This document shows, piece by piece, positions 1-64,000 of a stretch of 64,000 nucleotides of DNA. The notes beneath the pieces are model-generated. The model was not told where the DNA came from, searched no databases, and saw nothing but the letters and a program-made list of their open reading frames with translations. Origin of the DNA: Candidatus Nealsonbacteria bacterium (lineage in GTDB: Bacteria; Patescibacteriota; Minisyncoccia; Minisyncoccales; PWPS01); assembly GCA_003551425.1 (NCBI GenBank), contig PUMP01000059.1:1-64000 (forward strand), in the 5' to 3' direction. Position numbers and translations under genes: made by a program. Numbering within the stretch: position 1 is the first letter of the stretch; each line of letters starts with the position of its first letter.

Positions 1-1019
1 ATGCGATAGGAAGAGCAAGAGGGGCCGGTCTGGGAGGAGGCCACGACGAGAGAGAACAGACCCTAAACCAAATTCTCGCCGAAATGGACGGCTTCCAGCA
101 AGACACCCAAATAGTGGTACTTGCCAGTACCAACCGTCCCGATGTTCTTGATTCCGCTCTTCTTCGCCCCGGTAGATTCGACAGAAAGGTAGTCCTCGAT
201 CTTCCGGACAAAAAAACAAGAGAAAATATGCTAAAGATACACAGTAAGAAAATGCCTCTTTCTTCTGATATAAAATTTAAAGAAATAGCGGAAAGAACAC
301 CGGGATTTTCAGGAGCCGATATGTTTAACTTGGCGAACGAAGCAGCAATTTTTACGGCACGAAAGAAAAAAACAAAAATATCCCAGTCAGACTTCTTGGA
401 GGCGATAGAAAAAGTTTTGCTCGGCCCGGAAAGAAAAAGTTATACCATAAGCAAAAAGGAAAAAGAAATAAGCTCTTATCACGAAGCGGGACACGCTGTT
501 GTATCTTCTTTCCTCCCAAACGCGGAACCGGTAAGAAAGATCTCCATCGTATCAAGAGGGCATGTCGGAGGATACACCATCAAAATTCCTTCCGAAGAGA
601 GCAGAACCAAAAGAAAGTCGGAGTTTATGTCCGAAATGGCGGTTCTCATGGGAGGATACTGCGCAGAAAAGCTGATTTTCAAAGAGATCTCCACGGGAGC
701 AACCAATGACCTGGAAAGAGCATCAAGCTATGCAAGAAAGCTGGTAAAAGAGTTCGGAATGTCGTCCCTCGGTCCGATTCATTTTGGAGGAGAAAAAGAG
801 CATGTTTTCCTAGGAAGAGAAGTCCCCGGTGAAAAGAACTATTCGGAAAAAACCGCCTCCAAGATTGATGAAGAGGTGTCTCGTTTCATTAAAGAGGCGG
901 AGAAAAAAGCCAACACTCTCCTAAAAAACAAAAAAAGAGTTTTAGAGAAAGTGGCAAAACACTTAATGGAACACGAAACCATTGAAAGAGAAGAGTACGA
1001 AAAAATCATTAAAAAGTAG
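1..1019 (+). CDS. ftsH: ATP-dependent zinc metalloprotease FtsH, 5'-truncated by the window edge. It covers the AAA C-terminal half and the M41 peptidase domain.
   Basis: The frame is open from nt 3. It shows the SRH-like 'TNRPDVLDSALLRPGRFDR' motif and the zinc-binding 'HEAGHA' motif, and the typical FtsH C-terminus. Confidence 0.9.
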   Translation, partial: AIGRARGAGLGGGHDEREQTLNQILAEMDGFQQDTQIVVLASTNRPDVLDSALLRPGRFDRKVVLDLPDKKTRENMLKIHSKKMPLSSDIKFKEIAERTPGFSGADMFNLANEAAIFTARKKKTKISQSDFLEAIEKVLLGPERKSYTISKKEKEISSYHEAGHAVVSSFLPNAEPVRKISIVSRGHVGGYTIKIPSEESRTKRKSEFMSEMAVLMGGYCAEKLIFKEISTGATNDLERASSYARKLVKEFGMSSLGPIHFGGEKEHVFLGREVPGEKNYSEKTASKIDEEVSRFIKEAEKKANTLLKNKKRVLEKVAKHLMEHETIEREEYEKIIKK

Positions 1020-1078
1020 GAGTGGTAAAATTCTTATTTTGTGGTATAATAACGGGAGCGAGAAGCTAAGAATAGGAC

Positions 1079-1153
1079 GGGCGCATAGCTCAACTGGTTA
1101 GAGCGCGATTCTTATAAAATCGAGGTTTCCAGGTTCAAGTCCTGGTGCGCCCA
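1079..1153 (+). tRNA. tRNA-Ile with anticodon UAU (TAT). It has a 6-nt variable loop and no encoded CCA.
   Basis: The cloverleaf was folded by hand: acceptor gggcgca/tgcgccc, D-arm gctc/gagc, anticodon stem cgatt/aatcg with loop cTTATaa, T-arm ccagg-ttcaagt-cctgg. Confidence 0.7.
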
Positions 1154-1196
1154 CAAGCAGTGAGACTACATTAAACAATTCTTAGTAATCACCAAA

Positions 1197-1269
1197 GGGC
1201 GCGTAGCTCAGTCGGCAGAGCGCGTCGTTGACATCGACGAGGTCCCCTGTTCAAGTCAGGGCGCGCCCA
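1197..1269 (+). tRNA. tRNA-Val (GAC)
   Basis: Acceptor gggcgcg/cgcgccc, anticodon stem cgtcg/cgacg with loop ttGACat, T-arm ccctg-ttcaagt-caggg. Confidence 0.85.
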
Positions 1270-1275
1270 CACATC

Positions 1276-1956
1276 ATGATAGAAGTAGTTTACAAAGACA
1301 AGAACATTATCGCCGTAAACAAGCCTCCCGGCATGGTGGTCTTTCGAGAGAAAGAGGGAGAGGAGAGAAGCGTAGCAGACGTCCTTTCTTTGCAGTTTCC
1401 GGAAATAAAAGACGTGCACAGCGAAAGGTACGGAGCAGTACATAGATTGGATAAAGACACTTCCGGTATTCTTCTTTTCGCAAGAGACAAAGCAACATTT
1501 TCTTTTTTGCAAAAGGAGCTACTTGAACAAAACGCAAAAAAAAGGTATATTGCTCTTGTCTTTAAGCCGATGAAAGAAAGCAGTATAAGAGTACAAACTT
1601 TTATCAAGCGCTCCCCGAAAGACAGAAGAAAACAAAAAGCATATAAGGGAGGAGAGGGGAAAAGAGAGGCGGTTACGTTTATTCGAACAATAAGAACATT
1701 TTCAAGATTTTCTCTTTTGGAAGTCTTTCCAAAAACAGGAAGAAAGCATCAAATAAGGTGCCATCTCGCCTATATCGGCCATCCTGTTGCGGGAGATAAA
1801 CTTTATCGCTTCAAAGATCAAGTTGATCCAAAAGAGTTAAAGAGACAGTTCTTACACGCAAGTGCGATAAAGATAAGGACACCTCTTGGAGAAAAAATCT
1901 TTCACGCAAAACTGCCCACAAACCTAAAAAAAATTATTTACAATCTGGAAAAATAA
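1276..1956 (+). CDS. RluA-family pseudouridine synthase. The start was moved to the ATG at 1276 because the longer ORF would overlap tRNA-Val.
   Basis: Shows the catalytic 'HRLDKDTSGILLFA' motif and 'VNKPPGMVV'. The gene abuts rplS. Confidence 0.85.
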   Translation: MIEVVYKDKNIIAVNKPPGMVVFREKEGEERSVADVLSLQFPEIKDVHSERYGAVHRLDKDTSGILLFARDKATFSFLQKELLEQNAKKRYIALVFKPMKESSIRVQTFIKRSPKDRRKQKAYKGGEGKREAVTFIRTIRTFSRFSLLEVFPKTGRKHQIRCHLAYIGHPVAGDKLYRFKDQVDPKELKRQFLHASAIKIRTPLGEKIFHAKLPTNLKKIIYNLEK

Positions 1957-1957
1957 C

Positions 1958-2287
1958 ATGTCTACTAAATTGGAAGAATTCAAAAAGAGCCAAACAAAGG
2001 ATATTCCCTATATAACGACGGGTGATACCGTGCGTGTTACGGAAAAAGTAAACGGAAAAACGCAAGCCTTCGAAGGGTTGGTGATCGCTAAAAAGCACGG
2101 AAACACCGTTTCCGCAACCATCACTGTGAGAAAGGTTGTCGACAAAGTAGGAACAGAGAAGATCTTCCCGATCCACTCTCCTTCCATAGAAAAGATTGAA
2201 GTAGTAAAAAAAGGAAGAACCAGGAAAGCCAAGATATATTACATCAAAGAAAAATCAAAAAAGATTGCAAGAAAGAAGATAAAATAA
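1958..2287 (+). CDS. rplS: 50S ribosomal protein L19
   Basis: The core 'GDTVRV...QAFEGLVIAKK...TVRKV..GVEKIFPIHSPSIEKIEVVKKG' is characteristic of bL19. Confidence 0.9.
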   Translation: MSTKLEEFKKSQTKDIPYITTGDTVRVTEKVNGKTQAFEGLVIAKKHGNTVSATITVRKVVDKVGTEKIFPIHSPSIEKIEVVKKGRTRKAKIYYIKEKSKKIARKKIK

Positions 2288-2291
2288 TTAA

Positions 2292-2379
2292 GCCCAGGTG
2301 CTGGAATTGGCAGACAGGCATGGTTGAGGGCCATGTGTTCATTATGAACGTGTGGGTTCAAGTCCCACTCTGGGCACCA
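2292..2379 (+). tRNA. tRNA-Leu (GAG), with a long variable arm and an encoded CCA
   Basis: Acceptor gcccagg/tctgggc, anticodon stem catgg/ccatg with loop ttGAGgg, a long variable arm, and a T-arm ending tgggcaCCA. Confidence 0.85.
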
Positions 2380-2393
2380 GCTCACTTAATTAC

Positions 2394-2467
2394 GGACGGT
2401 TAGCTCAGTTGGCTAGAGCACCTCGCTTACATCGAGGGGGTCGCAGGTTCGAGTCCTGCACCGTCCA
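2394..2467 (+). tRNA. tRNA-Val (TAC)
   Basis: Acceptor ggacggt/accgtcc, anticodon stem cctcg/cgagg with loop ctTACat. Confidence 0.85.
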
Positions 2468-2475
2468 CAAGTGCT

Positions 2476-2550
2476 GCCGCGGTAGCTCAGTGGTAGAGCG
2501 TCTCTCTGAAAAAGAGAAAGTCGTCAGTTCAATTCTGACCCGCGGCACCA
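2476..2550 (+). tRNA. tRNA-Phe (GAA), with an encoded CCA
   Basis: Acceptor gccgcgg/ccgcggc, D-arm tagctcagtggtagagc, anticodon stem tctct/agaga with loop ctGAAaa, ending ...ggcaCCA. Confidence 0.9.
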
Positions 2551-2557
2551 GTTATGT

Positions 2558-2629
2558 GCGGGAGTAGCTCAACGGCAGAGCGTTTGCTTGCCATGCAAAA
2601 GGTTGCGGGTTCAAATCCCGTCTCCCGCT
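2558..2629 (+). tRNA. tRNA-Gly (GCC)
   Basis: Acceptor gcgggag/ctcccgc, anticodon stem tttgc/gcaaa with loop ttGCCat, T-arm gcggg-ttcaaat-cccgt. Confidence 0.85.
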
Positions 2630-2735
2630 CACTAAATATTTAGGAAAATCCTTGACATTATTTCTTTTGTATGATAAAGTGTAACTACCCTTCATAAAGA
2701 GAGGGGTTTTTTATTTTAAAGTACAAATAAAAAAT

Positions 2736-3317
2736 ATGTACAAGACTAGTGGATCTTCCGATGACGGGAGTCTGAATATCGCCTTCTTTTCCGTGCTGAT
2801 TATGTCTCTACTTCTTCTTTTTAATTTTTCAGAAGGAGAAACGGTAAGAGAAGGTGAAGAAAAAAGAGAGATCGTTATCTCTTCTCTTGATAAAACAGAA
2901 GACGATAAAGAAGATTACGATTTTCACGACGATAATACTCTTCTTGCGGTATCCTCCCCTACTTACCATAAACCACAAGTGATGGGAACACCGAAAGAAG
3001 AAAGGGTGGTCAGACAAATATGGTCAAATATAACCGCCTACGCCCCTTTGGATGTTAATGCCAGGGAAGGAATGTGTTTCTCCGGAAACCCTTCCCTTAC
3101 GGCATCGGGAACATCTCCGAGAGACGGCATCGTGGCAGCTAACTTCCTTCCTTTCGGGACCAGAATAAGAATACCGGCAGTTTTTGGAAACAAGGTTTTC
3201 GTAGTAGAAGACAGAATGAGCCCCAGAAAGAACAATACTGTTGATATATTCTTGTTCTCACAACAAGAGGCGATTAACTTCGGGAGGAGAGAAGCTTATA
3301 TAGAAATTATCGAGTAA
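2736..3317 (+). CDS. Membrane-anchored 3D-domain protein (MltA-like cell-wall-binding/lytic domain)
   Basis: An N-terminal TM helix is present. The C-terminus 'ITAYAP...TASGT...GIVAAN..LPFGTRIRIP....VFVVEDRMSPR...VDIF' matches the three-aspartate 3D-domain pattern. Confidence 0.6.
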   Translation: MYKTSGSSDDGSLNIAFFSVLIMSLLLLFNFSEGETVREGEEKREIVISSLDKTEDDKEDYDFHDDNTLLAVSSPTYHKPQVMGTPKEERVVRQIWSNITAYAPLDVNAREGMCFSGNPSLTASGTSPRDGIVAANFLPFGTRIRIPAVFGNKVFVVEDRMSPRKNNTVDIFLFSQQEAINFGRREAYIEIIE

Positions 3318-3337
3318 ACTCTTTTGAGAGTTGAAAA

Positions 3338-3363
3338 AGCCCCGTTATTACGGGGCTTTTTTT
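3338..3363 (+). terminator. Rho-independent terminator: GC hairpin agccccg-ttatta-cggggct followed by a T-run
   Basis: A perfect 7-bp GC stem followed by TTTTTTT lies directly after the 3D-domain gene. Confidence 0.6.
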
Positions 3364-3366
3364 ATG

Positions 3367-3448
3367 TGCCCGGGGTGGGACTCGAACCCACAAGCCTTAC
3401 GGCACACGATTTTAAGTCGTGCGTGTTTACCGGTTTCACCACCCGGGC
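3367..3448 (-). tRNA. tRNA-Leu (TAA), with a long variable arm
   Basis: On the reverse complement: acceptor gcccggg/cccgggc, anticodon stem cacga/tcgtg with loop ctTAAaa, T-arm gtggg-ttcgagt-cccac. Confidence 0.85.
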
Positions 3449-3450
3449 TA

Positions 3451-3525
3451 TGGAGGCGTGGAGGGGATTTGCACCCCTGTAAACGGTTTTGCAGACCGCC
3501 CCCTAGTCTCCTCGGGCACCACGCC
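3451..3525 (-). tRNA. tRNA-Cys (GCA), with an encoded CCA and an atypical D-arm and T-loop
   Basis: On the reverse complement: acceptor ggcgtgg/ccacgcc, anticodon stem gcggt/accgt with loop ctGCAaa, T-arm agggg-tgcaaat-cccct, ending tCCA. The D-stem has only 3 bp plus a G13-A22 mismatch, as in known tRNA-Cys. Confidence 0.7.
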
Positions 3526-3528
3526 TAT

Positions 3529-5022
3529 TTAAAGGGTTCTTTTGACCGTCTCCTCGGTATAAAATAACAAAATATCTTTTTCTTTTGCTTTTCCGTTTCC
3601 TTCAAAAAGCATGCCGAACTCTTCTTTCCCGGAAATCTTTTCAATATCTTTCTCTTCTTTCTTTAAACCAATAATTTTCCCTTCCGCAACCTTTTCTTTT
3701 TCTCGCCAAACTTCAACAAGAAAACCTTTCCTTGCTTCTCCTTTTATAATCTCTCCTCCCAATACTTGCCTGTCTTTTTGTTCTCGAAAAACAGCAAGGA
3801 CTTTTGCCTGCCCTTGTTCATTTCTTACTACTTCCGGTTCTAATAGTTCTTCCGCTTCTTTTTTAACCTCCTCAATTAACTCGTAAATAACATTAAACTC
3901 TTTAACCTCTACTCCTTCCTTTATTGACATTTTTTCAGCGGATCTGTCTTTTTTAACCCGAAAAGCGAAGATCTTGGAACCGGTAGCTTTGGCAAGCTCA
4001 ATGTCGGTTTCGTTGACACTCCCAATGCCCGAACTGACTATCCTTATACCGATCTCTTCCTGTGGTATTTTTTCCAAAGAACTCTCAATAGCCTCCACCA
4101 GCCCGACAACATCTGCTTTTATTATAACATTCAAATTGCTCTTTTCTTCTTTGTCGACAAAGCTTTTCCTTTCTACTCCTTGAGACGCAATCTTCTTTGC
4201 TTCTCCGACACTACTACAAACAAAAAACTCATCTCCGGTCCTGGGGCTGCCCTTAAGGCCCACTACCTGGACAGGAGTGGAGATGCCGGCCTCTTCCAGC
4301 TCTTCTCCAAGAAAGCCTTCCATAACTCTTAGTTTTCCAAAAGAGGACCTGGTGGCTATTATGTCTCCCTTTTTCAGGGTTCCGCTTTTGACAAGAAGAG
4401 TGACTATCGCTCCTCTTTGCGAGTCAAGGTGGGTTTCAATTACCACCCCTTCGGCAGGAAGGTTGGGATTTCCTTTCATTCCTTCCATCTCGGCAAGAAG
4501 AAGAACCATTTCCAGAAGGTCGTTTATTCCGCTTTTCTTAATGGCCGAAATGTTCACAGAAGGAATTTTCCCTCCATAAGATTCTAAAAATATTCCTTCT
4601 TTGGAAAGATCTTGCTTTATTTTTTCCGGCTCAGCACTTTGCTTGTCCATCTTATTTATTGCTACCAAAAAAGGCATTCCCGATTCTTTTAAGTGAGAGA
4701 TGGCTTCCTTGGTTTGCTCTTTTACGCTTTCATCGGCGGCCACCACCAGAATTCCAATGTCTGCAACCTCGGTTCCTCTCGATCTCATCGCAGAAAAAGC
4801 TTCATGCCCGGGAGTGTCGATAAAAGTAATTGATTTTTCTTCATGCGACACGGCATAAGCTCCCATATGCTGAGTGATTCCCCCGGACTCATGCTCGGTA
4901 ATTTTAAGGTCTTTTATAGCTTCCAACAGAGAGCTTTTCCCATGGTCAACGTGCCCCAAGATTACTACAACCGGCGGTCTTGTTATTAAGTTTTGTTCTT
5001 TTTTACTCATGTTGCTCTTCAT
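3529..5022 (-). CDS. infB: Translation initiation factor IF-2, short form lacking the long N-terminal region
   Basis: G-domain motifs 'ILGHVDHGKSSLL', 'DTPGHEAF' and 'NKMD' are followed by the IF-2 beta-barrel and C-terminal domains. Confidence 0.9.
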   Translation of the reverse strand: MKSNMSKKEQNLITRPPVVVILGHVDHGKSSLLEAIKDLKITEHESGGITQHMGAYAVSHEEKSITFIDTPGHEAFSAMRSRGTEVADIGILVVAADESVKEQTKEAISHLKESGMPFLVAINKMDKQSAEPEKIKQDLSKEGIFLESYGGKIPSVNISAIKKSGINDLLEMVLLLAEMEGMKGNPNLPAEGVVIETHLDSQRGAIVTLLVKSGTLKKGDIIATRSSFGKLRVMEGFLGEELEEAGISTPVQVVGLKGSPRTGDEFFVCSSVGEAKKIASQGVERKSFVDKEEKSNLNVIIKADVVGLVEAIESSLEKIPQEEIGIRIVSSGIGSVNETDIELAKATGSKIFAFRVKKDRSAEKMSIKEGVEVKEFNVIYELIEEVKKEAEELLEPEVVRNEQGQAKVLAVFREQKDRQVLGGEIIKGEARKGFLVEVWREKEKVAEGKIIGLKKEEKDIEKISGKEEFGMLFEGNGKAKEKDILLFYTEETVKRTL

Positions 5023-5380
5023 CTTTTAAGGCTCCTTCTATTGCGTTCTTCTCCTCGCGAGAAAGGGAATACTCCGATACTCCTCCCTTTACCGGTTTTG
5101 CATAAACTCTATTTCCTCCGCTGGAGTAAAGGCTTGTGATAACCGCTCCGTTGCCACTGCTGTCCAAGACAGCTACAGAGAAACTTTGATTACCGCCCGA
5201 ATCGGAAAAAGGATTGAATCTTACCACCTTTACGTTCTGCAAAAAAGTCTCTCCTCTCTTGCAGATTTCATCCAATTTTCCTTTTATCTCTGCATTTTCT
5301 TTCTCCAACTCCTCAATCTTTTCTGCAAGCTGATTGATGTTTTCGGGAGTTTCTTTTTTCTTTTTTTTAAGATTAAACAT
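5003..5380 (-). CDS. Hypothetical protein with an N-terminal coiled coil plus 'RFNPF.DSGGNQSF' region, DUF4446-like
   Basis: The ORF overlaps the infB start by 20 nt. Motif 'RFNPFSDSGGNQSFSVAVLD..GNG.VITSLY...NRVYAKP' recalls DUF4446, recalled from memory only. Confidence 0.4.
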   Translation of the reverse strand: MFNLKKKKKETPENINQLAEKIEELEKENAEIKGKLDEICKRGETFLQNVKVVRFNPFSDSGGNQSFSVAVLDSSGNGAVITSLYSSGGNRVYAKPVKGGVSEYSLSREEKNAIEGALKDEEQHE

Positions 5381-5396
5381 ATTAGCAACTGTTAAG

Positions 5397-5483
5397 CGGA
5401 GGGGGTGGGATTCGAACCCACGTGCCCTTTAAGAGCCAATCGCTTTCGAGGCGACGCCGTTATGTCCGCTTCGGTACCCCTCC
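5397..5483 (-). tRNA. tRNA-Ser (CGA), with a long variable arm
   Basis: On the reverse complement: acceptor ggagggg/cccctcc, anticodon stem gtcgc/gcgat with loop ctCGAaa, a long variable arm, T-arm gtggg-ttcgaat-cccac. Confidence 0.8.
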
Positions 5484-5498
5484 ACGGCAAAAATAAAG

Positions 5499-5572
5499 TG
5501 GACCCGATCGGACTTGAACCGATGGCCTTTTGCGTGCCACGCAAACGCTCTAGCCAGCTGAGCTACGGGCCC
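5499..5572 (-). tRNA. tRNA-Ala (GGC)
   Basis: On the reverse complement: acceptor gggcccg/cgggtcc with a G3-U70 wobble (the Ala identity element), D-arm tagctcagctggctagagc, anticodon stem tttgc/gcaaa with loop gtGGCac. Confidence 0.8.
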
Positions 5573-6041
5573 ATTCTAAAAAGCTATCGCTTATTATACC
5601 ACTATTATCCTTCACTATCAACTCTCTTTCCTTGGAAGAGATAAAGGTAAAATGAAGAGTCGTCACTCCGTAGGGAAGAATCTTTTTTACCTTCTCTCCC
5701 CATTCTATCGCTACAATGTTTTTTTTACTGCTCATCTTCTCTCTTATTCCAAGAGAACACAGATCCTTCTCCTCTACTCTGTAAGCGTCAAAATGATAAA
5801 AAAAACGACCCTTCTCCGTCTTATATTTTTTAAATATTAAGAAGGTTGGGCTGGTTACTTCTTCTCTCACTCCAAGACCTCGCGCAAATCCTTGCAGAAA
5901 AGTCGTCTTTCCACTTCCTAGATCACCCTCTAAAGATAAAACAATCGGAATCTCTTTTGCAAGCACTTCTTTTGCCAGGCGCCATCCTATTTTCTTCATT
6001 TGATCCGGAGAAAAAACTTTTATTTTTTGACTAATCATCAA
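5550..6041 (-). CDS. tsaE: tRNA threonylcarbamoyladenosine biosynthesis protein TsaE
   Basis: P-loop 'LEGDLGSGKTTF', 'SPTFLIFKKY', 'HFDAYRV' and 'IEWGEK'. Its last ~7 codons overlap the 5' end of tRNA-Ala. Confidence 0.8.
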   Translation of the reverse strand: MMISQKIKVFSPDQMKKIGWRLAKEVLAKEIPIVLSLEGDLGSGKTTFLQGFARGLGVREEVTSPTFLIFKKYKTEKGRFFYHFDAYRVEEKDLCSLGIREKMSSKKNIVAIEWGEKVKKILPYGVTTLHFTFISSKERELIVKDNSGIISDSFLEWARSSAG

Positions 6042-6079
6042 ATTTAGGCTAAATTTACGTACAGATAATAATACCTTTT

Positions 6080-7381
6080 ATGGCTAAAAATTCCAAGGGA
6101 GTATCGGGAGAGATAAAGATCCCTTCCCCTATAACGGAAGAGATCACCAGAAAGATAAATAATCTTCCCAGCCTCCAAGAAAAAATAAGAGAATCTTTAA
6201 AAGAAGACGTCTCAAAGATCTTGGAGATTATTCTTATGGGTGCCATCAATATAAATTCTTCCGATGTGCATATCGAGCCGGAAGAAGAGAAGGTTAAAAT
6301 AAGAATGAGGGTAGACGGAGTATTGCATGATGTCTCTGTAATAGAAAAAGAGCTGTATAATAAGATAATTTCCAGGATAAAGCTTCTTTCCCGAGTAAAG
6401 ATCAATATTGAAGACCGTCCTCAAGACGGTAGATTTACAATATGGATTCCCGAAAAAGATCTTTCTATTGAAGTTAGAATGTCCACCCTTCCTTCCGAAT
6501 ACGGAGAAACAATCGTAATGAGACTCCTTGATCCGCGCAAACTGATAAACCTTGATCAGCTGGGATTAAGAGATGACCTTCATAGCCTTTTTGAGGAAGA
6601 GATTGCAAAGCCCAACGGAATGATTATCGTCACAGGACCTACCGGCTCCGGTAAGACTACCACTCTTTATGCTTTTTTAAAGACTATCAACAAGCCTGAT
6701 ATAAAGATTGTTACAATTGAAGATCCGGTAGAGTACCATTTAGAGGGTATCTCGCAAACAAGAGCGGATTCAAGCAAAGAATATGACTTTGCAAGCGGGC
6801 TGCGCACCATTGTCCGTCAAGACCCCGATGTAATTCTGGTTGGAGAGATAAGAGATCTTGAGACAGGGCAAATCAGCATGCAAGCGGCATTAACGGGCCA
6901 TCTTGTTTTCTCTACGCTGCACACGAACGACGCCCCCGGCGCGATAGCCAGGCTCCAGGCATTAGGAGAAAAAGCTGTAAATATCGCTCCATCAATCAAT
7001 ATGATAATCGCCCAAAGGCTGGTAAGAAAGGTCTGCAAGAGTTGTACCAAGCTCGTAGAGGCAAAAGAAGAGGAGCTGAAAGAAATAAAAGAAGAGTTAA
7101 AAAACATAAAAGAAGATATCTTTTCTTTCCCGGAAACCGTTAATCTCCCGCAAAACAAAGGGTGTAGAGAGTGCAGCTACACAGGATACAGAGGAAGAGC
7201 CGGAATTTTTGAAGCACTGGTAATTGACGAAGAGATGGAAGAGTTTATTCTCTCCTCTCCTTCCACTTCAAAAATAAAGAACAAAGCTATTGAAAAAGGA
7301 ATGATCACCATGCGCCAAGACGGAATGATAAAAGTATTAAAAGGGGAAACAACAATAGAAGAAGTAAATAGAGTTACTTAG
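6080..7381 (+). CDS. GspE/PilB-family type II/IV secretion ATPase, short form without the N-terminal domain
   Basis: Walker A 'GPTGSGKTTT', Asp box 'DPVEY', Walker B 'PDVILVGEIRD', His box 'LVFSTLHTND' and the tetracysteine motif 'C.SC...C.ECSYTGYRGRAGIFE'. Confidence 0.85.
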   Translation: MAKNSKGVSGEIKIPSPITEEITRKINNLPSLQEKIRESLKEDVSKILEIILMGAININSSDVHIEPEEEKVKIRMRVDGVLHDVSVIEKELYNKIISRIKLLSRVKINIEDRPQDGRFTIWIPEKDLSIEVRMSTLPSEYGETIVMRLLDPRKLINLDQLGLRDDLHSLFEEEIAKPNGMIIVTGPTGSGKTTTLYAFLKTINKPDIKIVTIEDPVEYHLEGISQTRADSSKEYDFASGLRTIVRQDPDVILVGEIRDLETGQISMQAALTGHLVFSTLHTNDAPGAIARLQALGEKAVNIAPSINMIIAQRLVRKVCKSCTKLVEAKEEELKEIKEELKNIKEDIFSFPETVNLPQNKGCRECSYTGYRGRAGIFEALVIDEEMEEFILSSPSTSKIKNKAIEKGMITMRQDGMIKVLKGETTIEEVNRVT

Positions 7382-7386
7382 GTTAC

Positions 7387-8382
7387 ATGTCTCAGAACAA
7401 AAAAATTGTACCACTGCCGACAGAAGAAGACAAAACCCTTGACCTTGCTCTTCGTCCGCAAAGATTCCAAGATTATCTTGGACAGGAGCGAATCAAAAAA
7501 AATATTCGCATCATTACGGAAGCAGCCCAAAAAAGAAAAGATTCCTGTATCGAGCATATACTTTTTTATGGAGGACCGGGACTCGGAAAAACAACCTTAT
7601 CTTACTTGGTGGCAAAAAAAATGGGAACCGGAATCCGAACCATCGCCGGCCCTTCCATAAAGAAAACGGGAGATCTGGCCGCTATTCTTACAAACCTGCG
7701 TGAAGGAGACATTCTTTTTATTGACGAAATACACCGCACAAATAAGACATGTGAAGAGATGATATATCCCGTGATGGAAGAATTCAAATTGAACCTTATT
7801 ATCGGCAAGGGCCCTATGGCGCGAACAATGGACTTAAAAATACCAAGATTTACTCTCATTGGCGCAACCACAAGACTGGCCCTTCTTTCTTCTCCTTTAA
7901 GAAGTCGCTTCGGAGCTACTTTCAAGCTCGATAACTACAGCACAAAAGAGATCGGTGACATTGTTAAAAGATCAGCGTCCTTGTTAGAGGTAAAAATAGA
8001 AGAAGATGCGATAAAAACAATCGCTTCCCGCTCAAGGTTTAATCCTCGAATAGCAAACAGGCTCCTTAAAAGAGTCCGGGATTTTTCGGAGGTAGAAGGG
8101 AAAGGAATTATCTCCGGAAAAGAAGCTATAAACGCCCTTTCTTTTTTGGATGTTGACGAGATGGGGTTGGAGTCCGGAGACAGAAGAATATTGGAGACTC
8201 TTTCCGAAAAGTTCGAGGGAGGGCCCGCCGGCCTTCAGTCTCTTTCCATCGCAACCGGAGAAGAAGAGGAGACCATTATAGATATTTATGAGCCTTACCT
8301 TATACAGCTCGGCTTTATAAAAAGAACTCCTCGCGGAAGAGTTATTACCGAAAAAGCAAAAGAATATTTGAAGAAGAAGTAA
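7387..8382 (+). CDS. ruvB: Holliday junction branch-migration helicase RuvB
   Basis: 'LRPQRFQDYLGQE', Walker A 'GPGLGKTTL', 'DEIHR' and the winged-helix C-terminus. Confidence 0.9.
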   Translation: MSQNKKIVPLPTEEDKTLDLALRPQRFQDYLGQERIKKNIRIITEAAQKRKDSCIEHILFYGGPGLGKTTLSYLVAKKMGTGIRTIAGPSIKKTGDLAAILTNLREGDILFIDEIHRTNKTCEEMIYPVMEEFKLNLIIGKGPMARTMDLKIPRFTLIGATTRLALLSSPLRSRFGATFKLDNYSTKEIGDIVKRSASLLEVKIEEDAIKTIASRSRFNPRIANRLLKRVRDFSEVEGKGIISGKEAINALSFLDVDEMGLESGDRRILETLSEKFEGGPAGLQSLSIATGEEEETIIDIYEPYLIQLGFIKRTPRGRVITEKAKEYLKKK

Positions 8383-8383
8383 T

Positions 8384-9067
8384 ATGACCGTAAAGCTGTT
8401 ATGCCTCCTTTTGATCTTATTTCCTCTTTTTGCCGATGCCATTATAATAACAAAAGTGCAGATTGAAGGAGAAAGAAGCGACGATTGCTATATAAAGCTT
8501 TATAATCCCCATGACGAAAAGAGGGCTCTGGAAGGTTATAACATAAGAAAGAAAACTTCTACCGGGACAGAAAGTTCCGTGCGCGTGATTCCTTCAGATA
8601 AGATTATAGAAAAAAACGGTTATCTTGTTTGGGCAAGCTCAAGAAATAAAGATTTCCCGGGTAAGGTAAATGCGGATATAGTATCAACTCAATACCTTTC
8701 CCGTAACAACAGTATCACCGTACTCGATAATGAAGGTCGCGTTTTAGATTCTTTGGGATGGGGAGACGGTAAAGACCAATACAAGAAAGGAGAGGTTTTT
8801 CCTCTAAATCCGGAAAAAGGCCAGGTGATAAAAAGAAAAGAAATAAACGGAGAATATCAAAACACGGGGAGTAATGCTGATGATTTTTATCTGTACCCGC
8901 CCCCGACATCCCCTTTAAAGATAAAAGAAGTTTATACGGAAGAAGAAGAGCCGGAAGAGAAAAGCGCTTTCTTGGTCGCTATCTCTTCTTCCGTTTTTCT
9001 CGGATTATTAATTTTATTTCTTAAAAAAATTGAAAAATGGCAGGGCACAGTCACTTCAAAAACATAA
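8384..9067 (+). CDS. Hypothetical secreted/membrane protein with a lamin-tail-domain-like (LTD) region
   Basis: A signal-like N-terminus is present. 'ITKVQIEGERSDDCYIKLYNPHDEKRALEGYNIRKK...YLVWAS' fits the LTD consensus (i.e.v..n....ve.iEl.N.....l.g..l). There is a C-terminal TM, and the ORF overlaps the yebC start by 31 nt. Confidence 0.35.
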   Translation: MTVKLLCLLLILFPLFADAIIITKVQIEGERSDDCYIKLYNPHDEKRALEGYNIRKKTSTGTESSVRVIPSDKIIEKNGYLVWASSRNKDFPGKVNADIVSTQYLSRNNSITVLDNEGRVLDSLGWGDGKDQYKKGEVFPLNPEKGQVIKRKEINGEYQNTGSNADDFYLYPPPTSPLKIKEVYTEEEEPEEKSAFLVAISSSVFLGLLILFLKKIEKWQGTVTSKT

Positions 9068-9726
9068 AAAGAAAAAAGGAAGCCGAAGATCAAAGAAAGG
9101 CAGCTGTTTTTTCCAAGATGTCTCGTCTTTTAATCTCTGCTGCTCGCGAAAAAGGAGAAGATCCTAACTCCAATCCTGCTCTTCGGCTGGCTATTGAAAA
9201 AGCAAAAGAAGCAGACATGCCGAAAGAGAGGATTAACCGGGCGATAGCGAGAGGAGTAGGAAAGGGAGAAGAGGGAAGGCTGGAGCCTTTTCTTTTCGAA
9301 GCTTACGGTCCCGAAAGCACCGCTTTTCTGATTCAAGGATCAACCGATAATAAGAACCGTGACTTAAGCGTAATAAAAGAGACTTTAAAAAGGCACGGCG
9401 GGAAGCTTGCAGATCCCGGATCCGTAAAGTGGCTTTTTGTTTCGCAAGGAATTATTGAGGTGGAGAATAAGGAGTTTATTATAACAAAAGCAATAGATTA
9501 CGGCGTGGAAGAGATAGAAGAGAAAGAAGATTCTTTCTTGATTTATATTGCTCCCGAAGAGGCGGAAAGCGTAAAAAGCGCTTTAGAGGGAGATGTGTTG
9601 TCTTTTACTCTGGGATGGAGGGCAAAAAACAAGATCGGTTCTATGGGTAAGAGAGACAAAGATCTTCTTTACGATTTAGAAAACATACAAGCGGTTGAAG
9701 GAGTTTATTCAAACGCAAAAATATGA
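9037..9726 (+). CDS. yebC: YebC/PmpR-family transcriptional regulator
   Basis: 'MAGHSHFKNIKRKK' followed by 'ARGVGKGEEG'. It sits in the ruvB-yebC-ruvC cluster. Confidence 0.9.
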   Translation: MAGHSHFKNIKRKKEAEDQRKAAVFSKMSRLLISAAREKGEDPNSNPALRLAIEKAKEADMPKERINRAIARGVGKGEEGRLEPFLFEAYGPESTAFLIQGSTDNKNRDLSVIKETLKRHGGKLADPGSVKWLFVSQGIIEVENKEFIITKAIDYGVEEIEEKEDSFLIYIAPEEAESVKSALEGDVLSFTLGWRAKNKIGSMGKRDKDLLYDLENIQAVEGVYSNAKI

Positions 9727-10202
9727 TCTCTATAGGAATAGACCCGGGCATCGCCACTACCGGATACGGGGTAGTGGAGCATAAAGAAAATAATTTCATA
9801 TGCCTTGAGTATGGGATTATTGAAACGGAAAAGAGCATCTCCATGCCACAAAGATTAAGCTTACTAAACGAAAAGCTTTCTTTTATAATCAAAAAATACA
9901 ATCCCCATATAATTGGGATTGAAAACGTCTACTTCTTTAAAAACCTTAAAACCGCAATGCCGGTAAGCCAAGCAAAAGGAGTAATCATGATGACCGCAGA
10001 GAAAGAAGGTATCCCGATAGAAGAGTTTACTCCCCCTGAAATAAAGGTAGCCGTTACCGGTTACGGCCAGGCAAACAAAGAACAAGTAAAAAAAATGATT
10101 CAACTTCTTTTAAATTTAAAAGAAAAACCGCATCATGATGATGCGGCGGATGCTTTGGGAGCATCTATCTGCGCAATAAACAAAGCTATGTCACTTCTTT
10201 AA
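9723..10202 (+). CDS. ruvC: Crossover junction endodeoxyribonuclease RuvC
   Basis: 'MISIGIDPGIATTGYGVV' and the catalytic acidic residues 'IGIENVYF' and 'HHDDAADALG'. Confidence 0.9.
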   Translation: MISIGIDPGIATTGYGVVEHKENNFICLEYGIIETEKSISMPQRLSLLNEKLSFIIKKYNPHIIGIENVYFFKNLKTAMPVSQAKGVIMMTAEKEGIPIEEFTPPEIKVAVTGYGQANKEQVKKMIQLLLNLKEKPHHDDAADALGASICAINKAMSLL

Positions 10203-11367
10203 ATCTTCTCTTTCCCACTTTTACTATCATCCCCTTCTTTACGCTTATTTTAGCGTGAGGCTCTTTAATTATGTTTTGATCTATCTTTACTCCTCCCTGG
10301 ACTATAAGCCTCTTTGCCTCTGCCCGAGAAGAAACCATTCCACAAGACTCCAAGAGATCAATAATGCCCATTTCTCCCTCTTCTAATTTAACTTTTTCTA
10401 CATCTTCCGGGCTTTCCTTTTTTCGAAAAACACGTTCAAAATATTCTCCGGCCTCCTCGGCCGTTTTCTTTCCGTAATAAAGAGCTACTATACGAAAAGC
10501 AAGATCGGCTTTGGCGTCTCTCGGACTAAGCCTTTCAGCGGCAATGTCTTCTTTTATCTTTTGGAGCTCTTCATAAGAAGCGAAAGCACAAAACTCAAAG
10601 TAATCAAGAATTAAATCATCGTGTATGGACATTATCTTTCCATACATCTCTTTGGGTTCATCGTTGATGTTTACTACATTTCCCCAGCTGGTAGACATCT
10701 CTCTCCCGTCAAGACCATAAAGCATCTTGGACGTTATAATGTTTTGCGGTTTCTGTTTATAAAATCTTTGAATCTTTCTGCCGGCCTTTAAGTTAAAGAG
10801 TTGGTCAAAGCCACCTATCTCTACATCTGCATTAATCGCCACAGAGTCATATCCTTGGAGGAGAGGATATAAAAGCTCATGGAGGCCGATCGGCTTCTCT
10901 TGGTCCCATCTTTCTTTAAAATTGCGTCGCTGAATCATTTGCTGGGCGGTAAACTCCATCGCCAAAGGGATGAGTTTCCTTAAATCAAAGCCATTGAACC
11001 ATTCACTGTTATACCTAATTTCAACTTTCTCTATGTCCAATATCTTACTGATCTGCTCTTTGTAGTCTTTCATATTCTTGCTTATCTCTTCATCGGTAAG
11101 GTTGCTTCTCATCTCTTGCTTGTCGGAAGCATCGCCAATTTTAGCGGTAAAATCGCCTATTATAAAAACCACTTGATGTCCCAAATCTTGAAAGGCTTTT
11201 AATCGCCAAAACTGAGAGGCTCCTCCAAGATGAATATTGGTTCCTGTCGGGTCAAGGCCAAGCTTCACTCTCAACTTTTCTCCACTTTGAAGGGCTTCTT
11301 TTATCTCCTTTTCTCCTATTATATCTTCCGTTCCTCTTTCTAAGATATCTTTTATTTTTTCATTCAT
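10186..11367 (-). CDS. tyrS: Tyrosyl-tRNA synthetase
   Basis: A class I HIGH-like 'TGTNIHLGG' and KMSKS-like 'KMSTSWGN' are followed by a C-terminal S4 domain 'EAKRLIVQGGVKIDQNII'. Confidence 0.85.
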   Translation of the reverse strand: MNEKIKDILERGTEDIIGEKEIKEALQSGEKLRVKLGLDPTGTNIHLGGASQFWRLKAFQDLGHQVVFIIGDFTAKIGDASDKQEMRSNLTDEEISKNMKDYKEQISKILDIEKVEIRYNSEWFNGFDLRKLIPLAMEFTAQQMIQRRNFKERWDQEKPIGLHELLYPLLQGYDSVAINADVEIGGFDQLFNLKAGRKIQRFYKQKPQNIITSKMLYGLDGREMSTSWGNVVNINDEPKEMYGKIMSIHDDLILDYFEFCAFASYEELQKIKEDIAAERLSPRDAKADLAFRIVALYYGKKTAEEAGEYFERVFRKKESPEDVEKVKLEEGEMGIIDLLESCGMVSSRAEAKRLIVQGGVKIDQNIIKEPHAKISVKKGMIVKVGKRRFKEVT

Positions 11368-11430
11368 GCTTTCATTATACCAAAAAAATATTTATTTGAA
11401 AAATTACAATATTAAGTTAAAATTGTAAAG

Positions 11431-13293
11431 ATGACAAAAAGTAAAAAAGAAAAGCTACTTAATCTCCTTTATATATTCATAGCGGGCGTTCTTTGTATTG
11501 TTTTGATTGCACTACTGTTTTTTATTTATTTTGCACGTGACCTTCCACGCCCTGAAAGATTTATGGATCGCCCAACCGCCGAACCTACTCATATCTATGA
11601 CAGAACCGGAGATAACTTGTTATACACTATTCACGGGGAAGAAAGAAGGCAGACAGTAGAAATATCAGAAGTTTCCGATCATTTTGTCTCCGCCCTGCTT
11701 ACAGCAGAAGATTCCAACTTTTATAATCACCCCGGAATAGATTTTCAAGGCATTGTGCGCTCTGCAATAGTCAATTTGCAAACAGGAAGAACCGTTGCCG
11801 GAGGATCCACCATCTCTCAACAATTCGTACGTTCCGCTTTTCTTACCGCAGAGAGAACTTATATGCGAAAAATAAGAGAGATAATACTTACCTTAGAGCT
11901 TGAAAGAAGGTACTCCAAAGATCAGATTCTTGAATTTTATTTAAATCAAATTCCTTTTGGCCACAACGCATACGGAATTGAATCGGCGGCCCAAACTTAT
12001 TTCAATAAAACAGCAAAAGAATTAACCGCTGCCGAGTCTGCGGCCTTGGTCTCATTAATTCCTTCTCCAAGCCATCTTTCTCCTTTTGGAGAAAACAAAG
12101 AGACGCTGCTGGCAAGAAAGGATCATCTCTTAAATAGGATGCATGATGCCGATTTTCTTACAAAAGAGGAGCTGGAGGAAGCAAAAGAAGAAGAGCTGCA
12201 GTTCTCACCTTTTTCTATTTATCTCCGAGCCCCACACTTTGTAATGGAGGTCAAAGACCAGCTAGAAAAAAAGTACGGAGCGGATTTTTTAAGAAATAAC
12301 GGTCTCCGGGTTTACACCACTATTGATTATGAAATGCAGCAAAAGGCGGAAAATATTATAAAAGAAAAGGCTCTAAATAATTACCAGTACAACGCTTACA
12401 ACTCTGCTCTAGTTGCTATCGACCATAATACGGGAGAGATTCTTGCCATGGTAGGATCAATGGACTACTATCGTGACCCCATCCCCGAGGGATGTGTCCC
12501 GGGAGCCACCTGCAGATTCTCCCCCTACACAAATGTTGCAATGAGTGAAAGGCAGCCCGGTTCCGCCTTTAAGCCATTTGTGTATGCTACCGCTTTTCAG
12601 AACGGCTATAGCGGGAGTACCACGGTAATAGATGAAAAAACAAACTTCGGCACGGAGAGCAATCCTTATGTTCCCCGAAATTACGACGGCCAGTTCCGGG
12701 GAGAAGTTACTCTCCGCCAATCTCTTGCCCAATCTCTTAATATACCATCGGTAAAAACACTTAAAGAGTTGGCCGGACTGGAAAGAAGCATAGAAGATGC
12801 AAGAATGTTCGGAATAGAATTGCCTCGTGATGCTCAATTCTATGGTCTTCCTTTAGTGTTGGGCGGAGGAGACGTGAAATTACTAGAGATAACTTCCGCC
12901 TACGGTGTCTTTGGCTCCGGAGGATATAGAAACTCTCCTGTTTTTATTTCCAGGATTAAAGATAACAGCGGCAATATAATTGAAGAAAAAGAGAAAACAT
13001 CCAGAAGAGTGCTTGAGTCTTCCGTAGCAGAGGAAATAACTGACATTTTATCTGATAATGACGCAAGAGCTCCTGTTTTTGGAGAAGATTCATTATTACA
13101 CTTTAAAGATCGTGAAGTAGCGGTTAAAACAGGTACTACTCAAAGTTTTCGTGATGGTTGGACGATAGGATATGATTCTTCTATTGTAGTCGGAGTTTGG
13201 ACCGGGAATAACGACAACACCCCCATGATTAACGCTCCGGGAATTTCGGTTTCCGCTCCTGCTTGGAGAGAGTTTATGGAAAGCACTTTCTAG
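11431..13293 (+). CDS. Bifunctional class A penicillin-binding protein (GT51 transglycosylase + transpeptidase)
   Basis: N-terminal TM; GT51 motifs 'EDSNFYNHPGID' and 'GGSTISQQFVR'; transpeptidase SxxK 'SAFKPF', 'SLN' and 'KTGT'. Confidence 0.85.
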   Translation: MTKSKKEKLLNLLYIFIAGVLCIVLIALLFFIYFARDLPRPERFMDRPTAEPTHIYDRTGDNLLYTIHGEERRQTVEISEVSDHFVSALLTAEDSNFYNHPGIDFQGIVRSAIVNLQTGRTVAGGSTISQQFVRSAFLTAERTYMRKIREIILTLELERRYSKDQILEFYLNQIPFGHNAYGIESAAQTYFNKTAKELTAAESAALVSLIPSPSHLSPFGENKETLLARKDHLLNRMHDADFLTKEELEEAKEEELQFSPFSIYLRAPHFVMEVKDQLEKKYGADFLRNNGLRVYTTIDYEMQQKAENIIKEKALNNYQYNAYNSALVAIDHNTGEILAMVGSMDYYRDPIPEGCVPGATCRFSPYTNVAMSERQPGSAFKPFVYATAFQNGYSGSTTVIDEKTNFGTESNPYVPRNYDGQFRGEVTLRQSLAQSLNIPSVKTLKELAGLERSIEDARMFGIELPRDAQFYGLPLVLGGGDVKLLEITSAYGVFGSGGYRNSPVFISRIKDNSGNIIEEKEKTSRRVLESSVAEEITDILSDNDARAPVFGEDSLLHFKDREVAVKTGTTQSFRDGWTIGYDSSIVVGVWTGNNDNTPMINAPGISVSAPAWREFMESTF

Positions 13294-14408
13294 CCTTTAA
13301 TAGGCATTACCACATAAAGAAAATCACTCTTTCCTACGGGCTTTAAAACACCGGGGCTAGACTCTCCGCTTATTTCAAATATAACTTCAGAGCTTTTTAT
13401 ATTTAAGAGTCCATCTAAAAGAAAACGATAATTAAAGGAGATATTTGTTTTCTCTCCCTCTGCTCTTCCTTTTATTTTTGCCTTATAATCACCAAGGTCG
13501 GTAGCTTGGCTTTTAATGGTTATCTCTTCTTTCTCCGTATCAACATCCAAATTGACCTCATTAACCTTTCCACTAAAAACACTTGCTGCTTTGATTTTAT
13601 TTAAGAATTCATCTTTATCTAATATTATTTGAGATTTAAACTCGGAAGGAATAATACTTTTATAATCAGGATATTCACCTTCAATTAATTTAGATGTAAG
13701 CTCAATATAGGGCTGCTCCGCCTCTCTCATATCAACTTTAAACAAGATTTGGTTATCGCCAAAAACAATCTCCATATCTTCATCCAGTTCTTTAAAGATA
13801 TTAACAACTTCTCTTGCTGTTTTTTGGGGAATAATAAAAGAGAGATTGTTCACTTTGTTTTGTATACCAATATTCTTCTCTGCTAACCTATAACTATCGG
13901 TAGCAACCATTTTTATTCCTTCTTTTGTAAAAATAAGCAGCACGCCCGATATCTCCGGCTTTACTTTGGAAAGAGAAGGAATGTCGATAATTTGCGATAA
14001 ACCCTCACAAAAGGATTTACCACTTAATACTACGGAATCTTTTTTTGTTATCTTAGGGATAATAGGATACTCTTTTGCATTAATCCCATTTATCTTTATA
14101 TTATAATCCTTACACTGAACGGAAAGAACACTTCCTTTTAAATTCATATCCACTCTCTCGTTTGGTAATAAATTAATAAAATTGGAAAAAACACCAAAAG
14201 GAACCGTAATCTCTCCTTTTTTCTCCACTTTAGCAAGAGTCCACCACTTTACTCCAATCTCTAAGTCGGTAGAAGAAAGTGATAAAAAATTATCTTCTCC
14301 TTTTATTAATATATTTTTTAAAATTGGAAGAGTTGTAGACTTAATGGACGCTCTACTTATAATATTTAATCCTTCTTTTAATTTGTTTTGTAATACTTTA
14401 ATATTCAT
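13290..14408 (-). CDS. dnaN: DNA polymerase III beta sliding clamp
   Basis: Typical DnaN N-terminus 'MNIKVLQNKLKEGLNIISRA...LPILKNILI'. Its ~370 aa length fits three clamp domains, and it lies downstream of dnaA. Confidence 0.9.
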   Translation of the reverse strand: MNIKVLQNKLKEGLNIISRASIKSTTLPILKNILIKGEDNFLSLSSTDLEIGVKWWTLAKVEKKGEITVPFGVFSNFINLLPNERVDMNLKGSVLSVQCKDYNIKINGINAKEYPIIPKITKKDSVVLSGKSFCEGLSQIIDIPSLSKVKPEISGVLLIFTKEGIKMVATDSYRLAEKNIGIQNKVNNLSFIIPQKTAREVVNIFKELDEDMEIVFGDNQILFKVDMREAEQPYIELTSKLIEGEYPDYKSIIPSEFKSQIILDKDEFLNKIKAASVFSGKVNEVNLDVDTEKEEITIKSQATDLGDYKAKIKGRAEGEKTNISFNYRFLLDGLLNIKSSEVIFEISGESSPGVLKPVGKSDFLYVVMPIKG

Positions 14409-14585
14409 ATTTTATAACTTATTATTAATATTAAATTTGTTAATAACTTATTTTTTGAACTTAAATAGCGTGGGGAATTGTTTGGGAAAAAATATTAAAA
14501 GAAGGGTTTAAAAGATAGGGGATAATTTAAAGAAAAAAATAACGGTTAATTATAAACACTTTTTTCAATAACTTTTCCACAACTT
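14409..14585. promoter_or_regulatory. AT-rich dnaA-dnaN intergenic region with DnaA-box-like 9-mers (candidate oriC segment / DUE)
   Basis: Very AT-rich. It contains 'ttttccacaac' (TTTTCCACA) and 'gataggggataat', which are DnaA-box-like. Confidence 0.4.
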
Positions 14586-15929
14586 TTACATAGAAGATAT
14601 TGTTTGCTTGATATATAATATCTCTTCTTTTAATTCCTCGTTATTTTTTATTTCTTCTATTATCTTTTTATAAGAATACATTACTGTGGTGTGGTCTTTA
14701 CCGCCTATCTTTTTCCCTATAAAAGGAAAAGAATAATTTAACTCATCTCTCATTAGATAGATAACAACTTGTCTTGGCTTTACAATCTCTTTCTTTCTAG
14801 AAGATCCCCTTACTTCTTTTTCATTTATATCATAAAAGTCACTTACCACTTTAATTATCTTTTGTGGTGAAAAAGAGATTGCCGATGATTGGATAATGTT
14901 CTTTAAAAGGCTTTTTGTCGTTTCAAGATTAATCTCTTTTTTGTTTATTTTTTGGTGAATAATTAATTTATTTAAAACACCTTCCAATTCTCTTATGTTT
15001 TTTTGTATATTTTCTACTATATAAGAGCAAGCGTCATCGGGGAGATTAAAGTCCTTTTCAAGTGCTTTTTTCTTAAGAATAGCGGCCCTTGTTTCGGTGT
15101 CCGGATAATCTATATCGGTAATCATTCCTCCTTCGAAGCGGGATCTTAATCTGTCGGTAAGAGCGTTAATGGATTTAGGCGGCCTGTCGGAAGAAAGTAT
15201 TATTTGTTTGTTCTTTTCGTATAATTCATTAAAGATATGAAAGAACTCTTCTTGTGTTTTTTCTTTTCCGGAAAGAAACTGAATATCATCAATAATGATT
15301 ACATCAATATCCTTGTATTGTTCTTTAAAAGAATCCATTTTTCCGTTTCTAATAGCGGAGACCACTTCGGAAATGAATTTTTGTGCTTGAATATACAGTA
15401 TATTCTTATCTTTAATTTTATTTCTTATCTCGTTTCCCGCGGCTTGTAAAAGGTGCGTTTTCCCAAGTCCTGTTTTCCCGTAGATAAAAAGAGGGTTATA
15501 GATATTTCCGGGGCTCTCTGATACGGCAAAACTGGCGGCTTGGGCAAGCTCATTAAAAGGACCAACAACAAAATTTTCAAATGTGTATTTCGGGTTTAAT
15601 CCCGTAACAGAATCTACGGAAAATTCTTGAAACTGCATCTGGTTAATAGCCTCTTTTTCTTCCTTTGGAGCCTCTTTCTTGATTGGTGCTCTTACAACAT
15701 AGTCAACTTCTTTTATGTTGGTATTTAACTCTCTTAATGTTTTTAGTATTGTCTTATTGAACTTACTTTCCAGCCACTCTTTGACAAAAGAATTGGGAAC
15801 GGCAATAGTTATCTTCGGGTTTTCCAGGGAGTAAATCTGAGTATTTTTAAACCATGTATTAAAGCTTGCTTCAGAGATATTTAATTGTACTTGAGCTAAA
15901 ACTGATTGCCAAAGCTTTTCTTTCTCCAT
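14586..15929 (-). CDS. dnaA: Chromosomal replication initiator DnaA. The start was moved to the internal Met 'MEKEKLWQSV'; the 42-aa upstream extension of the ORF is rejected.
   Basis: Typical N-terminal 'LWQSVLAQVQ..ISEASFNTWF'. AAA+ 'GKTGLGKTHLL', 'IIIDDIQF', a sensor region and the C-terminal DNA-binding helix-turn-helix 'TTVMYSYKKI'. Confidence 0.9.
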   Translation of the reverse strand: MEKEKLWQSVLAQVQLNISEASFNTWFKNTQIYSLENPKITIAVPNSFVKEWLESKFNKTILKTLRELNTNIKEVDYVVRAPIKKEAPKEEKEAINQMQFQEFSVDSVTGLNPKYTFENFVVGPFNELAQAASFAVSESPGNIYNPLFIYGKTGLGKTHLLQAAGNEIRNKIKDKNILYIQAQKFISEVVSAIRNGKMDSFKEQYKDIDVIIIDDIQFLSGKEKTQEEFFHIFNELYEKNKQIILSSDRPPKSINALTDRLRSRFEGGMITDIDYPDTETRAAILKKKALEKDFNLPDDACSYIVENIQKNIRELEGVLNKLIIHQKINKKEINLETTKSLLKNIIQSSAISFSPQKIIKVVSDFYDINEKEVRGSSRKKEIVKPRQVVIYLMRDELNYSFPFIGKKIGGKDHTTVMYSYKKIIEEIKNNEELKEEILYIKQTISSM

Positions 15930-16114
15930 AGTTGTTTTAAAAATTAAAGTAAATTCAACTGAATGGATTATAACATAATTAAAATAGTGTGGAAAACTCT
16001 TTTTATTTGTTAAAATCTTAATAAGTTGTGGAAAATGTGGGGATAAGTTAATCAACTGTTAAAATTGACTTTTTCTTTTGTTTAAAGTAAAATACAAAAG
16101 TAAAATCTTAAATT
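15930..16114. promoter_or_regulatory. Candidate oriC / dnaA promoter region carrying a cluster of DnaA boxes
   Basis: Between the dnaA start and rpmH there is 'tgtggaaaa' twice plus 'tgtggggataa' (TTATCCCCACA on the other strand). It lies in the conserved rpmH-dnaA position. Confidence 0.5.
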
Positions 16115-16249
16115 ATGTCATTTTTCAACAACCCTAAAAACAGAAAAAGGAAGAGAGCACACGGCTTTCTCAGTAGAATTAAGTCAAGGACCGGAAAAGC
16201 CGTTGTTAAAAGAAGAATAAGAAAGAGGAGAAACAGTATAACTGTTTAA
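16115..16249 (+). CDS. rpmH: 50S ribosomal protein L34 (44 aa, below the ORF-track length cutoff)
   Basis: The translation MSFFNNPKNRKRKRAHGFLSRIKSRTGKAVVKRRIRKRRNSITV matches the bL34 consensus. It is immediately upstream of rnpA. Confidence 0.85.
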   Translation: MSFFNNPKNRKRKRAHGFLSRIKSRTGKAVVKRRIRKRRNSITV

Positions 16250-16252
16250 TTA

Positions 16253-16600
16253 ATGCTTCCTTTTAAATATAGAATAAAGAAAAAGAAAGAGTTTGATGAT
16301 GTCTTTAGAAGCGGAAAAAGGATTGAAAACCATTTTTATTTAATAAAGATAAAAAAGAATGGCCTGGCCTTCTCCCGCTTTGCTTTTGTTGTTCCTTTAA
16401 GGCTTTCCAAAAAAGCGACAAAAAGGAATAAAATAAAAAGAAGACTGAGAGAGGCTGTGCGCAGCGTTTTCTATCAAATCGAAAAAGGATTTGATATTAT
16501 TTTTATCAGCAAAGAGAGAGTAAAAGAAAGCGAGTACAGGGAGATAAAAGAAGGAATTATAGATGTTTTAAAAAAGGCGGAGATTATAAGAAGCCAATAA
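16253..16600 (+). CDS. rnpA: Ribonuclease P protein component
   Basis: Basic ~115 aa protein with 'RLSKKATKRNKIKRRLRE' (RnpA RNR-like motif), in the canonical position after rpmH. Confidence 0.85.
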   Translation: MLPFKYRIKKKKEFDDVFRSGKRIENHFYLIKIKKNGLAFSRFAFVVPLRLSKKATKRNKIKRRLREAVRSVFYQIEKGFDIIFISKERVKESEYREIKEGIIDVLKKAEIIRSQ

Positions 16601-16601
16601 T

Positions 16602-17309
16602 ATGATAGGAGATTTTTTTTACATTTTAATATACCAGCCTCTCTTTAACTTGCTTATCTTTTTTTATAACGCAGTTCCCTTTGCCGACCTTGGAATAGCC
16701 GTTATTTTAGTGACGGTTCTTATCAAGGGCGTACTTTACCCTCTCGGGCTTAAGGCGGCAAGGTCACAAAAAGACATACAAAAGCTCCAACCGACCATAA
16801 AAGAGATACAAGAGAAATATAAAGACGACAAAGAAACGCAAGCAAAGAAGATAATGGAGGCCTATAAGAACGCCAAGGTTAGTCCTTTTTCCGGCATCTT
16901 TCCTCTTTTTATTCAGCTCCCCATCCTTATCTCTTTATTTCAGATCTTTAGAAGAGGGCTGGGGGAGGAAGAGATGGCACATCTTTATGATTTTCTTTCT
17001 GTCCCGGAGAGCATCAATGCTACTTTTTTGGGGATTGTAGATTTATCTTCTTCTAATATTGTTATTGCCGTTCTGGCGGGGGCGGGACAGTATCTTCAAA
17101 TGAAAATGACGATGGACAATAAAAAAGACGAGGGAGGAAGCAAGGATATGGCAAAGATGATGCAGTCGCACATGATTCTCTTTCTCCCCGGATTCACTTT
17201 TATAATACTTTTAAGCCTTCCCTCGGCGGTTGGTCTTTACTGGCTTATAACCATAATCTTCTCTGTATTACAGCAATATACAGTAAAGAAGGATGAAAAA
17301 CATGCATAA
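16602..17309 (+). CDS. yidC: Membrane protein insertase YidC (short Oxa1-like form)
   Basis: Five TM segments. The conserved C-terminal 'LPSAVGLYWLITIIFSVLQQY' and its position after rnpA support the call. Confidence 0.85.
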   Translation: MIGDFFYILIYQPLFNLLIFFYNAVPFADLGIAVILVTVLIKGVLYPLGLKAARSQKDIQKLQPTIKEIQEKYKDDKETQAKKIMEAYKNAKVSPFSGIFPLFIQLPILISLFQIFRRGLGEEEMAHLYDFLSVPESINATFLGIVDLSSSNIVIAVLAGAGQYLQMKMTMDNKKDEGGSKDMAKMMQSHMILFLPGFTFIILLSLPSAVGLYWLITIIFSVLQQYTVKKDEKHA

Positions 17310-17748
17310 AGAAGAAATGAAAAAGATTATTTTTGAGTTCTTCCGTCTCATTGATCCCGATATAAGGGTGGATTTTCCTGCTTCTGAAGAGAATACGATT
17401 AATGTCTGTGTAAAAATAAAAGATCCCGAGTCTTTGATAGGAGAAAAAGGAAGAACCCTGGTTGAGACGGAGAGATTATTCAAGATTATAGCAAGAAAGA
17501 AGAGCAAGGACCCTCTTTTTGTAAACCTTGATATTAACGATTATAAGAAGAGAAAAGGAGACCAATTAAAAGAGCTTGCAAACAGTACGGCAGACGAAGT
17601 CTCTCTTACCGGGATAGGAAAAAAATTTCCTCCCATGTCTGCTTACGAAAGGAGGATTATTCATATGGCGCTTGCGGAGAGAGAAGACGTGCTAACAGAG
17701 AGCGTAGATGAAGGTTCTCAGAGAAGAGTTGTTATCAAAAAGAGCTAG
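17293..17748 (+). CDS. Jag/KhpB-like RNA-binding protein (KH + R3H domains)
   Basis: R3H motif 'YERRIIHMALAEREDVLTESVDEGSQRRVVI'. It follows yidC as in the rnpA-yidC-jag operon. Confidence 0.75.
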   Translation: MKNMHKEEMKKIIFEFFRLIDPDIRVDFPASEENTINVCVKIKDPESLIGEKGRTLVETERLFKIIARKKSKDPLFVNLDINDYKKRKGDQLKELANSTADEVSLTGIGKKFPPMSAYERRIIHMALAEREDVLTESVDEGSQRRVVIKKS

Positions 17749-19562
17749 TCTTGCAGATCTTTTCCTTTCTCCTCTTTTATCCTTTCCAGTTCTTCCGGAG
17801 AAGATGTTATAATCTGGTCTTCCGTGTAAGATGCATTAATCTCGATAACCACCCTCTTTTGGCCGGCAAAAAAGATACCTTCTCCTATCTGTCCCTCTAA
17901 GAGAACAAATTTTTCTTCATCTGTGAGACTGAAAGTCTTTTGAACTTTGTCAATTACCGCGGATGACTGTTTAAGAAGTATTTTTAAAGCAGAGTTAGTG
18001 ACGATCGGCTTACCGTATTCGGACTTCATAAAGTCGGCGACATCTTGGGTTATGGTCGTAACCCCTAGCCAGTATTTCCTTGACCTTTTGACAAGGCCAA
18101 AGAGGAAAGACGCTCCGTCTTCGGTTTGCATCATCCACCAAGCTTCATCTACCACAAGGATACGTTTTTTTGTTGCGGAAGTCACTGCTTTCCATATGTA
18201 ACGCATGATAATGAACATTGCCATAGTTCTAAGCTCTTCCTCCAAATTTCTTATTCCAAAGACAGAAAGATTTCCTTCAAGCTTGACATTGGAGTATTGG
18301 TTGAAGAACTTTGCGTAAGTTCCTCTTGAAAACTTTCGAAGACGAAGAATAAGTGATCTTGTTCCTTCCATTGACTCTAAAACCTCTTCCAGGTCAGAAA
18401 AGAGAGGTACTTTTTCCTCCCAAGTATCGGGATCACTGTCTGCCGTTATGTCTTTTGCGGCGTAAGTTGCAATAATTGCTTGATCTATAATTGCGTCTTC
18501 TTCAGGAGTTAATCCCCCAAGCATAATCCTCAAGAGACCAACAAGATTAATCGTATTTGTCCTTAAAACCTCCTCTGCCGTTTCTCCTTCCTTGGGAACG
18601 GGGATATCAAAGGGATTTATGTGATTATCTGATCCGAGAGAGATATCGTAGAAAGAGCCTCCGGCTGCTTCAGCCAATGTTTTATATTCATTTTCCGGAT
18701 CAATAACAATTGCCTCTGTTCCCGTCATGAGCGACCTTAAAAGGGCTAACTTTACAAGATACGATTTTCCTGACCCCGCTGTGCCGAAGACTACTTCGTT
18801 GGGATTTTCAAGATCAAAACGGTCAAAAAGTACAAGAGAGTTGTTGTGCTTATTGATTCCGTATAAGATGCCGTCATTAGAGCTGAGCTCGGAAGAGATA
18901 AAGGGGAATATACTGGAAAGAGGCTCCGTGTTCATGGGGCTGTGAGTCTGAAGAACATCTCTTCCGTACGGAGAGGTGCTGATAAAGCCACTCTTTTGCT
19001 GGAAAAGCGCGGACTTGAGATAAACTACTTTAGATTCCAGAATTGATCTTAAGACAGTTTCCGTGTCTTCCAGGTCTTTTTCAGTCTCTCCATAGATGGT
19101 GATATAAAATCCAAACTGAAACATTCTTTCTTGCGCTGATTGAAGCCTGTTTCGCAAGTCTTCCAGGTCTTGGTGGGCTGTTTCTAGTGCAGGGTCACGA
19201 ACCATGCCCTTATCTTCATTCTCCATTATCTCTGCCTGTACTTCGGTAAGCTTCTTTCTTAGTTTTTTAAGGACTTGTGTTGTATCTACGGCGTGGATGA
19301 AGAACGCTATATCCATCGGAGCATTTAAGTTAATAATTGAAATTAGCCAGCCGCTTGTTAAATAGTGAGGATAAGAGAAAACGAAGAAAGAGCGAGAAGT
19401 CTTTTCTCCTATCTTAAGCTCTCCCTGTTTTTCTTCTATAAAAGAAGGAGCGATAATATCTTTTATCTCAAAGAAATCATCCTCCTCTTCTTCAGTAGAA
19501 GATTTCTTTTGGGGAATGTCGAGCCCAAACATCTTTTTAAAGTTTTCTATAAAGTTTGACAT
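17745..19562 (-). CDS. VirB4/TrbE/CagE-family type IV secretion ATPase (ATPase moiety; C-terminal ~600 aa of a split VirB4)
   Basis: Walker A 'GTAGSGKSYLVK', Walker B 'RILVVDEAWWMM' and a C-terminal 'GVTTITQDVADF' helicase-like motif. The overall organisation matches Gram-positive VirB4 (PrgJ/TcpF-like). Confidence 0.75.
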   Translation of the reverse strand: MSNFIENFKKMFGLDIPQKKSSTEEEEDDFFEIKDIIAPSFIEEKQGELKIGEKTSRSFFVFSYPHYLTSGWLISIINLNAPMDIAFFIHAVDTTQVLKKLRKKLTEVQAEIMENEDKGMVRDPALETAHQDLEDLRNRLQSAQERMFQFGFYITIYGETEKDLEDTETVLRSILESKVVYLKSALFQQKSGFISTSPYGRDVLQTHSPMNTEPLSSIFPFISSELSSNDGILYGINKHNNSLVLFDRFDLENPNEVVFGTAGSGKSYLVKLALLRSLMTGTEAIVIDPENEYKTLAEAAGGSFYDISLGSDNHINPFDIPVPKEGETAEEVLRTNTINLVGLLRIMLGGLTPEEDAIIDQAIIATYAAKDITADSDPDTWEEKVPLFSDLEEVLESMEGTRSLILRLRKFSRGTYAKFFNQYSNVKLEGNLSVFGIRNLEEELRTMAMFIIMRYIWKAVTSATKKRILVVDEAWWMMQTEDGASFLFGLVKRSRKYWLGVTTITQDVADFMKSEYGKPIVTNSALKILLKQSSAVIDKVQKTFSLTDEEKFVLLEGQIGEGIFFAGQKRVVIEINASYTEDQIITSSPEELERIKEEKGKDLQD

Positions 19563-19563
19563 T

Positions 19564-20193
19564 TTACATAATAAGTTCTTCCGGTATTTCCGGGAAGTAC
19601 CCCTTTTCCGCTTGTTTTGGATGGTGCATGCTCCAAAGCAACTCTATGAGCTCGGAAGAAGTAAGCGGAACGGAGTGAAGGCTGCACCTGCGAAGCCCCA
19701 AAGCCACAAACTCCATTCTTTGGTATAACTGATCTCTTGATCTTTTAAAAACTTCTTCGGAAAGAGTTCCTTTGCGTGATGCTACAACGTCACGGGTTGA
19801 AGTCTTTGTTTCACCGACACTGTAAGGGACAACAACGAAGAAATTCTTGCTATAGACATCTTCTTTTCTTACAAACTCTTCCAAAAAGTCTATATATCCC
19901 GCTGTTTGGTGCCGTAAAAGATCATTAGTCTGTTCTTTCTTGAGCTCTTTAATTTTATCTATATATCCTCTGATATTGGTTCTCCTGGACTGAACCACAA
20001 TTTGTAAATAAAAATCCAAAGAGTTTAAAAAGGCTTGGAAGTGATAGATGATTGCCTTTTGCTCTTCTTCGGACTTTAAGACGAAGTTTATCGATGAAAT
20101 CATTAAGATTCCCCGTAACTGATTGTTTTTTAGAACAATCAACCCTTCTCTTATTTGCTTTATTTCAAGTAACTCTTGTGTGCTTAAAGGCAT
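19564..20193 (-). CDS. Probable N-terminal domain of VirB4 encoded as a separate ORF (stop TAA, 1 nt, then ATG of the ATPase ORF)
   Basis: Its 209 aa plus the 605 aa of the next ORF equal the ~800 aa of a full VirB4. 'INFVLKSEEEQKAIIYHFQAFLNSLDFYLQIVVQSRR' resembles the CagE_TrbE_VirB N-terminal region. The junction reads ATTATGTAAAATGTCA. Confidence 0.4.
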   Translation of the reverse strand: MPLSTQELLEIKQIREGLIVLKNNQLRGILMISSINFVLKSEEEQKAIIYHFQAFLNSLDFYLQIVVQSRRTNIRGYIDKIKELKKEQTNDLLRHQTAGYIDFLEEFVRKEDVYSKNFFVVVPYSVGETKTSTRDVVASRKGTLSEEVFKRSRDQLYQRMEFVALGLRRCSLHSVPLTSSELIELLWSMHHPKQAEKGYFPEIPEELIM

Positions 20194-20195
20194 AT

Positions 20196-20621
20196 TTAAA
20201 ATGTTTCAATACGTGAGCTCACCTTGCCGAGCCTACTGCCTTTTTTTAATTTTTTCTCTTCCTCCCTTTCTTCTGTTTTTTTCTTCTTTGGGAGAGACCT
20301 CTTCTTTCTTTCTGTAGATATTTTAACCGGTTTTTCTTTTTTTTCCCATACATACTCTTTTGAAGCTGTAGAGAAAGCAATATAGTTTTTAATGTAGTTA
20401 GAAAGAGGCATTTCGTTAATTTTTAAAAAAGCCAAAGCGACTCCTCCTGTAGCCACAAAGGCGGAAATGAAAAAGAAAAGGAGCAAACTTACTTCTCTTA
20501 ATATAAGATAAAGGAAAAAGATAATAAAAGCCGCGATTCCAAGCGGGATAATTTGTTGGAAAGTAGCAGGGCCCACTATTTTTGCCTCATGCTCAATATT
20601 CCTTGGCACTTTATATCTCAT
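20196..20621 (-). CDS. Small two-TM membrane protein, VirB3/PrgI-like T4SS component
   Basis: 141 aa with two adjacent TM helices after an N-terminal 'KVPRNIEHEAKIVGPATFQQ'. It sits immediately upstream of VirB4 as VirB3 does, and has a lysine-rich C-terminal tail. Confidence 0.4.
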   Translation of the reverse strand: MRYKVPRNIEHEAKIVGPATFQQIIPLGIAAFIIFFLYLILREVSLLLFFFISAFVATGGVALAFLKINEMPLSNYIKNYIAFSTASKEYVWEKKEKPVKISTERKKRSLPKKKKTEEREEEKKLKKGSRLGKVSSRIETF

Positions 20622-20749
20622 ATGATCATTTTAGCACAAAGGTAATCCAAGTAAAGAGGGAGGGTGAAGCTTGACAAATCTGCCATTTCATGATAGAAAA
20701 AAAGCGGAGTATGCACACTACAAAATTGTTATATAAGGAGGTTTTTAAA

Positions 20750-21991
20750 ATGATATGGTGGATTCTTTTTGTACTGTTGTTGGTAGGAATCTTTCTCCTC
20801 TCTTTCTATTCTCTCCGGTATTCTTTTGGAAAGGTGGAAGAAGGGACGACCAGGGTTATTATGAGCCTTGGGCAGTTTGATAACATCAAAATGGTCTGGA
20901 GGGGCCATTTTATGGATGAAGACTTTAACATTCTAAGAGAAGAAGAGGACGATGGAAGAAGAAGAAAAAAGATATCTGGTCGAATTTTTGGCGGATTCTT
21001 CTTTATGGGGCTTTATCCTTTTAAGAAGATCCATAGCTATTCTATTACGTGGAGTAGTAGCCATGGTCGAAAAGAAGGAAAAGCTGGGATAAGTGAAGAA
21101 TTCAAGAAGATAAACCTCAAGCCCGAGGTTTATAGGTCGCTGGTAGAGAACGCTGAGACAAAAGAAAGGGTGCAATGCAAGGTTGAATACCTTGTGACTC
21201 TCAGAATTAATAATCCCTACAGATTTTTATTCGTTAGCCCTGATAACTCCCTAGAAGAAGCGTTGTCCCAAATAGATACACTGATACGTGACCTGGTTGG
21301 AAGTTATTCCTTTGAGAAGCTGTATACGCTTGAAAGACAGAAGATTTGGGAAAAAGTAAAAGACAGGAAGCTGTTACGAGTGTCCCAGCAAGATCCGGGG
21401 ACGCTTCAAAAGTGGGGAATAGGAGTAGCGAAAGAGGGGATTACCTTTATAGAGGTCTCCCCCATGGACAAGAGAATTACCGAAGCTCTTGCAGAGGAGC
21501 AAAAAGAAGACTTCGAGGCGAAAGGAGCCTCGAAAAGGATAGCAAAGAAAGTAGTATATATGATGGCAGAAGGTGCTGGCAAGACTCCTAAGCAAATCGC
21601 AAGAGATATAGAAAGCGATGCCGAGACGAGAAATAAGTTCTTTTCTTGGTGTCAAGAAATGGTAAGGAAAGATCTTGCCATGAGATCCGGTAGTTATATT
21701 AATGTTGACGTGGAAAGTGGAGGCGAGCTGGAGAAAACAATTCTTAATACAATTGCGGGCTTTCTGAGAATGCCACAGGGTCCGCAAGGAAAAGGAAATG
21801 AGCAAGGAGGCGTAGAAAAAGAAGAGAAGAAAAAGCCTAAGAATGATGTCGATGCAGACGAAGATGAAATAGATGAAGAAGAGCAAGAAAACGAAGAAAG
21901 CAACAAAGAAGAAGAGGGCTCCGAGGTTTCATACAGCCCGGAACTTATGAAAAGAAATAGAGAGAGAATACTAAAAGAACAGGGCCGTTAA
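20750..21991 (+). CDS. SPFH/band-7 (stomatin/prohibitin-like) membrane protein with an acidic C-terminal tail. The start was set at the ATG preceded by GGAGG.
   Basis: N-terminal TM 'IWWILFVLLLVGIFLL'. 'GTTRVIMSLGQF', 'KVEYLVTLRINNPYRF' and 'WGIGVAKEGITFIEVSPMDKRITEALAEEQKE' fit the SPFH fold pattern. A D/E-rich tail follows. Confidence 0.5.
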   Translation: MIWWILFVLLLVGIFLLSFYSLRYSFGKVEEGTTRVIMSLGQFDNIKMVWRGHFMDEDFNILREEEDDGRRRKKISGRIFGGFFFMGLYPFKKIHSYSITWSSSHGRKEGKAGISEEFKKINLKPEVYRSLVENAETKERVQCKVEYLVTLRINNPYRFLFVSPDNSLEEALSQIDTLIRDLVGSYSFEKLYTLERQKIWEKVKDRKLLRVSQQDPGTLQKWGIGVAKEGITFIEVSPMDKRITEALAEEQKEDFEAKGASKRIAKKVVYMMAEGAGKTPKQIARDIESDAETRNKFFSWCQEMVRKDLAMRSGSYINVDVESGGELEKTILNTIAGFLRMPQGPQGKGNEQGGVEKEEKKKPKNDVDADEDEIDEEEQENEESNKEEEGSEVSYSPELMKRNRERILKEQGR

Positions 21992-22016
21992 CCCCTTATA
22001 ACAATTCAACTTTAAA

Positions 22017-22044
22017 GGCCGACAATCACTGTCGGTCTTCTTCA
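22017..22044. terminator. Hairpin ccgaca-atcac-tgtcgg followed by a T-rich tract, a candidate bidirectional terminator
   Basis: A perfect inverted repeat lies between the convergent SPFH gene and the 22059-22469 gene. Confidence 0.5.
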
Positions 22045-22058
22045 TGGACAAGAAAGAG

Positions 22059-22469
22059 TTAAGTTATGGGCTCTCTGTAAGGATCGCTACTCCTTTTCTC
22101 TGTTGCTTTCTTCCTCTTAGGGAGAGACTTTTTCTTTTCTTTAACATGAGGAGAGGAGATGTGCGGCAATACTTTTGAGCTTAACGTTCTTTTAATTTTT
22201 CGCGCTCTTTCTTCACTTACTTCTAACTTCTTAACAAAATAAGAAACCATATCTTCTTTCTTTAACTTTCCATGAGCGTAATCGGATACGGCTTTAGAAA
22301 TAATTCCTCCGGGAGAAGAAGCCATTATTTTCTTTCTTTCTTCTTTCTCTTCGCACTTAACCCATTTTTGAAAAGACTTGTCTTGCTTAGACTTTAATTT
22401 CTTGCTTTTTTCAACAATCTCTTTAATTATTTCTGCGACGTTTTGAGGATAAGTTATTTTTTCACTCAT
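22059..22469 (-). CDS. Hypothetical small basic protein (K-rich, 136 aa) within the T4SS-like locus
   Basis: Reasonable ORF in an operon-like array, with no recognisable motifs. Confidence 0.4.
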   Translation of the reverse strand: MSEKITYPQNVAEIIKEIVEKSKKLKSKQDKSFQKWVKCEEKEERKKIMASSPGGIISKAVSDYAHGKLKKEDMVSYFVKKLEVSEERARKIKRTLSSKVLPHISSPHVKEKKKSLPKRKKATEKRSSDPYREPIT

Positions 22470-22479
22470 ATGAAATTAA

Positions 22480-24699
22480 TTAATCATCTCTTAGTTCTTC
22501 AGCTTCTATATATGCAGGATGAGCTGTGATAATGTTAAAGTTATGTCTTCTTTGCCTGCGTGCCTCTTCGGGGAAGTCATTAAATGTTTCTATAAGATTC
22601 CTTAATCCCTTATAATTATATTCTGCTACTGCTTGGATGCTGCGAGAATTCTGAGTAAGAGCGTCAGCAACGGCTTCGTTTCTGTAAGCGGAAGGAATCA
22701 TGTTTCTTTGTTCTCCGGGGCTCATATTTAGCACCAGATTAACATCATCTCTGTATCGATCGTCTAATCGCCTTTCCAGTTCTGTTTGAATTATTCTGTT
22801 TCTTTCCTCTTCAGATTGCCCTTGCCTCTTCGGGGTTTCTCGCGCAACATCTTCCCAGGTAGGTTGTTCTTCTGCGTGCGGGGCTATTTTTTTGTATTGA
22901 CTTATTTGATTATTTACATTTCTTAGTGCGTTTGCTTGGCTTCTTTGCCTTCTATTCATCTCTCTTTGAATTCTATCATTGTAATCGGCATTTGATTCTC
23001 CTGTATTTTGTGGAAAATCTCCTTGTACCGCTCCCCTGGTGATGTTTTCTTGAGATGCTTCAACTTCCCTTCTTTTCCTTTGTAATTTCTCTATTTCGTC
23101 TCCAATAGCTAATCTAGCTGCATTCTCTTGATATTTATCACCGGTATCAGCAATTTTTTTCAAATCACCAGCCTTTCCCCCGGCCCTTCTTATTTGATCC
23201 GGTCTTTGGAACTCTGACGGGGTTTTCTTTGCCTCTTCTTCGGCTTCACTTTTTCTTCTTTTTGCCCACCTGGCAAGAGATGGTGCTGCTAATTTTGCTA
23301 TCGGCATCTTTCTCATTCGTTCCGCCATGTTTTCTACACCTTCCGGCACATTGGCTCTTTCTTGTGATCCCTTAGGAACAAAGCTATGCTTGAAAGCTCG
23401 TCCTGCAGTTCCGCTAATTGAAGCACCAAATGTTTTGGCCTGGCTTATTGCGGCATCTACTCCTGCCGGTATAAACTTCTTTCCGAAAAAGAGAATTGTA
23501 ATGAAGTAAATTAAAAGAATGACGTAATAAACAATCCCGCTATCCAGGAAGATTCGTGATATGCCAACAACCCACCCTGTCTCTCCTAGCTCTGCTTCTC
23601 TAATAGAGCCTTCAAGAACATCCACCATTCCTACCATATTAAATCCCAAGATAAGCAGAAAGGCGAAAACGATACCAGCAAAGAGCCACTGCAAAAGGCT
23701 TCTTAGCCATAACTCAAAATAGCCGTAGATCTTTGTGCCGGGAAAAATCAAACAGATGAAGGCAAGAGGAGCAATAACCGCAAGTATTTGTATGATAAAG
23801 ATTCTTACAACGAAAATCACAAAGAAGAGAAAGAAAGCGCCGGCAAGAAGCATGTTTATCAGTCCCTGAACAAACATTGATAATATCTCACCAAACCAGA
23901 TGAATCCGGCTGCTATAACCGCAAATTGCACCGCTACGGATAAATAAGGGATTAGCATTGCTAAGGAAAATACCCCTAGAGCAACCGCAAATCCAATTAT
24001 TTGTTCTGTTGTACCGGTAAAAAGCGTGTCCATTGATGCAGTAACAAGGTTTGTTGCTTCTTGGGGACCGTCTCTTTCACAGCAACACGGTTCTTCTCCT
24101 TCGCAGAATTGGGGATCTCCAGGGACTGTCCCTGACGGGCACACGCCTTCTCCCGGATAAAATTCTATATGTGTACAATCGGGCTCTATTACAAGTTGCT
24201 CTGAAATAGTGCTAAAGAAAACATTTGAGACATCAATTCCCATTCCTACAAAAACCAAAGAGAAGTTTATAAGCAAGGCGACGCCGATTAGCCTGGGGAA
24301 TGCTTTCTTAAGCCCAAGATTGTCAAACTTTAATATGATAGAGATAGCGATAATAACAAACGCTATGATAAGCAGCATATTAGAGATACCGAGAACAAAC
24401 TCCCATCCTACCTCTATAATTCGATGATCCAAGGTAAGCACCTCCGGTGTGGCTGTAATAATTGACACCAAGTATTCGGTAGCCATCTTTAAGAGCCCGA
24501 AAGAGAGAATTAAAAACAAGAACAAAAATATTGCCAGAGCCAGAATTGGTCCCACTGCTTCAGATAGCCCTTCAAGCTGTTTGTGCCCAAGGTCAAAGAC
24601 AAAGCCATCCGTTATTTTTGGCAATAAAAGAAATAATAGAAAAATAAAGGCAGAAGAGAGCAGCTTTAGCTTTGACTTATATTTTTCCTTTAAAAACAT
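22480..24699 (-). CDS. Polytopic membrane protein, VirB6/TrbL-like, with a Cys-rich extracytoplasmic insert and a long charged C-terminal extension
   Basis: About 10 predicted TM helices in the first 420 aa, a Cys cluster 'GEGVCPSGTVPGDPQFCEGEEPCCCERDG', and a ~300 aa hydrophilic R/E/Q-rich tail. This architecture is typical of VirB6/TrbL/PrgH-like mating-channel proteins. Confidence 0.45.
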   Translation of the reverse strand: MFLKEKYKSKLKLLSSAFIFLLFLLLPKITDGFVFDLGHKQLEGLSEAVGPILALAIFLFLFLILSFGLLKMATEYLVSIITATPEVLTLDHRIIEVGWEFVLGISNMLLIIAFVIIAISIILKFDNLGLKKAFPRLIGVALLINFSLVFVGMGIDVSNVFFSTISEQLVIEPDCTHIEFYPGEGVCPSGTVPGDPQFCEGEEPCCCERDGPQEATNLVTASMDTLFTGTTEQIIGFAVALGVFSLAMLIPYLSVAVQFAVIAAGFIWFGEILSMFVQGLINMLLAGAFFLFFVIFVVRIFIIQILAVIAPLAFICLIFPGTKIYGYFELWLRSLLQWLFAGIVFAFLLILGFNMVGMVDVLEGSIREAELGETGWVVGISRIFLDSGIVYYVILLIYFITILFFGKKFIPAGVDAAISQAKTFGASISGTAGRAFKHSFVPKGSQERANVPEGVENMAERMRKMPIAKLAAPSLARWAKRRKSEAEEEAKKTPSEFQRPDQIRRAGGKAGDLKKIADTGDKYQENAARLAIGDEIEKLQRKRREVEASQENITRGAVQGDFPQNTGESNADYNDRIQREMNRRQRSQANALRNVNNQISQYKKIAPHAEEQPTWEDVARETPKRQGQSEEERNRIIQTELERRLDDRYRDDVNLVLNMSPGEQRNMIPSAYRNEAVADALTQNSRSIQAVAEYNYKGLRNLIETFNDFPEEARRQRRHNFNIITAHPAYIEAEELRDD

Positions 24700-24721
24700 T
24701 TATCTTTAATTATTCTTTATT

Positions 24722-26173
24722 TTATTCCCACCAACCTTCTTCGCATGAATATAGTCCCCACAAACCTTCCCAGCAGACATTAATTGTTACATCTTCGGTC
24801 ATTTCAATGTTAGGGATATATCCATCGTTAATAGCGGGATCTCCTTCTTTTGACCATTCGAAAGTTGTTCCCCACCATTCGGAGCCAACCTCATGAAGTG
24901 CTACAATATTACGGTGTTCCGGAATCTCTGTGCGGCATCTATTTCTAGCTTCCACGAACCCGCAATCAATGTACCCATGATGAGGGGGGCGGTGCTTTGT
25001 CTCTATTCTCATAATGTCAAGCTCGATACCCCAGTCATCTTCATCTGCTTCTCCAATATGGCCCCGATAAGGGTTAATGGTCAGAGTAAATGTCTCTATG
25101 CCGTCGGGAAGATCCAGTGGTCCGGAGTAGCACCGATTAGGAGAGCTGTCTCTGCAATAGGTGCGAGAAATCTCTACGGCACCTTCCTCCGGGTCTGTTG
25201 TTCCTATTGCCTCTCTTTCTTGTCTTCTTTCAATCTCCATGCAATCTATTGATCTTCCAAATCCGAAAATTCCTTCCTCCAGATCAACCGTAGGTATTGA
25301 GCCGCGGCTTAATTTTTCACCACAAGCGACTTCTGGAGCTCCAATCTCCCACCAGTTTGCTGTTGCTTCATAAAGATCGGCTATGGAAGTTCCTCCTTCT
25401 TTATATAAGCCCCTGGGGTCCGGTCTCATTTTCTCACCGGGACCAAACCTTTCCGCCTGATGGCTGCCAATTCCTATTATATCTCCTCCTTGCCCCATTG
25501 TTTGTTCTATTTCTACCGGAGGACTATATCTCTGATACCCAAGAGATATGCCGTCTTCTAGTTGTTTCATTTCATCCGGCGGTATTGCCGTATATCCCTT
25601 TACCGATTTTGGAGAATGATCTTCGTGTATTTCATCGGCTTCTAGTTGTATGTTGTATATATCCTTGTTTCTTATATAAACCGTGGCAATGTGATCTTCA
25701 TGGTTTTTCTTGGCGTAAAACTCCATAATATCAACGGGTTCTCCTTCAAGGTCTGCGAGACTTAGATCGGAAATATAGACTTCGTCATGAATGCTAAAAG
25801 TTACGGGAGAGATTCTTACCAGTTCGGGGTTTATCATGCTTAATATTACCCAAGAAGATAAAAGCAATACTAGCCCTATTACTGCGGACTGGATTCTTGA
25901 CAAAGCATCTTGCATCACGGCGGGCTTTCCGGCAGAGATTGTGTATTGAAATCCGGAGAATACCAGGATGCCAAATACCAGCAATATGCCGATAATAATT
26001 CCCCACTCGTAAAAGTATGCGATAAGTTCGTGAAGTGGCATATCGCGCCGGAACTCTATGGTGGGAGAGTCTGGCCAAGCAACTTCCGTATTGGCAATAG
26101 CCACGGAGAAAGACGCAAAAAATAAAAAGAGAGAAGAAAAAAGCGTTTTTAAATTAAGTATTTCTTTTTTCAT
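24722..26173 (-). CDS. Secreted/membrane protein with an N-terminal signal peptide plus a two-helix pilin-like module, followed by a ~380 aa Cys/His/Trp-rich extracellular domain
   Basis: The signal peptide is followed by 'HELIAYFYEWGIIIGILLVFGILVFSGFQY...AVIGLVLLLSSWVILSMINP'. This two-helix module is similar to the C-terminal modules of the 26874-29972 and 41710-42222 proteins. Confidence 0.5.
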   Translation of the reverse strand: MKKEILNLKTLFSSLFLFFASFSVAIANTEVAWPDSPTIEFRRDMPLHELIAYFYEWGIIIGILLVFGILVFSGFQYTISAGKPAVMQDALSRIQSAVIGLVLLLSSWVILSMINPELVRISPVTFSIHDEVYISDLSLADLEGEPVDIMEFYAKKNHEDHIATVYIRNKDIYNIQLEADEIHEDHSPKSVKGYTAIPPDEMKQLEDGISLGYQRYSPPVEIEQTMGQGGDIIGIGSHQAERFGPGEKMRPDPRGLYKEGGTSIADLYEATANWWEIGAPEVACGEKLSRGSIPTVDLEEGIFGFGRSIDCMEIERRQEREAIGTTDPEEGAVEISRTYCRDSSPNRCYSGPLDLPDGIETFTLTINPYRGHIGEADEDDWGIELDIMRIETKHRPPHHGYIDCGFVEARNRCRTEIPEHRNIVALHEVGSEWWGTTFEWSKEGDPAINDGYIPNIEMTEDVTINVCWEGLWGLYSCEEGWWE

Positions 26174-26865
26174 GCTTCGTTTTCTGTTTTAATCTCTATG
26201 GAATCCATTATATGGTTTACTTGTTCAGAAAAATCTTCCCAAAGACTGGAGATTATGAAAACGGAAACCATGTATCTTTCGTTATCAATATGTATTATTT
26301 GTTCTTTTGCTCGAACCTCTCCTATCGGGCTTTTATACTTTGTTTTAAATATTTTTCCATGTTTTGTTTCTTCTTCTTCCAAAATCTCACGGGAAGTATC
26401 TTTCACAAAAATATCTTCCGTTTTTTTCAATAAATCACCTTCTTCCGCACCATCTTCTCTTAAAACAGTCATTCCCGCCTTTGCCTCAAAAGGCCCTACA
26501 AGAAAAGAGGTAAAAAGGATTTCAATGTTCTCCTGATCCAAGTCTTCTATATCTTCTACAGATTCCCAGTGCGAAGGGTATGCTACTCTTATTTTGTCAT
26601 TTGGCCCTGTAAATTCTTCATATTCTATCTCTTCGGCGCTTTTTAGTTCTTCGTTATTTAGGCTTCGATATTCATCCAGATAATCTCCGCTAATAATGTC
26701 TTCCATGGAAGGAAGAGAATATTCCGAAGTGGCTATTTCTCTTTCCGGAAACCTGGGGTGAGTAACGCCCTCTTTATTCCCGGTTTGCTGGCTGTGAAAA
26801 TAGGTAGAAAGAACCAGGAAAGCTATCATCAAGAAGCTTATTATAACTATTTTTTTATCCGACAT
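26170..26865 (-). CDS. Hypothetical N-terminally membrane-anchored acidic protein
   Basis: N-terminal TM 'IVIISFLMIAFLVLSTYF'. It is co-directional and overlaps its neighbours by 4 nt. Confidence 0.4.
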   Translation of the reverse strand: MSDKKIVIISFLMIAFLVLSTYFHSQQTGNKEGVTHPRFPEREIATSEYSLPSMEDIISGDYLDEYRSLNNEELKSAEEIEYEEFTGPNDKIRVAYPSHWESVEDIEDLDQENIEILFTSFLVGPFEAKAGMTVLREDGAEEGDLLKKTEDIFVKDTSREILEEEETKHGKIFKTKYKSPIGEVRAKEQIIHIDNERYMVSVFIISSLWEDFSEQVNHIMDSIEIKTENEA

Positions 26866-26873
26866 TTTTATGA

Positions 26874-29800
26874 TTATAATTCAATTTGCCACCAAAATCC
26901 ATATATGCTTGTATCATATCCTATCATAGGCATTCCCATTGTTAAAATAAGCCATCCGAAGAAAAGGATGACAAATCCGATTCCTACCGCTCTCCAAACA
27001 GCCTTTACTCTTGCCAAGACCTCTGTTCCCAAGGAAGGAGAAAGGTAAAATATTGCCCCTGTTGCCAGTATCATTAATCCAATAGCGACGGGAAAGAGGT
27101 TCCAAAGAACAAAATCGATTAATACTTTAAATAATATCAATAAATGCTTGGGCTGGCAAGATTCTCTTTCATTCCAGTCGGTATCCGGGCTGTTATATGT
27201 CCTGCCACAAGGAACAAGGCCGACGCCGTCAACCTCTACTTCGTAGTAATTGAAAGACCACCAGGGAGAAAAGTCTCCGCTTTCTTCGCACTCGCTGTCA
27301 AGGCAAGATTTTACTCTCCACTCATAATCTCCCAGGTCAAATAACCTTAAAAAGAAATTATTATCGGAGATAATCTCTTTTTCTTTCTCTCCGTCGGGAA
27401 AAATAACTTCGTATTTATAATAATTTGCTCCCCTAATAGCGTTCCAAGAAACATCGATATTTCTTTCTTCGGTAAAAATCTCGGCGTTATCTTGAGGGCT
27501 GGGGACAGAAGGAGCGTAAAGAGTAAAGGTGGTGAACTCTACCGGAGGAGTAAAGAATCCTCCGCAATAATCGGTGCCCGGATCGGCACAAGTTTCCACT
27601 GTCCAAGAATAAGATTCTTCTGTTTTAATTTTCGGATAGTCAAGACGGATCCTTGTCGTTGAAGTATGACTTCTTTTTATCTTATCTCCTTCTTTGTTAA
27701 ATAACTCGAATACATAGGATTTTGCCCCCGAAACAGCTCCCCACTCTGCGTTAAGGGGAATTAAAACTTCTTGGGCTTTGTTATAAGGAGTTGCGGTTTT
27801 ATTTAAGTCGGGAGGACGTCCGGTAGTGGTAAATTTATGCCAATCCGTCCAAGTGTCGTTACAATCGTCTCCGTTTTCGTCGTAGCAAGACCTGAGCCGC
27901 CACCTGTAATCTGTGTTAAGAGCAAAGTCATCTATGTCTATCCTGGTATTGGTATCTTGAAGGTGTCTTTCTATTGTTCCTCCTTCTCCGTCCATTCTTT
28001 CCAGCTGAAAATAATAGGAGTGAGCACCAAATGGCTTGTTCCACTCAAAATAAGCGCTGGGATGAATGGCGATAGGATTTCTCCCCTCTGGATCGTTAAG
28101 AGGAGAGAGTCCGGAGGGGTTCTCAAGACCCCCGGAAACAATAAACTTCCATATTTGACCATAATCGGTGCAGTCTTTTCTGGAGTGGTCTTTACAAGCG
28201 GCGATTTGCCATCCGTATATCTCTCCTTTTTCATCGAATAGTCCGACATTTTTATTAATTAATTTTGTAGGAGGGTCTCCTCTATGGATAGGAACAAGAC
28301 TAGGATCGTGAATGGGGACAGGTTCGCAAAGACCTCCCAAGCGAACACGGTCGGGATGACACTCCAGTTCACCGCCTATTTCTTTATAGGCATAAAGCAA
28401 ATAAGCCTTATAATCTTCCTCTCTTTCATGGTCACACCAAGTTGGGTTTGCGTCTTTAAAGTCTATAGGGTTATGATGAGTCCCCGCCATACTTTCCGGA
28501 TCTACCCATCCGGAATCATAAGGGGAAAGCGGTTCGGGAGCCTCGTTGGTTTGAAATCCCGGCCAACTGCTCCACTTTCCGCAGTCTGTACCATCAGTGC
28601 TACAACAAGCCTGTACTTTCCAGTTATGGGTGTCGCCGGGCCTAAGAAGGCAGCGGTCTGCATTGAAGTTATTACGGGAAACCGTGGTTTCAAGAGCTTT
28701 CCCCGAAGAGCTTGAGGTTAGCTTATAGGAAGAGCCTGCTATCTTTTCACTATTATCTTTGTTTAAGGCAGCTAAATCTATCCTTGAATCGGAAGGAGAT
28801 TTCTCTAGAAGAAGATCGTTTTCGTAAGGATCTTCCATTTCGCCGTTATAGAGATCTTCTGGAGGAGTCTCTTTATCTGATACATATTTTGGCACATAGC
28901 CTGGAACATAATAAGTTGCTCTCCCCATGTTGCTATGATTCCTAATATAATTAATAGTTTCTGCAAAGACTAGCTGATTACGATCAAGATATTTAAGAGG
29001 ATCGTCATGTCCACGATCAACACCACCGCTCCAGCAAGAACCCAAACAAACATCAAGATGCAAATGAACTCCAGTAGAGGCTCCGGTAGTTCCCATTCTT
29101 CCGATTTGTTGTCCTTGCTCTACTTTATCGCCTGGACTAACGAACATACTATGGAGATGAAGATACTGCGTATATAGATTATCTCCACTGCCCGTTATAT
29201 CACCGTGATTGATTCTTACAGTATTTCCCGCGCCTCTTCCAGGGGTACCGATATATCTTGCTATAGTTACTTTACCTTCTGCTGCTGCATATATAGGTGG
29301 ATTAGTAAATCCTGATTGAACAAAGTCAGTCCCAAGATGAAAATGGCCAACATCCATGTCCCAGCCACTGCGATCTTGGGCAAAATTAGAAGTAACTCTT
29401 ATATTTTTTAATTCTAATGGCCAAGCAAGAAGTCCTTCTTCCGGAGCAGGAGGAGGGTCGCCAATAGGCTGAGAGGGGTCGTCGGGATCGGGATGAAGAA
29501 AATCTCTGGTGGTATTGTCTATCTTTATGTTATAAGAGCTTGGTCCCGTATCTTCATTCCATCCTGAGACATTGTCCCAAGCAAGAGCTACGGGAAGATA
29601 TATGTCATCATTTCCTTCATAAGGATAATCGGACTGAAGAATTGTTGTTGCTGGATTGGCGTAATACTCTTCGTTTTGCGGAGCATCTAAACACTCACCG
29701 GCACAGGAGCAATCATTTTTTGTAGCATCACACTTTTCCCAAGAGTTGCAATTTTCTTTAGTTACCCAACGAGTATTACCGCATCCATCTTCTTGCTGTC

Positions 29801-29972
29801 TCTGCAATGTTCCTCCGCAGCTACCAACACAGCGCGTGTTATTGGTATTACTCCAGCTGGGCTCACACTCTTCGGCATTAGCCAAGTTTATCCCCAAAGC
29901 AAGGAAGGCGGTTATTATTAAAAAAAGAGAAAATAATAAGAGAGTTTTTATGTTGGCTGGCTTAAATGACAT
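26874..29972 (-). CDS. Large secreted M23-family (LytM-type) peptidoglycan metallopeptidase. Architecture: Cys-rich N-terminus, M23 domain, three Fn3-like repeats, and a C-terminal two-helix pilin-like membrane module.
   Basis: Signal peptide present. M23 motifs 'HLGTDF', 'GKV...GNTVRINHGD....YTQYLHLHS..V..GDKVEQGQQIGRMGTTGASTGVHLHLDV'. Three ~90 aa repeats (YYFQLE...YRWRLRSCYDENGDDC; YVFELF...YSWTVETCADPGTDYC; YKYEVI...YEWRVKSCLDSECEES). The C-terminal 'VGLVPCGRTYNSPDTDWNERESCQ...' plus two TM helices is shared with the 41710-42222 protein. Confidence 0.7.
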   Translation of the reverse strand: MSFKPANIKTLLLFSLFLIITAFLALGINLANAEECEPSWSNTNNTRCVGSCGGTLQRQQEDGCGNTRWVTKENCNSWEKCDATKNDCSCAGECLDAPQNEEYYANPATTILQSDYPYEGNDDIYLPVALAWDNVSGWNEDTGPSSYNIKIDNTTRDFLHPDPDDPSQPIGDPPPAPEEGLLAWPLELKNIRVTSNFAQDRSGWDMDVGHFHLGTDFVQSGFTNPPIYAAAEGKVTIARYIGTPGRGAGNTVRINHGDITGSGDNLYTQYLHLHSMFVSPGDKVEQGQQIGRMGTTGASTGVHLHLDVCLGSCWSGGVDRGHDDPLKYLDRNQLVFAETINYIRNHSNMGRATYYVPGYVPKYVSDKETPPEDLYNGEMEDPYENDLLLEKSPSDSRIDLAALNKDNSEKIAGSSYKLTSSSSGKALETTVSRNNFNADRCLLRPGDTHNWKVQACCSTDGTDCGKWSSWPGFQTNEAPEPLSPYDSGWVDPESMAGTHHNPIDFKDANPTWCDHEREEDYKAYLLYAYKEIGGELECHPDRVRLGGLCEPVPIHDPSLVPIHRGDPPTKLINKNVGLFDEKGEIYGWQIAACKDHSRKDCTDYGQIWKFIVSGGLENPSGLSPLNDPEGRNPIAIHPSAYFEWNKPFGAHSYYFQLERMDGEGGTIERHLQDTNTRIDIDDFALNTDYRWRLRSCYDENGDDCNDTWTDWHKFTTTGRPPDLNKTATPYNKAQEVLIPLNAEWGAVSGAKSYVFELFNKEGDKIKRSHTSTTRIRLDYPKIKTEESYSWTVETCADPGTDYCGGFFTPPVEFTTFTLYAPSVPSPQDNAEIFTEERNIDVSWNAIRGANYYKYEVIFPDGEKEKEIISDNNFFLRLFDLGDYEWRVKSCLDSECEESGDFSPWWSFNYYEVEVDGVGLVPCGRTYNSPDTDWNERESCQPKHLLILFKVLIDFVLWNLFPVAIGLMILATGAIFYLSPSLGTEVLARVKAVWRAVGIGFVILFFGWLILTMGMPMIGYDTSIYGFWWQIEL

Positions 29973-30813
29973 TTTTTAGAACTTTGACAAGCAGCTTCCA
30001 TTCTTTTATGCTTAATTTTTCCGCCCTGCTTTTAGGGTCAACACCACTTTCTTTGATCAAAGAATAAAGCTCTTCTTTTTTTATTAAGTTTAGCCCCTTT
30101 TTGCCTTTAATGTCAAACTGGAAGTTAGTTAAGATTTGTTTTCGGGGATGAGAGAATCCCTTTTTAACTATTCGGAAAAAATCTTTTTTGAATTCTTCGT
30201 CAAAGATTTCTTCTTTTGGCGTGATTTTTATAATTGACGACTCTACGGAAGGGGACGGCCAAAAAGAGTTTCTGGAAACATGGGAAACGATCTCGGGCCT
30301 GGCATAGAACTGTACGGAAACGGACAAAACGCTCATATTGGGAGGCTTGGCAATTATTCTTTCCGCGACTTCTCTTTGAACGGTAAGTACAAGAGAGCTA
30401 GGCGGACATCTTTCTTCTAAAAACTTTCTTATTACGGGAGAAGTAATGTAATAGGGAAGATTTGCTACAACCTTGTAGTCTCTGAAAGGGACGGGAAAAC
30501 TTAAAATATCTTCGTGAATTATCTTTATGTTTTCTTTGTTTTTTATGAGATCACGGAGTACCGACACCAGTCTCCTGTCTTTTTCTACCGCTGTAACGCG
30601 CTTTGCTTTTTTTGCCAAGGGGAGAGTAAGAGTTCCGATGCCGGGACCGACCTCAACAACTTCATCTTTCTTTGAAAGATCGGCGCTGTCGCATATTTTC
30701 TTTACGACACTTTTGTCTATGACAAAGTTTTGTCCCAGTGATTTTTTCGGATTTACAAAATAAGAATCAAGAACTTTTTTTAGGTTTTCTTTGTTTGTTA
30801 GGTCTATTTCCAT
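29962..30813 (-). CDS. rsmA: 16S rRNA (adenine1518/1519-N6)-dimethyltransferase
   Basis: 'LGQNFVIDKSVVKKI', SAM-binding 'VEVGPGIGTLT' and 'NLPYYITSP'. Confidence 0.9.
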   Translation of the reverse strand: MEIDLTNKENLKKVLDSYFVNPKKSLGQNFVIDKSVVKKICDSADLSKKDEVVEVGPGIGTLTLPLAKKAKRVTAVEKDRRLVSVLRDLIKNKENIKIIHEDILSFPVPFRDYKVVANLPYYITSPVIRKFLEERCPPSSLVLTVQREVAERIIAKPPNMSVLSVSVQFYARPEIVSHVSRNSFWPSPSVESSIIKITPKEEIFDEEFKKDFFRIVKKGFSHPRKQILTNFQFDIKGKKGLNLIKKEELYSLIKESGVDPKSRAEKLSIKEWKLLVKVLKNVI

Positions 30814-30890
30814 TGACTTTTCTTCGTGAGTTGGTAAAATAATACAACAATTTACTATATAAAGCTATTCATACTTCAAAGAAAAAAGGC

Positions 30891-31892
30891 TTGAAGAGGA
30901 GGGCTTCGGGTCAAAGTGGCTTTACGATTCCAAAAAGGAGAAATAAAATTTTCCTTGTTTTTGTTTTATCTTTATTTATAGCTGCTTGCCTTACAAATAC
31001 GGAAGATTTCTTTGGCAAAGAAGAACCCAAAGAGGAAAGCTTTGTATCGGACTTTGATTTTTTTCTTTCCTCCGAAAGAGAAGATAGCTCCGAATCAATT
31101 ATATTTACCGACAAGAACACCCTTCTCTCCGGGTCGGCTCCTTACTTTGTGAGCTCGAGGGTGATGGGGGGCGCCGGAGTAAGCCAAAGAAACAATATTA
31201 TTTCTTATAAGGTGGAGGAGGGGGATACTCTTTCAAGTGTTGCCGATAAGTTTGATATTAGCAAAGACACGATACGGTGGGCTAATGACATAAACGGCCA
31301 AGTAAAACCCGGAGAAGAGTTGGTTATTCTTCCCGTAACGGGAGTTATGTATTATGTAGAGTCCGGAGATACTTTATCGGAGGTTGCCGAAATGCATAAA
31401 GCGGAAAGAGAAGAGATAAAGGAGTTCAATAATCTATATGTAGAGGACATTTATCCCGGTGACTTGATAATTATTCCGGGAGGGGAGCGTCCCGCTATTC
31501 CTGAACCTGCGCCTCCGGCACCTTCTACGCAGTTCGTTGCTCCCGCAATAGGGATTGTTACTCAAGGGCCACACCACTATAATGCGATAGACATTGCTAA
31601 TAATTGTGGTAGCCCTATCTATGCGGTACAATCGGGGGTAGTAGTGGAAAGAGCCTATAACACTTGGCCGGCAGGTCACTTCTTAAAAATTGATCATGGA
31701 AATGTGGTGGCAATGTATGCCCACATGCAAAATATGTATGTTGGAGTAGGCGACAGAGTCCATCAAGGACAGCAAGTTGGAACGATGGGGACTACAGGAC
31801 TTTCAACCGGTTGTCATATTCACTTTGATATTCTTTCAAGAAGAATAAGGAATCCTTTTGCTCACATTCCGGTTGGAGGACAGGTAAGATAA
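30891..31892 (+). CDS. Membrane-anchored LysM(x2)-M23 peptidase
   Basis: N-terminal TM. Two LysM motifs ('YKVEEGDTLSSVADKF', 'YYVESGDTLSEVAEMH'). M23 motifs 'HYNAIDIA...GSPIYAVQSGVV' and 'MYAHMQN..V.VGDRVHQGQQVGTMGTTGLSTGCHIHFDI'. Confidence 0.8.
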   Translation: MKRRASGQSGFTIPKRRNKIFLVFVLSLFIAACLTNTEDFFGKEEPKEESFVSDFDFFLSSEREDSSESIIFTDKNTLLSGSAPYFVSSRVMGGAGVSQRNNIISYKVEEGDTLSSVADKFDISKDTIRWANDINGQVKPGEELVILPVTGVMYYVESGDTLSEVAEMHKAEREEIKEFNNLYVEDIYPGDLIIIPGGERPAIPEPAPPAPSTQFVAPAIGIVTQGPHHYNAIDIANNCGSPIYAVQSGVVVERAYNTWPAGHFLKIDHGNVVAMYAHMQNMYVGVGDRVHQGQQVGTMGTTGLSTGCHIHFDILSRRIRNPFAHIPVGGQVR

Positions 31893-31894
31893 TC

Positions 31895-32254
31895 TTAAGC
31901 GCAATTAGTACAAGTCTTAGTTTCCGGGACTAAAGAAAGTTTTTCGTAAGGAATCTCTTCTCCGCATTTTTCACAGAGACCGTAATTGCCTTCTTTCATC
32001 TTTTCCAATGCACGGTTAATGTTTTTTAGCTTTATCTCTAAAGCATGTTCCACTTTAAGGAGAGCGGAGTATTCCTCCACTTCATCGGCCTCTTCCTCCA
32101 TCCCGCTTTCATTGGGATTAAAGTCAGGGTAAACGGTCTTCCAGTCTCCTTTCGGCTTGTCGCTCTCTTTTGCGAATCTTTGTAGTGTGCCTTGGAGAGA
32201 CTCTTTGTTTTCTTCCAGTTTCTTTTTTAATGTTTCGATTTGTTCTTTATTCAT
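31895..32254 (-). CDS. DksA/TraR-family C4 zinc-finger protein
   Basis: An N-terminal coiled coil and a C-terminal 'CEKCGEEIPYEKLSLVPETKTCTNCA' (C-x2-C-x17-C-x2-C) motif. Confidence 0.6.
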   Translation of the reverse strand: MNKEQIETLKKKLEENKESLQGTLQRFAKESDKPKGDWKTVYPDFNPNESGMEEEADEVEEYSALLKVEHALEIKLKNINRALEKMKEGNYGLCEKCGEEIPYEKLSLVPETKTCTNCA

Positions 32255-32256
32255 AT

Positions 32257-33570
32257 TTATAAACGATCAATTATTGCCTTAGTACTTTCAAGCGAAGTGG
32301 AAAATACAATTTTTCTTCCCACTATAGCGTAATAAAATCCTATGCCCTCATGAGGAGACTCTGTGCTTATGACGTTATCTTTTTCTATCCATCCCTCCGT
32401 GTTATTTACCAGTATACTGTAACGATCTCCTTCTTCTCTTAGTTTCTTGTATTTTTCACCTTCTTCTGTTCTTCCTGTTTCGATTAAGTTTTGCGCTCCG
32501 GAGTATATAGGAGTGTTTCTCATAACGTTAAGAAGTTCTTCTTCCGGTGGAGTGCTGCGGTAACGGATAATAATGTTTTCATAAGTAGTGCTATTTAATT
32601 CTTCGTCAGTAGTAGGAACCTCTATCTCTAAGAAAGAGAATAGTCTTTGAAAATCTCTTTCAATAGATTCCTCCCAAGGCCTCATTAATCCCCAGCTTAA
32701 ATCTTTGTCTTCATTCGTTTCTACCACGAATCCAAGCCTGCTCTCCTTTTCTTTTGTGTATAAAAGAAGAGTAAAGTCTTCTTCTATTATATCAAAGAAA
32801 TCTTGAGGGTGACTGACACGAAAAATTTGAAAGAAATCTTTTAAATTAGAAATACGTGGCTCTTCCTCTCTTTGGTCTTCTATAATTATACGTACCATTT
32901 CTCCTCTTTCCTCTTCTTCTATTGCCTTGCGTAAAAGCATAATATATTCATCATTACTTGTGATCGGAATTCTGATAATATCATCTTTTTCTCTGTCTAT
33001 TCTTATAAGGGAATCGGGGGCACGAGGGGTAATTATCTCTTTTACTTTTTCTACCGGCTCAACTTCCGGAGGAGAAGTTAAAAATAAGGCTCTGTAAAGA
33101 AAAGCAATAGAAAAAATAAAGATAGAAACAATAACCAAGGCCACAAGTAAGCGGACCCATAATTTTGATTTTTCAGTAGGTTTCTGCGGGGGTTGCAAGT
33201 GTTCTTCTTCTATCTCTTCCTCATCTTCCTCTTCTATATCTTCTTCCTCTGGTGAGGATTCTGAAAGAGAGGATTCTAACGCTTCGGAAGAAGGGGTCGC
33301 AAAGCCACCTTCTTTACTCATTTCTTTCTGCTCAACTCTTTCTAAGAACTTTCTTCTTCTTTCTTCCTCCTTGTTTATTCTGGCAGAGGATTCTTCTTGT
33401 GCATTTTGCTTTATTATTTCATCTAAAATTTGCGAAGGACCTGCTCCCCGATATTCCGCTTTTAGAAAAAAATCTTCTTTCTCTGGATTTTGTCTTCTTA
33501 TCTCAGATAAGATCTCTTTGTCGGAAGCCCCTTTTGCTCGGGCTTTTTTAATAGAGCTTACAATGTTCAT
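32257..33570 (-). CDS. Hypothetical single-pass membrane protein (acidic N-terminal cytoplasmic region, TM near aa 135-157, ~280 aa outside)
   Basis: ORF with a clear TM segment 'LWVRLLVALVIVSIFIFSIAFL'. No recognisable catalytic motif. Confidence 0.4.
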   Translation of the reverse strand: MNIVSSIKKARAKGASDKEILSEIRRQNPEKEDFFLKAEYRGAGPSQILDEIIKQNAQEESSARINKEEERRRKFLERVEQKEMSKEGGFATPSSEALESSLSESSPEEEDIEEEDEEEIEEEHLQPPQKPTEKSKLWVRLLVALVIVSIFIFSIAFLYRALFLTSPPEVEPVEKVKEIITPRAPDSLIRIDREKDDIIRIPITSNDEYIMLLRKAIEEEERGEMVRIIIEDQREEEPRISNLKDFFQIFRVSHPQDFFDIIEEDFTLLLYTKEKESRLGFVVETNEDKDLSWGLMRPWEESIERDFQRLFSFLEIEVPTTDEELNSTTYENIIIRYRSTPPEEELLNVMRNTPIYSGAQNLIETGRTEEGEKYKKLREEGDRYSILVNNTEGWIEKDNVISTESPHEGIGFYYAIVGRKIVFSTSLESTKAIIDRL

Positions 33571-33575
33571 GTGTT

Positions 33576-36455
33576 TTAGAACTTAAAATCTAAATCAGAG
33601 ATGTCCGGAGTTTCTTCCTTTTTCTTTGGAGAAGGGGGAGTCTCTTCTTCCTCCTCTTCCTCTTCTTCCTCTTCCTCTTCTTCATCTTCCCCCTCCTCTT
33701 CAGGCTCTTCTATTTCTTCCTCGCTTTCTTTTGCTTTTTCGTCATTTTCTTCTAATTTTTTTCTGTCCAGTTCTTCTCTATATTTATCTTCTTCCTCCTC
33801 TTCATCTTCTTCCTCCTCTTCTTCTGCCTCTTCCTCTTCTATGTCTTCATCATCATCTAGCACTTCCTCTTCTTCCGGCTCTTCTTCTGTTATTATCGAC
33901 TCTTCTTCCTCTTCGCCCTTTACGGACTGCTCCAGCTCTCCTATCTCTTCTCGAAGCTCCGCTTCTCTTTTTTGAATAAGGTCGAATCCTTGTTTTTCTT
34001 TTTCAATTTCCGCCAATCTATTCTCTAACTTCCATATCTCCTTTTCTTTATCGCGCTTTTCTTCTTCTACCTCCCATCTTTTTTCTTCTACTTTCTTTTT
34101 TTCTCCGGGATCTTCGATGTATTGCTCTTCTTCCTCTATGTCATCCATGCGACTTTTAATTTCTTCTTTGCTCTTCTTCATCTCTTCAAGAGATTCTTTT
34201 ATTTGAGTTTCTTCATCAATTAATTTCTCGCTTTTTTCTTCTATTCTGCCCCTAATTGTTTGTACTCTTTTCAGTTCTTTCTTCTTTTGTTTTGCTTTCT
34301 CTGTCTTCTCTATATTTTCCTCTTTTACCGCAAGAGAACTTTCTTTCTTCTTTAACCTTTCTTCTTCGTTTAGTATTTGCTGGTAATGCAGTTCGGAAGC
34401 GTACAATTGTTCTTCAATCTTTTTAACTCTTTTTTGCAAGCCCCACTTTTCTTTTTCAATATCTCTTCTTTTTTCTTCTATCATCCATCTTTCTTTTTCT
34501 TTTTCCCTCCTTTCTTCTGTAGTTTTGGCTGACGATTCCTCTTTCTCAATCTTCTTTTTCCTGTCTTCTACCTCTTTCTCCCTTTCGAGCGTAATATTTA
34601 ATTTTTCTTGAAGATGATCTTTCTTCTCTTTCGTTTTAGCTGTCTTTAAATCAAGACCCTTTCTTTCCTCTTTGATAGAACTTATTTTTTCTTTTATTTT
34701 TGCTCTTTCCAGTGAGACTTTTACCCTTTTTTCTTTCTGAGACAACTCTTTCCACCTTTCATGAACTCTTTTTTCTTTATTGGAGATTCTCCACTTTCTT
34801 GTGTGTGTTTGGCGGCTTCTTTTTTTTATTTCATTTAATCTTTCCTTGATGTCCCATATCTTTCTTTTAGCCTCTCTTATTTCTTCTTCTACCTCCCATC
34901 TGTTCTTTTCAATCTCACTTTTTTCCTCCGGGTTGTATGCTATTTTTTCTTTTGACTCGATATCATCCCTCTTTCTTTCAATATATCTTTCTTCTTTATA
35001 AGCTTCTTCTAGCTTTCTTTCGCTCACTTTTTCTTTCTGTGAAAGCTTATCTGCCTCAATCTCTAAGAGCTTTCTTTCTTCTCGCAAGTCGTAGAATTGG
35101 TCACTTAACTTTTCTTTTAATAGTTCTATCTTCTCCAAGTGAAGTTCTTTTTTTTGTACCGAGGAAAGAGTTTCATCTTGTAAGCCAATAGCGATCTCCC
35201 TTTCTTTTCTCTTAATATTTCTTTCTCTTTCTCTTTCTTCTTTTCTTTTTTGCAACTCTTCTTCTTTTTTTCTTATAAGCTTCTCTTGTTTATTGATTTT
35301 CTCTAACCCTTTTTCGGTGTCACTTAGCTCTTTTTCCATGTCCCATCTCTCTTTCTCTATGTTTCTTCTTTTTTCTTCTATACTCCACCCTCTTTCGGTT
35401 AATTCCTTTTCTTCGCCCGTCCCCTTTGCAATGCTCTCCTCTTTTTTAATACTGCTCTTTTTACTCTCTATCTCTTTTTCTTTCTCTTTTATTTCTTTTA
35501 ATTTATCTGAAAGCTCTATTCTTCTTGCAAGAAGATTCTCTTTCTCTTCTTTAAGAGATTCTTTTTTTTCGGTTATTTTTTCTTCGAGATCACCTGCCGG
35601 TATTTTTTCTTCTTTCTCTAGAGGAGTCTTTGTTTCTTCCCTTGCTTTTACTTCTCTTATCTCGTCTTCTTTTTCTTGCAGCTTTTCAATCTCTTCTCCA
35701 AGCTCTTCCAATCGATTGGTTGCTTTTTCAATCTTTTCTCTTGCAGCGGCAACCTCTTCTTCTTTTTGCCACCTTTCTTCTTCTATTTTTTTTCTTTCGT
35801 CTTCTATCTTCCACCTTTCCTCCTTAAGTTTCTTTTTTTTGGAAAAGTCTTTTTCTATTTCTTCTTTTTTTTCCAGGTCTCTTTCTTTTTTTTCAATTGT
35901 TTTTTCTTTCTCTTTTATTTCTCTTAGCCTTTCTTTTATTTTTTTCTCCTCGCTAACCAATGATTTTTTTTCTTTAAGAAGAAGATTCCCTTCCTTTTCT
36001 TTCTTCTTTATTTTTTCTTCAATTTGTTCTCCCTCTGTTTCTTTTTGGTCTTTTTGATCTTTTTCAAGTTTTTGCTCTTCTTCTTTCTTCTTTTTCTTAA
36101 GCTCTTCTCTCTCTTGCCTTAAAGAGCTTATTTGTTTTTCTACTTCTTCAACCTTACTTTCCCAGTTCCAACGCTCTTTTTCGATGTCTTTTCTTTTGTC
36201 TTCAACTCTCCATCTTTCTTCGCTTATTTTCTTTTTTTCTTTCTCGTCTTTTGTTTTTTCTCCCTGCTCTTCTATCTCTTTTTCTTTATCCTCTATCTCT
36301 CTTTCTTTTTTGGTTATAAGGTTGAGGCTTTTTTTAATTTGCTCTTTCTTTTCCGTAGCGCTGGCAATGTTAACTTCTAGCTCTTCAAGCTTTTTTTCCA
36401 GCTCTTTTAATTTATTGTTTTTTTCTTCCAAGTTATTATTGTTTGAATTTATCAT
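33576..36455 (-). CDS. Giant (959 aa) E/K-rich coiled-coil repeat protein with a poly-acidic C-terminal tail
   Basis: There is no TM or signal. The motif 'E[EK]RW.[IV]E[DE][KE]R[RK].IEKE.W..E' occurs at least 6 times (for example EERWRVEDKRKDIEKERWNWE, ERWKIEDERKKIEEERWQKE, KERWMIEEKRRDIEKEKWGLQ). The tail is 'EEEEEEEEEEEEEETPPSPKKKEE'. Confidence 0.6.
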   Translation of the reverse strand: MINSNNNNLEEKNNKLKELEKKLEELEVNIASATEKKEQIKKSLNLITKKEREIEDKEKEIEEQGEKTKDEKEKKKISEERWRVEDKRKDIEKERWNWESKVEEVEKQISSLRQEREELKKKKKEEEQKLEKDQKDQKETEGEQIEEKIKKKEKEGNLLLKEKKSLVSEEKKIKERLREIKEKEKTIEKKERDLEKKEEIEKDFSKKKKLKEERWKIEDERKKIEEERWQKEEEVAAAREKIEKATNRLEELGEEIEKLQEKEDEIREVKAREETKTPLEKEEKIPAGDLEEKITEKKESLKEEKENLLARRIELSDKLKEIKEKEKEIESKKSSIKKEESIAKGTGEEKELTERGWSIEEKRRNIEKERWDMEKELSDTEKGLEKINKQEKLIRKKEEELQKRKEERERERNIKRKEREIAIGLQDETLSSVQKKELHLEKIELLKEKLSDQFYDLREERKLLEIEADKLSQKEKVSERKLEEAYKEERYIERKRDDIESKEKIAYNPEEKSEIEKNRWEVEEEIREAKRKIWDIKERLNEIKKRSRQTHTRKWRISNKEKRVHERWKELSQKEKRVKVSLERAKIKEKISSIKEERKGLDLKTAKTKEKKDHLQEKLNITLEREKEVEDRKKKIEKEESSAKTTEERREKEKERWMIEEKRRDIEKEKWGLQKRVKKIEEQLYASELHYQQILNEEERLKKKESSLAVKEENIEKTEKAKQKKKELKRVQTIRGRIEEKSEKLIDEETQIKESLEEMKKSKEEIKSRMDDIEEEEQYIEDPGEKKKVEEKRWEVEEEKRDKEKEIWKLENRLAEIEKEKQGFDLIQKREAELREEIGELEQSVKGEEEEESIITEEEPEEEEVLDDDEDIEEEEAEEEEEEDEEEEEDKYREELDRKKLEENDEKAKESEEEIEEPEEEGEDEEEEEEEEEEEEEETPPSPKKKEETPDISDLDFKF

Positions 36456-36467
36456 GAGCCAAAAACC

Positions 36468-38726
36468 TTAAGAAATTACTTTTTGAAGTTCGTTTGTTAT
36501 TTTTTTTGCAATTTCCGCAAACCTTTCTTCAAGAACTTCACTGTCTTTCTCTTTCTCCATCATTGTTTCTGTCTTCTTTTTTTCTTTCTCCAGAGAGATT
36601 AACTGTTCCTTGTCTTTAAAGCTTTCTTTCTCTTTGCTTAATTTATCTTCTTCTTCCGATATTTGCTTGTACTGTGATTCTATTTTTTTCTGAAGGTTTT
36701 CCATTTCTCTTATCTTTTCCTGGAGCTTCCATTTTAAGCTCTCTATTTCTCTTCTCTTGTCTTCTAGCTGCCATCTCTTCTTTGTCTCATCCTTTCTTTC
36801 TTTTGAGTTAATATCCATTGTCTCTATTTTATCTTCCATCCATCTTATTTGTTCTTCAACCTCGCTCTCATTTTTCATTATATCTCTTAATTTTTCTTCA
36901 CTTTCTTTCTTCCTCTCTTGTAGTTGCCTTTTTTTCTTATCAAGAATTTCTCTTTTTTTCTTAAGCTCTTCTTCCCTTTCTCTTATCTTCTCCCTTCTTC
37001 CCTCCATCTCCATCCACTCCAAAAGCTTAGAGGCAAGATCTTTTTCTTTATCGTGCATATTTTCTTTTTCTTCCATCAATCTATCATATCTTTTCTCCAT
37101 CTCTTTCCTTTCTTTTGTAACATTGTTTAATTTTTCTTGGATGTCCAAAGATTCTTTTTCCACGGCTCTTCTTTTTTCTCCTATTTCCCACCTTTTCTTT
37201 TCCATCTCTCTTACTTCTTGAGGGTCCTTTGCTGTTCTTTCTCTTTCTTCGATATCTTCTTTCTCTTTCTTCATCTGTTTTTCTTTTTCATAAACTTCGT
37301 TGAGCTCTCCTTTGATCTCTCTTTCTTTTTCCAAGGGAGCCTTTAAATCTCTCTTAATCTCTTTCTTTTTTTCTATCGTCTCACAGATAGCGCCTAAAAG
37401 ATCTATTCTGTTTATGACTATCTGTTTTCTGTATCGGGGGTCTCTTAAAAGAAACTCTTTTCTTTTAAGGGAAATGAAGCGCTTTTTCTCTTCAATCTGC
37501 TCTTTCTCTTTTGCTCTTTTTTCCTTTTCTTTGTTTAGGGCATCTTCTGCGGCGGTGGTTCTTTCTTGAAAAGCTTTTTCATTTTGCCGTATCTCTTTTT
37601 TAAGTGACTCTATTTTTTCTTTTAGAGAAGTACTTTTGCCTTCAATTATCTTTATTTTCTCTTTTGTTTTTTTAATTTTTTCCTGCCACTCCCAAGCCTC
37701 TTCTTTGACTTGTTTCTTTTTCTCTTCGATCCTCCATCTTTCACTTTCAAGTTCCTCTAGCTCTTTGCTATCCTCTGTTTTCCCCGTTCTTTCTTTTATG
37801 TCTAAAAATCTTTCCTTTATGTTTTTATCTACTTGGATAATTTTCTTTAACTTGTCTTTTGCTCTTTTTTCACGAGCTTGAAGCAGTCCTATTATTTGTT
37901 CGTAAAAATTATTTTTCTTTTCTAGAAATCTTATTTTGCTTTGAGGTATGAGGATAGAAAGCTTAAGACCCAAAGCCTCTCTTTCCACCTTTATTATCTC
38001 GGCTTTTCTCTTTGCTCTTTCTTCTTTTATATCACAAAGGAGTTGCCTTAACTCAAGAGATTGTATTCCTTTTTTAATTTGAATTATTTTTTCTTCTATT
38101 TCCCAGCTTATTCTACTCGCTTCTCTTTCTTTTCTGCTTATCTCTTCTTCTTTTCTTTCAAGGTCTTCCTGTCTTTCAGGGCTTTGTGCCGCCACTTTCA
38201 TCTCTTTTATCTTTTCTTTTTGCGTCTTTATCTTTGTTTCCTTTGATTTTACAACGCCTTTTTTCTCTTCCAGCTTTATAATGTTCTTTTTTGCAAAGTT
38301 ATTCTTTAGCTCGAGAGATTTTCTTTCTTTTAACACCTCTTCCAGTAGCTGGTTGTTTCTTTCTTGCTCTTGTCTTTTTTCTTCAATTTTTCTTTTGGTT
38401 GCTTCTATTTTATCCTTTACGGACTCTTTTATCCCTTGTCTTGTTTTTTCAATATTTTTTATCCACTCTTCTTTTTCTTCCTTTTCAATCTTTCTTATTT
38501 TATTTTCTTCCTCCAGTCTTGCTTGCCTTTTTTCTTCCTCTTTTCTTTTTTCTTCTTCTCTTATTATTTCTTCTTCTTTCTTTTTGTCTTCTTCACTTTT
38601 CTTTTGCGTTCCTTTCTGCGGGGGTTTGGATTGTTGAGCCACGTCTTTTTTTCCTCCTGTCTTGGCAAGTAAAAGGTCCTTTTTCATCGTCCTAATCTCT
38701 TGTGTGGTGTCTTTATTTTCTTCCAT
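36468..38726 (-). CDS. Giant (752 aa) E/K-rich coiled-coil repeat protein, paralogue of the 33576-36455 protein
   Basis: Same composition and the same W-containing motif ('SERWRIEEKKKQVKEEAWEWQEKI', 'KKRWEIGEKRRAVEKE', 'KKRWQLEDKRREIESLKWKLQEKI'). It lies directly downstream of pnp on the same strand. Confidence 0.6.
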   Translation of the reverse strand: MEENKDTTQEIRTMKKDLLLAKTGGKKDVAQQSKPPQKGTQKKSEEDKKKEEEIIREEEKRKEEEKRQARLEEENKIRKIEKEEKEEWIKNIEKTRQGIKESVKDKIEATKRKIEEKRQEQERNNQLLEEVLKERKSLELKNNFAKKNIIKLEEKKGVVKSKETKIKTQKEKIKEMKVAAQSPERQEDLERKEEEISRKEREASRISWEIEEKIIQIKKGIQSLELRQLLCDIKEERAKRKAEIIKVEREALGLKLSILIPQSKIRFLEKKNNFYEQIIGLLQAREKRAKDKLKKIIQVDKNIKERFLDIKERTGKTEDSKELEELESERWRIEEKKKQVKEEAWEWQEKIKKTKEKIKIIEGKSTSLKEKIESLKKEIRQNEKAFQERTTAAEDALNKEKEKRAKEKEQIEEKKRFISLKRKEFLLRDPRYRKQIVINRIDLLGAICETIEKKKEIKRDLKAPLEKEREIKGELNEVYEKEKQMKKEKEDIEERERTAKDPQEVREMEKKRWEIGEKRRAVEKESLDIQEKLNNVTKERKEMEKRYDRLMEEKENMHDKEKDLASKLLEWMEMEGRREKIREREEELKKKREILDKKKRQLQERKKESEEKLRDIMKNESEVEEQIRWMEDKIETMDINSKERKDETKKRWQLEDKRREIESLKWKLQEKIREMENLQKKIESQYKQISEEEDKLSKEKESFKDKEQLISLEKEKKKTETMMEKEKDSEVLEERFAEIAKKITNELQKVIS

Positions 38727-38734
38727 GGAAAGAA

Positions 38735-40828
38735 TTATTTTTTATCTTCTTTTGCTTTTTTAATGGAAAGGCTTATTTTCCCACTTTCTTCTTTTTTGAT
38801 TACTTTAACGGGGACTACTTGTCCTTTTTCAAGTTCGCTTTCTACTGATTCTATTCGGTGTGGAGCAATTTCTGAGATGTGGCAAAGCCCTTCGTGTCCG
38901 GGGAGAATCTCGATTACAGCACCGAAATCAAATATTTTAATCACCTTTCCTTTGAAGACTTCTCCTTCCTTGACTTCTCGGGTGAGATCTTTGATTCGAG
39001 AAACAGCTTTTTCAATAGCTTCTTCGTTTTCTGAGGTTATGGAGATGAGGCCGGAGTCTTCGATATCAATGGCAACGCCCGTTTCTTCCATGATCTCGTT
39101 TATCGTTTTTCCCTTGGGTCCAATTATGACACCTATTTTCTCTGAATCAACCTTAATGGTCGCGATGCGGGGAGCGTAAGGGGAAAGTTCTTCTCTCGGC
39201 TCTTTGATGGTCTTTCCCATTTCTTCCAGAAGATAAAGACGAGTCTCTTTGCCTCTTTCTAAGGCCTCTTTAATCATCTCTTTTGTAATGCCTTCTATTT
39301 TTACGTCCATCTGAATAGCCGTTACGCCGTCTTTTGTTCCCGCTACTTTAAAATCCATGTCTCCGTAGTGATCTTCGGGACCTTGAATATCGGTAAGTAT
39401 TTTGTACTCTCCTTCTTCATTTGAAACAAGACCGATAGAGATTCCCGCCACGGGCTTTTTAATGGGAACTCCGGCGTCCATAAGGGCAAGAACGGTGCTA
39501 CACACGGAAGCCATGGAAGTGGATCCGTTAGAAGAGAGTATCTCCGAAACGGAACGTATAGTGTAGGGAAACTCTTCTATATCGGGGATAAGAGGAAGAA
39601 TCGCTTTTTCCGCAAGCATGCCATGGCCGATATCTCTTCTTCCCGGTCCACGAACGGGCTTTACTTCTCCTACCGAGTAGGGAGGGAAGTTATAGTGATG
39701 CATAAAGCGTTTTTTCCCGGAAAGCTCCATCTCTTCGATTAGTTGCTGCTCTCCCGGAGCTCCTAGGGTTATAATGGAAAGTGACCTGGTTTTTCCTCTT
39801 CTAAAGATTCCCGAGCCGTGAGTACGGGGAAGAATAGCAACGGCGGTGCCTATCTCTCGCACCTCGTTCATTTTTCTTGCATCGGGACGATCTTCTTCTT
39901 TTAATATCTTCTCTCTTATTATTTCTTCTATCTTTTCGTCCATATAGGAGAGGGCGTAATCTTTTTCTTTGTCCTCGTAATTTTCTTTTATAAAAAGGGA
40001 GAGGTCTTTTTTAAGGGATTTTATTTTATCTCCTCTTCCTTCTTTCTTCGCAAAGACATCGCTCATTCCTTCCTTAACTTTTTCCGCGACCACTTTCTTT
40101 ACTTCTTCGTCTTGGAAAAGAGGGGGAGGCATAATCTTTTCTTTACCTTTTTCTTTCCTTATTTTCTCTTGAAAAGAGCAGATCTGTTTTATTGGATCTT
40201 CTGCAAACTGAAAAGCATCTTCTATCGCTTTTTCTTCTGTCTCTTCAAAGAAACCCTCTATCATATTGGTTATGAGAACTCCTTCTTTATTGATAAAGCC
40301 ACTTATTATTATATCTATCTCTCCTTCGTCTCTTTCCAAGTAAGTGGGATTTAAGATGTGATTTTCTTTTTTACCCACTCTTATCGATCCAAGGGGTCCG
40401 TTCCAGGGAATATCGGATACTTCGAGAGCAACGGAAGCAGCGATCATTCCCAAAACACCCGGATCGTTTTCTTCATCCCAAGAAAGGCAAGTTACAATTA
40501 CTTGTACTTCTTTCTTTAGTTCTTTGGGAAACTTGGGGCGAATAGCACGATCGATCATGCGAGAGATTAAAGTTGCTCTGTCGGAAGGCTTTCCCTCTCT
40601 TCTTGTATAGCGAGGACCGCTTATCTTCCCGGCGGCGTAAAATTTTTCCTCGTAGCTTACCGAAAGCGGAAAGAAATCTTTTTCCGTGTCTTCTTCGGCA
40701 AGAGTTACGGTGGCGAAGACGACCGTATCTCCGTAACGGACCATAGCCTCACCGTTTGCTTGTTCTGCTAAGCTGCTTAAAGAGATAATCAAATTACGAT
40801 TTCCCAGTGGTAGATTGTATTCATTCAT
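38735..40828 (-). CDS. pnp: Polyribonucleotide nucleotidyltransferase (PNPase)
   Basis: Two RNase PH domains plus KH ('IGPKGKTINEI') and S1 ('GEVFKGKVIKIFDFGAVIEI') domains, ~700 aa, downstream of rpsO. Confidence 0.9.
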   Translation of the reverse strand: MNEYNLPLGNRNLIISLSSLAEQANGEAMVRYGDTVVFATVTLAEEDTEKDFFPLSVSYEEKFYAAGKISGPRYTRREGKPSDRATLISRMIDRAIRPKFPKELKKEVQVIVTCLSWDEENDPGVLGMIAASVALEVSDIPWNGPLGSIRVGKKENHILNPTYLERDEGEIDIIISGFINKEGVLITNMIEGFFEETEEKAIEDAFQFAEDPIKQICSFQEKIRKEKGKEKIMPPPLFQDEEVKKVVAEKVKEGMSDVFAKKEGRGDKIKSLKKDLSLFIKENYEDKEKDYALSYMDEKIEEIIREKILKEEDRPDARKMNEVREIGTAVAILPRTHGSGIFRRGKTRSLSIITLGAPGEQQLIEEMELSGKKRFMHHYNFPPYSVGEVKPVRGPGRRDIGHGMLAEKAILPLIPDIEEFPYTIRSVSEILSSNGSTSMASVCSTVLALMDAGVPIKKPVAGISIGLVSNEEGEYKILTDIQGPEDHYGDMDFKVAGTKDGVTAIQMDVKIEGITKEMIKEALERGKETRLYLLEEMGKTIKEPREELSPYAPRIATIKVDSEKIGVIIGPKGKTINEIMEETGVAIDIEDSGLISITSENEEAIEKAVSRIKDLTREVKEGEVFKGKVIKIFDFGAVIEILPGHEGLCHISEIAPHRIESVESELEKGQVVPVKVIKKEESGKISLSIKKAKEDKK

Positions 40829-41336
40829 TTCCTTTTTTCTTTAATAAAAATTTTTTTGTACTCTTTTCTAAATCTATGAATTCGTCCGCTACCTCTTTCA
40901 GTTTTGCGGAAGCGGACCTTTCAAAGGCCATTATTTCCACTCTTTTTCCTTGATTTTTCAGGTATTCTACGAGGGGAATAAAATCACCATCACCCGTGAC
41001 AAGAACGATAGAGTCTACTGCAGGGGACAAGCGAACGGCGTCTATTACAATTCCAACGTCCCAGTCTCCTTTTTTGAATCCTCCGTAGAATTCTTGTAAG
41101 TCTTTTATCCTTGTTTCTATTCCTAAATTAGTGAGAGCTTCGAAAAAAGCCTTTTCTTCGCCGGTCTTGGTCCTTATTACATAAGCAAAAGAGCGAATAA
41201 GGTTTCTTTTGCTTACTGCCTTCTCCACTATTGCGCTAAAATCAACACGTGAGTTATAGAGATTTTTTGCCGAGTGATAAAGGTTTTGCACATCGATGAA
41301 AATTGCGACGCGCTGACCTTTGTGTTTAATAAGCAT
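40821..41336 (-). CDS. NYN/LabA-like (DUF88) domain protein inserted between rpsO and pnp
   Basis: 'VAIFIDVQNLYHSAK' (the Asp of the NYN/PIN-like fold) ... 'IVLVTGDGDFIPLVEYLKNQGKRVEI', the typical LabA/NYN signature. It overlaps pnp by 8 nt. Confidence 0.7.
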   Translation of the reverse strand: MLIKHKGQRVAIFIDVQNLYHSAKNLYNSRVDFSAIVEKAVSKRNLIRSFAYVIRTKTGEEKAFFEALTNLGIETRIKDLQEFYGGFKKGDWDVGIVIDAVRLSPAVDSIVLVTGDGDFIPLVEYLKNQGKRVEIMAFERSASAKLKEVADEFIDLEKSTKKFLLKKKGNE

Positions 41337-41337
41337 G

Positions 41338-41592
41338 TTATTTTTTTAAGCCCAGTTTTTGAGTGAGCTTATTGTATCTTTCTTCGTCTTTTTTACGCAG
41401 ATAAGAAAGAAGCTTTCTCCTTCTATTAACGGCTTTCAAAAGCCCTTGCTTGGAGTGCTGATCTTTCGGGTTCTCCTTAAAATGAGGAAAGAGTTTTTTT
41501 ATCTTTGCCGAAAGTAAAGCGATTTGAGCTTCCGAACTGCCGGTATCTTTGTATTCTTTTAATATTTCTTCTTTTTCTTCTTTGGTAAGCAT
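41338..41592 (-). CDS. rpsO: 30S ribosomal protein S15
   Basis: '[57 protein letters not shown]' is the uS15 consensus. Confidence 0.9.
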
Positions 41593-41619
41593 ATTTTTAA
41601 GATTAATTTATCTCTCTAG

Positions 41620-41692
<73 letters not shown>

Positions 41693-41709
41693 AAATCAAA
41701 CAAAGCAGC

Positions 41710-42222
41710 TTAATCTTCTTCTATCGTACAATCTATTTTATAAATCCCCTCATCCCACCAGTCTTCAAACCCCCAGCTGTCTTCTTCCGTCATTCCCATA
41801 CCTTCAAGAATAAGCCCTACTGTGACCCATGCGGTGTAAGCGATAAGAACGCCGGCGATAGCTACAAGGATAACAGTTCTTCCTTTTTTATATCCCTCGG
41901 GATTGGCAGAGTTCGTATAAAGCGTGATTCCACCGAAGATTATAAGGATAATGGCGGCTGCGGGAATCATTCTTGTCATAAAGAAATCGACTACATTGCC
42001 GAAAATTACAAACAAGTGGCATAACTGACAGTCCGGCAAATGATCTTCGGGTCCGCAAGGAACAAGCCCGACACTGACATCATAACATGTACTGTCATGC
42101 CAATGATATCCTGCCTCTTCACACTCTTCTTTGGTGTTAAGGCCCTCAACCTCGTAATTTGCCAAGGCAAGAAGGGGAAGAGCCATGAAAAGAAGAACAA
42201 CTATCAATATCCTTTTTAGCAT
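41710..42222 (-). CDS. Small secreted Cys-rich protein with the same C-terminal two-helix pilin-like membrane module found in the M23 giant protein
   Basis: Signal peptide 'MLKRILIVVLLFMALPLLALA'. 'VGLVPCGPEDHLPDCQLCHLFVIFGNVVDFFMTRMIPAAAIILIIFGGITLY...ILVAIAGVLIAYTAWVTVGLILEGMGM' aligns with the C-terminus of the 26874-29972 protein (VGLVPCG identical, with conserved C, H and helix spacing). Confidence 0.55.
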   Translation of the reverse strand: MLKRILIVVLLFMALPLLALANYEVEGLNTKEECEEAGYHWHDSTCYDVSVGLVPCGPEDHLPDCQLCHLFVIFGNVVDFFMTRMIPAAAIILIIFGGITLYTNSANPEGYKKGRTVILVAIAGVLIAYTAWVTVGLILEGMGMTEEDSWGFEDWWDEGIYKIDCTIEED

Positions 42223-42285
42223 TTGGTAATTATAATCTTTTTTAACAAAAAATCAAAGGGCGCTTTTTCTAAAGGCTTAACTTTG

Positions 42286-42359
42286 TACCCCGGGAGGGAT
42301 TCGAACCCCCAACCTGCGGTTCCGAAGACCGACGCTCTATCCAGTTGAGCTACCGGGGC
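42286..42359 (-). tRNA. tRNA-Arg (TCG)
   Basis: On the reverse complement: acceptor gccccgg/ccggggt, D-arm tagctcaactggatagagc, anticodon stem tcggt/accgc with loop ctTCGga, T-arm ggggg-ttcgaat-ccctc. Confidence 0.75.
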
Positions 42360-42421
42360 ATTATCCGTTAATTCTACAAGTTGTAATTGAAAAAAACAAG
42401 CGTTTAAGCTACAATAAACTG

Positions 42422-43870
42422 ATGCAAATTCCGGAAATAATAAGGGGAATAATAAAAAAACTGGAAGATAACGGGTTTGAAGGATATATGGTAGGAGGGT
42501 GTGTTCGCGATATTTTACTCGGGAAAGCTCCCGAGGACTTTGATATTGCGACGGACGCGAAACCGCAAGAGATAGAAAAATTGTTCAAGAAGAGTTTTTC
42601 GGACAATAACTTCGGAACAGTTACCGTAATATCGGATACGGAAGAAAAAAGCCTGCGGGAGGTTCAAATCACTCCTTATCGCACGGAAAGGGAATATAAG
42701 GACAAGAGACACCCGGAGAAGGTATTTTTTACAAAGAATATAAAGGAAGATCTAAAAAGGAGAGATTTTACCATCAATGCGATGGCGATGAGCAAAGAAG
42801 AAGAGATCATCGACCCCTATAACGGAAGAGAAGACTTGAAAAATAAAATAATAAGGGCGGTAGGAAGCCCCGAAGAAAGGCTTGCCGAAGACGCTTTGCG
42901 ACTTATGCGTGTGGTGAGATTCGCTTCCACTTTGAATTTCTCCATTGAAAAGAACACAAAAGAAGCGGTTAAAAACAATGCTGATCTTTTGCAAAAAATA
43001 TCGAAAGAAAGAATAAGGGACGAGTTTGTAAAGATTGTAATGGCGGAAAAGGCGGCGGAAGGGGTAGAAGAGCTCCGCCGCATGGGACTTTTAGGGCATT
43101 TTCTTCCCGAATTGCTTGAGGGTTATAAGGTGGCACAAAACAAGCACCATATTTATGATTGTTACGAACATGCCATTGAGTCTCTAAGATATGCCGCTAA
43201 GAAAGGCTTCGGTATGCACGTAAGAATGGCTGCTCTTTTGCACGATATAGGAAAGCCGAGAGTAAAAAGAGGAGAGGGAGAGGATGCTGTTTTTTACAAT
43301 CATGAAATTGTCGGGGCAAAAATAACAAAAGAAATTTTAAAGAGACTTAAATTTAAACGTAAGGACATAGAAAAGATCGTTCTTTTGGTGCGCTATCATC
43401 TGTTTTACTATAATGTGGGAGAGGTCTCCGAAAGTTCCGTAAGAAGGCTTCTTAGAAAAGTGGGGAAAGAAAATATGGAAGAACTTTTAGAGGTAAGAAT
43501 GGCGGACAGAATAGGTTCCGGGGTTCCGAAAGCGGAGCCGTACAAATTGCGTCACATGCGCTATCTTATTGACAAAGTATCGCAAGATCCGATAAATGTT
43601 AACATGCTTCAAGTGGGAGGAGAGGACGTGATGGAGATAATGAATACCTCCCCCGGAAAAATAATCGGGGAAGTATTGTATATATTACTGCTTAAGGTGA
43701 TAGATAGCCCTGAAAGAAATAAGAAAGATATATTAAGGGAAGAAATAAGAAGAATGAAAGACTGGAGCGGGGATACAATAGAAAAAGAATCCTGGAAAGC
43801 AAAAGAAGAAATAAATAAAATGGAAACAAAGCGCGACGAGATGACGAAAAAGAAGTACTGGGTTACGTAA
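42422..43870 (+). CDS. cca: CCA-adding tRNA nucleotidyltransferase (PolyA_pol head + HD domain)
   Basis: 'GYMVGGCVRDILLGK.PEDFDIAT' and 'RRDFTINAMA' (nucleotidyltransferase head), followed by HD 'LLHDIGKP'. Confidence 0.85.
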   Translation: MQIPEIIRGIIKKLEDNGFEGYMVGGCVRDILLGKAPEDFDIATDAKPQEIEKLFKKSFSDNNFGTVTVISDTEEKSLREVQITPYRTEREYKDKRHPEKVFFTKNIKEDLKRRDFTINAMAMSKEEEIIDPYNGREDLKNKIIRAVGSPEERLAEDALRLMRVVRFASTLNFSIEKNTKEAVKNNADLLQKISKERIRDEFVKIVMAEKAAEGVEELRRMGLLGHFLPELLEGYKVAQNKHHIYDCYEHAIESLRYAAKKGFGMHVRMAALLHDIGKPRVKRGEGEDAVFYNHEIVGAKITKEILKRLKFKRKDIEKIVLLVRYHLFYYNVGEVSESSVRRLLRKVGKENMEELLEVRMADRIGSGVPKAEPYKLRHMRYLIDKVSQDPINVNMLQVGGEDVMEIMNTSPGKIIGEVLYILLLKVIDSPERNKKDILREEIRRMKDWSGDTIEKESWKAKEEINKMETKRDEMTKKKYWVT

Positions 43871-43872
43871 GG

Positions 43873-44358
43873 CTATCCATTTTCAGGATAGTAGCTCCAA
43901 GAGATATATGTGGCAGTAACTTCATCTACAAAGGAGTCTTCTTCGATGTCGACATAAACTGCAATTATATGATCTTCTTTAACATAATCAAAAGCGGGTA
44001 ACCCTTCTTTTTCTTCTGGCAGGTCTACGTAGTGCGTATAGGTATCGTCAATAAATTCTGTCTCTTCGGTTACATTCACTTTGACATTTATTCTTTCATA
44101 GGTGTCTTCTTCCAGCTCCATTATTTCTTCTTCGGGCGTTCCCTCAAACTGTCTTGTGTCTATGGTTTCCATGATAAAATAATCTTCTCCGAGAGAGACA
44201 ACAAATCCCCTGGTGAGGGAAAGAAAGTACTCTATCTCTTCATCGGACATATCCTTTTTTATATTAGGCTCTTCTTCAGGTTTTTCAAACCAAAGAAGAA
44301 AGAGCAAGGTGATAAGCAGTATTAATAAAAAAATTATTGTTACTCTGGTTTTATTCAT
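43873..44358 (-). CDS. Hypothetical N-terminally anchored acidic protein
   Basis: N-terminal TM 'VTIIFLLILLITLLFLLWF'. No recognisable motifs. Confidence 0.4.
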   Translation of the reverse strand: MNKTRVTIIFLLILLITLLFLLWFEKPEEEPNIKKDMSDEEIEYFLSLTRGFVVSLGEDYFIMETIDTRQFEGTPEEEIMELEEDTYERINVKVNVTEETEFIDDTYTHYVDLPEEKEGLPAFDYVKEDHIIAVYVDIEEDSFVDEVTATYISWSYYPENG

Positions 44359-44466
44359 ATTGCTTTACTTAAGATTATAAAACTTTTTATCATTCTTTAA
44401 TATTTATGACTTTCTGTCAAGCAAAAGGGTTGATATAATTGTAAGTTATAATAGAATTAAGCAAGT

Positions 44467-45402
44467 ATGTCTCTAGTAATAAATGCGACAATTCCGGAAG
44501 GCATCATTTTGGCCGCGGACAGCAGGCAGTCTTTTCGTAATCGCAAAGGAATGGCTCGCATCGGTTCCGATAACGCTTCGAAGATTTTTCAAATTAATAG
44601 CAAAGTGGGTGTTGGCGTTACCGGACTTGCTTTTTTGCCGGAAGACGGAGTAATGAAGAATATCAGTAAATTCATTGATGTTTTTAAGCATAAAACGGAG
44701 ACAGAAGATATGACCGTACAAGAGATCGCTGAAAAGCTGCACTTTCTTTTCAGTAAAAAATATGATTATAAGAGGCAACTAAGAAGAATAACGGAAAAAG
44801 TGGAGAATGATCTTAAAAGACAAGGGGCTGAAATCATAGAGAAAAAAGAGAATGAAGAATTTACAATAATTCGTTTTAAAGACGCCGAGGAGAGAGAAAA
44901 AGAGACCAGGGTCGGAGTTGATATGATAAAACTTATGGTCTCCGGGTATAACAGTGACGGAAACCATGAAGTTTATACCTGCCATATTCCGGGCAAAGTT
45001 CAAAAAGTAAGAGATGGAAATGAAAAAGGGAAAGAGTATGGGTCTTCGTGGATAGGGCAAACAGATGTGGTTTCAAGAATTGTTTTAGGTTTTGACGGTA
45101 GAGTCGGTAACCTTGATTTTGTAAGTAAAGCGGTACAAGAGAAAGGCAAAGAAGAGATCAATAAACAACTAAGAAATTTAGAGTATGTTATCCAGTGGGG
45201 GACGATGACAGTGCAAGATGCGGTTGATTTTTGTGTTCTTATGGTTCAGAGTACTTCTGCTATTCAACGGTTCTCAGACGGAATAAAGGGCGATCCGGGA
45301 GATATGCCCGGTGTCGGAGGGCCCGTTGACGTGGCTGTTATTACCCCGGAGAAAGGATTTGTTTGGGTAAAAAGAAAAAAGATAAACGTTGAAGAGGACT
45401 AA
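44467..45402 (+). CDS. Proteasome beta-subunit-like Ntn hydrolase (Anbu/BPH-like homologue) with a charged insertion
   Basis: N-terminal 'TIPEGIILAADSRQS' (proteasome-type 'T..GxxxxAADxRxS' with a candidate nucleophile Thr after a short propeptide). The C-terminal 'TMTVQDAVDFCVLMVQ...GVGGPVDVAVITPEKG' matches the beta-subunit 'sGG.idv.vI' region. Confidence 0.4.
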   Translation: MSLVINATIPEGIILAADSRQSFRNRKGMARIGSDNASKIFQINSKVGVGVTGLAFLPEDGVMKNISKFIDVFKHKTETEDMTVQEIAEKLHFLFSKKYDYKRQLRRITEKVENDLKRQGAEIIEKKENEEFTIIRFKDAEEREKETRVGVDMIKLMVSGYNSDGNHEVYTCHIPGKVQKVRDGNEKGKEYGSSWIGQTDVVSRIVLGFDGRVGNLDFVSKAVQEKGKEEINKQLRNLEYVIQWGTMTVQDAVDFCVLMVQSTSAIQRFSDGIKGDPGDMPGVGGPVDVAVITPEKGFVWVKRKKINVEED

Positions 45403-45416
45403 GAAGGCGGGCCGTG

Positions 45417-45492
45417 GTGTAACGGCTAACATGCACGATTCGGGTTCGTGTGATTCCGGGTTCGAATCCCGGCGGCCCGACCACGATGGGCC
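45417..45492 (+). tRNA. tRNA-Pro (CGG), with an encoded CCA
   Basis: Acceptor cgggccg/cggcccg, anticodon stem cacga/tcgtg with loop ttCGGgt, T-arm ccggg-ttcgaat-cccgg, ending aCCA. Confidence 0.8.
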
Positions 45493-45496
45493 CATA

Positions 45497-45571
45497 GCTC
45501 AGACAGGCTAGAGCGCTTGCTTCGCATGCAAGAGGTCGCCGGTTCGATTCCGGCTGGGTCCACTTTCATTT
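45497..45571 (+). tRNA. tRNA-Ala (CGC)
   Basis: Acceptor gggccca/tgggtcc including the G3-U70 pair, anticodon stem cttgc/gcaag with loop ttCGCat, T-arm gccgg-ttcgatt-ccggc. Confidence 0.8.
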
Positions 45572-45668
45572 GACAAAGAGAAATATTTTGTTACAATACA
45601 AAGCAGTTGAGAAGTTTTGTATTGTCCGTTGAGAAGCGGACAATATTTGTTAATAAAAAGATTAATTC

Positions 45669-46793
45669 ATGGATATAAAATCATTTGCATCAGCGGTTTC
45701 TCAGATTACTACGGAGAAAGAGATTCCTGAAGAAAAGATGATAGAGATTGTCGAGCAAGCAGTAGCAACCGCTTACAAAAAAGAATACAGAGAGAAAGGT
45801 GAAGTAGTAAAAGCAAAAGTTGACCCTAAAACGGGAGAGGCGAACTTTTGGCTAGTAAAGACAGTTGTCGACGAAACAACAGCTAATTTTGACGAAGAAG
45901 AAGAGAAAGAAGAGGAAGAGGACGAAAAAGTGCAGTATAACCCCAAAAGACACATTACACTGGAAGATGCAAAAAAGATAAAGCCCGACGCTGTTTTAGG
46001 AGAGGAAATTGAGACCTTACTGGAGAAAAAAGAAGATTTTGGAAGAATCGCCGCTCAAACCGCAAAACAGGTTATTCTACAGAAAATAAAAGAGACGGAA
46101 AGAGAGCTTATCTTTAACGAATATAAAGACAAAGAAGGAGAGGTTATTTCCGGTATAGTACAAAGAATGGAGGGAAGAAATGTTCTAATTGATATAGGAA
46201 AGGTTCTTGGGATATTGCATGGGGATGAACAAATCCCGGGAGAAAATTATCGTCCGGGACAGAGATACAAAGTTTATGTTTTAAGTGTGGAAGACAGTTC
46301 AAGGGGTCCGAGCGTAGTGCTTTCTCGTGCTTTCCCCAAGCTGCTAACCAAGCTTTTTGAACTGGAAGTTCCCGAGATTGCCGCAGGAACGGTGGAGATA
46401 AGAGCGGTGGCCAGAGAGCCAGGATCACGCGCTAAGATAGCCGTTTATTCTCAGGAAGAGGGAATTGATCCGGTAGGAACCGCTGTCGGTCAGCGCGGGA
46501 CTCGCGTGGGAGCCATCATTTCTGAGCTCAGTGGAGAAAAAATTGATATTATCGAGTACTTTGAGGACCCGGTAGAATTTGTTAAAAATGCACTTTCTCC
46601 AGCAAAGATTTCAGACGTAGAGATCAAAGAAAACAGAGCGATTGTAACCGTTCCGGAAGATCAACTTTCTTTGGCTATTGGTAAAGATGGCCAAAATGTC
46701 CGCCTTGCGGCAAAGCTTACCGGGTGGAGGATTGATGTAAAAGCTATTGGGAAAGATGAAATAGAAGAAACCGCGGAAGTAGAAAATAATTAA
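45669..46793 (+). CDS. nusA: Transcription termination/antitermination factor NusA
   Basis: N-terminal domain; S1 '[22 protein letters not shown]'; KH1/KH2 '[13 protein letters not shown]...[19 protein letters not shown]' and '[23 protein letters not shown]'. Confidence 0.9.
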
Positions 46794-46800
46794 AAAATAT

Positions 46801-47391
46801 ATGAATCTTATACCAACAGTAGTAGAAAAAACTCAATACGGCGAAAGAGCCTACGATATTTATTCCAGGCTGTTAAAGGAGCGTATTATCTTTTTAGGAT
46901 CACCTATTAACGATAACGTTACAAACTCCATTATTGCCCAGATACTCTTTTTGGCCAGCCAAAGCTCGCAGAAAGACATTCGCCTTTATATCAACACTCC
47001 CGGAGGATCGGTAACGGCAGGAATGGCGATATATGACACTATGCAGTATGTAAAATGTGATGTTTCCACCGTTTGTGTAGGAATGGCCGGATCAATGGGG
47101 GCAGTACTTCTTGCCGGTGGAGCGGAAGGAAAACGTTTTGCTCTTCCCAATTCCGAAATTCTTTTGCATCAAGTAATGGGAGGAGCCAGCGGAGCGGCAG
47201 CGGAGATTGAGATTACAGCCAAGCAAATCTTAAAGATTAGAGAGAAACTAAACAAGATATTGGCAAATCACACAAAGCAGCCTATTGCAAAGATTCGTAA
47301 AGACACGGACAGAGATTTTTATCTTACCCCCGAAGAGGCAAAAGATTACGGCGTAATTGATGCAATGATCACGGAGAAAAGAAAAGTGTAA
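46801..47391 (+). CDS. clpP: ATP-dependent Clp protease proteolytic subunit
   Basis: '[11 protein letters not shown]..', the catalytic-Ser region '[11 protein letters not shown]' and 'LLHQVMGG'. Confidence 0.9.
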
Positions 47392-47437
47392 TTGACTTGC
47401 ACGATAAGGCAGTGGTATTGTTATACGGATAGTTAGT

Positions 47438-47513
47438 CGGGGCATGGTGTAACGGCTAACATGCTCGCTTTGGGTGCGAGTGATTCTCGGTTCGAATCCG
47501 AGTGCCCCGACCA
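47438..47513 (+). tRNA. tRNA-Pro (TGG), with an encoded CCA
   Basis: Acceptor cggggca/tgccccg, anticodon stem ctcgc/gcgag with loop ttTGGgt, T-arm ctcgg-ttcgaat-ccgag, ending aCCA. Confidence 0.8.
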
Positions 47514-47524
47514 AAGAAAGAAGT

Positions 47525-47596
47525 GCGGGCGTTGTATAATGGCTATTACCCAACCCTTCCAAGGTTGTGATGGCGGTTCGAATCCGCTCGCCCGCT
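47525..47596 (+). tRNA. tRNA-Gly (TCC)
   Basis: Acceptor gcgggcg/cgcccgc, anticodon stem caacc/ggttg with loop ctTCCaa, T-arm ggcgg-ttcgaat-ccgct. Confidence 0.75.
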
Positions 47597-47600
47597 CAAA

Positions 47601-47630
47601 AAAACTCCGCTTATTTCAGCGGAGTTTTAA
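47601..47630. terminator. Bidirectional rho-independent terminator (aactccgc-ttatttca-gcggagtt flanked by A/T runs)
   Basis: A perfect 8-bp stem lies between the convergent tRNA-Gly (+) and rny (-). It is flanked by an A-run on one side and a T-run on the other. Confidence 0.6.
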
Positions 47631-47632
47631 TT

Positions 47633-49162
47633 TTATCTTGCGTAATCAACAATCCTTTTCTCTCTAATCACCGTTACTTTTATCTCTCCCGGGTATTTGA
47701 GGTTATCTTGTATTTTTTTCGCTATGCTGCGGGATATTTTTTTTGCTTCCAAGTCACTTATTTCTTCCGGCCTTACAAAAACCCTTATTTCCCTACCCGC
47801 TTGCACGGCATAGGATTTTTCTATGCCCTCAAAAGAATTCGCTACCTCTTCCAGCTCGCTTAGTCTTTTCAGGTAGTTTTCCAAGGTATCTTTTCTTGCT
47901 CCCGGCCTGCTTCCCGATATCGCGTCTGCCGTTTGTACAATTACGGCTTCTATACTTTCGTAAGGATATTCTTCGTGGTGAGATTTCATTGCGGTAATAA
48001 CATCTTCTTCTACTTCAAACTTTTTTAGAACTCTTATTCCGATATCGGCATGAGACCCTTCTATTTGATGGTCCAAGGCTTTTCCTATGTCGTGCAAAAG
48101 GCCCGCTTTTTTACAAACAGAAGTGTCCGCTCCGATTTCTGCGCCAAGTGCTTCAGCCAAGAAACTTACTTCTAAAGAGTGGGCCAGGATATTTTGCCCA
48201 TAACTGGAACGGAAGAAGAGCCTTCCCAGAAGATTTACCAGTTTCGGGTCAAGATCAATAATTCCCGTATCGTAAATTGCCTGCTCTCCCGCTTTCTTGA
48301 TTTGGTCAGAGACCTCTTCTTCTGCCTTTTCTACGGTTTCTTCTATTCTTGCCGGCTGAATTCTTCCGTCAAAGATAAGTTTCTCCAAGGCAATTTTAGC
48401 TATTTGCCTTCTTATGGGATCAAAACTGGAAATAATTACCGTTTCCGGAGTATCGTCTACTACTATTTCTGCACCGGTTAACTTTTCCAGTGTTTTGATA
48501 TTTCTTCCTTCTTTTCCAATAATTCTTCCTTTAATCTCATCGTCGGGAAGCCTGACATTGCTGGTTGTCAGGTCCTGTACTTGAGATGCGGAGTATTTTT
48601 GGACTACGGAAGCAAGTATTTCTTTCGCTCTTTGCAAATAACGATCTTTGCCCTCTTTTTCCAGTTTATCGATTCTACTTACTATATCTGTTTCGTAATC
48701 TCGCTCTAAGGCTTTGAAAAATTCTTCCTTAGCGTCTTCTTTGGAAAGTCCGGCGATACGTGAAAGCTCTTCTTCCGCTTGTTTTTGCATTTCATCTATT
48801 TGTGCTTTGAGTTCTTTTAAGCGGTGTACCTTTTGGTTTAGAAGAGCCTCTCTTTTCTCATGAGCAGATAGTTTATTGTCCAAAGTGTTTTCTCTTTTGA
48901 GCAAGAACTTTTCTCTCTTGAAAAGCTCTTCTGTCTTTTCTTCTGTTTCTTTTTTCGCCGTCTCTACTATTTCTGTCGCTTTCTTTCTCGCTTCTCCTAT
49001 TATTTTTTTACTTCTCTTCTTTGCGTAATCAATTCTCTGCTGAACTTTTGTCTCCAGCGTTTTGTGGTCTCTTTTGGCGATAGATTGCCTGGCATAGTAT
49101 CCTAAGACAGCGCCGACAACCAAAATTAACGTAGCTACCAAGAGTGTAGTTAAGTGTTCCAT
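47633..49162 (-). CDS. rny: Ribonuclease Y
   Basis: N-terminal TM, a coiled coil, KH 'GRIIGKEGRNIKTLEKLTGAEIVVDD' and HD 'GLLHDIGKA'. Confidence 0.9.
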   Translation of the reverse strand: MEHLTTLLVATLILVVGAVLGYYARQSIAKRDHKTLETKVQQRIDYAKKRSKKIIGEARKKATEIVETAKKETEEKTEELFKREKFLLKRENTLDNKLSAHEKREALLNQKVHRLKELKAQIDEMQKQAEEELSRIAGLSKEDAKEEFFKALERDYETDIVSRIDKLEKEGKDRYLQRAKEILASVVQKYSASQVQDLTTSNVRLPDDEIKGRIIGKEGRNIKTLEKLTGAEIVVDDTPETVIISSFDPIRRQIAKIALEKLIFDGRIQPARIEETVEKAEEEVSDQIKKAGEQAIYDTGIIDLDPKLVNLLGRLFFRSSYGQNILAHSLEVSFLAEALGAEIGADTSVCKKAGLLHDIGKALDHQIEGSHADIGIRVLKKFEVEEDVITAMKSHHEEYPYESIEAVIVQTADAISGSRPGARKDTLENYLKRLSELEEVANSFEGIEKSYAVQAGREIRVFVRPEEISDLEAKKISRSIAKKIQDNLKYPGEIKVTVIREKRIVDYAR

Positions 49163-49403
49163 ACAAATTTTTGACGACTTGATTCTTCAGTAATCTTTTA
49201 CCCGATTTAAGAGGCCAATAATACTATCTTGAGTGAGTATAGATGTTTCTTTGTTGGCATAAAAATGAAGTTATTTCGGGCACAAGTTTTAGATGAATTC
49301 CAAGTCCAAAGGTTATTATAATATCTTTATAATATCAGAAAAGATGCACTCTGTCAAAGCCCGCTTTGTATCCGGCGCTTTTGGTATGGTATAGTTAAAG
49401 TTA

Positions 49404-50297
49404 ATGAAAAATAAATTTTTATTGATTGATACGAACTCTATTATTCACAGAGCGTTTCATGCTCTTCCGCCTCTTACCACAAAAGAAGGAGACCCCGTTG
49501 GAGCAATATACGGATCGCTACTTGCGTTCTTCCGTGTTTTTTCCGAGTTCGAGCCGCAGTATGTGGCAGCCGTTTTTGATTCTCCGGGGAAAACCTTTCG
49601 TCACGAAAAGTACGAGAAATATAAAGAGCAGCGCCCCAAAGCCCCGACAGAGCTTATCTTCCAGATAAAAGAAATGAGAAATGTTTTCCGGGAGATGGGA
49701 GTTTCTGTTATGGAAAAAGAAGGATGGGAAGCGGATGATGTCATAGGAACCCTTTCTTCCTTTTCTTCAAAAGAGATGGAGACAGTTATTGTAAGCGGTG
49801 ACGGCGATGTCTTGCAACTTGCGCAAGAGAATATAAACATTCATAATTTAAAAAGAGGCGTTAAGGAGGGGGTTTTTTACGATAAAGAGAAAGTGAAGGA
49901 AAGATACGACGGAATCTCTCCGGAAAATATTCCGGATGTTAAAGCTCTTCAAGGAGATCCATCGGATAATATACCCGGAGTCGGAGGGATTGGAGAAAAA
50001 ACAGCCATAAAGCTTATTAAAGAGTTTGGGAACTTAGAAAACTTATATTCCTCTCTTTCTAATATTCATTCGGAGAAATTAAAAAAAACTCTTGAAAGTG
50101 AAAAAGAGATGGCGTTTTTGAGCAAAGACCTGGCTACGATAAAAAAAGACAGATCTTTCAAGTTTAATTTTTCCGATTTTTATTTTGATTATAAAAAGGA
50201 AAGAGTAGTTCCAATTTTTGAAAGGTTTGGCTTTAGCAGCCTTATAAAACGTCTTCCCGAAGACGAAAAGAAAGTTAATTTAGAGTTGGGCATATAA
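49404..50297 (+). CDS. Standalone 5'-3' exonuclease (FEN/Pol I N-terminal-domain-like)
   Basis: 'LLIDTNSIIHRAFHAL' plus acidic metal-binding clusters, and H3TH 'LQGDPSDNIPGVGGIGEKTAIKLIKEFG'. Confidence 0.85.
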   Translation: MKNKFLLIDTNSIIHRAFHALPPLTTKEGDPVGAIYGSLLAFFRVFSEFEPQYVAAVFDSPGKTFRHEKYEKYKEQRPKAPTELIFQIKEMRNVFREMGVSVMEKEGWEADDVIGTLSSFSSKEMETVIVSGDGDVLQLAQENINIHNLKRGVKEGVFYDKEKVKERYDGISPENIPDVKALQGDPSDNIPGVGGIGEKTAIKLIKEFGNLENLYSSLSNIHSEKLKKTLESEKEMAFLSKDLATIKKDRSFKFNFSDFYFDYKKERVVPIFERFGFSSLIKRLPEDEKKVNLELGI

Positions 50298-50336
50298 AAA
50301 TTGTATTTGAAGCTTTAAAATGTTACTCTTATTAAA

Positions 50337-52043
50337 ATGGCGGAAGAAGAAGGAAAAAAAGAAAAACTTGTTGAAGCAAAAGAGAAAGAACTCGAAGATC
50401 TTCGGCAGTACATAGAAGAGTTTGTTTCTTTTTTGCCTCTTTCTTTTTGTATGGTCAACTCTCTTGACTTTATTCTTGACGTAAATCAGAGCTTTGAGAA
50501 CCTTACCGGTTACGAAAAACTGGATGTTATCGGAAATGATATTGAGTTTTTGTTTAAAGATAAGGAAGACATTAAAGAATTTAAGAAAGAAGTGGCAAAA
50601 GAGGAAAGAGCGGTAGATAAAAGAACCTATCTTGTCACCAAAAAAGGGAAAAATGTTCCTGTGGAAATATCGGCTCTGGCAAGAAAGGATCGAAACGGCA
50701 ATTTTTCCGGATATTTTTTAACCTTTACCGATATTACAAAAACCAAAGAGTTCGAGGATGAGCTGGAAAGGAAGATAAAAGAAAGAACAGCCGAACTGGA
50801 AAAGGCAAAAGAAAAGCTTGAAAGATCGGAAGCGGTGCTGGAGATTAAAATCAATGCCCGCACCAGAGAACTTAAAGAGTTGAACGAAAATTTGGAAAAA
50901 AAAGTAGAAGAGAGAACTAAAGAGTTGCAAGAAAGAGCAAAAGAACTTGAAAAATCTCAAACAGCCCTTTTAAATATCTTAGAAGAAAATGAAGAATCTT
51001 TGAAAAAAGTAGAAAGGGAGAAAGAAAAAACTTTGGCCGTAATTAGTAACTTTACGGACGGCCTTTTTCTTTTTAACGAAAAAAAGGAGCTTATCCTTGT
51101 CAATTCTGAAGCAGAAAGAATGTTTGATATAAAAGCTAAAGATGTTAAGGGTAAAAGCACAGAAGAGCTTGGCTCTTTGCCCGCACTAAAGCTGTTGATC
51201 GGAATGATTGGCAAGGACATAAAAGATCTTTTTCGAAAAGAGATGCAGGTTCGGGAAGACTTTTTCTTGGAGATCACAACTATCCCTATTATGCATAAGA
51301 AAAGGAATCTTGGCACGCTTGTAAACGTTCATGATGTTACAAGAGAAAAACAAATGGAACAAATCAAAACGGAGTTTGTTTCTGTCGCAGCTCATCAGCT
51401 TAGAACACCTCTTTCCGGGATTAAATGGACATTAAAAACAATATTGGAAGAAATAGAGGAAGAAGTTTCGGAAGAACAAATTGAACTTCTTGAAAAAGCT
51501 TATGACGCTAATAATCGTATGGTGTCTCTGATAAACGACCTTTTAAATGTAACTCGTATTGAAGAAGGAAGATATATATATAATCCGCAAGAAGAGGATT
51601 TGGTAGAAATTGTAGAATCAATAATTGATGATTATAAGGAAAAAATTAAAAGCAAGGGATTAAACTTTCAAATAGAAAAACCGAAAGAAGAGCTTCCAAA
51701 AGTAAAAATTGACAGGGAGAAGATTGAAATGGTAGTACGTAATTTCTTGGATAACGGTATAAATTATACAAAAGAAGGAGGAGTTATTCTTTCTATAAGT
51801 AAAGAGAAAAAAGGAGTTAAATTATCCGTAAGTGATACGGGAGTAGGAATACCGGAAGAACAAAAGAAAAGAGTTTTTACTAAATTTTTTCGTGCCGCTA
51901 ACGTAATGCGTATGGAGACCGAAGGATCGGGAATAGGGCTTTTTATCTCCAAAAACATTATTGACGCACACGGTGGAGAAATTGGATTTACTTCCGAGTT
52001 CGGGAAAGGAAGTACCTTTTATTTTATTCTTCCGACAGCTTAG
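50337..52043 (+). CDS. Cytoplasmic PAS-domain sensor histidine kinase
   Basis: Coiled coils, PAS-like segments, H-box 'FVSVAAHQLRTPLSGI', and N/G boxes 'NFLDNGINYT...DTGVGIPEE...GSGIGLFISKNIIDAHGGEI'. Confidence 0.8.
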   Translation: MAEEEGKKEKLVEAKEKELEDLRQYIEEFVSFLPLSFCMVNSLDFILDVNQSFENLTGYEKLDVIGNDIEFLFKDKEDIKEFKKEVAKEERAVDKRTYLVTKKGKNVPVEISALARKDRNGNFSGYFLTFTDITKTKEFEDELERKIKERTAELEKAKEKLERSEAVLEIKINARTRELKELNENLEKKVEERTKELQERAKELEKSQTALLNILEENEESLKKVEREKEKTLAVISNFTDGLFLFNEKKELILVNSEAERMFDIKAKDVKGKSTEELGSLPALKLLIGMIGKDIKDLFRKEMQVREDFFLEITTIPIMHKKRNLGTLVNVHDVTREKQMEQIKTEFVSVAAHQLRTPLSGIKWTLKTILEEIEEEVSEEQIELLEKAYDANNRMVSLINDLLNVTRIEEGRYIYNPQEEDLVEIVESIIDDYKEKIKSKGLNFQIEKPKEELPKVKIDREKIEMVVRNFLDNGINYTKEGGVILSISKEKKGVKLSVSDTGVGIPEEQKKRVFTKFFRAANVMRMETEGSGIGLFISKNIIDAHGGEIGFTSEFGKGSTFYFILPTA

Positions 52044-52103
52044 AAATTTATTTGACAATATTTTAAATCATAATAGAATATAAAAAAGACTAATTAAGGC
52101 TTT

Positions 52104-52481
52104 ATGAAAAAGATTTTAGTGGTTGAAGATGAAGAGATTCTTCGTAGTTTATTACAAAAAAGATTAAGTGAAGAAGGCTATGAGGTAGATGTTGCACGAG
52201 ACGGATTGGAAGGAATGGAGAAGATAAGAGAAAAACGGCCTGACGTTATTCTTTTGGACATTATTATGCCGAATATGGATGGTTTTGAAATGATGGAAGA
52301 GATGAAGAAAGAAAGTATTTCCGATATTCCCATTATTGTGGTTTCTAATTCCGGTCAGCCGGTTGAAATTGACAGAGCACAAAAGCTCGGTGCAAGAGAT
52401 TGGCTGGTTAAAACAGAGTTTGATCCCCAGGAAGTAGTGGATAAAGTGGCGATTCAAGTCGGTGAGCATCAAAATAAATAA
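52104..52481 (+). CDS. Single-domain response regulator (CheY-like receiver)
   Basis: 'KILVVEDEE', phospho-acceptor 'ILLDIIMPNMDG', 'IIVVSN' and 'KLGARDWLVK'. Confidence 0.8.
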   Translation: MKKILVVEDEEILRSLLQKRLSEEGYEVDVARDGLEGMEKIREKRPDVILLDIIMPNMDGFEMMEEMKKESISDIPIIVVSNSGQPVEIDRAQKLGARDWLVKTEFDPQEVVDKVAIQVGEHQNK

Positions 52482-52512
52482 TATTAGCAATTATAAAAAT
52501 AATAAAAGAAAT

Positions 52513-52875
52513 ATGACTAAAATATTAGTTGTTGAAGATGATAAATTTCTTCGGGAAATGATTACTCGTAAACTGGACAGAGAAAACTATGAAGTAATTC
52601 AAGCAGTGGACGGAGAAGAAGGAGAAGAAAAAATAAAAGAAGAACGTCCTGACTTGGTTCTTCTTGACCTTATTCTTCCCGGTATTGATGGATTTACCGT
52701 CTTGGAGAGAGCAAAGCAAGATCCGGAAGTAAAAGATATTCCTGTAATAATTCTTTCCAATCTAGGACAAAAGAGTGAAGTAGAGAGAGGGTTGAAGCTT
52801 GGCGCTATTGATTTCTTGATTAAGGCGCATTTTACTCCCGGAGAGATTATAAAAAAAATTAAAGAAACTCTTTAA
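52513..52875 (+). CDS. Single-domain response regulator (CheY-like receiver). The start was set at the ATG giving MTKILVVEDD.
   Basis: 'KILVVEDDKFLRE', 'VLLDLILPGIDG', 'VIILSN' and 'KLGAIDFLIK'. Confidence 0.8.
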   Translation: MTKILVVEDDKFLREMITRKLDRENYEVIQAVDGEEGEEKIKEERPDLVLLDLILPGIDGFTVLERAKQDPEVKDIPVIILSNLGQKSEVERGLKLGAIDFLIKAHFTPGEIIKKIKETL

Positions 52876-52892
52876 TCGATATGTAGCTTATT

Positions 52893-53717
52893 ATGCCGGA
52901 GCTTCCCGAGGTAGAAACAACAGTTTTGTCGCTTAAGTCAAAGGTCCTCAAAAGGACCTTTGTTCGTGTATGGGGAGATGATAATTTGAAGCAACTAAAA
53001 GGTAAATGTATCGAAAAAATAAAAAGAAGAGGAAAATATATTATTTTTGAGCTAAGCGAAGACAAGGCATTGCTTGTTCATCTGCGAATGACAGGACATT
53101 TTCTTCTTGGAGAATGGGAATACAAAAGAAGTGAATGGGAAAGCAAGGATAAAATCATGCAAGAGAAAAAGAATAGATTCTTGCGCTTTATCTTTTTTCT
53201 TGACGACGGCAAGCAGCTTGCGCTTTCCGATCCGCGTAAATTCGCAAAGCTTTCTTTGCTTGGCAAAAAAGAAATAGAAAAGCACTTGGAAAGCTTGGGG
53301 CCGGAGTTATTATCAATTAAAGAAAATGATTTTTTACGTATTTTGGAGAAAAAAAGAGGAAGAATAAAGCCGGTTCTCATGGACCAGAATTTTCTTGCCG
53401 GTCTCGGCAATATTTATGCTGCCGAGATTCTTTTTAAGGCAAAAATTGCTCCATGGAGAGATGTCACTTTTTTAACAGAAGCGGACAAAAAAAGAATCTA
53501 TTGTTTTATGCAGAAAATAATAAAAAAAGCATTAGAGCTTAAAGGAGACAGCACAAGCGACTATCGACTTATTACCGGAGAAAGAGGAGGGTATCAAAAT
53601 GAGCACTTGGTGTATAATAGAAAGGATTTGCCGTGCTTTATTTGCAAAGATAAAATAAAAAGAATTGAAGTAGGGGGAAGAGGAACTTATTATTGTCCTA
53701 CTTGCCAAAAGTTATGA
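52893..53717 (+). CDS. mutM: Formamidopyrimidine-DNA glycosylase
   Basis: The catalytic N-terminus 'MPELPEVETT', H2TH, and a C-terminal zinc finger 'C..C.........RGTYYCPTCQK'. Confidence 0.85.
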   Translation: MPELPEVETTVLSLKSKVLKRTFVRVWGDDNLKQLKGKCIEKIKRRGKYIIFELSEDKALLVHLRMTGHFLLGEWEYKRSEWESKDKIMQEKKNRFLRFIFFLDDGKQLALSDPRKFAKLSLLGKKEIEKHLESLGPELLSIKENDFLRILEKKRGRIKPVLMDQNFLAGLGNIYAAEILFKAKIAPWRDVTFLTEADKKRIYCFMQKIIKKALELKGDSTSDYRLITGERGGYQNEHLVYNRKDLPCFICKDKIKRIEVGGRGTYYCPTCQKL

Positions 53718-54646
53718 TTATTATTCTTCACGGAAAAGACACTTACCGCTCTAAAGAAAAGTTGGAGGAGATTATTCAGGGGTATAAAAAAAATCACGGG
53801 AGTGGATTAAATCTCAAGCTTTTAAGCGAGAAAAGCTCACTTGAAGATGTCTGTAGCGAAGAAAGACAGGTCTCCATGTTCCAGGAAAAGCGACTCCTTG
53901 TCATAAAGAACGCGTTTTCTTCCTCTTCTTTGAAAAAAGATATTATAAAAAGTCCGGAGAAAATTACATTATCGGAAAATATTATTATTTTTTATGAAGA
54001 AAATGAGATTAAAGAGAATGATGATCTTTTTTTACTTTTAACAAAAGAGAAGGAAACCAAGCATCAGAAATTTATGCCCTTTTCTAAAGGAAATCTTTCT
54101 TCATGGATTGAGAGAGAGTTTAATAAAAGAGGAACAAGGACTGAAAAAGATGTTATTTATTACTTGATGCGTTTTGGAGGAGAAGATTTGTATAGAATAA
54201 AAAATGAGATAGAAAAACTTTCTCTTTATTCTAGTGCCGTAGAAATGAACGACGCAAAGCTTCTCGTCAAGCCCGAAATAGAGCCTAATATTTTTAAAAT
54301 GATAGATGCTCTCGCTTTCGGAGAGAAAGAAGAGGCTGTTATATTTTTATATGATCACCTGGAGAAAGGAGACAACCCCTTATATCTTTTTTCCATGATT
54401 GGATATCAGTTTCGAAACTTACTCATTGTAAAAAGTCTTATAGAGAAGGGAATTTCTTACAAAGAGGCAAAAAAGAGAGCCAAGCTTCGTGATTTTGTTT
54501 TTGCTAAAAGTTATAAACAAGCGGAGAGATTCTCTTATGACGAATTAAAAAAGAAGTATGACTGGCTTTTTGAGATAGATTTGAAAGTAAAAACGGGACA
54601 AATTGATCCCGTTCCTGCTCTTTATCTTTTTATTTTCCACTCTTAA
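53693..54646 (+). CDS. holA: DNA polymerase III delta subunit
   Basis: A delta-like N-terminus with ~320 aa length. It lies immediately upstream of (convergent with) rpsT, a common holA-rpsT arrangement. Confidence 0.65.
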   Translation: MSYLPKVMIIILHGKDTYRSKEKLEEIIQGYKKNHGSGLNLKLLSEKSSLEDVCSEERQVSMFQEKRLLVIKNAFSSSSLKKDIIKSPEKITLSENIIIFYEENEIKENDDLFLLLTKEKETKHQKFMPFSKGNLSSWIEREFNKRGTRTEKDVIYYLMRFGGEDLYRIKNEIEKLSLYSSAVEMNDAKLLVKPEIEPNIFKMIDALAFGEKEEAVIFLYDHLEKGDNPLYLFSMIGYQFRNLLIVKSLIEKGISYKEAKKRAKLRDFVFAKSYKQAERFSYDELKKKYDWLFEIDLKVKTGQIDPVPALYLFIFHS

Positions 54647-54897
54647 GAGAGTGCCTTGGTTAGGCGTGACTTTTTTCTGGAAGCGGTGTTCTTCTTTATT
54701 ATTCCGGCTTTTGCAGCTTTATCTATTTTTTTATAAGCTTCCGGAAGGAGTTTTTTTGCGTCGCTTTTCTTTTTATCTTTGAGAAGTTCTCTGATTTGCT
54801 TTACTATCAGCTTCATTTGTCTTTTGTATCTCAAGTTAAGCGATCTCCTTTTTTCGCTTTGCTTTAATCTTTTTTTTGCTGATTTAATTATTGGCAT
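54643..54897 (-). CDS. rpsT: 30S ribosomal protein S20
   Basis: 'MPIIKSAKKRLKQSEKRR..N' and the basic helical bS20 pattern. Confidence 0.9.
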   Translation of the reverse strand: MPIIKSAKKRLKQSEKRRSLNLRYKRQMKLIVKQIRELLKDKKKSDAKKLLPEAYKKIDKAAKAGIIKKNTASRKKSRLTKALS

Positions 54898-54974
54898 CGT
54901 CTTTCATATATCATTTTTTCTTGTTTTAGTCAAATTTCTTTATTAATTTCCGTTATTTTTATATAATATAAACT

Positions 54975-55508
54975 ATGATTTATTACTTAAAAGGAGAAAT
55001 AGTTATAACCGAAAAAGATTTTGTTGTTGTCGATGTAAACGGAGTTGGCTACAAGGTGTTTGTTGCTTCCAGTGCTGTGCTTTCCAAGAAAGTTATTCTT
55101 TACTGTTATATGCAAGTAACGGATAAAGGGTTTCGTCTTTACGGCTTTGAGAATAAAGAAAACTTGGATTTTTTCGAGAAGCTGATGAACATATCGGGAA
55201 TCGGACCCAAGACAGCCCTTCGGATCGCTTCTATAGCGCCAATGGAAGAGATGAAGGAGGCCATAAAGAGAGAAGATGAAGAAATAATGAAAGAGATCTT
55301 CAGTATCGGAGAGAAAAAGGGACAGCAGATAGTTTTTGAACTATCACGTAAATTTATAAAAGAACCGGAAAAAGACGAAGTATTTGAAACATTACAAGAG
55401 CTTGGATTTTCACAAGCAAGAATAAAAGAAGTATTAAAAAAGGTTTCTTGTGATAACAGTAAAGAAGAAAGAGTTAAGGAAGCCTTAAAAATACTGGGAA
55501 ATGCTTAA
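54975..55508 (+). CDS. ruvA: Holliday junction DNA helicase RuvA
   Basis: OB-fold N-terminus 'MIYYLKGEIV.....VVVDVNGVGYKVFV'. HhH 'ISGIGPKTALRIAS' is present. Confidence 0.85.
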   Translation: MIYYLKGEIVITEKDFVVVDVNGVGYKVFVASSAVLSKKVILYCYMQVTDKGFRLYGFENKENLDFFEKLMNISGIGPKTALRIASIAPMEEMKEAIKREDEEIMKEIFSIGEKKGQQIVFELSRKFIKEPEKDEVFETLQELGFSQARIKEVLKKVSCDNSKEERVKEALKILGNA

Positions 55509-56763
55509 AAGAATATTACAAAAAATCAGACCTCTTGTTAGTGCTTATCACTTTCTTTTTTCTTTTTTGGGAGCGGCTTATTACCGTTTTCCCTCTTCCA
55601 AAATAAAAGTTTTTGCCGTGACGGGAACCAACGGAAAAACTACTACCGTAGACCTTGCGTCTCGTATATTCAAAGAGGCCGGATATAAGGTGGCCGCTTT
55701 TTCTTCGGTAAAATTTGAAATTGCGGGTGAAGAGAAAAAAAATCTTTTCAAAATGACAATGCCGGGAAGAGCGGTTATCCAATCGCTTCTCAGGAAAGCG
55801 GTCAGTAAAGGCTGTGAAGTGGCGATAATGGAAGTTACATCGGAGGGGATTAAGCAACATCGCCACCGTTTTATAAATTTTGCCGCTGTTTGCTTTACTA
55901 ATCTTTCTCCGGAACATATTGAGTCGCATGGAGGGTTTGAAAACTATAAGAGAGAGAAGGGTAAACTTTTTAAAGCGGCAAAGACCACTCATATTATAAA
56001 TACTGACGACGAGCACTCAGGTTATTTTCTCGGTTTTAAGAGTAAGGAGAAAATTTGTTATGGAGCAAGGGGCGTATCACCGAGAGAAGACTGCAGAGCG
56101 CTTCGTGCCACCGATATAAAATCCTCCTATGACGGTATAAATTTTGTGGTAGAAAGCACGAGCTTTAACCTTAAATTAAAAGGTTCTTTTAACGTTTATA
56201 ATGCTCTTGCCGCTACTTCTTTTGCTTCGCTTGAAGGAATAAAGCTGGAAGTAGCGGCAAGAGCTCTTTCTAATGCAAAAGTAATTCCGGGAAGGATGGA
56301 AGAAATCATTTCTTCTCCCTTTAAAGTGATTGTGGATTATGCAGTTACTCCTGTTACATTGGAAGCTGTTTATAAAGAGATTAGCGACCATTTTGACCAC
56401 GAGAGAATAATCGCTGTTTTAGGATCGTGCGGTGGCGGGAGAGACAAGTGGAAAAGGCCTGTACTAGGAGAGATTGCCGCGGAATATTGTGACCGAATTA
56501 TTGTTACCAATGAAGATCCTTACGACGAAGATCCCGAAGAAATAATTGAAGAGGTTATTTCCGGTACAAAAGGAAAAGGGGAAAAAATAATAGACAGAAG
56601 GAAAGCAATAGGAGAAGCAATTAAGGGGGCGAGAGAAAGAGATGTAATAATTGTTACCGGAAAAGGGAACGAACCTTGGCTTTGCCTTGAGGGAGGGAAG
56701 AAGATACCGTGGAGTGAGAAAGAGGTAATAGAGGAAGAGTTCAATAAAAATGCTAATAAGTGA
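55501..56763 (+). CDS. Mur ligase family protein (MurE/MurF-like, lacking the N-terminal domain)
   Basis: P-loop 'VFAVTGTNGKTTTV', 'NLSPEHIESHGGFENYKREKGKLF' and the Mur ligase middle/C-terminal domain pattern. Confidence 0.65.
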   Translation: MLKRILQKIRPLVSAYHFLFSFLGAAYYRFPSSKIKVFAVTGTNGKTTTVDLASRIFKEAGYKVAAFSSVKFEIAGEEKKNLFKMTMPGRAVIQSLLRKAVSKGCEVAIMEVTSEGIKQHRHRFINFAAVCFTNLSPEHIESHGGFENYKREKGKLFKAAKTTHIINTDDEHSGYFLGFKSKEKICYGARGVSPREDCRALRATDIKSSYDGINFVVESTSFNLKLKGSFNVYNALAATSFASLEGIKLEVAARALSNAKVIPGRMEEIISSPFKVIVDYAVTPVTLEAVYKEISDHFDHERIIAVLGSCGGGRDKWKRPVLGEIAAEYCDRIIVTNEDPYDEDPEEIIEEVISGTKGKGEKIIDRRKAIGEAIKGARERDVIIVTGKGNEPWLCLEGGKKIPWSEKEVIEEEFNKNANK

Positions 56764-58174
56764 TTTTAAAAAAGTAGATGATTATCTTTGGGAAATTCCC
56801 AAAGATCGCCGCAGGGATATGCTTGTTCCCGCAAGAGTGTATGCAACAGAAGAAATATTGGAAGCGAGCTTGCAGGACAGATCGTTGCAGCAGCTGGTGA
56901 ATCTTACTACACTCCCCGGAATAGAAAGATATGCGATTGCAATGCCTGACATTCACGAAGGTTATGGCTCTCCTATCGGGGGTGTAGTTGCTACCGACGC
57001 AAACAAGGGGGTAATATCTCCCGGGGTTGGTGGTTATGACATAAACTGTGGAATGCGGCTTTTTGCATCAAGTGTCTCTGAAAACGAGGCAGCACCGCAT
57101 TTAGAAGAATTGGCTGGCAAATTGCAAAGAGAGATTCCTTCCGGATTGGGAAAGGGAAGAAAATTAAAATTTAACTCTTTTCAAATGAACTTATTACTTG
57201 AAAAGGGAGTGGATTACTTGATAGAGGAAGGATATGGCACAAAAGAAGAAGCGGAGCTTTGTGAAGAAAAAGGAAGAGTAGAAGATGCAAATCCTTCTGC
57301 TATTTCGGAAAAAGCAAAAAAGAGAGGAGCAGATCAAGTGGGAACTTTGGGCTCCGGAAATCATTTTTTGGAGATACAAAAAGTAGAGGAAGTCTTTGCA
57401 AAAGAAGAGGCAGAAACGATGGGTGTCTTCAAAGGGCAAATAATGATTATGGTTCATTCCGGATCACGAGGGCTTGGGCATCAAGTCGCCAGTGAAAATA
57501 TTGACGCAATGGGGCGTAAAATGAGAGATTACGGCATTACTGTTCCCGACAAGGAGCTTGTTTGTGCTCCTTTTCTTTCTAAAGAAGGAAAAGAGTACAA
57601 GGAGGCCCTTTCCGGCGCCATGAACTATGCTTTTGCCAACAGGCATATGATTGGTCACTTTATTCACAGAGCGTGGGAAAAAGTTTTTGAAAAAGAGGCC
57701 CTTAATATGATTTATGATGTTGCGCATAATACGGTAAAACTGGAAAATCACTACGGAAAGAAGCTTCTTGTGCACCGAAAAGGAGCAACCGAAGCTCTCC
57801 CACCGGGAGATGAAAATATTCCGGAGAAGTATAAAAAGACAGGACAGCCGGTAATTATTCCCGGCTCTATGGGAACAGCTTCTTATCTCTTGTGCGGAGC
57901 GGAAAAGGCAAGAGAAACATTTTATTCCGTCTCCCATGGAGCAGGAAGAAAAATGTCCAGAAAAGAGGCGGTTCGAAGAGTGGGAGAAGAGGATATAGTA
58001 AAGGAACTGAAAAAGAAAGGAATTATCATAAAGTCGTTCTCGAAAAAAGGAATTGCCGAAGAGGTGCCTTTTGCGTATAAGGATATAAATAAGGTGGTAA
58101 ATGTGATTTGCGGTGCCGGTTTAGCCAAGAAAGTAGCAAAAATTGTCCCTCTCTTTGTGATAAAGGGGGAGTAA
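56750..58174 (+). CDS. rtcB: RNA-splicing ligase RtcB
   Basis: 'MPDIHEGYGSPIGGV', 'DINCGMRL', 'GSGNHFLEIQ' and 'HNTV' metal and GMP-histidine motifs. Confidence 0.9.
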   Translation: MLISDFKKVDDYLWEIPKDRRRDMLVPARVYATEEILEASLQDRSLQQLVNLTTLPGIERYAIAMPDIHEGYGSPIGGVVATDANKGVISPGVGGYDINCGMRLFASSVSENEAAPHLEELAGKLQREIPSGLGKGRKLKFNSFQMNLLLEKGVDYLIEEGYGTKEEAELCEEKGRVEDANPSAISEKAKKRGADQVGTLGSGNHFLEIQKVEEVFAKEEAETMGVFKGQIMIMVHSGSRGLGHQVASENIDAMGRKMRDYGITVPDKELVCAPFLSKEGKEYKEALSGAMNYAFANRHMIGHFIHRAWEKVFEKEALNMIYDVAHNTVKLENHYGKKLLVHRKGATEALPPGDENIPEKYKKTGQPVIIPGSMGTASYLLCGAEKARETFYSVSHGAGRKMSRKEAVRRVGEEDIVKELKKKGIIIKSFSKKGIAEEVPFAYKDINKVVNVICGAGLAKKVAKIVPLFVIKGE

Positions 58175-58225
58175 TTATTTTGACAAGGACGGTATAAAGA
58201 ATTAGAATAAGGGGCGTATTTATTA

Positions 58226-58366
58226 ATGATTTTGAGGCCTATGAAAAAGAAAAGAATCCCTAGAAGCATCCGGAAACACATTAGAAAAGAGAAAGCTCGT
58301 ATCAGAAAGGATGCCGTAAACAAGGAAGAAAAAATAAAAGAACTTTTAAATAAGTTTAATTTATGA
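58226..58366 (+). CDS. Small basic protein (46 aa, MILRPMKKKRIPRSIRKHIRKEKARIRKDAVNKEEKIKELLNKFNL), translationally coupled (ATGA) to the downstream Nif3 gene
   Basis: A sigma70-like promoter (TTGACA-17-TAGAAT) lies upstream, with a purine-rich RBS. Its stop overlaps the next start in the ATGA arrangement. It is not in the ORF track because it is under 60 aa. Confidence 0.4.
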   Translation: MILRPMKKKRIPRSIRKHIRKEKARIRKDAVNKEEKIKELLNKFNL

Positions 58367-59310
58367 AAATAAAAGAAATATATAATTTAGCCGTAAAAGA
58401 AGGAATAGAAGCCGACTTTAGAGGGAAAGAAAAAATCTCTTGGCTTCTCGACAGAAAGAGGAAGAAGTTTGAAAAGATGAGTGAAGAACAGAAGGAAGAG
58501 TTTGACCAAGAAAAACTAAATAATCCTTTTACCGATACCCGTATTCTTGCTGGAGATGAAGAAAAAGAAGTCAAGAAGATCATGGTAGGTATTGATATTG
58601 ACGGGGAAGAACTTCTCCTGGCTAAAGAATTGGGAGATATAGATTTGGTCATTTCCCATCATCCACGAGGGAAAGCTCTTGCCGGACTGGATGATGTAAT
58701 GGAGCTCCAAGCAGATCTTCTTCATGATTACGGAGTTCCTATTAACATAGCGGAAAAGCTTTCAAAGAAGCGAATTCAAGAAGTTTCTCGCGGGCTTGCT
58801 CCCGGAAATCATAACAGGGTAGTAGATACGGCAAACCTTTTGGGAATTCCTTTGATGTGTATACATACGCCCGCTGATAATCTTGTAGCAAAATTTGTAG
58901 AAGAAGAGATTAAAAAGAATAACCCTTTTTTGGTGGAAGATGTAATGAAAGCACTCAAAGGAATAGAAGAATATCGCAGGGCGATTGCCATAGGAATTGG
59001 TCCTAGGCTTTTTGCCGGCAAGGAAGAAGACAGAGTAGGGAAAATAGCGCTTACGGAGATTACGGGAGGCACGGAAGGGTCTTCTCACATCTATGAGCAC
59101 CTTGCAAGGCAAGGAATAGGGACCGTTGTTGGAATGCATATTTCGGAAAAGAGTCGCGAGGAGGCTGAGAAGGCGCATATTAACGTAGTTATTGCGGGCC
59201 ATATTTCTTCCGATTCTATCGGAATGAATCTTTTTCTTGATTTACTTGAAAAAGAAGGATTAAACATAGTCCCTTCTTCGGGGCTTATAAGGGTCTCAAG
59301 GCAAAAGTAA
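58363..59310 (+). CDS. Nif3-family dinuclear metal-centre protein (GTP cyclohydrolase 1 type 2 / YqfO-like)
   Basis: 'DLVISHHP', 'MCIHTPADN' and 'VIAGHISSDSIGM' match the Nif3 metal-binding motifs. Confidence 0.7.
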   Translation: MKIKEIYNLAVKEGIEADFRGKEKISWLLDRKRKKFEKMSEEQKEEFDQEKLNNPFTDTRILAGDEEKEVKKIMVGIDIDGEELLLAKELGDIDLVISHHPRGKALAGLDDVMELQADLLHDYGVPINIAEKLSKKRIQEVSRGLAPGNHNRVVDTANLLGIPLMCIHTPADNLVAKFVEEEIKKNNPFLVEDVMKALKGIEEYRRAIAIGIGPRLFAGKEEDRVGKIALTEITGGTEGSSHIYEHLARQGIGTVVGMHISEKSREEAEKAHINVVIAGHISSDSIGMNLFLDLLEKEGLNIVPSSGLIRVSRQK

Positions 59311-60113
59311 TGCGTCTTTTCTTAGTAGAGCTTTTTCTTTTTTCGGTCACTTTACTCTTAGGAATTTTAGTTTCTTTTCGGCTTGATAAAGCTCTTGTGG
59401 TAGAAGGATCTGTCGCTCCGATGGGAGCGATTTTTTTATACTTTATACTGGCAACTCTATTTATTCTTTTTTTTATAAAGAAAGGAGGAGAAAGAAAAAC
59501 TTTTTTCTTTCGTTTAGCATTTTATCTGGCTGTCTTTTTTGGAGGACTAATTACACTTTCTAGCTTTTTAGAAAATTATGCTTTTATTTTTCTCTTCCTC
59601 CTTCTTTTTATTTTTACCGTTAAGCCGATTATTTTAGTACACAATATTTGTATTATTATCGGCATTTCCGGGGTAGGCGCGATGGCCGGTCTTTCTTTCT
59701 TACCGCAACAGATTGCAATATTTATGGTTTTGCTCTCTTTTTATGATGTGATTGCGGTATACAAGACAAAACACATGATAAAAATGGCCAAAGAAATGAT
59801 TGCTGCACGTTCTTTAATGGGGATGATTATCCCTTTTCATTTACGGGACTTTCTTTCAACAAGCAAGAAATTTTTTATTTTAGGAGGAGGAGACGTTATG
59901 ATTCCGCTTATTTTTGCTGTTTCTTTTGTCCCTCAAAATAGTGTTTATCCTTTTGTTATTTTTCTTTTTTCAATTCTTGGTCTTTTCTTCTCTTTTCTTA
60001 TTTTTATATCACTCTCACGTCCTATTCCCGCGTTACCCCCGATAGTACTTTTCCTTCTTTTGGGATATCTTTTTATTGAGCTTCAGGTTCTTTATCATAT
60101 AGGTATCCTTTAG
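59310..60113 (+). CDS. Presenilin / signal-peptide-peptidase-like (A22 family) intramembrane aspartyl protease homologue
   Basis: Polytopic (about 8-9 TM helices). It has the catalytic-type motifs 'SFYDVIAVY' (YD), 'LGGGDVMIPLIF' (GxGD) and 'SRPIPALPPIVLF' (PAL) in the canonical order and spacing. Confidence 0.55.
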   Translation: MRLFLVELFLFSVTLLLGILVSFRLDKALVVEGSVAPMGAIFLYFILATLFILFFIKKGGERKTFFFRLAFYLAVFFGGLITLSSFLENYAFIFLFLLLFIFTVKPIILVHNICIIIGISGVGAMAGLSFLPQQIAIFMVLLSFYDVIAVYKTKHMIKMAKEMIAARSLMGMIIPFHLRDFLSTSKKFFILGGGDVMIPLIFAVSFVPQNSVYPFVIFLFSILGLFFSFLIFISLSRPIPALPPIVLFLLLGYLFIELQVLYHIGIL

Positions 60114-61628
60114 GCGATATCCGGATTTTCTCCAGTAATCTCTTGCGCCAATTCCGGAGATTACCGTAATGCGGTCTTTTTTGAATTCATCTTTTACTAT
60201 TTTTTCTGCTCTTTTGATTAACTTTTTGCCGAGCCCTTTATGCTGAGGAGATGCTGCACCTTTATTCTTTATTAAGAGTTGTTGCCCGTAAGTGTGTATT
60301 TCTCTTATAACCCCTGAGCTTTTTAGTACCGAAAAAACTGAATCTTCTACCTTTCTTAATCTTAATATAGCAAAAAGCTTATTTCTGCTATCGTTTTCTA
60401 TGCTGAGAAAAACCTCTTTTCCTTCTGACGCAAAATAATCTTCTCGGAAAATCTTTAGTTTCTCTTTCGGATTATATTCTCCCCTTACTTCTCTGCAACG
60501 GATACACTTACATCTCCAATTTTCTTTTTCGGCTTCTTTTATAATATTTTCCCTTAAGTTAGATATTTTTGAGCCTGCAATGATACTTTGTGAAGGAATG
60601 TCCCGAAAAAGCCTTTGTATTCTCACATAGCGCGGAATAAATTCTCTTTTTATCTTTTTGATTATCCCTACAAGTTCTTTATTAGTAAAAGCACGGTATT
60701 CCCCTTTTTGCCAAAGAGAGTATAGGGGAGCTTCTTTTAACACGGCGCAAGGGTATATCTTTAAAAAATCAGGGCGAAAAGATGAGTCTTCAAAGAGTTG
60801 TCGGAAGGTTTCAACGTCTTTTTTTACGCTACTTTGTGGAAGGTTGAGCATTACTTGATGACAAACCTTAAAACCGGTGTCTTTTAAAAGTTTTGTTGCT
60901 TTTTTTGTGTCTTCCACTTTGTGCCCTCTTTGATTGAAATCTAATACGTCATCAAAAAGTGACTGAATGCCAAGCTCAACCATGGTAACTCCCATGGAGC
61001 GCATCCTTTCAATCTCTTCTTTGGTGATAAAATCGGGCCTAGTCTCTACGGAAAGACAGATAATACGATGCTTTGCTTTCTCGTTTCTTTTTTGGGCTTC
61101 TGCTAGGTTTTTGCTGTTTCTTCTATTGCACGCGTCAAAGCATTTTTTGATAAAGCTTTCTTGGTATTTTTTAGGATAAAAAGACCACGTTCCTCCTATA
61201 ACCCTTAATTCTATTTTATCCGTAGGATGCCCTGTCTTTTGTAAAGACGAGATCCTTGTTTTTACTTGTTCTTGAGGGTTATAACTATTTCTTACCGCAC
61301 GCATTACGGCCGGCTCGTTCTGGAGATAGCTTTTCGGTACTCCTTCCTGAAACGGGCAGTAAAGACATCTCCCTGGACAAGGAAAGGGCTTGGTAAGAAC
61401 AGATATGTTTACTACTCCGGACAGGGAGCGAACGGGCCTTGTTCTCAGCAAAGAAACCACTCGTTCGTCTCTTTTTTTATTTTTATGATAAACTTGAAGA
61501 AGGTCCGTATTGGTAGGAAAAGAGGCTTTATGCTTTTTGGCCACTTCTCTTTTTATCCGGTTTAGATCCTTTATATTGGTCGCCTCTTCTTCAATTATTT
61601 TTTTAATTATTTCTTTTTCGATGCTCAT
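60033..61628 (-). CDS. Elongator Elp3 homologue (radical SAM + GNAT; tRNA wobble uridine cm5U synthase)
   Basis: Radical-SAM 'CPGRCLYCP' (CxxxCxxC), Elp3-type N-terminal 'SGVVNISVLTKPFPCPG' and a C-terminal GNAT 'HKGLGKKLIKRAEKI'. The ~530 aa length fits bacterial Elp3. Confidence 0.8.
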   Translation of the reverse strand: MSIEKEIIKKIIEEEATNIKDLNRIKREVAKKHKASFPTNTDLLQVYHKNKKRDERVVSLLRTRPVRSLSGVVNISVLTKPFPCPGRCLYCPFQEGVPKSYLQNEPAVMRAVRNSYNPQEQVKTRISSLQKTGHPTDKIELRVIGGTWSFYPKKYQESFIKKCFDACNRRNSKNLAEAQKRNEKAKHRIICLSVETRPDFITKEEIERMRSMGVTMVELGIQSLFDDVLDFNQRGHKVEDTKKATKLLKDTGFKVCHQVMLNLPQSSVKKDVETFRQLFEDSSFRPDFLKIYPCAVLKEAPLYSLWQKGEYRAFTNKELVGIIKKIKREFIPRYVRIQRLFRDIPSQSIIAGSKISNLRENIIKEAEKENWRCKCIRCREVRGEYNPKEKLKIFREDYFASEGKEVFLSIENDSRNKLFAILRLRKVEDSVFSVLKSSGVIREIHTYGQQLLIKNKGAASPQHKGLGKKLIKRAEKIVKDEFKKDRITVISGIGARDYWRKSGYRLKDTYMIKNLKLNKKISQKKEKYYRG

Positions 61629-62288
61629 ATGAAAAAAAAGGAAGCAAAATTTTTAATGGAAAGGCTGCGGGAAGATTATAACTCTTTAGCCCCTTCTTTT
61701 TCAAGGACTCGCGATTCTCTGTGGCCGGAACTAAAGTTCCTTTTTGATCGTGCGCGGTCGGGAGAAAAAGTACTGGACTTGGGTTGCGGAAATGGGCGTT
61801 TTTCTCAGTATCTTGAAGAAAGCGATTATGTAGGAGTTGACTTTTCGGATAAGATGATTGAGGAAGCGAAAGCACGTTTCCCGAAAGAAAAGTTCTTAGT
61901 GGCCGATGCTCTTTCTCTTCCCTTTTCTGAAAACTCTTTTCATAAAGTGTACAGCATTGCTCTTATTCATCACGTGCCTTGTGATGATTACAGGTTACAA
62001 GTTTTCAAGGAGATTAAAAGAGTTCTAAAGCCGGGAGGTTATACTTTTATTACTGCTTGGAATATAGAAAAGGGATTTCTTTTTTATTTAAAAAATATTT
62101 TTTGCAAACCTTTTGGCGCTCGTGATACTTTTTTAAAAAGGGAGAAATATTATTATATTTTTCGCAAAGAAGAGCTTTCTTTGCTGGCAACAAAGGCAGG
62201 CTTTAAAGTAATGGAAGAGGGTGTTGTAAAAACTAAAGGTAGAAATAATTTTTATCTTATTGCTTTTAAAGAAAATTCTTCTGTTTGA
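61629..62288 (+). CDS. Class I SAM-dependent methyltransferase, Trm9-like
   Basis: Motif I 'VLDLGCGNGRF', 'GVDFSDKMIE', 'LPFSENSFHKVYSIALIHHV' and 'IKRVLKPGG' resemble Trm9/ALKBH8 methyltransferases. It is divergent from Elp3. Confidence 0.55.
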   Translation: MKKKEAKFLMERLREDYNSLAPSFSRTRDSLWPELKFLFDRARSGEKVLDLGCGNGRFSQYLEESDYVGVDFSDKMIEEAKARFPKEKFLVADALSLPFSENSFHKVYSIALIHHVPCDDYRLQVFKEIKRVLKPGGYTFITAWNIEKGFLFYLKNIFCKPFGARDTFLKREKYYYIFRKEELSLLATKAGFKVMEEGVVKTKGRNNFYLIAFKENSSV

Positions 62289-62344
62289 CAAAAATAATTG
62301 TTTGTGTTATTAGGTAATAAACTTACTACAAAGGAGGGTTTGTC

Positions 62345-62515
62345 ATGGACCCCGTATCGGTGATTGTGAATTTTAAAAAGGATCACCCGGACAAAGCAAA
62401 AGCTTGGGAGGAAGTACTTGAAGACCTGTCAAAAGAAAAACTGGAGGCGATACTTAAAGCTCCCGAATGGGAGTTCCGGGCAATTGCCAACATCTTAAAA
62501 GGTGTGGCGAAATAA
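62345..62515 (+). CDS. Small hypothetical protein (56 aa, MDPVSVIVNFKKDHPDKAKAWEEVLEDLSKEKLEAILKAPEWEFRAIANILKGVAK)
   Basis: A strong RBS (AAGGAGGG, 7 nt upstream of the ATG) is followed by a terminator. It is not in the ORF track because it is under 60 aa. Confidence 0.4.
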   Translation: MDPVSVIVNFKKDHPDKAKAWEEVLEDLSKEKLEAILKAPEWEFRAIANILKGVAK

Positions 62516-62533
62516 GAAAAAAAATAAATAAAA

Positions 62534-62560
62534 AGGCGGATAGTTCCGCCTTATTTTTTT
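62534..62560 (+). terminator. Rho-independent terminator (aggcgga-tagt-tccgcct + T8)
   Basis: A perfect 7-bp GC-rich stem is followed by TTATTTTTTT. Confidence 0.55.
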
Positions 62561-62764
62561 AGTTATTATTGACAAAATGGTTTAAAAATGTAAGATGAAA
62601 CTATGACGGAAAAAGCCAAAAAAGACGGATTGCTTCTAATGTGCTGTAGTGCACATGGCATTATTTCCGTTACCTTTTTTAGTACTAATTTCGGGGAGAG
62701 TTAGGAAAAATTTAAAACAACATAGAATCAAATCTCCCCCGCTACAAGGGGATTATTTAATTAT

Positions 62765-63229
62765 ATGGGAGACAAAAAATATTATTTAACCAAAGAAGGG
62801 CTGGAAAAGATTAAAAAAGATCATGAAAGCTTGCGAGAAGAAAGAAAAAGAAAATTAAAAGAGGAAACTCCGGATGTTTTTCATTCCGAAGACATTAATC
62901 CGGAATATCTCTCTTTCCAAAAAGAGTTAAATCTTCTAGAATCGAAAATATCTAAACTGGAAGAAGTTTTGCATAGTGCGGAGATAATTAAGCCTCCTCG
63001 AAAAGACTCTAAAGAAGTGCAGCTTGGCGCTACCGTAACCGTTCAAGTAGGAAAAAGGGTGGACGAATTTGTTTTAGTTGGTACAATGGAAGCGGATCCT
63101 TCTTACGGAAAAATTTCCAACGAGTCACCTGTGGGATGTGCTCTTTTAGGGCGCAAAGAAGGAGAGGAAGTAACAGTTTCTTCGAAGGTAGGAGTTGTTT
63201 ATAAGATTAAAAAGGTTAGTTATAAATGA
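62765..63229 (+). CDS. greA: Transcription elongation factor GreA
   Basis: 'YLTKEGLEKIK.....L....R......I' coiled coil, then the FKBP-like C-terminus 'GATVTV......DEFVLVG..EADP..GKISNESPVGCALLGRKEGEEV'. Confidence 0.9.
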   Translation: MGDKKYYLTKEGLEKIKKDHESLREERKRKLKEETPDVFHSEDINPEYLSFQKELNLLESKISKLEEVLHSAEIIKPPRKDSKEVQLGATVTVQVGKRVDEFVLVGTMEADPSYGKISNESPVGCALLGRKEGEEVTVSSKVGVVYKIKKVSYK

Positions 63230-63861
63230 AGGAAGTATTTAATTTTTTGGTTAATATAGGAAAACTCAAGGGAAGAGAAAGAAGGGGGTGGGTTTTTCAC
63301 AAAATTAAGAACGCAGAAACAACAGCGGAACACTCATTTCACATTGCTTTCCTGGTTTGGGTTATAGGAAAGAAGAAGAAAAATATTGACATGGAAAGGG
63401 CAATAAAAATGGCGCTTGCACATGATATATGTGAGGTTTACTCTCCGGATTTTACTTCTTATGATGCGGTAGCAATTGACGAAAATAAAGAAATTACGAA
63501 AGAAAATTTTAAAGAATTACGCCCCAAGAAAGGAAGACCTATATTCAAGCAAAGAGCGAAAATGGAAAAAATAAAGAAAGAGTTGGAGGAGGAAGGAATG
63601 GGAGAGCTTTTAAAAAGCCTCGATAAAGAATTGAAGGAAGAGCTTTATGATATCTGGAAAGAATACGAAGTGGGGGAAACATTAGAAAGTAGACTTGTTA
63701 GGCAAGCAGATAAAGTCATTAACCTTTTTCAGGGGATGGAGTATCACAAAAAGCAAAAAGACATAGAGTATGATCTTTGGATACAAAGAGCGAAAGAGAC
63801 TATTGATGATCCTCATTTATTAGAACTCTTAAAAGAAATAGAGGAAGATATTGAGATATAA
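63226..63861 (+). CDS. HD-domain phosphohydrolase (YfbR-like 5'-deoxynucleotidase family)
   Basis: 'ETTAEHSFHIAFL' and 'LAHDICEV' give the H...HD metal-binding signature. Confidence 0.7.
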   Translation: MKEVFNFLVNIGKLKGRERRGWVFHKIKNAETTAEHSFHIAFLVWVIGKKKKNIDMERAIKMALAHDICEVYSPDFTSYDAVAIDENKEITKENFKELRPKKGRPIFKQRAKMEKIKKELEEEGMGELLKSLDKELKEELYDIWKEYEVGETLESRLVRQADKVINLFQGMEYHKKQKDIEYDLWIQRAKETIDDPHLLELLKEIEEDIEI

Positions 63862-63866
63862 GTTTT

Positions 63867-64000
63867 ATGTTAAAACCGAACAACTTAATTGTTAAACTTA
63901 TAGGGATCAATTTTTTTGTTAATGCGGGATGGGGGCTTATTGCTCCCATTTTTGCAATTTATGTTACCGAGCAGGTACAAGGAGGATCAATAGAGATGGT
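63867..64000 (+). CDS. 5' end of a membrane transporter gene (MFS-like), truncated by the window end
   Basis: 'MLKPNNLIVKLIGINFFVNAGWGLIAPIFAIYVTEQVQGG', a hydrophobic TM1 typical of MFS. Confidence 0.35.
   Translation, partial: MLKPNNLIVKLIGINFFVNAGWGLIAPIFAIYVTEQVQGGSIEM

Follow-up and report, generated by a model that had tools for sequence, protein, structure and literature searches.

What does the compact gene cluster at 17745-29972 build, and why does it lie amid the housekeeping genes of a Paceibacteria genome? Analysis of the surrounding 64-kb stretch of DNA (hereafter, the window) leads us to conclude that the cluster is very probably a chromosomal, origin-proximal type IV secretion system (T4SS) of the Patescibacteria type, in a genome that is Candidatus Nealsonbacteria-like. 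Its ancestry lies in monoderm (MPF_FATA) conjugation machinery, whose role in conjugation has since been lost. Most Patescibacteria (CPR) genomes are already known to carry this system, and it is ordinary for the phylum except for a few undescribed accessory genes.

The original prediction, a minimal Gram-positive-type T4SS or pilus apparatus among CPR housekeeping genes, is borne out by profile, fold and synteny evidence: its nine open reading frames are all present with the coordinates and strands that it gave them, and most of its family calls survived profile and fold tests (Table 1). Its further suggestion that the gene set and the pilin-module family are poorly described does not hold, as the module is Pfam PF18895 and the system is treated in three publications (PMC10633639, PMC12102498, PMC12857230). 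Wang et al. (2023, Cell, PMC10633639) described the Patescibacteria-clade T4SS as essential to epibiotic growth in a Saccharibacterium, Southlakia epibionticum, whose T4SS and pilin genes (SEML1_0006-0019) are required for that growth. A survey of 3,035 Patescibacteria genomes recovered VirB4 in 2,417 of them, with TrsD, VirB3, VirB6 and PF18895 pilins encoded around virB4 and a relaxase and coupling protein usually missing close to it (Quiñonero-Coronel et al. 2025, Microb Genom, PMC12102498), and these systems also feature in a 2025 T4SS review (PMC12857230).

Table 1. Features of the T4SS locus and a pilin candidate outside it, with coordinates in the window.
Feature	Coordinates	Strand	Basis or remark
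VirB4-family ATPase, 605 aa, monoderm MPF_FATA type	17745..19562	-	NF045971 profile, 4ag5, Walker motifs
TrsD-like protein, 209 aa, homologous to extreme VirB4 N-terminus	19564..20193	-	NF041427, CD1110 model
PrgI-family (VirB3-like) protein, 141 aa, two TM segments, lysine-rich tail	20196..20621	-	PF12666
Membrane-anchored SPFH/Band-7 protein, 433 aa	20690..21991	+	Pfam Band_7
Basic (pI 10), lysine-rich soluble protein, 136 aa	22059..22469	-	Immediately downstream of VirB6-like gene
Extended VirB6-like polytopic membrane protein, 739 aa	22480..24699	-	
VirB2-like T4SS_pilin-module protein, 483 aa	24722..26173	-	PF18895
Acidic protein (pI 4.5), 231 aa, N-terminal membrane anchor and extracytoplasmic PsbP/Mog1/DUF1795-like domain	26170..26865	-	
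Secreted multidomain M23 protein, 1032 aa	26874..29972	-	Pfam M23, PDB hits, motifs, pilin-module HMM
Small VirB2-like pilin candidate, 170 aa, outside flagged region	41710..42222	-	Homology, pilin HMM

A conserved gene order beside dnaA

The T4SS genes form two tightly packed groups between ksgA and jag-yidC-rnpA-dnaA-dnaN, with spacing of -4 to 22 nt inside each group; the first 11 nt of the 1032-aa ORF coincide with the 3' end of ksgA, and virB4 and jag, which converge, overlap at their ends. A tblastn comparison across CPR genomes, the synteny check that had been proposed, revealed a conserved order in 81 related Paceibacteria loci: ksgA, VirB6-like, (SPFH), prgI, trsD, virB4, (pilin genes), jag, yidC, rnpA, dnaA, dnaN. 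Across these loci we counted trsD in 77, prgI in 71, the VirB6-like gene in 44-48 and dnaA in 51, and pilin-module proteins occur in 61 of 82 sequences. A position adjoining dnaA, dnaN, rnpA and ksgA has been reported for the T4SS of both Paceibacteria and Microgenomatia (PMC12102498).

This setting bears on whether the cluster might instead be what is left of, or a passenger on, a plasmid or integrated conjugative element that inserted among housekeeping genes and is now without relaxase and coupling protein. Its component set does resemble Gram-positive conjugation systems, and the best-fitting VirB4 model belongs to a conjugative transposon family of Clostridioides (CD1110/CTn2); nonetheless, we consider such an origin highly improbable. 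The gene order is anchored to ksgA and to jag-yidC-rnpA-dnaA-dnaN in dozens of genomes despite VirB4 identities of only 56-86%, no integrase domain was found in the 64-kb window, the locus has no repeats and no tRNA at its edges (those closest lie at 5.5 kb and 41.6 kb), its GC content of 0.39-0.44 is like that of its flanks, and all of its genes are intact. Furthermore, in the published VirB4 tree the Patescibacteria form a single clade spanning the phylum, within which transfer from class to class is almost absent (PMC12102498).

The prediction that this is not a classical conjugation module stands, with no relaxase or coupling protein domain detected in any ORF of at least 297 aa in the 64-kb window. 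The accompanying statement that VirD4 and a relaxase are absent is correct for the window but does not extend beyond it, VirD4-like proteins being found elsewhere in most surveyed Patescibacteria genomes (PMC12102498); a relaxase or coupling protein gene may likewise lie in another part of this genome. The SPFH gene, previously read as an insertion, is instead a conserved neighbor: it diverges from prgI over a 68-bp intergenic region, its product matches Band_7/SPFH at 31.4 bits (gathering score 23.6), and it is kept in like position and orientation in 22 related sequences.

The VirB4-TrsD pair and the membrane proteins

The 605-aa ATPase passes the NCBIfam model NF045971, 'VirB4-like conjugal transfer ATPase, CD1110 family', with 351.9 bits against a cut-off of 325. 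It also matches Pfam P-loop_TraG (E 1.4e-24); its best solved relative is the C-terminal domain of Thermoanaerobacter VirB4 (4ag5, E 4e-40), with TrwK/VirB4 matched at E 9e-7. Both nucleotide-binding motifs are intact: GTAGSGKS at residue 260 for Walker A, and ILVVDE at residue 468 for Walker B. Our genome collection holds 542 VirB4 relatives, and the best 80 of these are nearly all from Patescibacteria MAGs, the closest among the 80 being Nealsonbacteria (86-72% identity), followed by Paceibacterota, Staskawiczbacteria and Minisyncoccales. Together with the pass of the MPF_FATA CD1110 model, these relatives make the protein a candidate member of the Patescibacteria clade of VirB4.

The adjoining 209-aa protein matches the TrsD/TraD model NF041427 below its cut-off (E 6.7e-10) and covers positions 5-99 of the CD1110 VirB4 model, that is, the N-terminal ~100 positions of VirB4 models. 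Because this protein and the ATPase jointly span a single model (NF045971 positions 5-99 and 185-733) from different reading frames, with the trsD stop codon one base away from the virB4 start codon, one could suppose a frameshifted VirB4 in a decaying, non-functional system whose remaining genes are drifting. We find this barely credible. TrsD and VirB4 are separate, adjoining ORFs in 74 of 74 related loci and fused in none, their lengths are stable throughout (about 200-230 aa and about 590-620 aa, respectively), and the catalytic motifs are undamaged. TrsD is moreover a recognized separate component of pGO1-type systems that is known from 2,272 Patescibacteria proteins and is essential in Southlakia (PMC12102498). 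The description of a VirB4 'split into N and C ORFs' was therefore right in that two ORFs cover one model and wrong in implying a disruption, the arrangement being a standard TrsD and VirB4 pair.

Upstream of trsD, a position that it holds in 71-73 related loci, prgI encodes a protein that matches Pfam PrgI with 43 bits (gathering score 27) and has its two hydrophobic segments within residues 18-69. The VirB6-like polytopic membrane protein expected of a T4SS is the product of 22480-24699, which has about 8-10 hydrophobic helices, an extracytoplasmic loop with seven cysteines (residues 170-215) and a charged C-terminal tail of 300 aa. The small basic protein encoded next to it belongs to no family that we could find in Pfam or NCBIfam, and its homologues directly follow the VirB6-like gene in six related loci.

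Pilin modules, an M23 peptidase and a PsbP-like protein

The 483-aa protein consists of a signal peptide, a two-helix pilin module (~45-120) and an acidic C-terminal domain of 360 aa that contains 8 Cys and 10 Trp and varies between relatives; 49 loci gave a match, and in 47 of them conservation is limited to residues ~1-130. It thereby combines a signal peptide, two hydrophobic helices (49-82 and 92-119) and a pilin-profile match, passing Pfam T4SS_pilin with 28.6 bits over residues 50-113 (gathering score 26.6) and matching our pilin HMM at E 3.5e-38.

A second module of this PF18895 type closes the 1032-aa protein (residues ~910-1029), which runs from an N-terminal hydrophobic signal or anchor through a Cys-rich stretch, an M23 metallopeptidase domain (186-320) and five repeats of ~100 aa. 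Its peptidase domain matches Pfam Peptidase_M23 at E 3.4e-21 and M23 structures in the PDB down to E 5.7e-13, and retains the HxxxD (HLGTD at 212) and HxH (HLH at 303) motifs. The repeats end in a YxWxVxxC...C...W..F motif at residues 449, 586, 689, 788 and 883. The pilin-module HMM matches residues 910-1029 at E 1.2e-14, with hydrophobic segments at 943-982 and 991-1019, and the C-terminus aligns with the pilin module of the 483-aa protein at E 1e-3. The last ~150 residues are also homologous to the 41710-42222 ORF (BLASTP E 1e-13), the window's sole short ORF of pilin type, located between tRNA-Lys and tRNA-Arg. Its product has a signal peptide, a Cys-rich stretch, a GLVPCG motif and two helices, and matches the pilin HMM at E 1.6e-15 and PF18895 at E 0.0025 (18.3 bits, under the gathering score). 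The only hydrolase domains found in the window are the M23 endopeptidases of 26874-29972 and 30891-31892; no VirB1-type lytic transglycosylase or CHAP hydrolase was found in the 64 kb.

Homology of the PF18895 module to VirB2 rests on Pfam curation and published structure-based annotation, and comparison with solved pilins gave no confirmation at the sequence level: a profile of 28 modules matched no pilin in the PDB up to E 10, and TrbC (PF04956) only at E 7.8. The pilin-module proteins of the locus, at 483 and 1032 aa, include no small mature subunit of about 70-130 aa. Among 134 module-bearing ORFs near virB4, only eight are at most 200 aa long, half of them clipped by contig ends. Most pilin-module proteins have 300-1,400 aa, far above any known polymerizing T4SS pilin, and for this reason it is uncertain whether such large proteins would form a pilus.

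The membrane-anchored acidic protein was correctly predicted as to its anchor and acidity and can now be specified as PsbP-like. Exhaustive HMMER searches gave 38 remote homologues, Pfam PsbP is matched by 10 of the 40 family members and PsbP_2 by three, and the AF2 model (pLDDT 81) has as its top Foldseek match PsbP 2xb3 (E 5e-8, TM 0.70), followed by Tsi3, EagT6/SciW, DcrB and LpqN. The gene is kept at the same position in nine more related genomes. As the sole bitopic candidate in the locus, the protein was considered for VirB8 (NTF2-like) and rejected on account of its predicted PsbP-like fold, so that no VirB8-like (NTF2-fold) bitopic protein was found in the locus; VirB8 also went undetected in most Patescibacteria in the 2025 survey (PMC12102498). 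The PsbP-like ectodomain shares its fold group with the Tsi3 immunity protein and with Eag chaperones, which bind transmembrane helices.

How such an apparatus would work is less certain than what it is, and we hold the following scheme at somewhat better than even confidence. VirB3 and VirB6 would form a membrane platform on which TrsD and VirB4 dock, using ATP to extract two-helix pilin modules from the membrane for assembly into a pilus or stalk. The M23 domain would cleave peptidoglycan cross-links, either in the cell's own wall (a VirB1 role), in that of the host, or in both, while the large variable domains carried on pilin modules would be exposed on the cell's exterior, where they would recognize the host. 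This structure would operate at the epibiont-host interface, in contact and macromolecule transfer; transfer of a plasmid or integrated element would not be its purpose.

One alternative retains the secretion system and dispenses with the pilus: protein effectors or toxins would be exported into the host, as by the antibacterial X-T4SS or streptococcal 89K, and the pilin-module proteins would be membrane-anchored surface enzymes or adhesins. The sizes given above make these proteins implausible as a major pilin, Wang et al. suggested protein export as possible (PMC10633639), and the M23 domain could act against the host as an effector in its own right. We nevertheless judge this reading improbable, since a coupling protein, which T4SSs known to translocate effectors almost always require, is not encoded nearby, no obvious effector-immunity pairs are present save a speculative pairing of the M23 and PsbP-like proteins, and tubular structures, possibly T4SS pili, have been seen where a cultivated parasite from this lineage meets its host (bioRxiv 10.64898/2026.06.21.733656).

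A more speculative proposal, which we regard as unlikely though slightly less so, is that the Paceibacteria two-helix module may be not mainly a pilin but a transferable tag that marks varied passengers for extraction from the membrane and display by the T4SS. A short stalk or pilus bearing wall-cutting enzymes and host-specific adhesins would then drill through the host envelope, and the PsbP-like protein would shield the cell from the peptidase or serve the hairpins as a chaperone. Compatible with a tag, fusions of the module to M23 occur in two independent architectures, with the peptidase N-terminal here and in related locus L002 and C-terminal in L003, L028, L029 and L046, and further fusions join it to hypervariable Cys/Trp-rich domains.

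Comparison with known systems

Like Helicobacter ComB and archaeal Ced, the locus is VirB4-based, has no nearby relaxase or coupling protein, and belongs to an organism dependent on nucleotide import. It could be imagined, as the original prediction did alongside attachment to a host cell, as a DNA-uptake machine that imports host or environmental DNA (or RNA) as a supply of nucleotides the organism cannot make. VirB4 weakly matches the CedB model NF041017 (E 1.2e-18), the T4SS of class ABY1 adjoins comF, recG and radA (PMC12102498), and a 2026 preprint ties VirB4 and PNPase to feeding on host RNA in this lineage (bioRxiv 10.64898/2026.06.21.733656), a PNPase gene lying at 38735-40828, 9 kb from the locus. 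However, the CedB score of 67.1 bits, against a cut-off of 700, reflects generic VirB4 similarity and falls short of a CedB/ComB4-type ATPase, the CD1110 conjugation family fitting far better; no ComB8, ComB9, ComB10 or CedA-type partners were identified in the locus, which also has no DNA-binding or nuclease component. In Southlakia, cells without comEC were viable though no longer competent, whereas the T4SS remained essential, and competence-type DNA uptake is therefore excluded as the essential T4SS role in that Saccharibacterium (PMC12857230). Uptake is as doubtful, in our estimation, as effector export.

With the Gram-negative VirB/Trw systems (Agrobacterium VirB, R388 Trw), the locus shares VirB4-TrwK homology, a VirB3-like protein and a two-helix pilin topology, but it has no VirB5, VirB7, VirB8, VirB9, VirB10, VirB11 or VirD4 and no outer-membrane complex, and its pilin modules are fused to large domains. 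With the Gram-positive MPF_FATA systems (pGO1/pIP501, pCF10, Clostridioides difficile CTn2) it has in common the VirB4 subtype that passes the CD1110 model, a TrsD partner such as pGO1 has, membrane proteins like PrgI/VirB3 and VirB6, and a monoderm architecture without VirB7, VirB9 and VirB10. It differs from them in having no relaxase, coupling protein or oriT context and no VirB8-like PrgL/TraM, in an M23 endopeptidase where they have an SLT/CHAP VirB1, in VirB2-like pilin modules, which Gram-positive systems are missing, and in being chromosomal, vertically inherited and origin-adjacent.

The best counterpart of the locus is the Patescibacteria-clade T4SS, in which VirB4 is likewise accompanied by adjacent TrsD, PrgI/VirB3, VirB6 and PF18895 pilin-module genes, a peptidase replaces classical VirB1, VirB8 goes undetected, and a relaxase and coupling protein are absent nearby; the location beside dnaA, dnaN, rnpA and ksgA matches that of the Paceibacteria T4SS in particular (PMC12102498). 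Differences from the published accounts are only lineage-level details. Modestly new relative to PMC12102498 and PMC10633639 are the fusion of an M23 peptidase to a pilin module, the occurrence of pilin modules mostly on large variable domains, the conserved PsbP-like gene, the small basic gene after virB6 and the divergent SPFH gene.

Layout of the locus and its surroundings

The locus at 17745-29972 consists of nine tightly packed ORFs, exactly those listed in the original prediction, eight of which lie on the minus strand in two groups. The first group, whose start overlaps the 3' end of ksgA by 11 nt, runs through the 1032-, 231-, 483-, 739- and 136-aa ORFs at intervals of -4 to 22 nt, and the second comprises prgI-like, trsD-like and virB4 genes spaced by 1-2 nt; between the groups, a plus-strand ORF is divergent from prgI (68 bp) and convergent with the 136-aa ORF. 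GC content of the locus (0.39-0.44) is the same as that of its flanks, which carry housekeeping genes: dnaN, dnaA, rnpA, yidC and jag on one side, and ksgA, a LysM-M23 protein, a DksA/TraR-type protein and PNPase on the other. Since these flanks include dnaN and dnaA, the locus adjoins the presumptive replication origin. Promoter and terminator consensus scans gave counts not above those in shuffled sequence, and for this reason we claim no operon boundaries from them.

The dnaA region is the GC minimum of the window (0.31), and the ~200-bp gap from the end of dnaA to the start of rnpA is a plausible candidate oriC. The 67 bp separating the convergent SPFH and 136-aa genes hold an inverted repeat (GCCGACA...TGTCGGT) with a T-rich run after it, possibly a bidirectional terminator; the consensus scanner gave no terminator call for it. 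[quoted passage not shown] Further along, two adjacent giant ORFs are predicted to encode little other than Glu/Lys-rich coiled coil, with a recurring E(E/K)RWxxE(E/D)KRRxIEKExW motif and, at the end of one, a long poly-Glu tail, a composition that accounts for the extreme purine skew at 33576-38726 (AT skew down to -0.58). Neither matches a Pfam family, and the 959-aa ORF has weak homologues likewise located between pnp and dksA in four related loci (L020, L022, L076 and L079). In two of these, L020 and L079, the neighboring 437-aa protein is kept beside the coiled-coil genes; it has no family match and consists of an acidic cytoplasmic region at the N-terminus, a single transmembrane helix in the middle and a C-terminal domain of ~270 aa. 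Elsewhere, a 311-aa ORF matches Pfam Proteasome subunit over residues 10-55 only (25.7 bits against a gathering score of 22.4), the rest being without annotation, and sixteen clustered tRNA genes represent an unusual density for 64 kb.

Coordinates of features in the window and of peptidase-pilin fusions in related loci (L numbers, gathered via VirB4 relatives)
Feature	Sequence	Position	Strand	Length (aa)
M23 peptidase with pilin module	window	26874-29972	-	1032
Predicted PsbP-like protein	window	26170-26865	-	231
Pilin-module protein	window	24722-26173	-	483
VirB6-like protein	window	22480-24699	-	739
Small basic protein	window	22059-22469	-	136
Inverted repeat, putative terminator	window	21992-22058		
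SPFH/Band-7 protein	window	20690-21991	+	433
PrgI (VirB3)	window	20196-20621	-	141
TrsD-like protein	window	19564-20193	-	209
VirB4	window	17745-19562	-	605
GC minimum	window	14001-16000 (dnaA region 14001-16250)		
Candidate oriC, dnaA end to rnpA start	window	16055 to 16253		
tRNA clusters	window	1079-5572; 41619-47597		
T2SSE-family ATPase	window	6080-7381	+	
LysM-M23 peptidase	window	30891-31892	+	
Transmembrane protein	window	32257-33570	-	437
Predicted coiled-coil ORF	window	33576-36455	-	959
Predicted coiled-coil ORF	window	36468-38726	-	752
tRNA-Lys	window	41619-41692		
Pilin-like ORF	window	41710-42222	-	170
tRNA-Arg	window	42285-42359		
Proteasome-subunit match	window	44467-45402	+	311
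RtcB	window	56750-58174		
ELP3-like radical-SAM/GNAT protein	window	60033-61628		
Module N-terminal, M23 C-terminal	L003	11851-13636		
Module N-terminal, M23 C-terminal	L028	12289-13905		
Module N-terminal, M23 C-terminal	L029	4006-5715		
Module N-terminal, M23 C-terminal	L046	5445-9089		

ATPase, membrane components and their conservation

The ATPase had been called VirB4, a call that an FtsK/HerA-type assignment would have overturned. It passes the NCBIfam model NF045971 ('VirB4-like conjugal transfer ATPase, CD1110 family') with 351.9 bits against a cut-off of 325, contains Walker A and Walker B motifs, and matches the solved C-terminal domain of Thermoanaerobacter VirB4 (4ag5, E 4e-40) as well as TrwK (E 9e-7). 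The VirB4 identity is thus upheld; with the VirB4 model passed, a 36-bit DUF87/HerA match reflects generic P-loop similarity, and the FtsK/HerA reading is rejected. The adjacent 209-aa ORF is similar to the TrsD/TraD family (E 6.7e-10) and to the N-terminal ~100 positions of VirB4 models. VirB4 had also been described as split into N and C ORFs, and there are indeed two ORFs, but they are not the product of damage: trsD and virB4 are adjacent and separate in 74 of 74 loci and fused in none, so the split is an old, conserved arrangement. Pseudogenisation of the locus is very unlikely, and the same holds for conjugation or an ICE remnant; conjugation-specific genes are absent within the 64 kb. 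Separately, a secretion ATPase of the T2SSE family (PilB/PilT-like; Pfam E 3e-122) adjoins ruvB, which points to a type IV pilus system encoded elsewhere in this part of the genome.

Among the membrane components, the 141-aa ORF passes Pfam PrgI, corresponding to VirB3. A profile of the VirB6-like family returned chance matches only against PDB sequences (coiled-coil, ATP-synthase-b), and linking the family to VirB6 required fold comparison. The small basic gene directly follows the VirB6-like gene in six related loci, and in 22 sequences the SPFH gene is found at this site with the same divergent orientation.

Scanning one genome per species yielded 542 VirB4 relatives, and almost all of the best 80 belong to Patescibacteria MAGs; Candidatus Nealsonbacteria come first among these 80 (one at 86% identity, then others at 70-74%), with Paceibacterota, Staskawiczbacteria and Minisyncoccales next. 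The synteny comparison that had been proposed across genomes bears out a kept gene order, which in the mapped loci reads ksgA, VirB6-like, (SPFH), prgI, trsD, virB4, (pilin-module genes), jag, yidC, rnpA, dnaA, dnaN.

Pilin modules, peptidase fusions and the 231-aa anchored protein

The N-terminal two-helix module of the 483-aa protein passes Pfam PF18895 (T4SS_pilin). The 1032-aa protein combines an M23 domain bearing both zinc-binding motifs with a C-terminal two-helix module that is homologous to the 170-aa ORF (E 1e-13) and more weakly to the 483-aa module. Five ~100-aa repeats in this protein are defined by a regular-expression motif (YxWxVxxC...C...W..F), their sole support, and self-BLAST did not find them. 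Word-indexed searching with the 1032-aa protein returned M23-domain matches only and missed a 47%-identical orthologue in the related locus L002, so that such a search is a poor guide to the rarity of the architecture.

An HMM built from the window's modules and iterated across 82 sequences identified 134 module-bearing ORFs in 61 of them; a profile of 28 modules gave no relevant match to PDB sequences. The module is N-terminal with a long extension in 114 ORFs and C-terminal in 11, and merely eight are 200 aa or shorter, half of which are truncated at contig ends. Between relatives the module is conserved but the extension is not. Module and M23 domain co-occur in seven ORFs from six distinct genomes, L001 being the window's own sequence in another assembly, and they do so in two domain orders. 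The four fusions with an N-terminal module come from other Nealsonbacteria and Staskawiczbacteria genomes, and their opposite domain order means that the enzyme-pilin link arose at least twice. These architectures suggest, but do not show, that the hairpin serves to display or anchor enzymes and adhesins. The 170-aa pilin-like ORF, with a GLVPCG...C motif, stands alone between two tRNA genes 12 kb from the T4SS locus and is the window's best candidate for a short polymerisable pilin.

As surveys fail to find VirB8 in Patescibacteria, the bitopic 231-aa protein was considered for that role. A word-indexed database gave three homologues, and exhaustive HMMER was required to recover 38 remote ones; Pfam PsbP is matched by 10 of 40 family members, and the gene occurs in nine further related genomes. 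The predicted structure (pLDDT 81) is best matched by PsbP (E 5e-8, TM 0.70), with further matches in the same fold group to Tsi3, EagT6/SciW, DcrB and LpqN. According to this model the protein carries a PsbP/Mog1/DUF1795-type ectodomain, and a PsbP-like rather than NTF2-type fold rules it out as the missing VirB8.

Proposed mechanism and known Patescibacteria systems

How the observed parts list, intact catalytic motifs and conserved synteny would translate into a working structure is read here from the roles of Gram-negative homologues and from Saccharibacteria genetics. By analogy, VirB3 and VirB6 would form the membrane platform, TrsD and VirB4 would supply the energy for extracting the two-helix modules and assembling them, the M23 domain would replace VirB1, and the structure would act at the host interface. 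Import of DNA or RNA, export of effectors and adhesion alone are each possible.

Southlakia epibionticum, so far the only species tested, possesses a T4SS cluster with predicted pilins and without recognisable coupling or relaxase proteins, and it cannot grow epibiotically without this cluster (Wang et al. 2023, PMC10633639). Surveying 3,035 Patescibacteria genomes, Quiñonero-Coronel et al. (2025, PMC12102498) found VirB4 in 2,417 (~80%), as a single clade nested in MPF_FATA, with TrsD as its commonest partner and VirB3/PrgI, VirB6 and PF18895 VirB2-like pilins nearby; VirB8 was almost undetectable, relaxases and nearby coupling proteins were rare, and virB4 neighbors in Paceibacteria and Microgenomatia included dnaA, dnaN, rnpA, ksgA and rpmH. 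A 2025 review describes them as new arrivals in the T4SS superfamily (PMC12857230), and a 2026 preprint reports tubular structures, possibly T4SS pili, at a parasite-host interface (bioRxiv 10.64898/2026.06.21.733656).

The published papers count the modules as VirB2-like pilins and make no mention of peptidase-pilin fusions, SPFH or PsbP-like genes, and what novelty remains may lie in accessory genes and fusion architectures. Patescibacteria T4SSs are biologically important, the phylum making up a large share of bacterial diversity, and the locus is of value as a well-annotated reference. Testable leads beyond the published surveys are the peptidase-pilin fusions, the large variable passenger domains that most pilin modules carry, and three conserved accessory genes (PsbP-like, SPFH and small basic). 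The apparatus was correctly recognized by the original prediction but is not poorly described, as three of these publications attest (PMC10633639, PMC12102498, PMC12857230). In component set and genomic context, the window fits the published description of the Patescibacteria T4SS point by point, and the locus is a standard, clean and complete Paceibacteria example of this phylum-wide system rather than a new kind.

Follow-up and report, generated by a model that had tools for sequence, protein, structure and literature searches.

What would a peptidoglycan hydrolase joined to a pilin-like membrane module do beside a secretion channel, and whose cell wall would it cut? The question is raised by an open reading frame at 26874..29972 (minus strand) in a 64,000-nucleotide stretch of DNA from Candidatus Nealsonbacteria, an ultrasmall (CPR/Patescibacteria) bacterium; this stretch is hereafter called the window. 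The ORF starts with ATG, overlaps the end of ksgA by 11 nt and encodes a 1032-aa protein consisting of a signal peptide, a Cys-rich domain, a first Fn3-like repeat (Fn3-1) with a nested M23 peptidase, further repeats Fn3-2 to Fn3-5 and a pilin-like two-helix module. The coordinates of these parts, given below, are on the same strand.

The Sec-type signal peptide (residues 1–33, 29874..29972) has a hydrophobic stretch at residues 5–34 and ends in ANA followed by EE, between which cleavage probably occurs. An equivalent N-terminus is also present in a full-length ortholog (46% identity), which is encoded in a syntenic setting in a MAG of Ca. Nealsonbacteria (L001:3229-6369) and conserves 23 of the 28 Cys residues. 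The following N-terminal β domain (residues 34–100, 29673..29873) is modeled by AF2 with strands at residues 46–90 (pLDDT 70–95), and the nine Cys within residues 36–94 agree with the Cys-rich N-terminus noted in an initial annotation of the window. The wider region of residues 1–190 is present in 47 of the 149 family representatives described below.

The catalytic core of the peptidase (residues 211–308, 29049..29342) matches Pfam Peptidase_M23 (PF01551) with E=3.4e-21 and 75.7 bits against a cutoff of 28.7. Among solved M23 enzymes, C. jejuni Pgp3 (6jmx) is the best match (7e-14), and ShyA, LytM and lysostaphin are also recovered. In the alignment to Pgp3 the catalytic positions H212-LGT-D216, H272 and H303-L-H305 are in register, and all catalytic and zinc-binding residues are kept in the ortholog as well; the active site is intact. 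The assignment of a canonical LytM/M23 domain in the initial annotation, which had named failure of HxxxD and HLH to align with the LytM catalytic residues as the outcome that would speak against it, is thus upheld: both motifs align. NCBIfam peptidoglycan endopeptidase models match the same region, with weak similarity to NlpD, ActS and SpoIIQ among others, whereas Pfam and NCBIfam gave no match to an SLT or CHAP domain in the protein. The AF2 model has low confidence here (pLDDT<50) because most of the aligned family members lack an M23 domain.

The initial annotation had treated the peptidase as a separate N-terminal part of the protein. It lies instead inside a loop of the first Fn3-like repeat, within a 263-aa insert (residues 161–423, 28704..29492) composed of a Pro-rich linker, the M23 domain and a Ser-rich linker. 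The first half of this repeat ('LPVALAWDNVSGW...SYNIKID') occupies residues 101–160 (29493..29672), and the second half, ending in W.V..CC....C, occupies residues 424–480 (28533..28703). A family repeat HMM matches the second half at HMM positions 33–93 (iE 2.3e-10), its positions 11–33 match residues 116–139, and a chimera of residues 101–160 and 424–480 yields a single contiguous match over positions 11–93 (score 46.5). Among 59 family representatives, the flanks adjoin each other in about 33 (gap roughly 0), while in 22 they are 86–657 aa apart, with the interruption at this same site. Sequence comparison thus places the M23 domain inside Fn3-1, an example of domain nesting in which the Fn3 loop serves as a cargo slot.

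The remainder of the stalk comprises an expanded 135-aa repeat 2 with extra Cys (residues 481–615, 28128..28532) and the canonical repeats 3–5 (residues 616–715, 716–815 and 816–912; 27237..28127), each with a conserved Cys pair. The Fn3/Ig-like nature of the repeats proposed in the initial annotation holds, whereas its count of three does not: we find five. When an HMM was trained on the canonical repeats (616–715, 716–814 and 817–908), it also picked up second halves at residues 421–473 (iE 8e-7) and 582–610 (iE 6e-5), with the same result in the ortholog. There are likewise five copies of the motif [YFWH].W.[VLI]..C (residues 449, 586, 689, 788 and 883). In repeat 2 the family repeat HMM matches the tail (582–612), AF2 predicts β structure with pLDDT of about 70–92, and W512, C513, W588, C593 and C601 show no or almost no variation across the family. 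The AF2 model has pLDDT of about 90 over residues 424–910, and a Foldseek search with the modeled stalk retrieves tandem FnIII arrays in the PDB (E 1e-14 to 1e-10). Self-BLAST of the protein detected none of the five repeats; its own Pfam match over them was a sub-threshold ChitinaseA_N alone, and among 47 family members 24 matched PF25788 (Ig_Rha78A_N) and one matched fn3.

The last 120 residues, the C-terminal 12% of the protein (residues 913–1032, 26877..27236), contain GLVPCG, a Cys922-Cys939 loop, a helix (941–977), a basic turn, a second helix (983–1016) and an aromatic tail, with basic residues R987, K989 and R993 in the turn or at the start of helix 2. AF2 predicts two long helices (pLDDT 81), and the sub-family signature is GLVPCGR..DNP.TPWNERE.CQ.KH. 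A type IV pilus (T4P) pilin was considered and rejected: T4P pilins start with a class III signal peptide that contains a prepilin-peptidase site and have one hydrophobic helix, also N-terminal, whereas this protein has an ordinary Sec signal (ANA before EE) and a C-terminal hydrophobic module with two helices. The module is the most conserved region of the protein, with 70% identity to the ortholog compared with 46% overall and 65% for the adjacent KsgA; across the family, its mean identity is 41.5%, compared with 28–37% for the stalk. Because the ortholog is syntenic at this overall identity and its module is more similar than KsgA, the fusion is real and under selection.

The module recurs in the window, as the initial annotation had proposed. 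It aligns with a standalone 170-aa protein (41710..42222, minus strand; 28% identity, E=9e-9), over VGLVPCG and the Cys pair, and with the N-terminus of a 483-aa protein (24722..26173; E=7e-4). When a module family HMM was run on all window ORFs of at least 50 aa, it picked these two (7e-17 and 3.9e-6, respectively), and the remaining ORFs, the 8-TM protein and PrgI included, gave E>0.5 throughout. Since the other hydrophobic ORFs scored at this level, the similarity reflects homology and not hydrophobic composition, the caveat attached to the original proposal.

The assignment to a pilin family runs via relatives and the family profile. By itself, the window's own module has no match to PF18895 at E<=10. 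Isolated modules of family members match PF18895 in 13 of 24 cases (best 1.3e-6, with no competing family) and full-length members in 10 of 47; in the window, the 483-aa protein (P0006) matches above the curated cutoff (1.5e-6) and the standalone protein (P0005) at 2.5e-3. Small GLVPCG relatives exceed the curated cutoff of PF18895 (7.5e-9) and match PF04956 (TrbC) weakly (9e-4 and 5e-3). These results support membership of the module in the CPR T4SS_pilin family PF18895 and the pilin-like label given initially. A TrbC/VirB2 pilin proper (PF04956; F, T, RP4) was rejected: a PDB profile search matched no solved conjugative pilin beyond chance level (all matches at E of at least 0.8), and the weak PF04956 matches came just from the small relatives. 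At 1032 aa, the protein is also no small pilin, its standalone relatives (P0005, P0007, L003 and L004) being 129–170 aa long. Published PF18895-type pilins are called predicted subunits of systems with the 'potential to elaborate conjugative pili' (PMC10633639, PMC12857230), and 'pilin' is therefore itself a prediction.

The initial annotation had called for a search for the GLVPCG module and its fused heads. An exhaustive HMMER scan returned 1693 cluster representatives at E<=1e-3, of which 553 reached E<=1e-10 and 210 reached E<=1e-30. Word-indexed homology searches had made this family of at least 210 representatives (E<=1e-30) seem orphan, a caution for the choice of method. A domain census of the best 149 representatives found that in most of them the alignment extends from the latter half of repeat 1 to their own C-terminus; 143 carry the C-terminal module and four carry M23, the other members having a C39-like peptidase, leucine-rich repeats, a β-helix, GH5 or no head. 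The conserved unit is the stalk with the pilin module, which is widespread and usually lacks a hydrolase. M23, Peptidase_C39_2 and leucine-rich repeats occur as alternative loop inserts and β-helix and GH5 domains as N-terminal heads, so that the M23 domain is one option among several for the loop in the membrane-distal Fn3 domain. Given its presence in merely four of the 149, wall hydrolysis would be a lineage-specific cargo function and not the core function of the family. We found no description of a fusion of an M23/Fn3 stalk with a pilin module in open-access papers and preprints; what the Patescibacteria literature describes is pilin arrays and M23-containing VirB1 homologues. In this respect the initial view of the fusion as undescribed stands, but it is not a one-off, with 210 representatives sharing stalk and module.

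The family gene heads an operon with a conserved order: family gene, a protein of ~230 aa, a pilin with a C-terminal extension, an 8-TM protein, PrgI, a TraC-like protein and VirB4. In the window, where all of these are on the minus strand, the gene is immediately followed by a 231-aa partner with an N-terminal TM segment and faint PsbP-like matches (26170..26865), which takes this position in 25 of 50 metagenome loci and in L001, L006, L007 and L008. Next are the 483-aa protein, conserved in the operon, in which the N-terminal PF18895 module is followed by a ~360-aa C-terminal extension, and a 739-aa polytopic membrane protein (22480..24699) with eight TM segments predicted from hydropathy. 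The latter has no Pfam match, keeps its position in 37 of 50 loci and is a candidate VirB6-like channel subunit. PrgI/VirB3-like (20196-20621; Pfam PrgI 6.7e-11), a 209-aa TraC-like protein (19564-20193; labeled from homologues in L006–L008) and the VirB4 ATPase (17745-19562; P-loop_TraG 1.4e-24, AAA_10, DUF87) complete the set. VirB4, PrgI/VirB3 and the 8-TM protein place the gene in a genuine T4SS operon, in line with the T4SS-like channel suspected initially. The gene order is the same in the window, L001 and L006–L008; the L005 contig stops at the family gene and shows the conserved upstream genes alone. The standalone GLVPCG protein, a candidate major subunit, has a counterpart in L005 and L006, where a pilin occupies the same position beside rpsO. 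The operon lies close to dnaA, and the ORFs scanned in the window included neither a relaxase nor a coupling protein, in agreement with the dnaA-proximal, relaxase-less T4SS published for Patescibacteria (PMC12102498).

On balance, we lean towards reading the gene as a 'decorated pilin' of a chromosomal, relaxase-less Patescibacterial T4SS (Ca. Nealsonbacteria, class Paceibacteria), that is, a VirB2-like minor pilin or anchor with a swappable head that targets the host envelope. VirB2-type pilins have both ends outside and the turn inside. The 1032-aa protein would be exported via Sec, and its C-terminal VirB2-like hairpin would lie in the membrane with both ends outside and the basic turn inside. 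The five disulfide-braced Fn3 domains would form a rigid stalk of an estimated 15–20 nm, judging from typical Fn3 dimensions, and carry the Cys-rich domain, together with the M23 endopeptidase, at its distal tip. The hairpin would dock the protein to the T4SS, either as a low-copy or tip subunit together with the standalone GLVPCG and 483-aa pilins or as an anchor in the membrane next to the channel. The head would then cleave peptide cross-links in the peptidoglycan of a wall at its point of contact with the machine and so clear a path for the T4SS. Incorporation into a pilus would be sparse or at the tip at most, because the 900-aa N-terminal extension would clash with dense helical packing, and the wall to be cut would most likely be that of the host, given that the head varies across the family.

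We hold a stronger version more tentatively. It is possible that the module is a polymerising VirB2-type subunit and that the family comprises tip or minor pilins of a T4SS pilus with an exchangeable 'drill bit' in the distal Fn3 loop, the head type being matched to host envelope chemistry as a host-range determinant for episymbiosis. If so, the bit could be M23, a C39-like peptidase, GH5, a β-helix lyase or a leucine-rich binder.

The closest known proteins are the Patescibacterial VirB2-like pilins (PF18895; Wang et al. 2023, PMC10633639; Quinonero-Coronel et al. 2025, PMC12102498), which share the two-helix hydrophobic hairpin with a basic turn, are encoded within or beside the virB4 operon close to dnaA and occur as several divergent paralogues per locus, in arrays of 2–11 genes (PMC12102498). 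They are treated as small proteins, whereas the protein studied here has 1032 aa, a five-domain stalk, an enzyme and its own signature. The Pam pili of CPR are likewise CPR-specific surface filaments with Ig-like domains implicated in host contact; Pam pilins use donor-strand exchange with chaperone/usher-like factors and have homologues mainly in Saccharimonadia and Microgenomatia (bioRxiv 10.64898/2026.03.03.709456). In contrast, members of the present family have a membrane hairpin at the C-terminus and are encoded in a virB4 operon; this is a separate system. By logic alone, the arrangement of a conserved assembly module with a variable target-facing head also recalls VirB5, CofB/TcpB and phage tail fibres or spikes with depolymerase heads; their modules are not VirB2-type hairpins, and filament assembly is putative here. 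VirB5 is found at the T-pilus tip, and CofB and TcpB are minor pilins of type IV pili that have acquired extra domains. The use of different enzymatic or binding heads on an unchanging shaft is part of the parallel, and no relationship in sequence or fold is expected.

Instead of the host wall, the enzyme might act on that of its producer, as the T4SS's own wall-remodelling hydrolase, an analogue of VirB1, PrgK of pCF10 or TraG of pIP501 that stays in the producer membrane and opens its own peptidoglycan for assembly. A peptidoglycan hydrolase in a monoderm-type, or Gram-positive-type, T4SS operon is the classical arrangement, and the organism makes peptidoglycan (class A PBP at 11431-13293 and Mur ligase at 55501-56763 in the window). 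Hydrolases of this type have an N-terminal membrane anchor and act on the donor's own wall; they use SLT and CHAP domains, both lacking here, and PrgK also contains a LytM/M23-type domain. The present protein is anchored at its C-terminus by the pilin module and has the enzyme at the membrane-distal end of five Fn3 domains, away from the membrane, and M23 is optional in its family, most representatives having no recognisable hydrolase. The leucine-rich, β-helix, GH5 and C39-like heads also fit self-wall remodelling poorly. A more obvious candidate is the LysM-LysM-M23 peptidase (30891..31892, plus strand) that adjoins the operon divergently and is kept beside it in L001, L005, L006, L008 and many metagenome loci; it could serve the cell's own wall remodelling. 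We therefore regard an own-wall role of the 1032-aa protein as unlikely.

VirB2/TrbC pilins are proteolytically processed, and the protein might accordingly be a polyprotein or pro-pilin, cleaved just upstream of GLVPCG into a pilin of normal size and a soluble or wall-bound stalk with the enzyme. In the standalone relatives GLVPCG is essentially at the mature N-terminus, right after the signal peptide (in P0007, ...SFA before and NGEEGLVPCG after the cleavage), so that the fusion junction coincides with a natural pilin N-terminus. However, no dedicated peptidase was found in the operon, the residues preceding GLVPCG vary across the family, and the standalone pilin P0005 has 29 extra residues before the motif, with no recognisable site; such processing seems quite improbable.

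Similarly improbable is a general surface adhesin or envelope protein, whose two-helix module would be a mere membrane anchor and whose link to the T4SS would reflect co-expression near the origin. Bacterial adhesins typically have tandem Fn3 stalks whose distal domains vary, the same Fn3 repeat recurs in six giant proteins that lack the module, and a fold search with the module did not discriminate it from any helical hairpin. Unlike simple anchors, however, the module is better conserved than any other part of the protein and than the neighbouring housekeeping enzyme KsgA, and it shares homology with the PF18895 pilins encoded at this locus. All 12 metagenome loci whose flank reaches at least 7.9 kb keep the gene order with VirB4, which lies downstream in the same orientation. 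A non-catalytic M23 regulator or binding domain like EnvC, NlpD or SpoIIQ, which would bind peptidoglycan but not cut it, is suggested by the weak NCBIfam similarities and is very improbable given that all five catalytic and zinc residues are present, also in the ortholog, and that the best matches are the active endopeptidases Pgp3, ShyA, MepM and LytM.

The preferred reading, a decorated pilin, bears on how Patescibacteria contact their hosts. In the sole Patescibacterium tested genetically, epibiotic growth requires the T4SS, while the role of this system in Saccharibacteria is called 'completely unknown' (PMC11665869), and no PrgB-type adhesin has been detected for Patescibacterial T4SS (PMC12102498). 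The family gene, a conserved operon head that joins the system's pilin module to a long stalk with interchangeable heads that would cut walls, cut polysaccharides or bind, is a concrete candidate for the missing contact or penetration factor. If so, the head type would track the host envelope type, the M23 head would cleave peptidoglycan of the host type, and display of the protein would depend on VirB4.

The gene at 26874–29972 on the minus strand encodes a protein of 1032 residues composed of fibronectin type III (Fn3)-like repeats forming a stalk, an M23 peptidase domain and a C-terminal pilin-like module (residues 913–1032). At its start, the gene shares 11 nt with the end of ksgA (29962–30813). 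The surrounding DNA is chromosomal and carries the chromosomal genes dnaN, dnaA, tyrS, pnp, rpsO, nusA and infB, as well as those for a class A PBP and a Mur ligase; a scan of the larger ORFs of the window turned up neither a relaxase nor a coupling protein. The window also encodes a T2SSE-family ATPase (6080–7381, plus strand), which is probably a component of type IV pilus machinery, a protein with a short proteasome-subunit-like match (44467–45402, plus strand; PF00227, 1.1e-5) and an ELP3-like radical-SAM/GNAT protein (60033–61628, minus strand).

The exact sequence of the stalk-pilin protein occurs once in the public protein collection, without a name. Word-index searches with the whole protein, or with module alignments of 2 and 24 sequences, returned only the protein itself, M23-only proteins and short "hypothetical protein" fragments. 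The orphan status that these searches suggested was overturned by an exhaustive HMMER scan with residues 395–1032 as the query, which yielded 1693 cluster representatives at E≤1e-3, including 210 at E≤1e-30. Alignments to most of the best 149 representatives begin in the second half of repeat 1 and continue to the C-terminus of each, and 143 of these 149 have the module. Among GTDB species genomes, a scan identified an ortholog of 1046 aa in a Ca. Nealsonbacteria MAG (locus L001), which is 46% identical end to end, retains 23 of 28 Cys residues and lies in a gene order matching that of the window. With the architecture repeated in this ortholog and in those 143 representatives, a gene-fusion or assembly artefact is ruled out.

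The stalk outside the M23 region (residues 424–910) was modeled with a pLDDT of about 90 and resembles PDB structures of tandem fibronectin type III arrays (E of about 1e-14), bearing out the Fn3/Ig-like character assigned to the repeats in the initial annotation. Their number is five rather than the three originally counted, with five copies of the motif first noted at the repeat ends; self-BLAST found no internal repeats in the window protein and HMMs were required to detect them, an HMM of the three obvious repeats revealing two further partial copies both here and in the ortholog. Every repeat contains an invariant Cys pair, consistent with an extracellular, disulfide-braced rod. Six giant proteins of 1240–3417 aa among the HMMER-scan matches (P0100, P0107, P0119, P0133, P0138 and P0148), with 8–18 matched stretches each, contain the Cys-pair Fn3 repeat without the pilin module; this type of repeat therefore builds other large proteins too.

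A broader profile of 141 family repeats matches the first repeat in two separate pieces, with profile positions 11–33 falling on residues 116–139 and positions 33–93 on residues 414–474. A chimera of residues 101–160 and 424–480 produced a single contiguous full-length match, and repeat 1 is therefore split. Among 59 representatives, in all of which both halves are detectable, the halves are adjacent in about 33, and 22 have 86–657 extra residues at exactly the split point. The insert in the window protein comprises 263 residues, in which a Pro-rich linker precedes the M23 domain and a Ser-rich linker follows it. From this sequence evidence, we infer that the M23 domain sits within a loop of Fn3 domain 1, the one farthest from the membrane, and is not the separate N-terminal part described previously. 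The loop is probably C–C', judging from the order of strands in the canonical repeats of the structure model; the M23 segment of the model is of low confidence because most aligned sequences have no M23.

Residues 211–308 match Pfam Peptidase_M23 with E=3.4e-21, far over the curated cutoff. The NCBIfam matches of the domain include the peptidoglycan endopeptidase models Pgp3, MepM, ShyA and ShyC, and its best matches among solved structures are C. jejuni Pgp3, ShyA, LytM, zoocin A and lysostaphin. When aligned to solved M23 structures, the HxxxD and HLH motifs recognized in the initial annotation (H212/D216 and H303/H305), together with H272, fall on zinc-binding and catalytic residues; all are also present in the ortholog. 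Because these residues are aligned and kept, the domain is probably an active endopeptidase rather than a degenerate domain of the EnvC/NlpD type. The nested M23 domain is 45% identical over 83 residues to the catalytic core of a neighboring LysM-M23 protein, a value not above that for unrelated M23 proteins and insufficient to infer an origin by duplication of the LysM-M23 gene.

The head of the family is variable. The combination of stalk and module, noted at first as part of a single fusion with M23, is common across the family, whereas just 4 of the best 149 have the M23 part, which is otherwise present in the window protein, in its ortholog and at two metagenome loci. In two other members (P0010 and P0029), the Fn3-1 loop holds a cysteine peptidase of the Peptidase_C39_2/C70 type, preceded by a Pro-rich linker (PPP.P.EG) resembling that of the window protein; in P0025, the loop is occupied by LPxDFL leucine-rich repeats spanning about 500 residues, and some members have Cys-rich helical segments at this site. 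The heads of other members include an N-terminal Pel9A-like beta-helix of about 970 aa (P0064) and GH5 cellulases, and the insert is absent in many.

The C-terminal module consists of a GLVPCG motif, a Cys922–Cys939 loop, two long helices (941–977 and 983–1016; pLDDT 81 for the module modeled alone) and an aromatic tail. By BLASTP, it matches a standalone protein of 170 aa (41710–42222, minus strand; E=9e-9) and the N-terminus of a 483-aa ORF (24722–26173, minus strand; E=7e-4). Of all window ORFs of 50 aa or more, the family profile of the module selected exactly these two (7e-17 and 3.9e-6) and no third, despite other strongly hydrophobic proteins in the window, so that the proposed relatedness of the three modules goes beyond hydrophobic composition. 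The window module alone does not match Pfam PF18895, and a PDB profile search with the module returned nothing meaningful; of 24 family modules, 13 match PF18895 with no competing family, and the 483-aa ORF and small GLVPCG relatives from other genomes exceed its cutoff, the latter with weak TrbC/VirB2 matches too. A type IV pilus pilin is ruled out by topology and signal type. In a comparison of 46 members, conservation is highest in the module (mean identity to the query 41.5% versus 28–37% for the stalk repeats), peaking at 52% in the pre-helix disulfide loop, and between the window protein and its ortholog the module is 70% identical, against 65% for the adjacent housekeeping KsgA. Such constraint would be unexpected of a plain membrane anchor and argues that the module engages in specific contacts.

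On the minus strand, ksgA is followed by the stalk-pilin gene, directly downstream of it the gene for a conserved 231-aa TM protein (26170–26865; L001:6379–7065) with only faint PsbP/PsbP_2-like matches (E 0.097 and 0.007), and genes for the 483-aa protein, a 739-aa protein with eight predicted TM segments and a 136-aa basic protein; a PrgI/VirB3-like gene, a gene for a 209-aa TraC-like protein and virB4 complete the series, with dnaA 1.7 kb past virB4. An SPFH/Band 7 gene (20690–21991) lies inside the operon on the opposite strand, between the 136-aa and PrgI-like genes; in L006, a comparable position is taken by an unannotated minus-strand gene of 488 aa. The window gene order recurs in L001 and in the related loci L006, L007 and L008, and the contig of L005 terminates at the family gene with the conserved upstream genes visible. 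Among 50 metagenome loci collected through the module with a 5-sequence module alignment, 12 extend 7.9 kb or more downstream, and every one of them has virB4 on the strand of the family gene; those with shorter flanks contain the expected nearer genes. The T4SS neighborhood first noted in the window recurs across these loci.

The usual upstream neighbors are ksgA and a divergent LysM-LysM-M23 peptidase gene (30891–31892, plus strand, in the window), the latter conserved as an operon neighbor in L001, L005, L006, L008 and numerous metagenome loci. The 483-aa protein, with an N-terminal PF18895 module (signal peptide and two TM helices) and a Cys-containing C-terminal extension of ~360 aa, is a mirror image of the stalk-pilin protein, and its gene is kept two genes downstream in most related loci. 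The standalone pilin is encoded about 12 kb away, outside the virB4 operon and adjoining rpsO-NYN-pnp, a placement kept in two other genomes (L005:1–165; L006:179–742). Elsewhere on the minus strand, 33576–36455 and 36468–38726 encode Glu/Lys-rich low-complexity proteins of 959 and 752 aa without a Pfam match, from DNA whose composition is strongly skewed (AT skew about −0.55); L005 and L006 likewise have unnamed large ORFs between pnp and a DksA/TraR-type zinc-finger gene.

The operon agrees with the published picture of Patescibacterial T4SSs, which are MPF-FATA-like, usually relaxase-less and often near dnaA with ksgA close, and have VirB2-like pilins (PMC12102498); the system is essential in S. 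epibionticum (PMC10633639; PMC12857230). In Paceibacteria that parasitize archaea, Kuroda et al. listed "type IV secretion system pilins" among the predicted domains of extracellular proteins with high expression and did not analyze them further (PMC10936435). Pam pili, a donor-strand-exchange system, are distinct and are ruled out as the identity of this family. Earlier descriptions exist for M23 peptidases, Fn3 stalks, the Patescibacterial T4SS and its pilin arrays. The open-access papers and preprints searched, and the source annotations, contained no description of a family fusing a pilin module to a long stalk, of its fixed operon-first position, or of a single Fn3 loop into which enzymatic or binding domains of different kinds are slotted.

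The architecture, the family, the synteny and the intact active site are observed; how the protein works is inferred. The signal peptide and disulfide-rich ectodomain suggest that the stalk-pilin protein would be exported by Sec. Its hairpin would adopt the topology of VirB2-type pilins, with both ends outside and the basic turn inside, and the stalk, estimated at 15–20 nm from typical Fn3 dimensions, would carry M23 and the Cys-rich domain at its far end. VirB2-type pilins expose both termini on the outside of the filament, and N-terminal extensions, as here, and C-terminal ones, as in the 483-aa protein, could therefore both be displayed. Within a filament, extended subunits would be present at low copy or at an end only; alternatively, the hairpin might merely dock the stalk beside the channel. 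In either version, the head would act where machine and wall meet.

A VirB1-like role in remodeling the cell's own wall is possible and rather unlikely: the variety of heads in the family and the separate LysM-M23 peptidase conserved beside the operon both speak against it, and for the same reasons a host-facing role is more likely. Cleavage into a free pilin and a free stalk is doubtful, as is a T4SS-independent adhesin. A non-catalytic M23 domain is very improbable, given the zinc-binding and catalytic residues aligned here and kept in the ortholog. We cautiously favor a model in which a T4SS-associated hairpin displays the stalk with its distal M23 head, more likely turned towards the host.

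What the first reader, a model, noticed from the sequence alone, without database searches (positions are those of the whole stretch)
33576..38726. Two adjacent giant E/K-rich coiled-coil paralogues with a recurring Trp-containing ~25-aa motif, downstream of pnp
The 959-aa and 752-aa proteins are about 60% Glu and Lys. They are predicted to be almost entirely coiled-coil and lack TM or signal sequences. They share a repeated motif, roughly E[EK][KR]W.[IVL]E[DE][KE]R[RK].[IV]E[KS]E.W...[EQ]K[IL], with about 10 copies. The 959-aa protein ends in a poly-Glu tail. The antisense strand is a long T/C-rich low-complexity tract, which explains the many spurious + strand ORFs. The function is unknown (cytoskeletal scaffold, nucleoid or ribosome associated?). 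They are co-oriented with, and possibly co-transcribed with, rpsO-NYN-pnp.
Basis: seen in the sequence. Interest (0 to 1): 0.65.

Follow-up and report, generated by a model that had tools for sequence, protein, structure and literature searches.

The report
Split, amplified coiled-coil arm of envelope protein
The two giant Glu/Lys-rich genes are real: they are the detached, five-fold amplified cytoplasmic arm of a previously undescribed Patescibacteria membrane protein whose outer part sits in the cell wall, and the next gene downstream encodes the missing membrane and cell-wall part.

Summary
ORFs B (752 aa) and A (959 aa) are intact, charged, all-helical paralogues. They are built from a ~137-aa unit with a W-x13-W motif: six units in A, three strong plus one degenerate in B.

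They are not stand-alone proteins. About 480 clusters among 1.84 billion representatives carry the unit, and nearly all have exactly two units. In the canonical form one polypeptide carries an N-terminal IRTMKKDI motif, two units, a TM helix and an ectodomain, often with PG_binding_1, GH3 or amidase domains. It sits at the same locus, pnp-X-dksA/traR zinc finger.

In the window this gene is split three ways:
- B has the N-terminal motif plus units.
- A has units, an acidic linker and a conserved C-terminal peptide, DISDLDFKF.
- C (32257-33570) has a new 57-aa N-terminal domain (ND), the TM helix and the ectodomain.

The split recurs in related genomes. In 12 of 12 loci where the flank could be read (about nine independent), an ND gene directly follows a unit protein ending in ..SDxDxxF.

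AlphaFold models the units as long antiparallel helical hairpins (pLDDT 92).

The best reading is a non-covalently reassembled sub-membrane scaffold tied to the cell wall. No Pfam or NCBIfam family matched, and no paper was found. Function is inferred, not shown.

The parts
36468..38726 (-). Gene B (752 aa): the N-terminal piece of the split protein. It has the family's N-terminal motif, a charged region and 3 strong plus 1 degenerate W-hairpin units. It has no TM helix.
   Evidence: ORF; unit hits; the L005 orthologue is 54% identical with the same layout.
38664..38696 (-). N-terminal family motif IRTMKKDLLLA (B residues 11-21). It forms a cationic amphipathic helix.
   Evidence: A relaxed form of the motif, [IVLFM][RKQ]T[ML]..D[ILVMF], occurs at residues ~9-36 in nearly all of the 67 family proteins that match it. 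The hydrophobic moment (muH) of the consensus core is 0.77, against a 95th percentile of 0.57 for 11-mers of A.
38007..38294 (-). B unit 1 (degenerate; residues 145-240; a single Trp at 208).
   Evidence: Profile hit with i-E 7e-4, 14 bits.
37602..37886 (-). B unit 2 (residues 281-375; W331/W345).
37056..37340 (-). B unit 3 (residues 463-557; W513, with the second Trp replaced by Leu).
36639..36926 (-). B unit 4 (residues 601-696; W652/W666).
33576..36455 (-). Gene A (959 aa): the middle piece. It has six W-hairpin units, an acidic disordered linker and a conserved C-terminal peptide. It has no TM helix.
   Evidence: ORF; units; orthologues in L005 (59% identity) and L006 (37% identity) have units at the same positions.
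36078..36362 (-). A unit 1 (residues 32-126; W82/W96).
35679..35963 (-). A unit 2 (residues 165-259; W215/W229).
35253..35537 (-). A unit 3 (residues 307-401; W357/W371).
34764..35048 (-). A unit 4 (residues 470-564; W520/W534).
34353..34637 (-). A unit 5 (residues 607-701; W657/W671). Modelled together with unit 6.
   Evidence: AlphaFold model of residues 587-860: pLDDT 92.4, helices 2-55, 60-193 and 197-270.
33933..34226 (-). A unit 6 (residues 744-841; W794/W808).
33606..33920 (-). Acidic low-complexity linker of A (residues 846-950). About 62% of the last 114 residues are D or E.
   Evidence: Its length and sequence vary between orthologues while its flanks are conserved.
33579..33605 (-). 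C-terminal peptide of A, PDISDLDFKF-COOH. This is the proposed docking peptide.
   Evidence: It is conserved in L005 (NISDLDFKF) and L006 (LSDLDFGF) despite a variable linker. It also ends the unit proteins upstream of ND genes in L011 and in 8 metagenomic loci.
32257..33570 (-). Gene C (437 aa): the membrane piece. It has ND, the juxtamembrane motif, a TM helix and the family ectodomain. It lies outside the finding's coordinates but belongs to the same system.
   Evidence: BLASTP against the TM and ectodomain part of the fused homologue P0001 gives 9e-20. The ectodomain profile scores 171 bits. The L005 orthologue is 63% identical.
33397..33570 (-). ND: a 57-aa N-terminal domain of C (SIKKARAKGASDKEILSEIRRQNPEKEDFF...ILDEIIKQN). 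This is the proposed receptor for the tail of A.
   Evidence: Among the six-frame ORFs of the loci then held (L001-L012) and the window, it occurs only in C-type proteins of split loci; the later metagenome scan found it in L013-L024. It is absent from all 159 family proteins collected. A metagenome scan with ND found it always next to tail-bearing unit proteins wherever the flank was present.
33316..33375 (-). Cytoplasmic juxtamembrane motif NKEEERRRKFLERVEQKE, shared with fused homologues (for example KKEEEKRRKLLERLQEKKKE in P0001).
   Evidence: Read from the sequences. It also appears in the consensus of alignment A3.
33076..33168 (-). Single TM helix of C (residues ~135-165), preceded by K/R-rich sequence.
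   Evidence: Hydropathy maximum 2.89. It aligns with the TM helix of P0001.
32260..33075 (-). Extracytoplasmic alpha/beta domain of C (residues 166-437), with a lineage-specific insertion at about residues 340-400.
31895..32254 (-). DksA/TraR-type C4 zinc-finger gene. It is the conserved downstream neighbour of the system.
   Evidence: Pfam PF01258, 1.8e-10. It holds the same position in L001, L003, L005, L009 and L011.
38735..41592 (-). Upstream genes of the same transcription unit: rpsO (41338..41592), NYN (40821..41336) and pnp (38735..40828).
   Evidence: The gap from pnp to B is 8 nt.

Best explanation
A and B are the detached, amplified cytoplasmic arm of a Patescibacteria-specific bitopic envelope protein.

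**Canonical form.** One polypeptide carries, in order:
- a short cationic amphipathic N-terminal motif (IRTMKKDIARL);
- a charged spacer;
- exactly two ~137-aa 'W-hairpin' units;
- a juxtamembrane motif;
- one TM helix;
- an extracytoplasmic alpha/beta domain, which often continues into peptidoglycan-binding or peptidoglycan-cleaving domains.

**The unit.** Each unit is a long antiparallel helical hairpin with a conserved tip. An Ile seam is flanked by near-invariant Glu on the descending helix. On the ascending helix a repeating R-[W/R]-x-I-E heptad places the two Trp residues on the flank of the seam.

**In this lineage.** The gene underwent fission into three genes (B, A, C), and the unit count rose from 2 to about 10.

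**Proposed reassembly (inferred).**
- C is anchored by its TM helix.
- A is tethered to C. Its conserved C-terminal peptide (DISDLDFKF), at the end of a ~105-aa acidic linker, docks on the new 57-aa N-terminal domain (ND) of C.
- B reaches the membrane or the complex through the retained N-terminal amphipathic motif and through hairpin-hairpin contacts.

**Proposed function (inferred).** The assembly is a sub-membrane helical scaffold mechanically or organisationally coupled to the cell wall through the ectodomain.

**What is shown.** The genes, the repeats, the family, the orthology of the locus, the split, and the co-occurrence of the tail and ND.

**What is inferred.** The docking, the membrane binding of B, and the scaffold function.
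For: **Family and architecture**
- Homologues of A are single proteins with two units, a TM helix and a domain homologous to C.
- An exhaustive profile search finds 479 proteins (E <= 1e-3) among 1.84e9 representatives.
- 153 of 159 collected homologues have exactly two units spaced 130-139 aa. None has more than three. 104 have a TM helix after the units.
- Of 53 full-length members, 18 carry PG_binding_1, 6 GH3, 2 PG_binding_3 and 1 Amidase_2.
- Five other representative proteins (each standing for a 50%-identity cluster) fuse the two units to PilM.

**Orthology of the locus**
- Fused two-unit genes sit between pnp and the dksA/traR zinc-finger gene in L001 and L003. This is exactly where B-A-C sit here.

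**The split is real and old**
- L005 (pnp 80% identical) has the same three genes of 747, 966 and 443 aa, with the same unit positions.
- L006 and six metagenomic loci have 12-13 units in two ORFs followed by ND genes.
- An independent assembly reproduces the window sequence.

**B and C carry the family's two ends**
- B has the N-terminal motif at residue 11.
- C has the juxtamembrane motif, the TM helix and the ectodomain.

**Tail and ND**
- The tail of A is conserved across a variable linker.
- ND is absent from all 159 homologues.
- In the window, L005, L006, L011 and all 8 ND loci with upstream sequence, the ORF directly upstream of the ND gene is a unit protein ending in ..SD[LI]D[FL][KSG]F.
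- In L009, a split locus without the tail, the downstream TM protein lacks ND.

**Structure**
- The AlphaFold model of A units 5-6 has pLDDT 92.4, with turns exactly at the A-x-[DN]-P-x-E sites.
- The column analysis of 223 units shows the a/d seam and the charged tip.
Against: - No experiment or expression data supports any step.
- Docking of the tail on ND rests on co-occurrence in about nine independent loci.
- One tail-bearing unit protein (P0115, locus L012) has no ND gene within 5 kb and is not next to pnp.
- The N-terminal motif has invariant-looking Thr and Asp. This suggests a specific protein ligand rather than plain membrane binding.
- The higher-order packing of 10 hairpins is unknown (pTM 0.60).
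- The tightly conserved neighbourhood with rpsO-NYN-pnp is not explained by an envelope role.
Confidence: 0.6

Rival explanations
1. RNA-metabolism scaffold. The W-hairpin proteins organise PNPase, the NYN nuclease and perhaps the DksA-like factor at the membrane. This would resemble membrane-tethered degradosome organisers such as the RNase E C-terminal scaffold or RNase Y. The ectodomain would be only an anchor.
For: - The order rpsO-NYN-pnp-X-ZnF is kept in the window, L001, L003, L005, L006, L009 and L011, across pnp identities down to ~57-68%.
- The pnp-B gap is 8 nt and no terminator was found.
Against: - Every domain fused to the units is an envelope domain: peptidoglycan binding, GH3, amidase or PilM. 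None is an RNA-related domain.
- Unit proteins also occur away from pnp (L002, L012).
- rpsO-pnp is a near-universal operon, so the adjacency may simply be inherited.
Confidence: 0.12
2. Autonomous soluble cytoskeletal or nucleoid-associated filament. A and B polymerise on their own in the cytoplasm, independently of C.
For: - A and B have no TM helix.
- About 45 of 159 family representatives are unit-only proteins that end just after the second unit.
Against: - In three unit-only loci examined (L009, L011 and its near-duplicate L024), the next gene encodes the TM and ectodomain part; the fourth, L012, is followed by an MscS-channel gene instead.
- The tail and ND co-occur.
- B keeps the N-terminal motif of the membrane-anchored form.
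Confidence: 0.12
3. Decaying remnants. A broken, low-complexity pseudogene region that happens to keep long open frames.
For: - B and A are in the same frame, separated by one TAA and 12 nt.
- In L019 the two ORFs are separated by a single in-frame stop.
- The composition is extreme.
Against: - The same gene boundaries, unit positions and invariant residues persist at 54-63% amino-acid identity in L005, and further in L006 and six metagenomic loci.
- New modules (the tail and ND) were gained with the split.
- There are no internal stops in 5.1 kb.
Confidence: 0.03
4. Secreted or surface fibrillar coiled-coil proteins, of the M-protein or S-layer-associated kind.
For: Long charged helical repeats are common in Gram-positive surface fibrils. 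The family is linked to the cell wall.
Against: - There is no signal peptide, TM helix or LPXTG in A or B.
- In fused homologues the units lie N-terminal to the single TM helix. The Cys-rich, peptidoglycan-binding and hydrolase domains lie C-terminal to it. This places the units in the cytoplasm.
Confidence: 0.03

Closest known systems
EzrA (Firmicutes; bitopic membrane protein with cytoplasmic spectrin-like helical repeats, one kind of repeat with conserved Trp). From my own knowledge.
   Same: It is a single-pass membrane protein whose large cytoplasmic part is a series of ~100-140-aa antiparallel helical repeats. It acts under the membrane in concert with cell-wall synthesis. Conserved Trp residues in helical repeats are a spectrin hallmark.
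   Different: - No Pfam EzrA or spectrin hit.
- The TM helix is C-terminal to the repeats here and N-terminal in EzrA.
- The repeats are modelled as two-helix hairpins with a 137-aa period, not three-helix bundles of ~106 aa.
- This family has an ectodomain; EzrA has none.
FtsZ C-terminal linker plus conserved C-terminal peptide, which docks on the membrane anchors FtsA, ZipA, SepF and EzrA. From my own knowledge.
   Same: A ends in a variable, disordered linker followed by a short conserved terminal peptide. The proposed role is tethering a cytoplasmic structural protein to a membrane-anchored partner.
   Different: The peptide sequence is unrelated. The partner (ND) is a new 57-aa domain. 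The body of the protein is a hairpin array, not a tubulin-like GTPase. The interaction is untested.
Docking-domain pairs of split polyketide and non-ribosomal peptide megasynthases. From my own knowledge.
   Same: A C-terminal element on one polypeptide and an N-terminal element on the next gene's product appear where a multi-module protein is divided. This would restore order and connectivity without a peptide bond. That is the pattern seen for the tail and ND.
   Different: The sequences and biology are entirely different. Here one partner is a ~9-residue peptide and the other a small helical domain on a membrane protein.
ESCRT-III / PspA / Vipp1 helical-hairpin polymers
   Different: Only one hairpin aligns (~100-160 residues, 8-14% identity). 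No Pfam Snf7 or PspA_IM30 hit. The hairpins here are serially repeated and, in the canonical form, covalently joined to a TM protein.
Methyl-accepting chemotaxis protein cytoplasmic domain
   Different: No MCPsignal Pfam hit. The tip sequence is different, the hairpins lie N-terminal to the TM helix, and there are two or more hairpins in series.

Membership tests
Undescribed 'W-hairpin' bitopic envelope protein family of Patescibacteria (defined here) | ~137-aa unit: helix, A-x-[DN]-P-x-E turn, then E-K-E-R-W-x-I-E-E-K-R-R-x-I-E-K-x-R-W helix, with near-invariant E40/E44/E51/E54 and R70/W71/R77/E81/R84/W85. | tested here: met
   A has 6 units at 58-79 bits. B has 3 units at 59-75 bits and 1 at 14 bits.
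Undescribed 'W-hairpin' bitopic envelope protein family of Patescibacteria (defined here) | Exactly two units per protein, spaced 130-139 aa. | tested here: not met
   153 of 159 homologues have two units. The window has 6 and 3+1. This is the feature that makes the locus a variant. It is shared with L005, L006, L015-L017, L019 and L021.
Undescribed 'W-hairpin' bitopic envelope protein family of Patescibacteria (defined here) | N-terminal [IV][RK]TM[KQR]KD[IL] motif. | tested here: met
   B residues 11-18, IRTMKKDL. It is absent from A and C.
Undescribed 'W-hairpin' bitopic envelope protein family of Patescibacteria (defined here) | A single TM helix after the units, followed by the conserved alpha/beta ectodomain (FTLF.YSQ..GNRLGF ... 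DLGICY ... FTSSW.S). | tested here: met
   It is not in A or B but is in the adjacent gene C: BLASTP 9e-20 to P0001, profile 171 bits. The feature is therefore met at the level of the locus, not of the two ORFs.
Undescribed 'W-hairpin' bitopic envelope protein family of Patescibacteria (defined here) | Position between pnp and a dksA/traR zinc-finger gene. | tested here: met
   The window, and L001, L003, L005, L009 and L011.
EzrA / spectrin-like repeat proteins | Pfam EzrA or Spectrin profile match; three-helix repeat of ~100-106 aa; N-terminal TM helix. | tested here: not met
   No Pfam family at E <= 0.01. The model shows two-helix hairpins with a 134-aa connecting helix. The TM helix is C-terminal in the family.
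ESCRT-III / PspA-IM30 | Snf7 or PspA_IM30 profile match; hairpin plus helices alpha3-alpha5 in one ~220-aa protomer. | tested here: not met
Single alpha-helix (SAH, E/K-rich) domains | Charged helix without a hydrophobic seam and without turns. | tested here: not met
   The units show a regular a/d seam (3-4 spacing) and conserved turns and are modelled as hairpins. The charged N-terminal spacer of B (residues ~40-140) was not examined and could be of this kind.
SMC / Rad50 / RecN-type coiled-coil ATPases | Walker A and B head domains at both ends of an antiparallel coiled coil. | tested here: not met
   No Pfam or NCBIfam domain of any kind in A or B.
Gram-positive surface coiled-coil proteins (M-protein type) | Signal peptide and LPXTG or another wall anchor. 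| tested here: not met
   No hydrophobic N-terminus, TM helix or LPXTG.
Mog1/PsbP/DcrB/LpqN/PknH-sensor-like extracytoplasmic domains (for gene C) | An alpha/beta sandwich fold match well above noise. | tested here: inconclusive

The most novel reading that the evidence does not exclude
The W-hairpin unit is the brick of a previously unrecognised bacterial membrane skeleton specific to ultra-small Patescibacteria.
- It forms ~20-nm helical hairpins tied through a TM protein to the cell wall, and in some lineages to the type IV pilus platform.
- Its length is tuned by changing the unit number: 2, about 10, or 13.
- Its polypeptides are ordered by a dedicated peptide-domain docking code, the ..SDLDFKF tail on ND.
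- The conserved Arg/Trp/Glu hairpin tips would be the lattice contacts or the binding site for an unknown cytoplasmic partner.
Probability: 0.2. Interest if true: 0.8.

Novelty: new variant of a known kind. Interest (0 to 1): 0.55.

Why it matters
- **Few known envelope organisers.** To my knowledge, Patescibacteria lack many of the known cell-shape and division accessory proteins, and almost nothing is known about how their envelope is organised. This work defines a lineage-specific family linked to the cell wall, with no Pfam or NCBIfam model, and gives it a precise repeat definition, a predicted structure and a conserved genomic address.
- **A natural experiment.** The window shows the same protein as one chain with two units, as two chains, or as three to four chains with 10-13 units. 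The appearance of a tail peptide and a small receptor domain coincides with the split.
- **A directly testable prediction.** The tail should bind ND. This can be tested with recombinant fragments, without culturing the organism.
- **A practical warning.** These genes should not be dismissed as low-complexity ORFs, and the three or four genes should be annotated as one system.

Tried and rejected
- **Genome scans with alignments.** The single-protein scan of genome contigs returned only one locus, L003.
- **Exact look-ups.** The sequences of A and B are not in the protein collection. The window's source was reached through its pnp instead.
- **Taxon names.** Cluster look-ups gave no taxon names. 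Assignment to Patescibacteria rests on named pnp hits at 57-59% identity.
- **Unit subtypes.** I tried to classify the window's units into the canonical first-unit and second-unit subtypes. Differences were only 0-10 bits, against ~30 bits for canonical units. The mode of amplification (pairs or singles) is therefore unresolved.
- **Sequence search of solved structures.** The unit profile found only GCN4-adaptor fusion constructs and tektin at E >= 5e-4, which is coiled-coil noise. The ectodomain profile found nothing credible.
- **Fold searches.**
  - Foldseek with the ectodomain gave nothing significant.
  - The afdb50 library was unavailable.
- **Promoter and terminator scan.** Counts were at shuffle level and no minus-strand terminator lies inside the operon.
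- **Literature.** Four full-text searches on this question found no paper describing this family, motif or architecture.
- **Stop-codon read-through at the B/A junction.** The junction is in frame in the window, L005, L006/L021 and L019 but not in L015-L017. That is not distinguishable from chance, so I did not adopt this reading.
- **Alternative genetic code.** I considered and rejected this. Both stops are TAA, and all neighbouring genes read normally in table 11.

Full report
**1. What is in the sequence**

On the minus strand, seven genes run head to tail:
- rpsO, 41338..41592
- a NYN-domain gene, 40821..41336
- pnp, 38735..40828
- B, 36468..38726 (752 aa)
- A, 33576..36455 (959 aa)
- C, 32257..33570 (437 aa)
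- a dksA/traR-type zinc-finger gene, 31895..32254

The gaps are 8 nt (pnp-B), 12 nt (B-A), 5 nt (A-C) and 2 nt (C-ZnF), and both internal stops are TAA. The consensus scan finds no terminator-like site on the minus strand inside this run.

A Logan assembly of run SRR490150 matches window 33654..41665 with no mismatch, including the B/A junction. The split is therefore not an artefact of one assembly.

E+K is 49% in A and 42% in B, and all four charged residues together make 60% and 54%. The rest of the description holds:
- There is no TM segment, no signal-like N-terminus and no LPXTG.
- The plus strand is strongly T/C-rich.
- Its ORFs are S/F/L-rich mirror images of the real genes.

**2. The repeat**

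Trp residues in A fall in six pairs exactly 14 residues apart. Shuffling gives 0.22 such pairs on average and never more than 4 in 20,000 trials.

It consists of a helix, a turn with consensus A-x-[DN]-P-x-E, and a second helix that begins E-K-E-R-W-x-I-E-E-K-R-R-x-I-E-K-x-R-W. A profile of the unit finds six copies in A and three strong plus one degenerate copy in B, spaced 133-182 aa. Nothing else in the 64-kb window matches.

The units are only 23-39% identical to each other. There is no long-period repeat in the DNA, so the array is old.

A and B are true paralogues: 34% identity over two consecutive units, E = 3e-20 after composition correction.

**3. The family**

A word-indexed search with A returned 14 proteins. 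On inspection each has two such units followed by a TM helix, a conserved domain and often peptidoglycan-related domains. That conserved domain is homologous to gene C of the window (BLASTP 9e-20, covering the TM helix and ~200 residues beyond).

An exhaustive HMMER search of 1.84 billion representative proteins with the unit profile found only 479 proteins at E <= 1e-3, and 299 at E <= 1e-10. Among the 159 sequences collected:
- 153 have exactly two units spaced 130-139 aa. None has more than three.
- 104 have a TM helix after the units.
- 83 match the ectodomain profile.

A short motif, consensus [FL][IL]xxxxIRTMKKDIARL, lies within the first ~35 residues of most full-length members and at residue 11 of B.

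Pfam on 53 full-length members gives PG_binding_1 in 18, GH3 in 6, DUF7107 (Cys-rich) in 7, PG_binding_3 in 2 and Amidase_2 in 1. Five other representatives carry the two units in front of a PilM domain and a TM helix, and one of these lies next to a pilin gene.

Neither the unit nor the ectodomain matches any Pfam or NCBIfam model. Four full-text literature searches found no description of the family.

The units lie N-terminal to the only TM helix and there is no signal peptide. The Cys-rich, peptidoglycan-binding and hydrolase domains lie C-terminal to the helix. The units must therefore be cytoplasmic and the C-terminal part external. This is an inference from topology rules.

**4. The locus is orthologous to the fused gene**

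In L001 (GCA_964498455.1) and L003 (a MAG in GTDB), a single fused two-unit gene lies between pnp and the dksA/traR zinc-finger gene. In L003 the NYN gene and a small TM protein lie upstream, as in the window.

The best-named relatives of the window's pnp are Parcubacteria, Patescibacteria and Pacebacteria entries at 57-59% identity. I therefore treat the organism as a Patescibacterium. This is an inference.

**5. The split and the amplification are lineage features**

The closest genome found is L005 (GCA_003557645.1, pnp 80% identical). It has the same three genes:
- 747 aa, with the N-terminal motif and three units;
- 966 aa, with six units at the same positions;
- 443 aa, with the TM helix and the ectodomain.

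A zinc-finger gene follows. Amino-acid identity to the window is 54% for B, 59% for A and 63% for C, and the gene boundaries fall at homologous positions.

L006 (pnp 68% identical) has 1412-aa and 1041-aa genes with 7 and 6 units, followed by two membrane-protein genes. Six metagenomic loci show the same 12-13-unit layout.

The split also occurs without amplification. In L009 and L011 a two-unit protein is followed by a separate TM-ectodomain protein, again between pnp and the zinc-finger gene. About 45 of the 159 representatives end within ~30 residues of the second unit.

The window therefore represents one end of a series: one chain with two units, two chains with two units, and three or four chains with 10-13 units.

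**6. A tail and a receptor domain appear together with the split**

Alignment of the A orthologues shows that the acidic region (residues ~846-950) varies in length and sequence. The last residues are conserved: DISDLDFKF, NISDLDFKF and LSDLDFGF.

C and its orthologues begin with a 57-aa domain, which I call ND. No ND is found in any of the 159 family proteins.

In L011 the two-unit protein ends in DISDIDLKF, and the next gene starts with ND, followed by the TM helix and the ectodomain.

A metagenome scan with ND returned 12 loci. In all 8 that include upstream sequence, the ORF immediately upstream of the ND gene is a unit protein ending in ..SD[LI]D[FL][KSG]F.

With the window, L005, L006 and L011, this makes 12 of 12 loci, or about nine independent ones after removing near-duplicates. 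In contrast, the split locus L009 has neither the tail nor ND. One tail-bearing protein, P0115 in L012, has no ND gene within 5 kb.

I infer that the tail docks on ND and so replaces the peptide bond lost at fission. The arrangement works like the FtsZ C-terminal peptide or the docking domains of split megasynthases. That comparison comes from my own knowledge and is not a tested membership.

**7. Structure of the unit**

AlphaFold2 on A residues 587-860 (units 5-6), with 32 homologous two-unit segments, gave mean pLDDT 92.4 and pTM 0.60. It predicts three helices (2-55, 60-193 and 197-270), broken only at the two conserved turns.

- an ATPase gamma subunit;
- prefoldin;
- ESCRT-III proteins;
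- the p85 inter-SH2 domain;
- HP0958 and CT398;
- Tsr.

Column statistics over 223 units show a normal 3-4 hydrophobic seam far from the turn. Within ~25 residues of the turn the pattern is specialised:
- On the first helix, Ile recurs every seventh residue, with E40, E44, E51 and E54 at 87-96%.
- On the second helix, three heptads read R-[W/R]-x-I-E-x-x. R70, R77 and R84 are at 92-99%, W71 and W85 at up to 88% and 99% (the hydrophobic-residue fraction of those columns), and E67, E74 and E81 at 92-97%.

With Ile as the seam, the two Trp residues sit on the flank of the seam rather than inside it. This is my reading of the heptad register. I could not inspect the model's coordinates to check it. 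Such a position suits contact with a third helix or a partner. How ten hairpins pack is not determined.

**8. The ectodomain**

AlphaFold2 on C residues 166-437 gave pLDDT 81 and pTM 0.74, an alpha/beta fold. A lineage-specific insertion is of low confidence.

I regard the fold assignment as inconclusive. The cell-wall connection rests on the domain fusions in homologues. C itself carries no peptidoglycan-binding domain.

**9. Most likely mechanism, and its rivals**

The best-supported account is given in the Best explanation section. In brief:
- C is the membrane anchor and wall-facing part.
- A hangs from C through the tail and ND.
- B joins through the retained N-terminal amphipathic motif and through hairpin contacts. 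The consensus core of that motif has a hydrophobic moment of 0.77 and net charge +3.
- The product is an enlarged sub-membrane helical scaffold.

My confidence differs by step:

| Step | Confidence |
|---|---|
| Genes and repeat are real | ~0.95 |
| Orthology to the fused family, and the split | ~0.9 |
| Tail docks on ND | ~0.55 |
| N-terminal motif binds the membrane | ~0.35 |
| Scaffold function coupled to the wall | ~0.4 |

The main rival is a role in RNA metabolism, suggested by the very stable neighbourhood with rpsO, NYN and pnp. I cannot exclude it. No fusion partner supports it, and unit proteins occur elsewhere in some genomes. Autonomous filament, pseudogene and surface-fibril readings are each contradicted by specific results (see the rival explanations).

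**10. Novelty and verdict**

The proteins fail the tests for EzrA/spectrin, ESCRT-III/PspA, SAH domains, SMC-type proteins, MCPs and surface fibrils. They belong to a family that the libraries and papers searched here do not describe.

In kind it is a membrane-associated helical-repeat scaffold, which is a known category. I therefore rate it a new variant of a known kind. Three unusual features are documented: a sharply defined Arg/Trp/Glu hairpin tip, repeated gene fission with unit amplification from 2 to 10-13, and a co-occurring tail and ND pair.

Interest is moderate to good at 0.55. The finding is solid and yields a directly testable prediction, but the function is still inferred.

Noticed in passing
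window 36456..36470 (B/A junction); L019 ~2726..2728; L005 14355..14378; L006 15425..15517: B and A are in the same reading frame, separated by one TAA and four sense codons. The two ORFs are also in frame in L005, L006/L021 and L019, where a single stop separates them. They are not in frame in L015-L017. This may be a trace of fission by a nonsense mutation, or it may allow occasional read-through. Five of eight in frame is not clearly more than chance.
   Followed up: partly
L006 18719..19408 and 19418..20088; L014-L018, L020: The 12-13-unit lineage has two consecutive ND genes. The first encodes ND, a Ser/Pro-rich linker and a TM helix, and nothing else (180-229 aa). The second encodes ND, the TM helix and the ectodomain. 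The window and L005 have only the second kind. It is unknown which protein, if any, docks on the extra ND.
   Followed up: partly
window 41710..42222 (-), with tRNAs at 41620..41692 and 42286..42359 (-): A 170-aa Cys-containing membrane protein lies upstream of rpsO. Its counterparts in L005-L008 carry T4SS_pilin or TrbC Pfam hits, weak in most of them. It is conserved at this position in L003 and L005-L008. The best promoter-like site of the region (10/12) lies just upstream, at 42256..42229.
   Followed up: no
window 40821..40828: The NYN-domain gene and pnp overlap by 8 nt. A NYN gene between rpsO and pnp is conserved in every related locus examined (L003-L009, L011).
   Followed up: no
window 32380..32560 (C residues ~340-400): The ectodomain of C carries an insertion of about 60 aa, shared with L005 and absent from most family members. 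It is modelled with low confidence (pLDDT 57-65).
   Followed up: no
L001 2409..3111: Upstream of the fused homologue P0001, a separate 105-aa ORF carries the N-terminal IRTMKKDI motif, followed by a 384-nt gap. A member of the same 90% cluster (P0281, 1064 aa) is longer. This looks like a frameshift or a mis-called start in that assembly rather than a true split.
   Followed up: partly
L012 5001..7619: P0115 is a two-unit protein that ends in EISDSDVKF. It is not next to pnp and is followed 9 nt later by an MscS-type mechanosensitive channel gene. No ND gene lies within 5 kb. This is the one exception to the tail and ND rule.
   Followed up: partly
window 30891..31892 (+) and 29962..30813 (-): Next to the operon lie a LysM plus M23 peptidase gene and ksgA/rsmA. 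The same two genes follow the zinc-finger gene in L005, so synteny with the nearest relative extends beyond the system.
   Followed up: no
L013-L023 (contig names SL_3KL_010_SED..., Ga0207421_...) and L024 (Hain-H43): Eleven of the twelve ND-bearing loci come from just two metagenome sample series, judging by their contig names. The expanded and split form may therefore be confined to a narrow habitat or clade.
   Followed up: no
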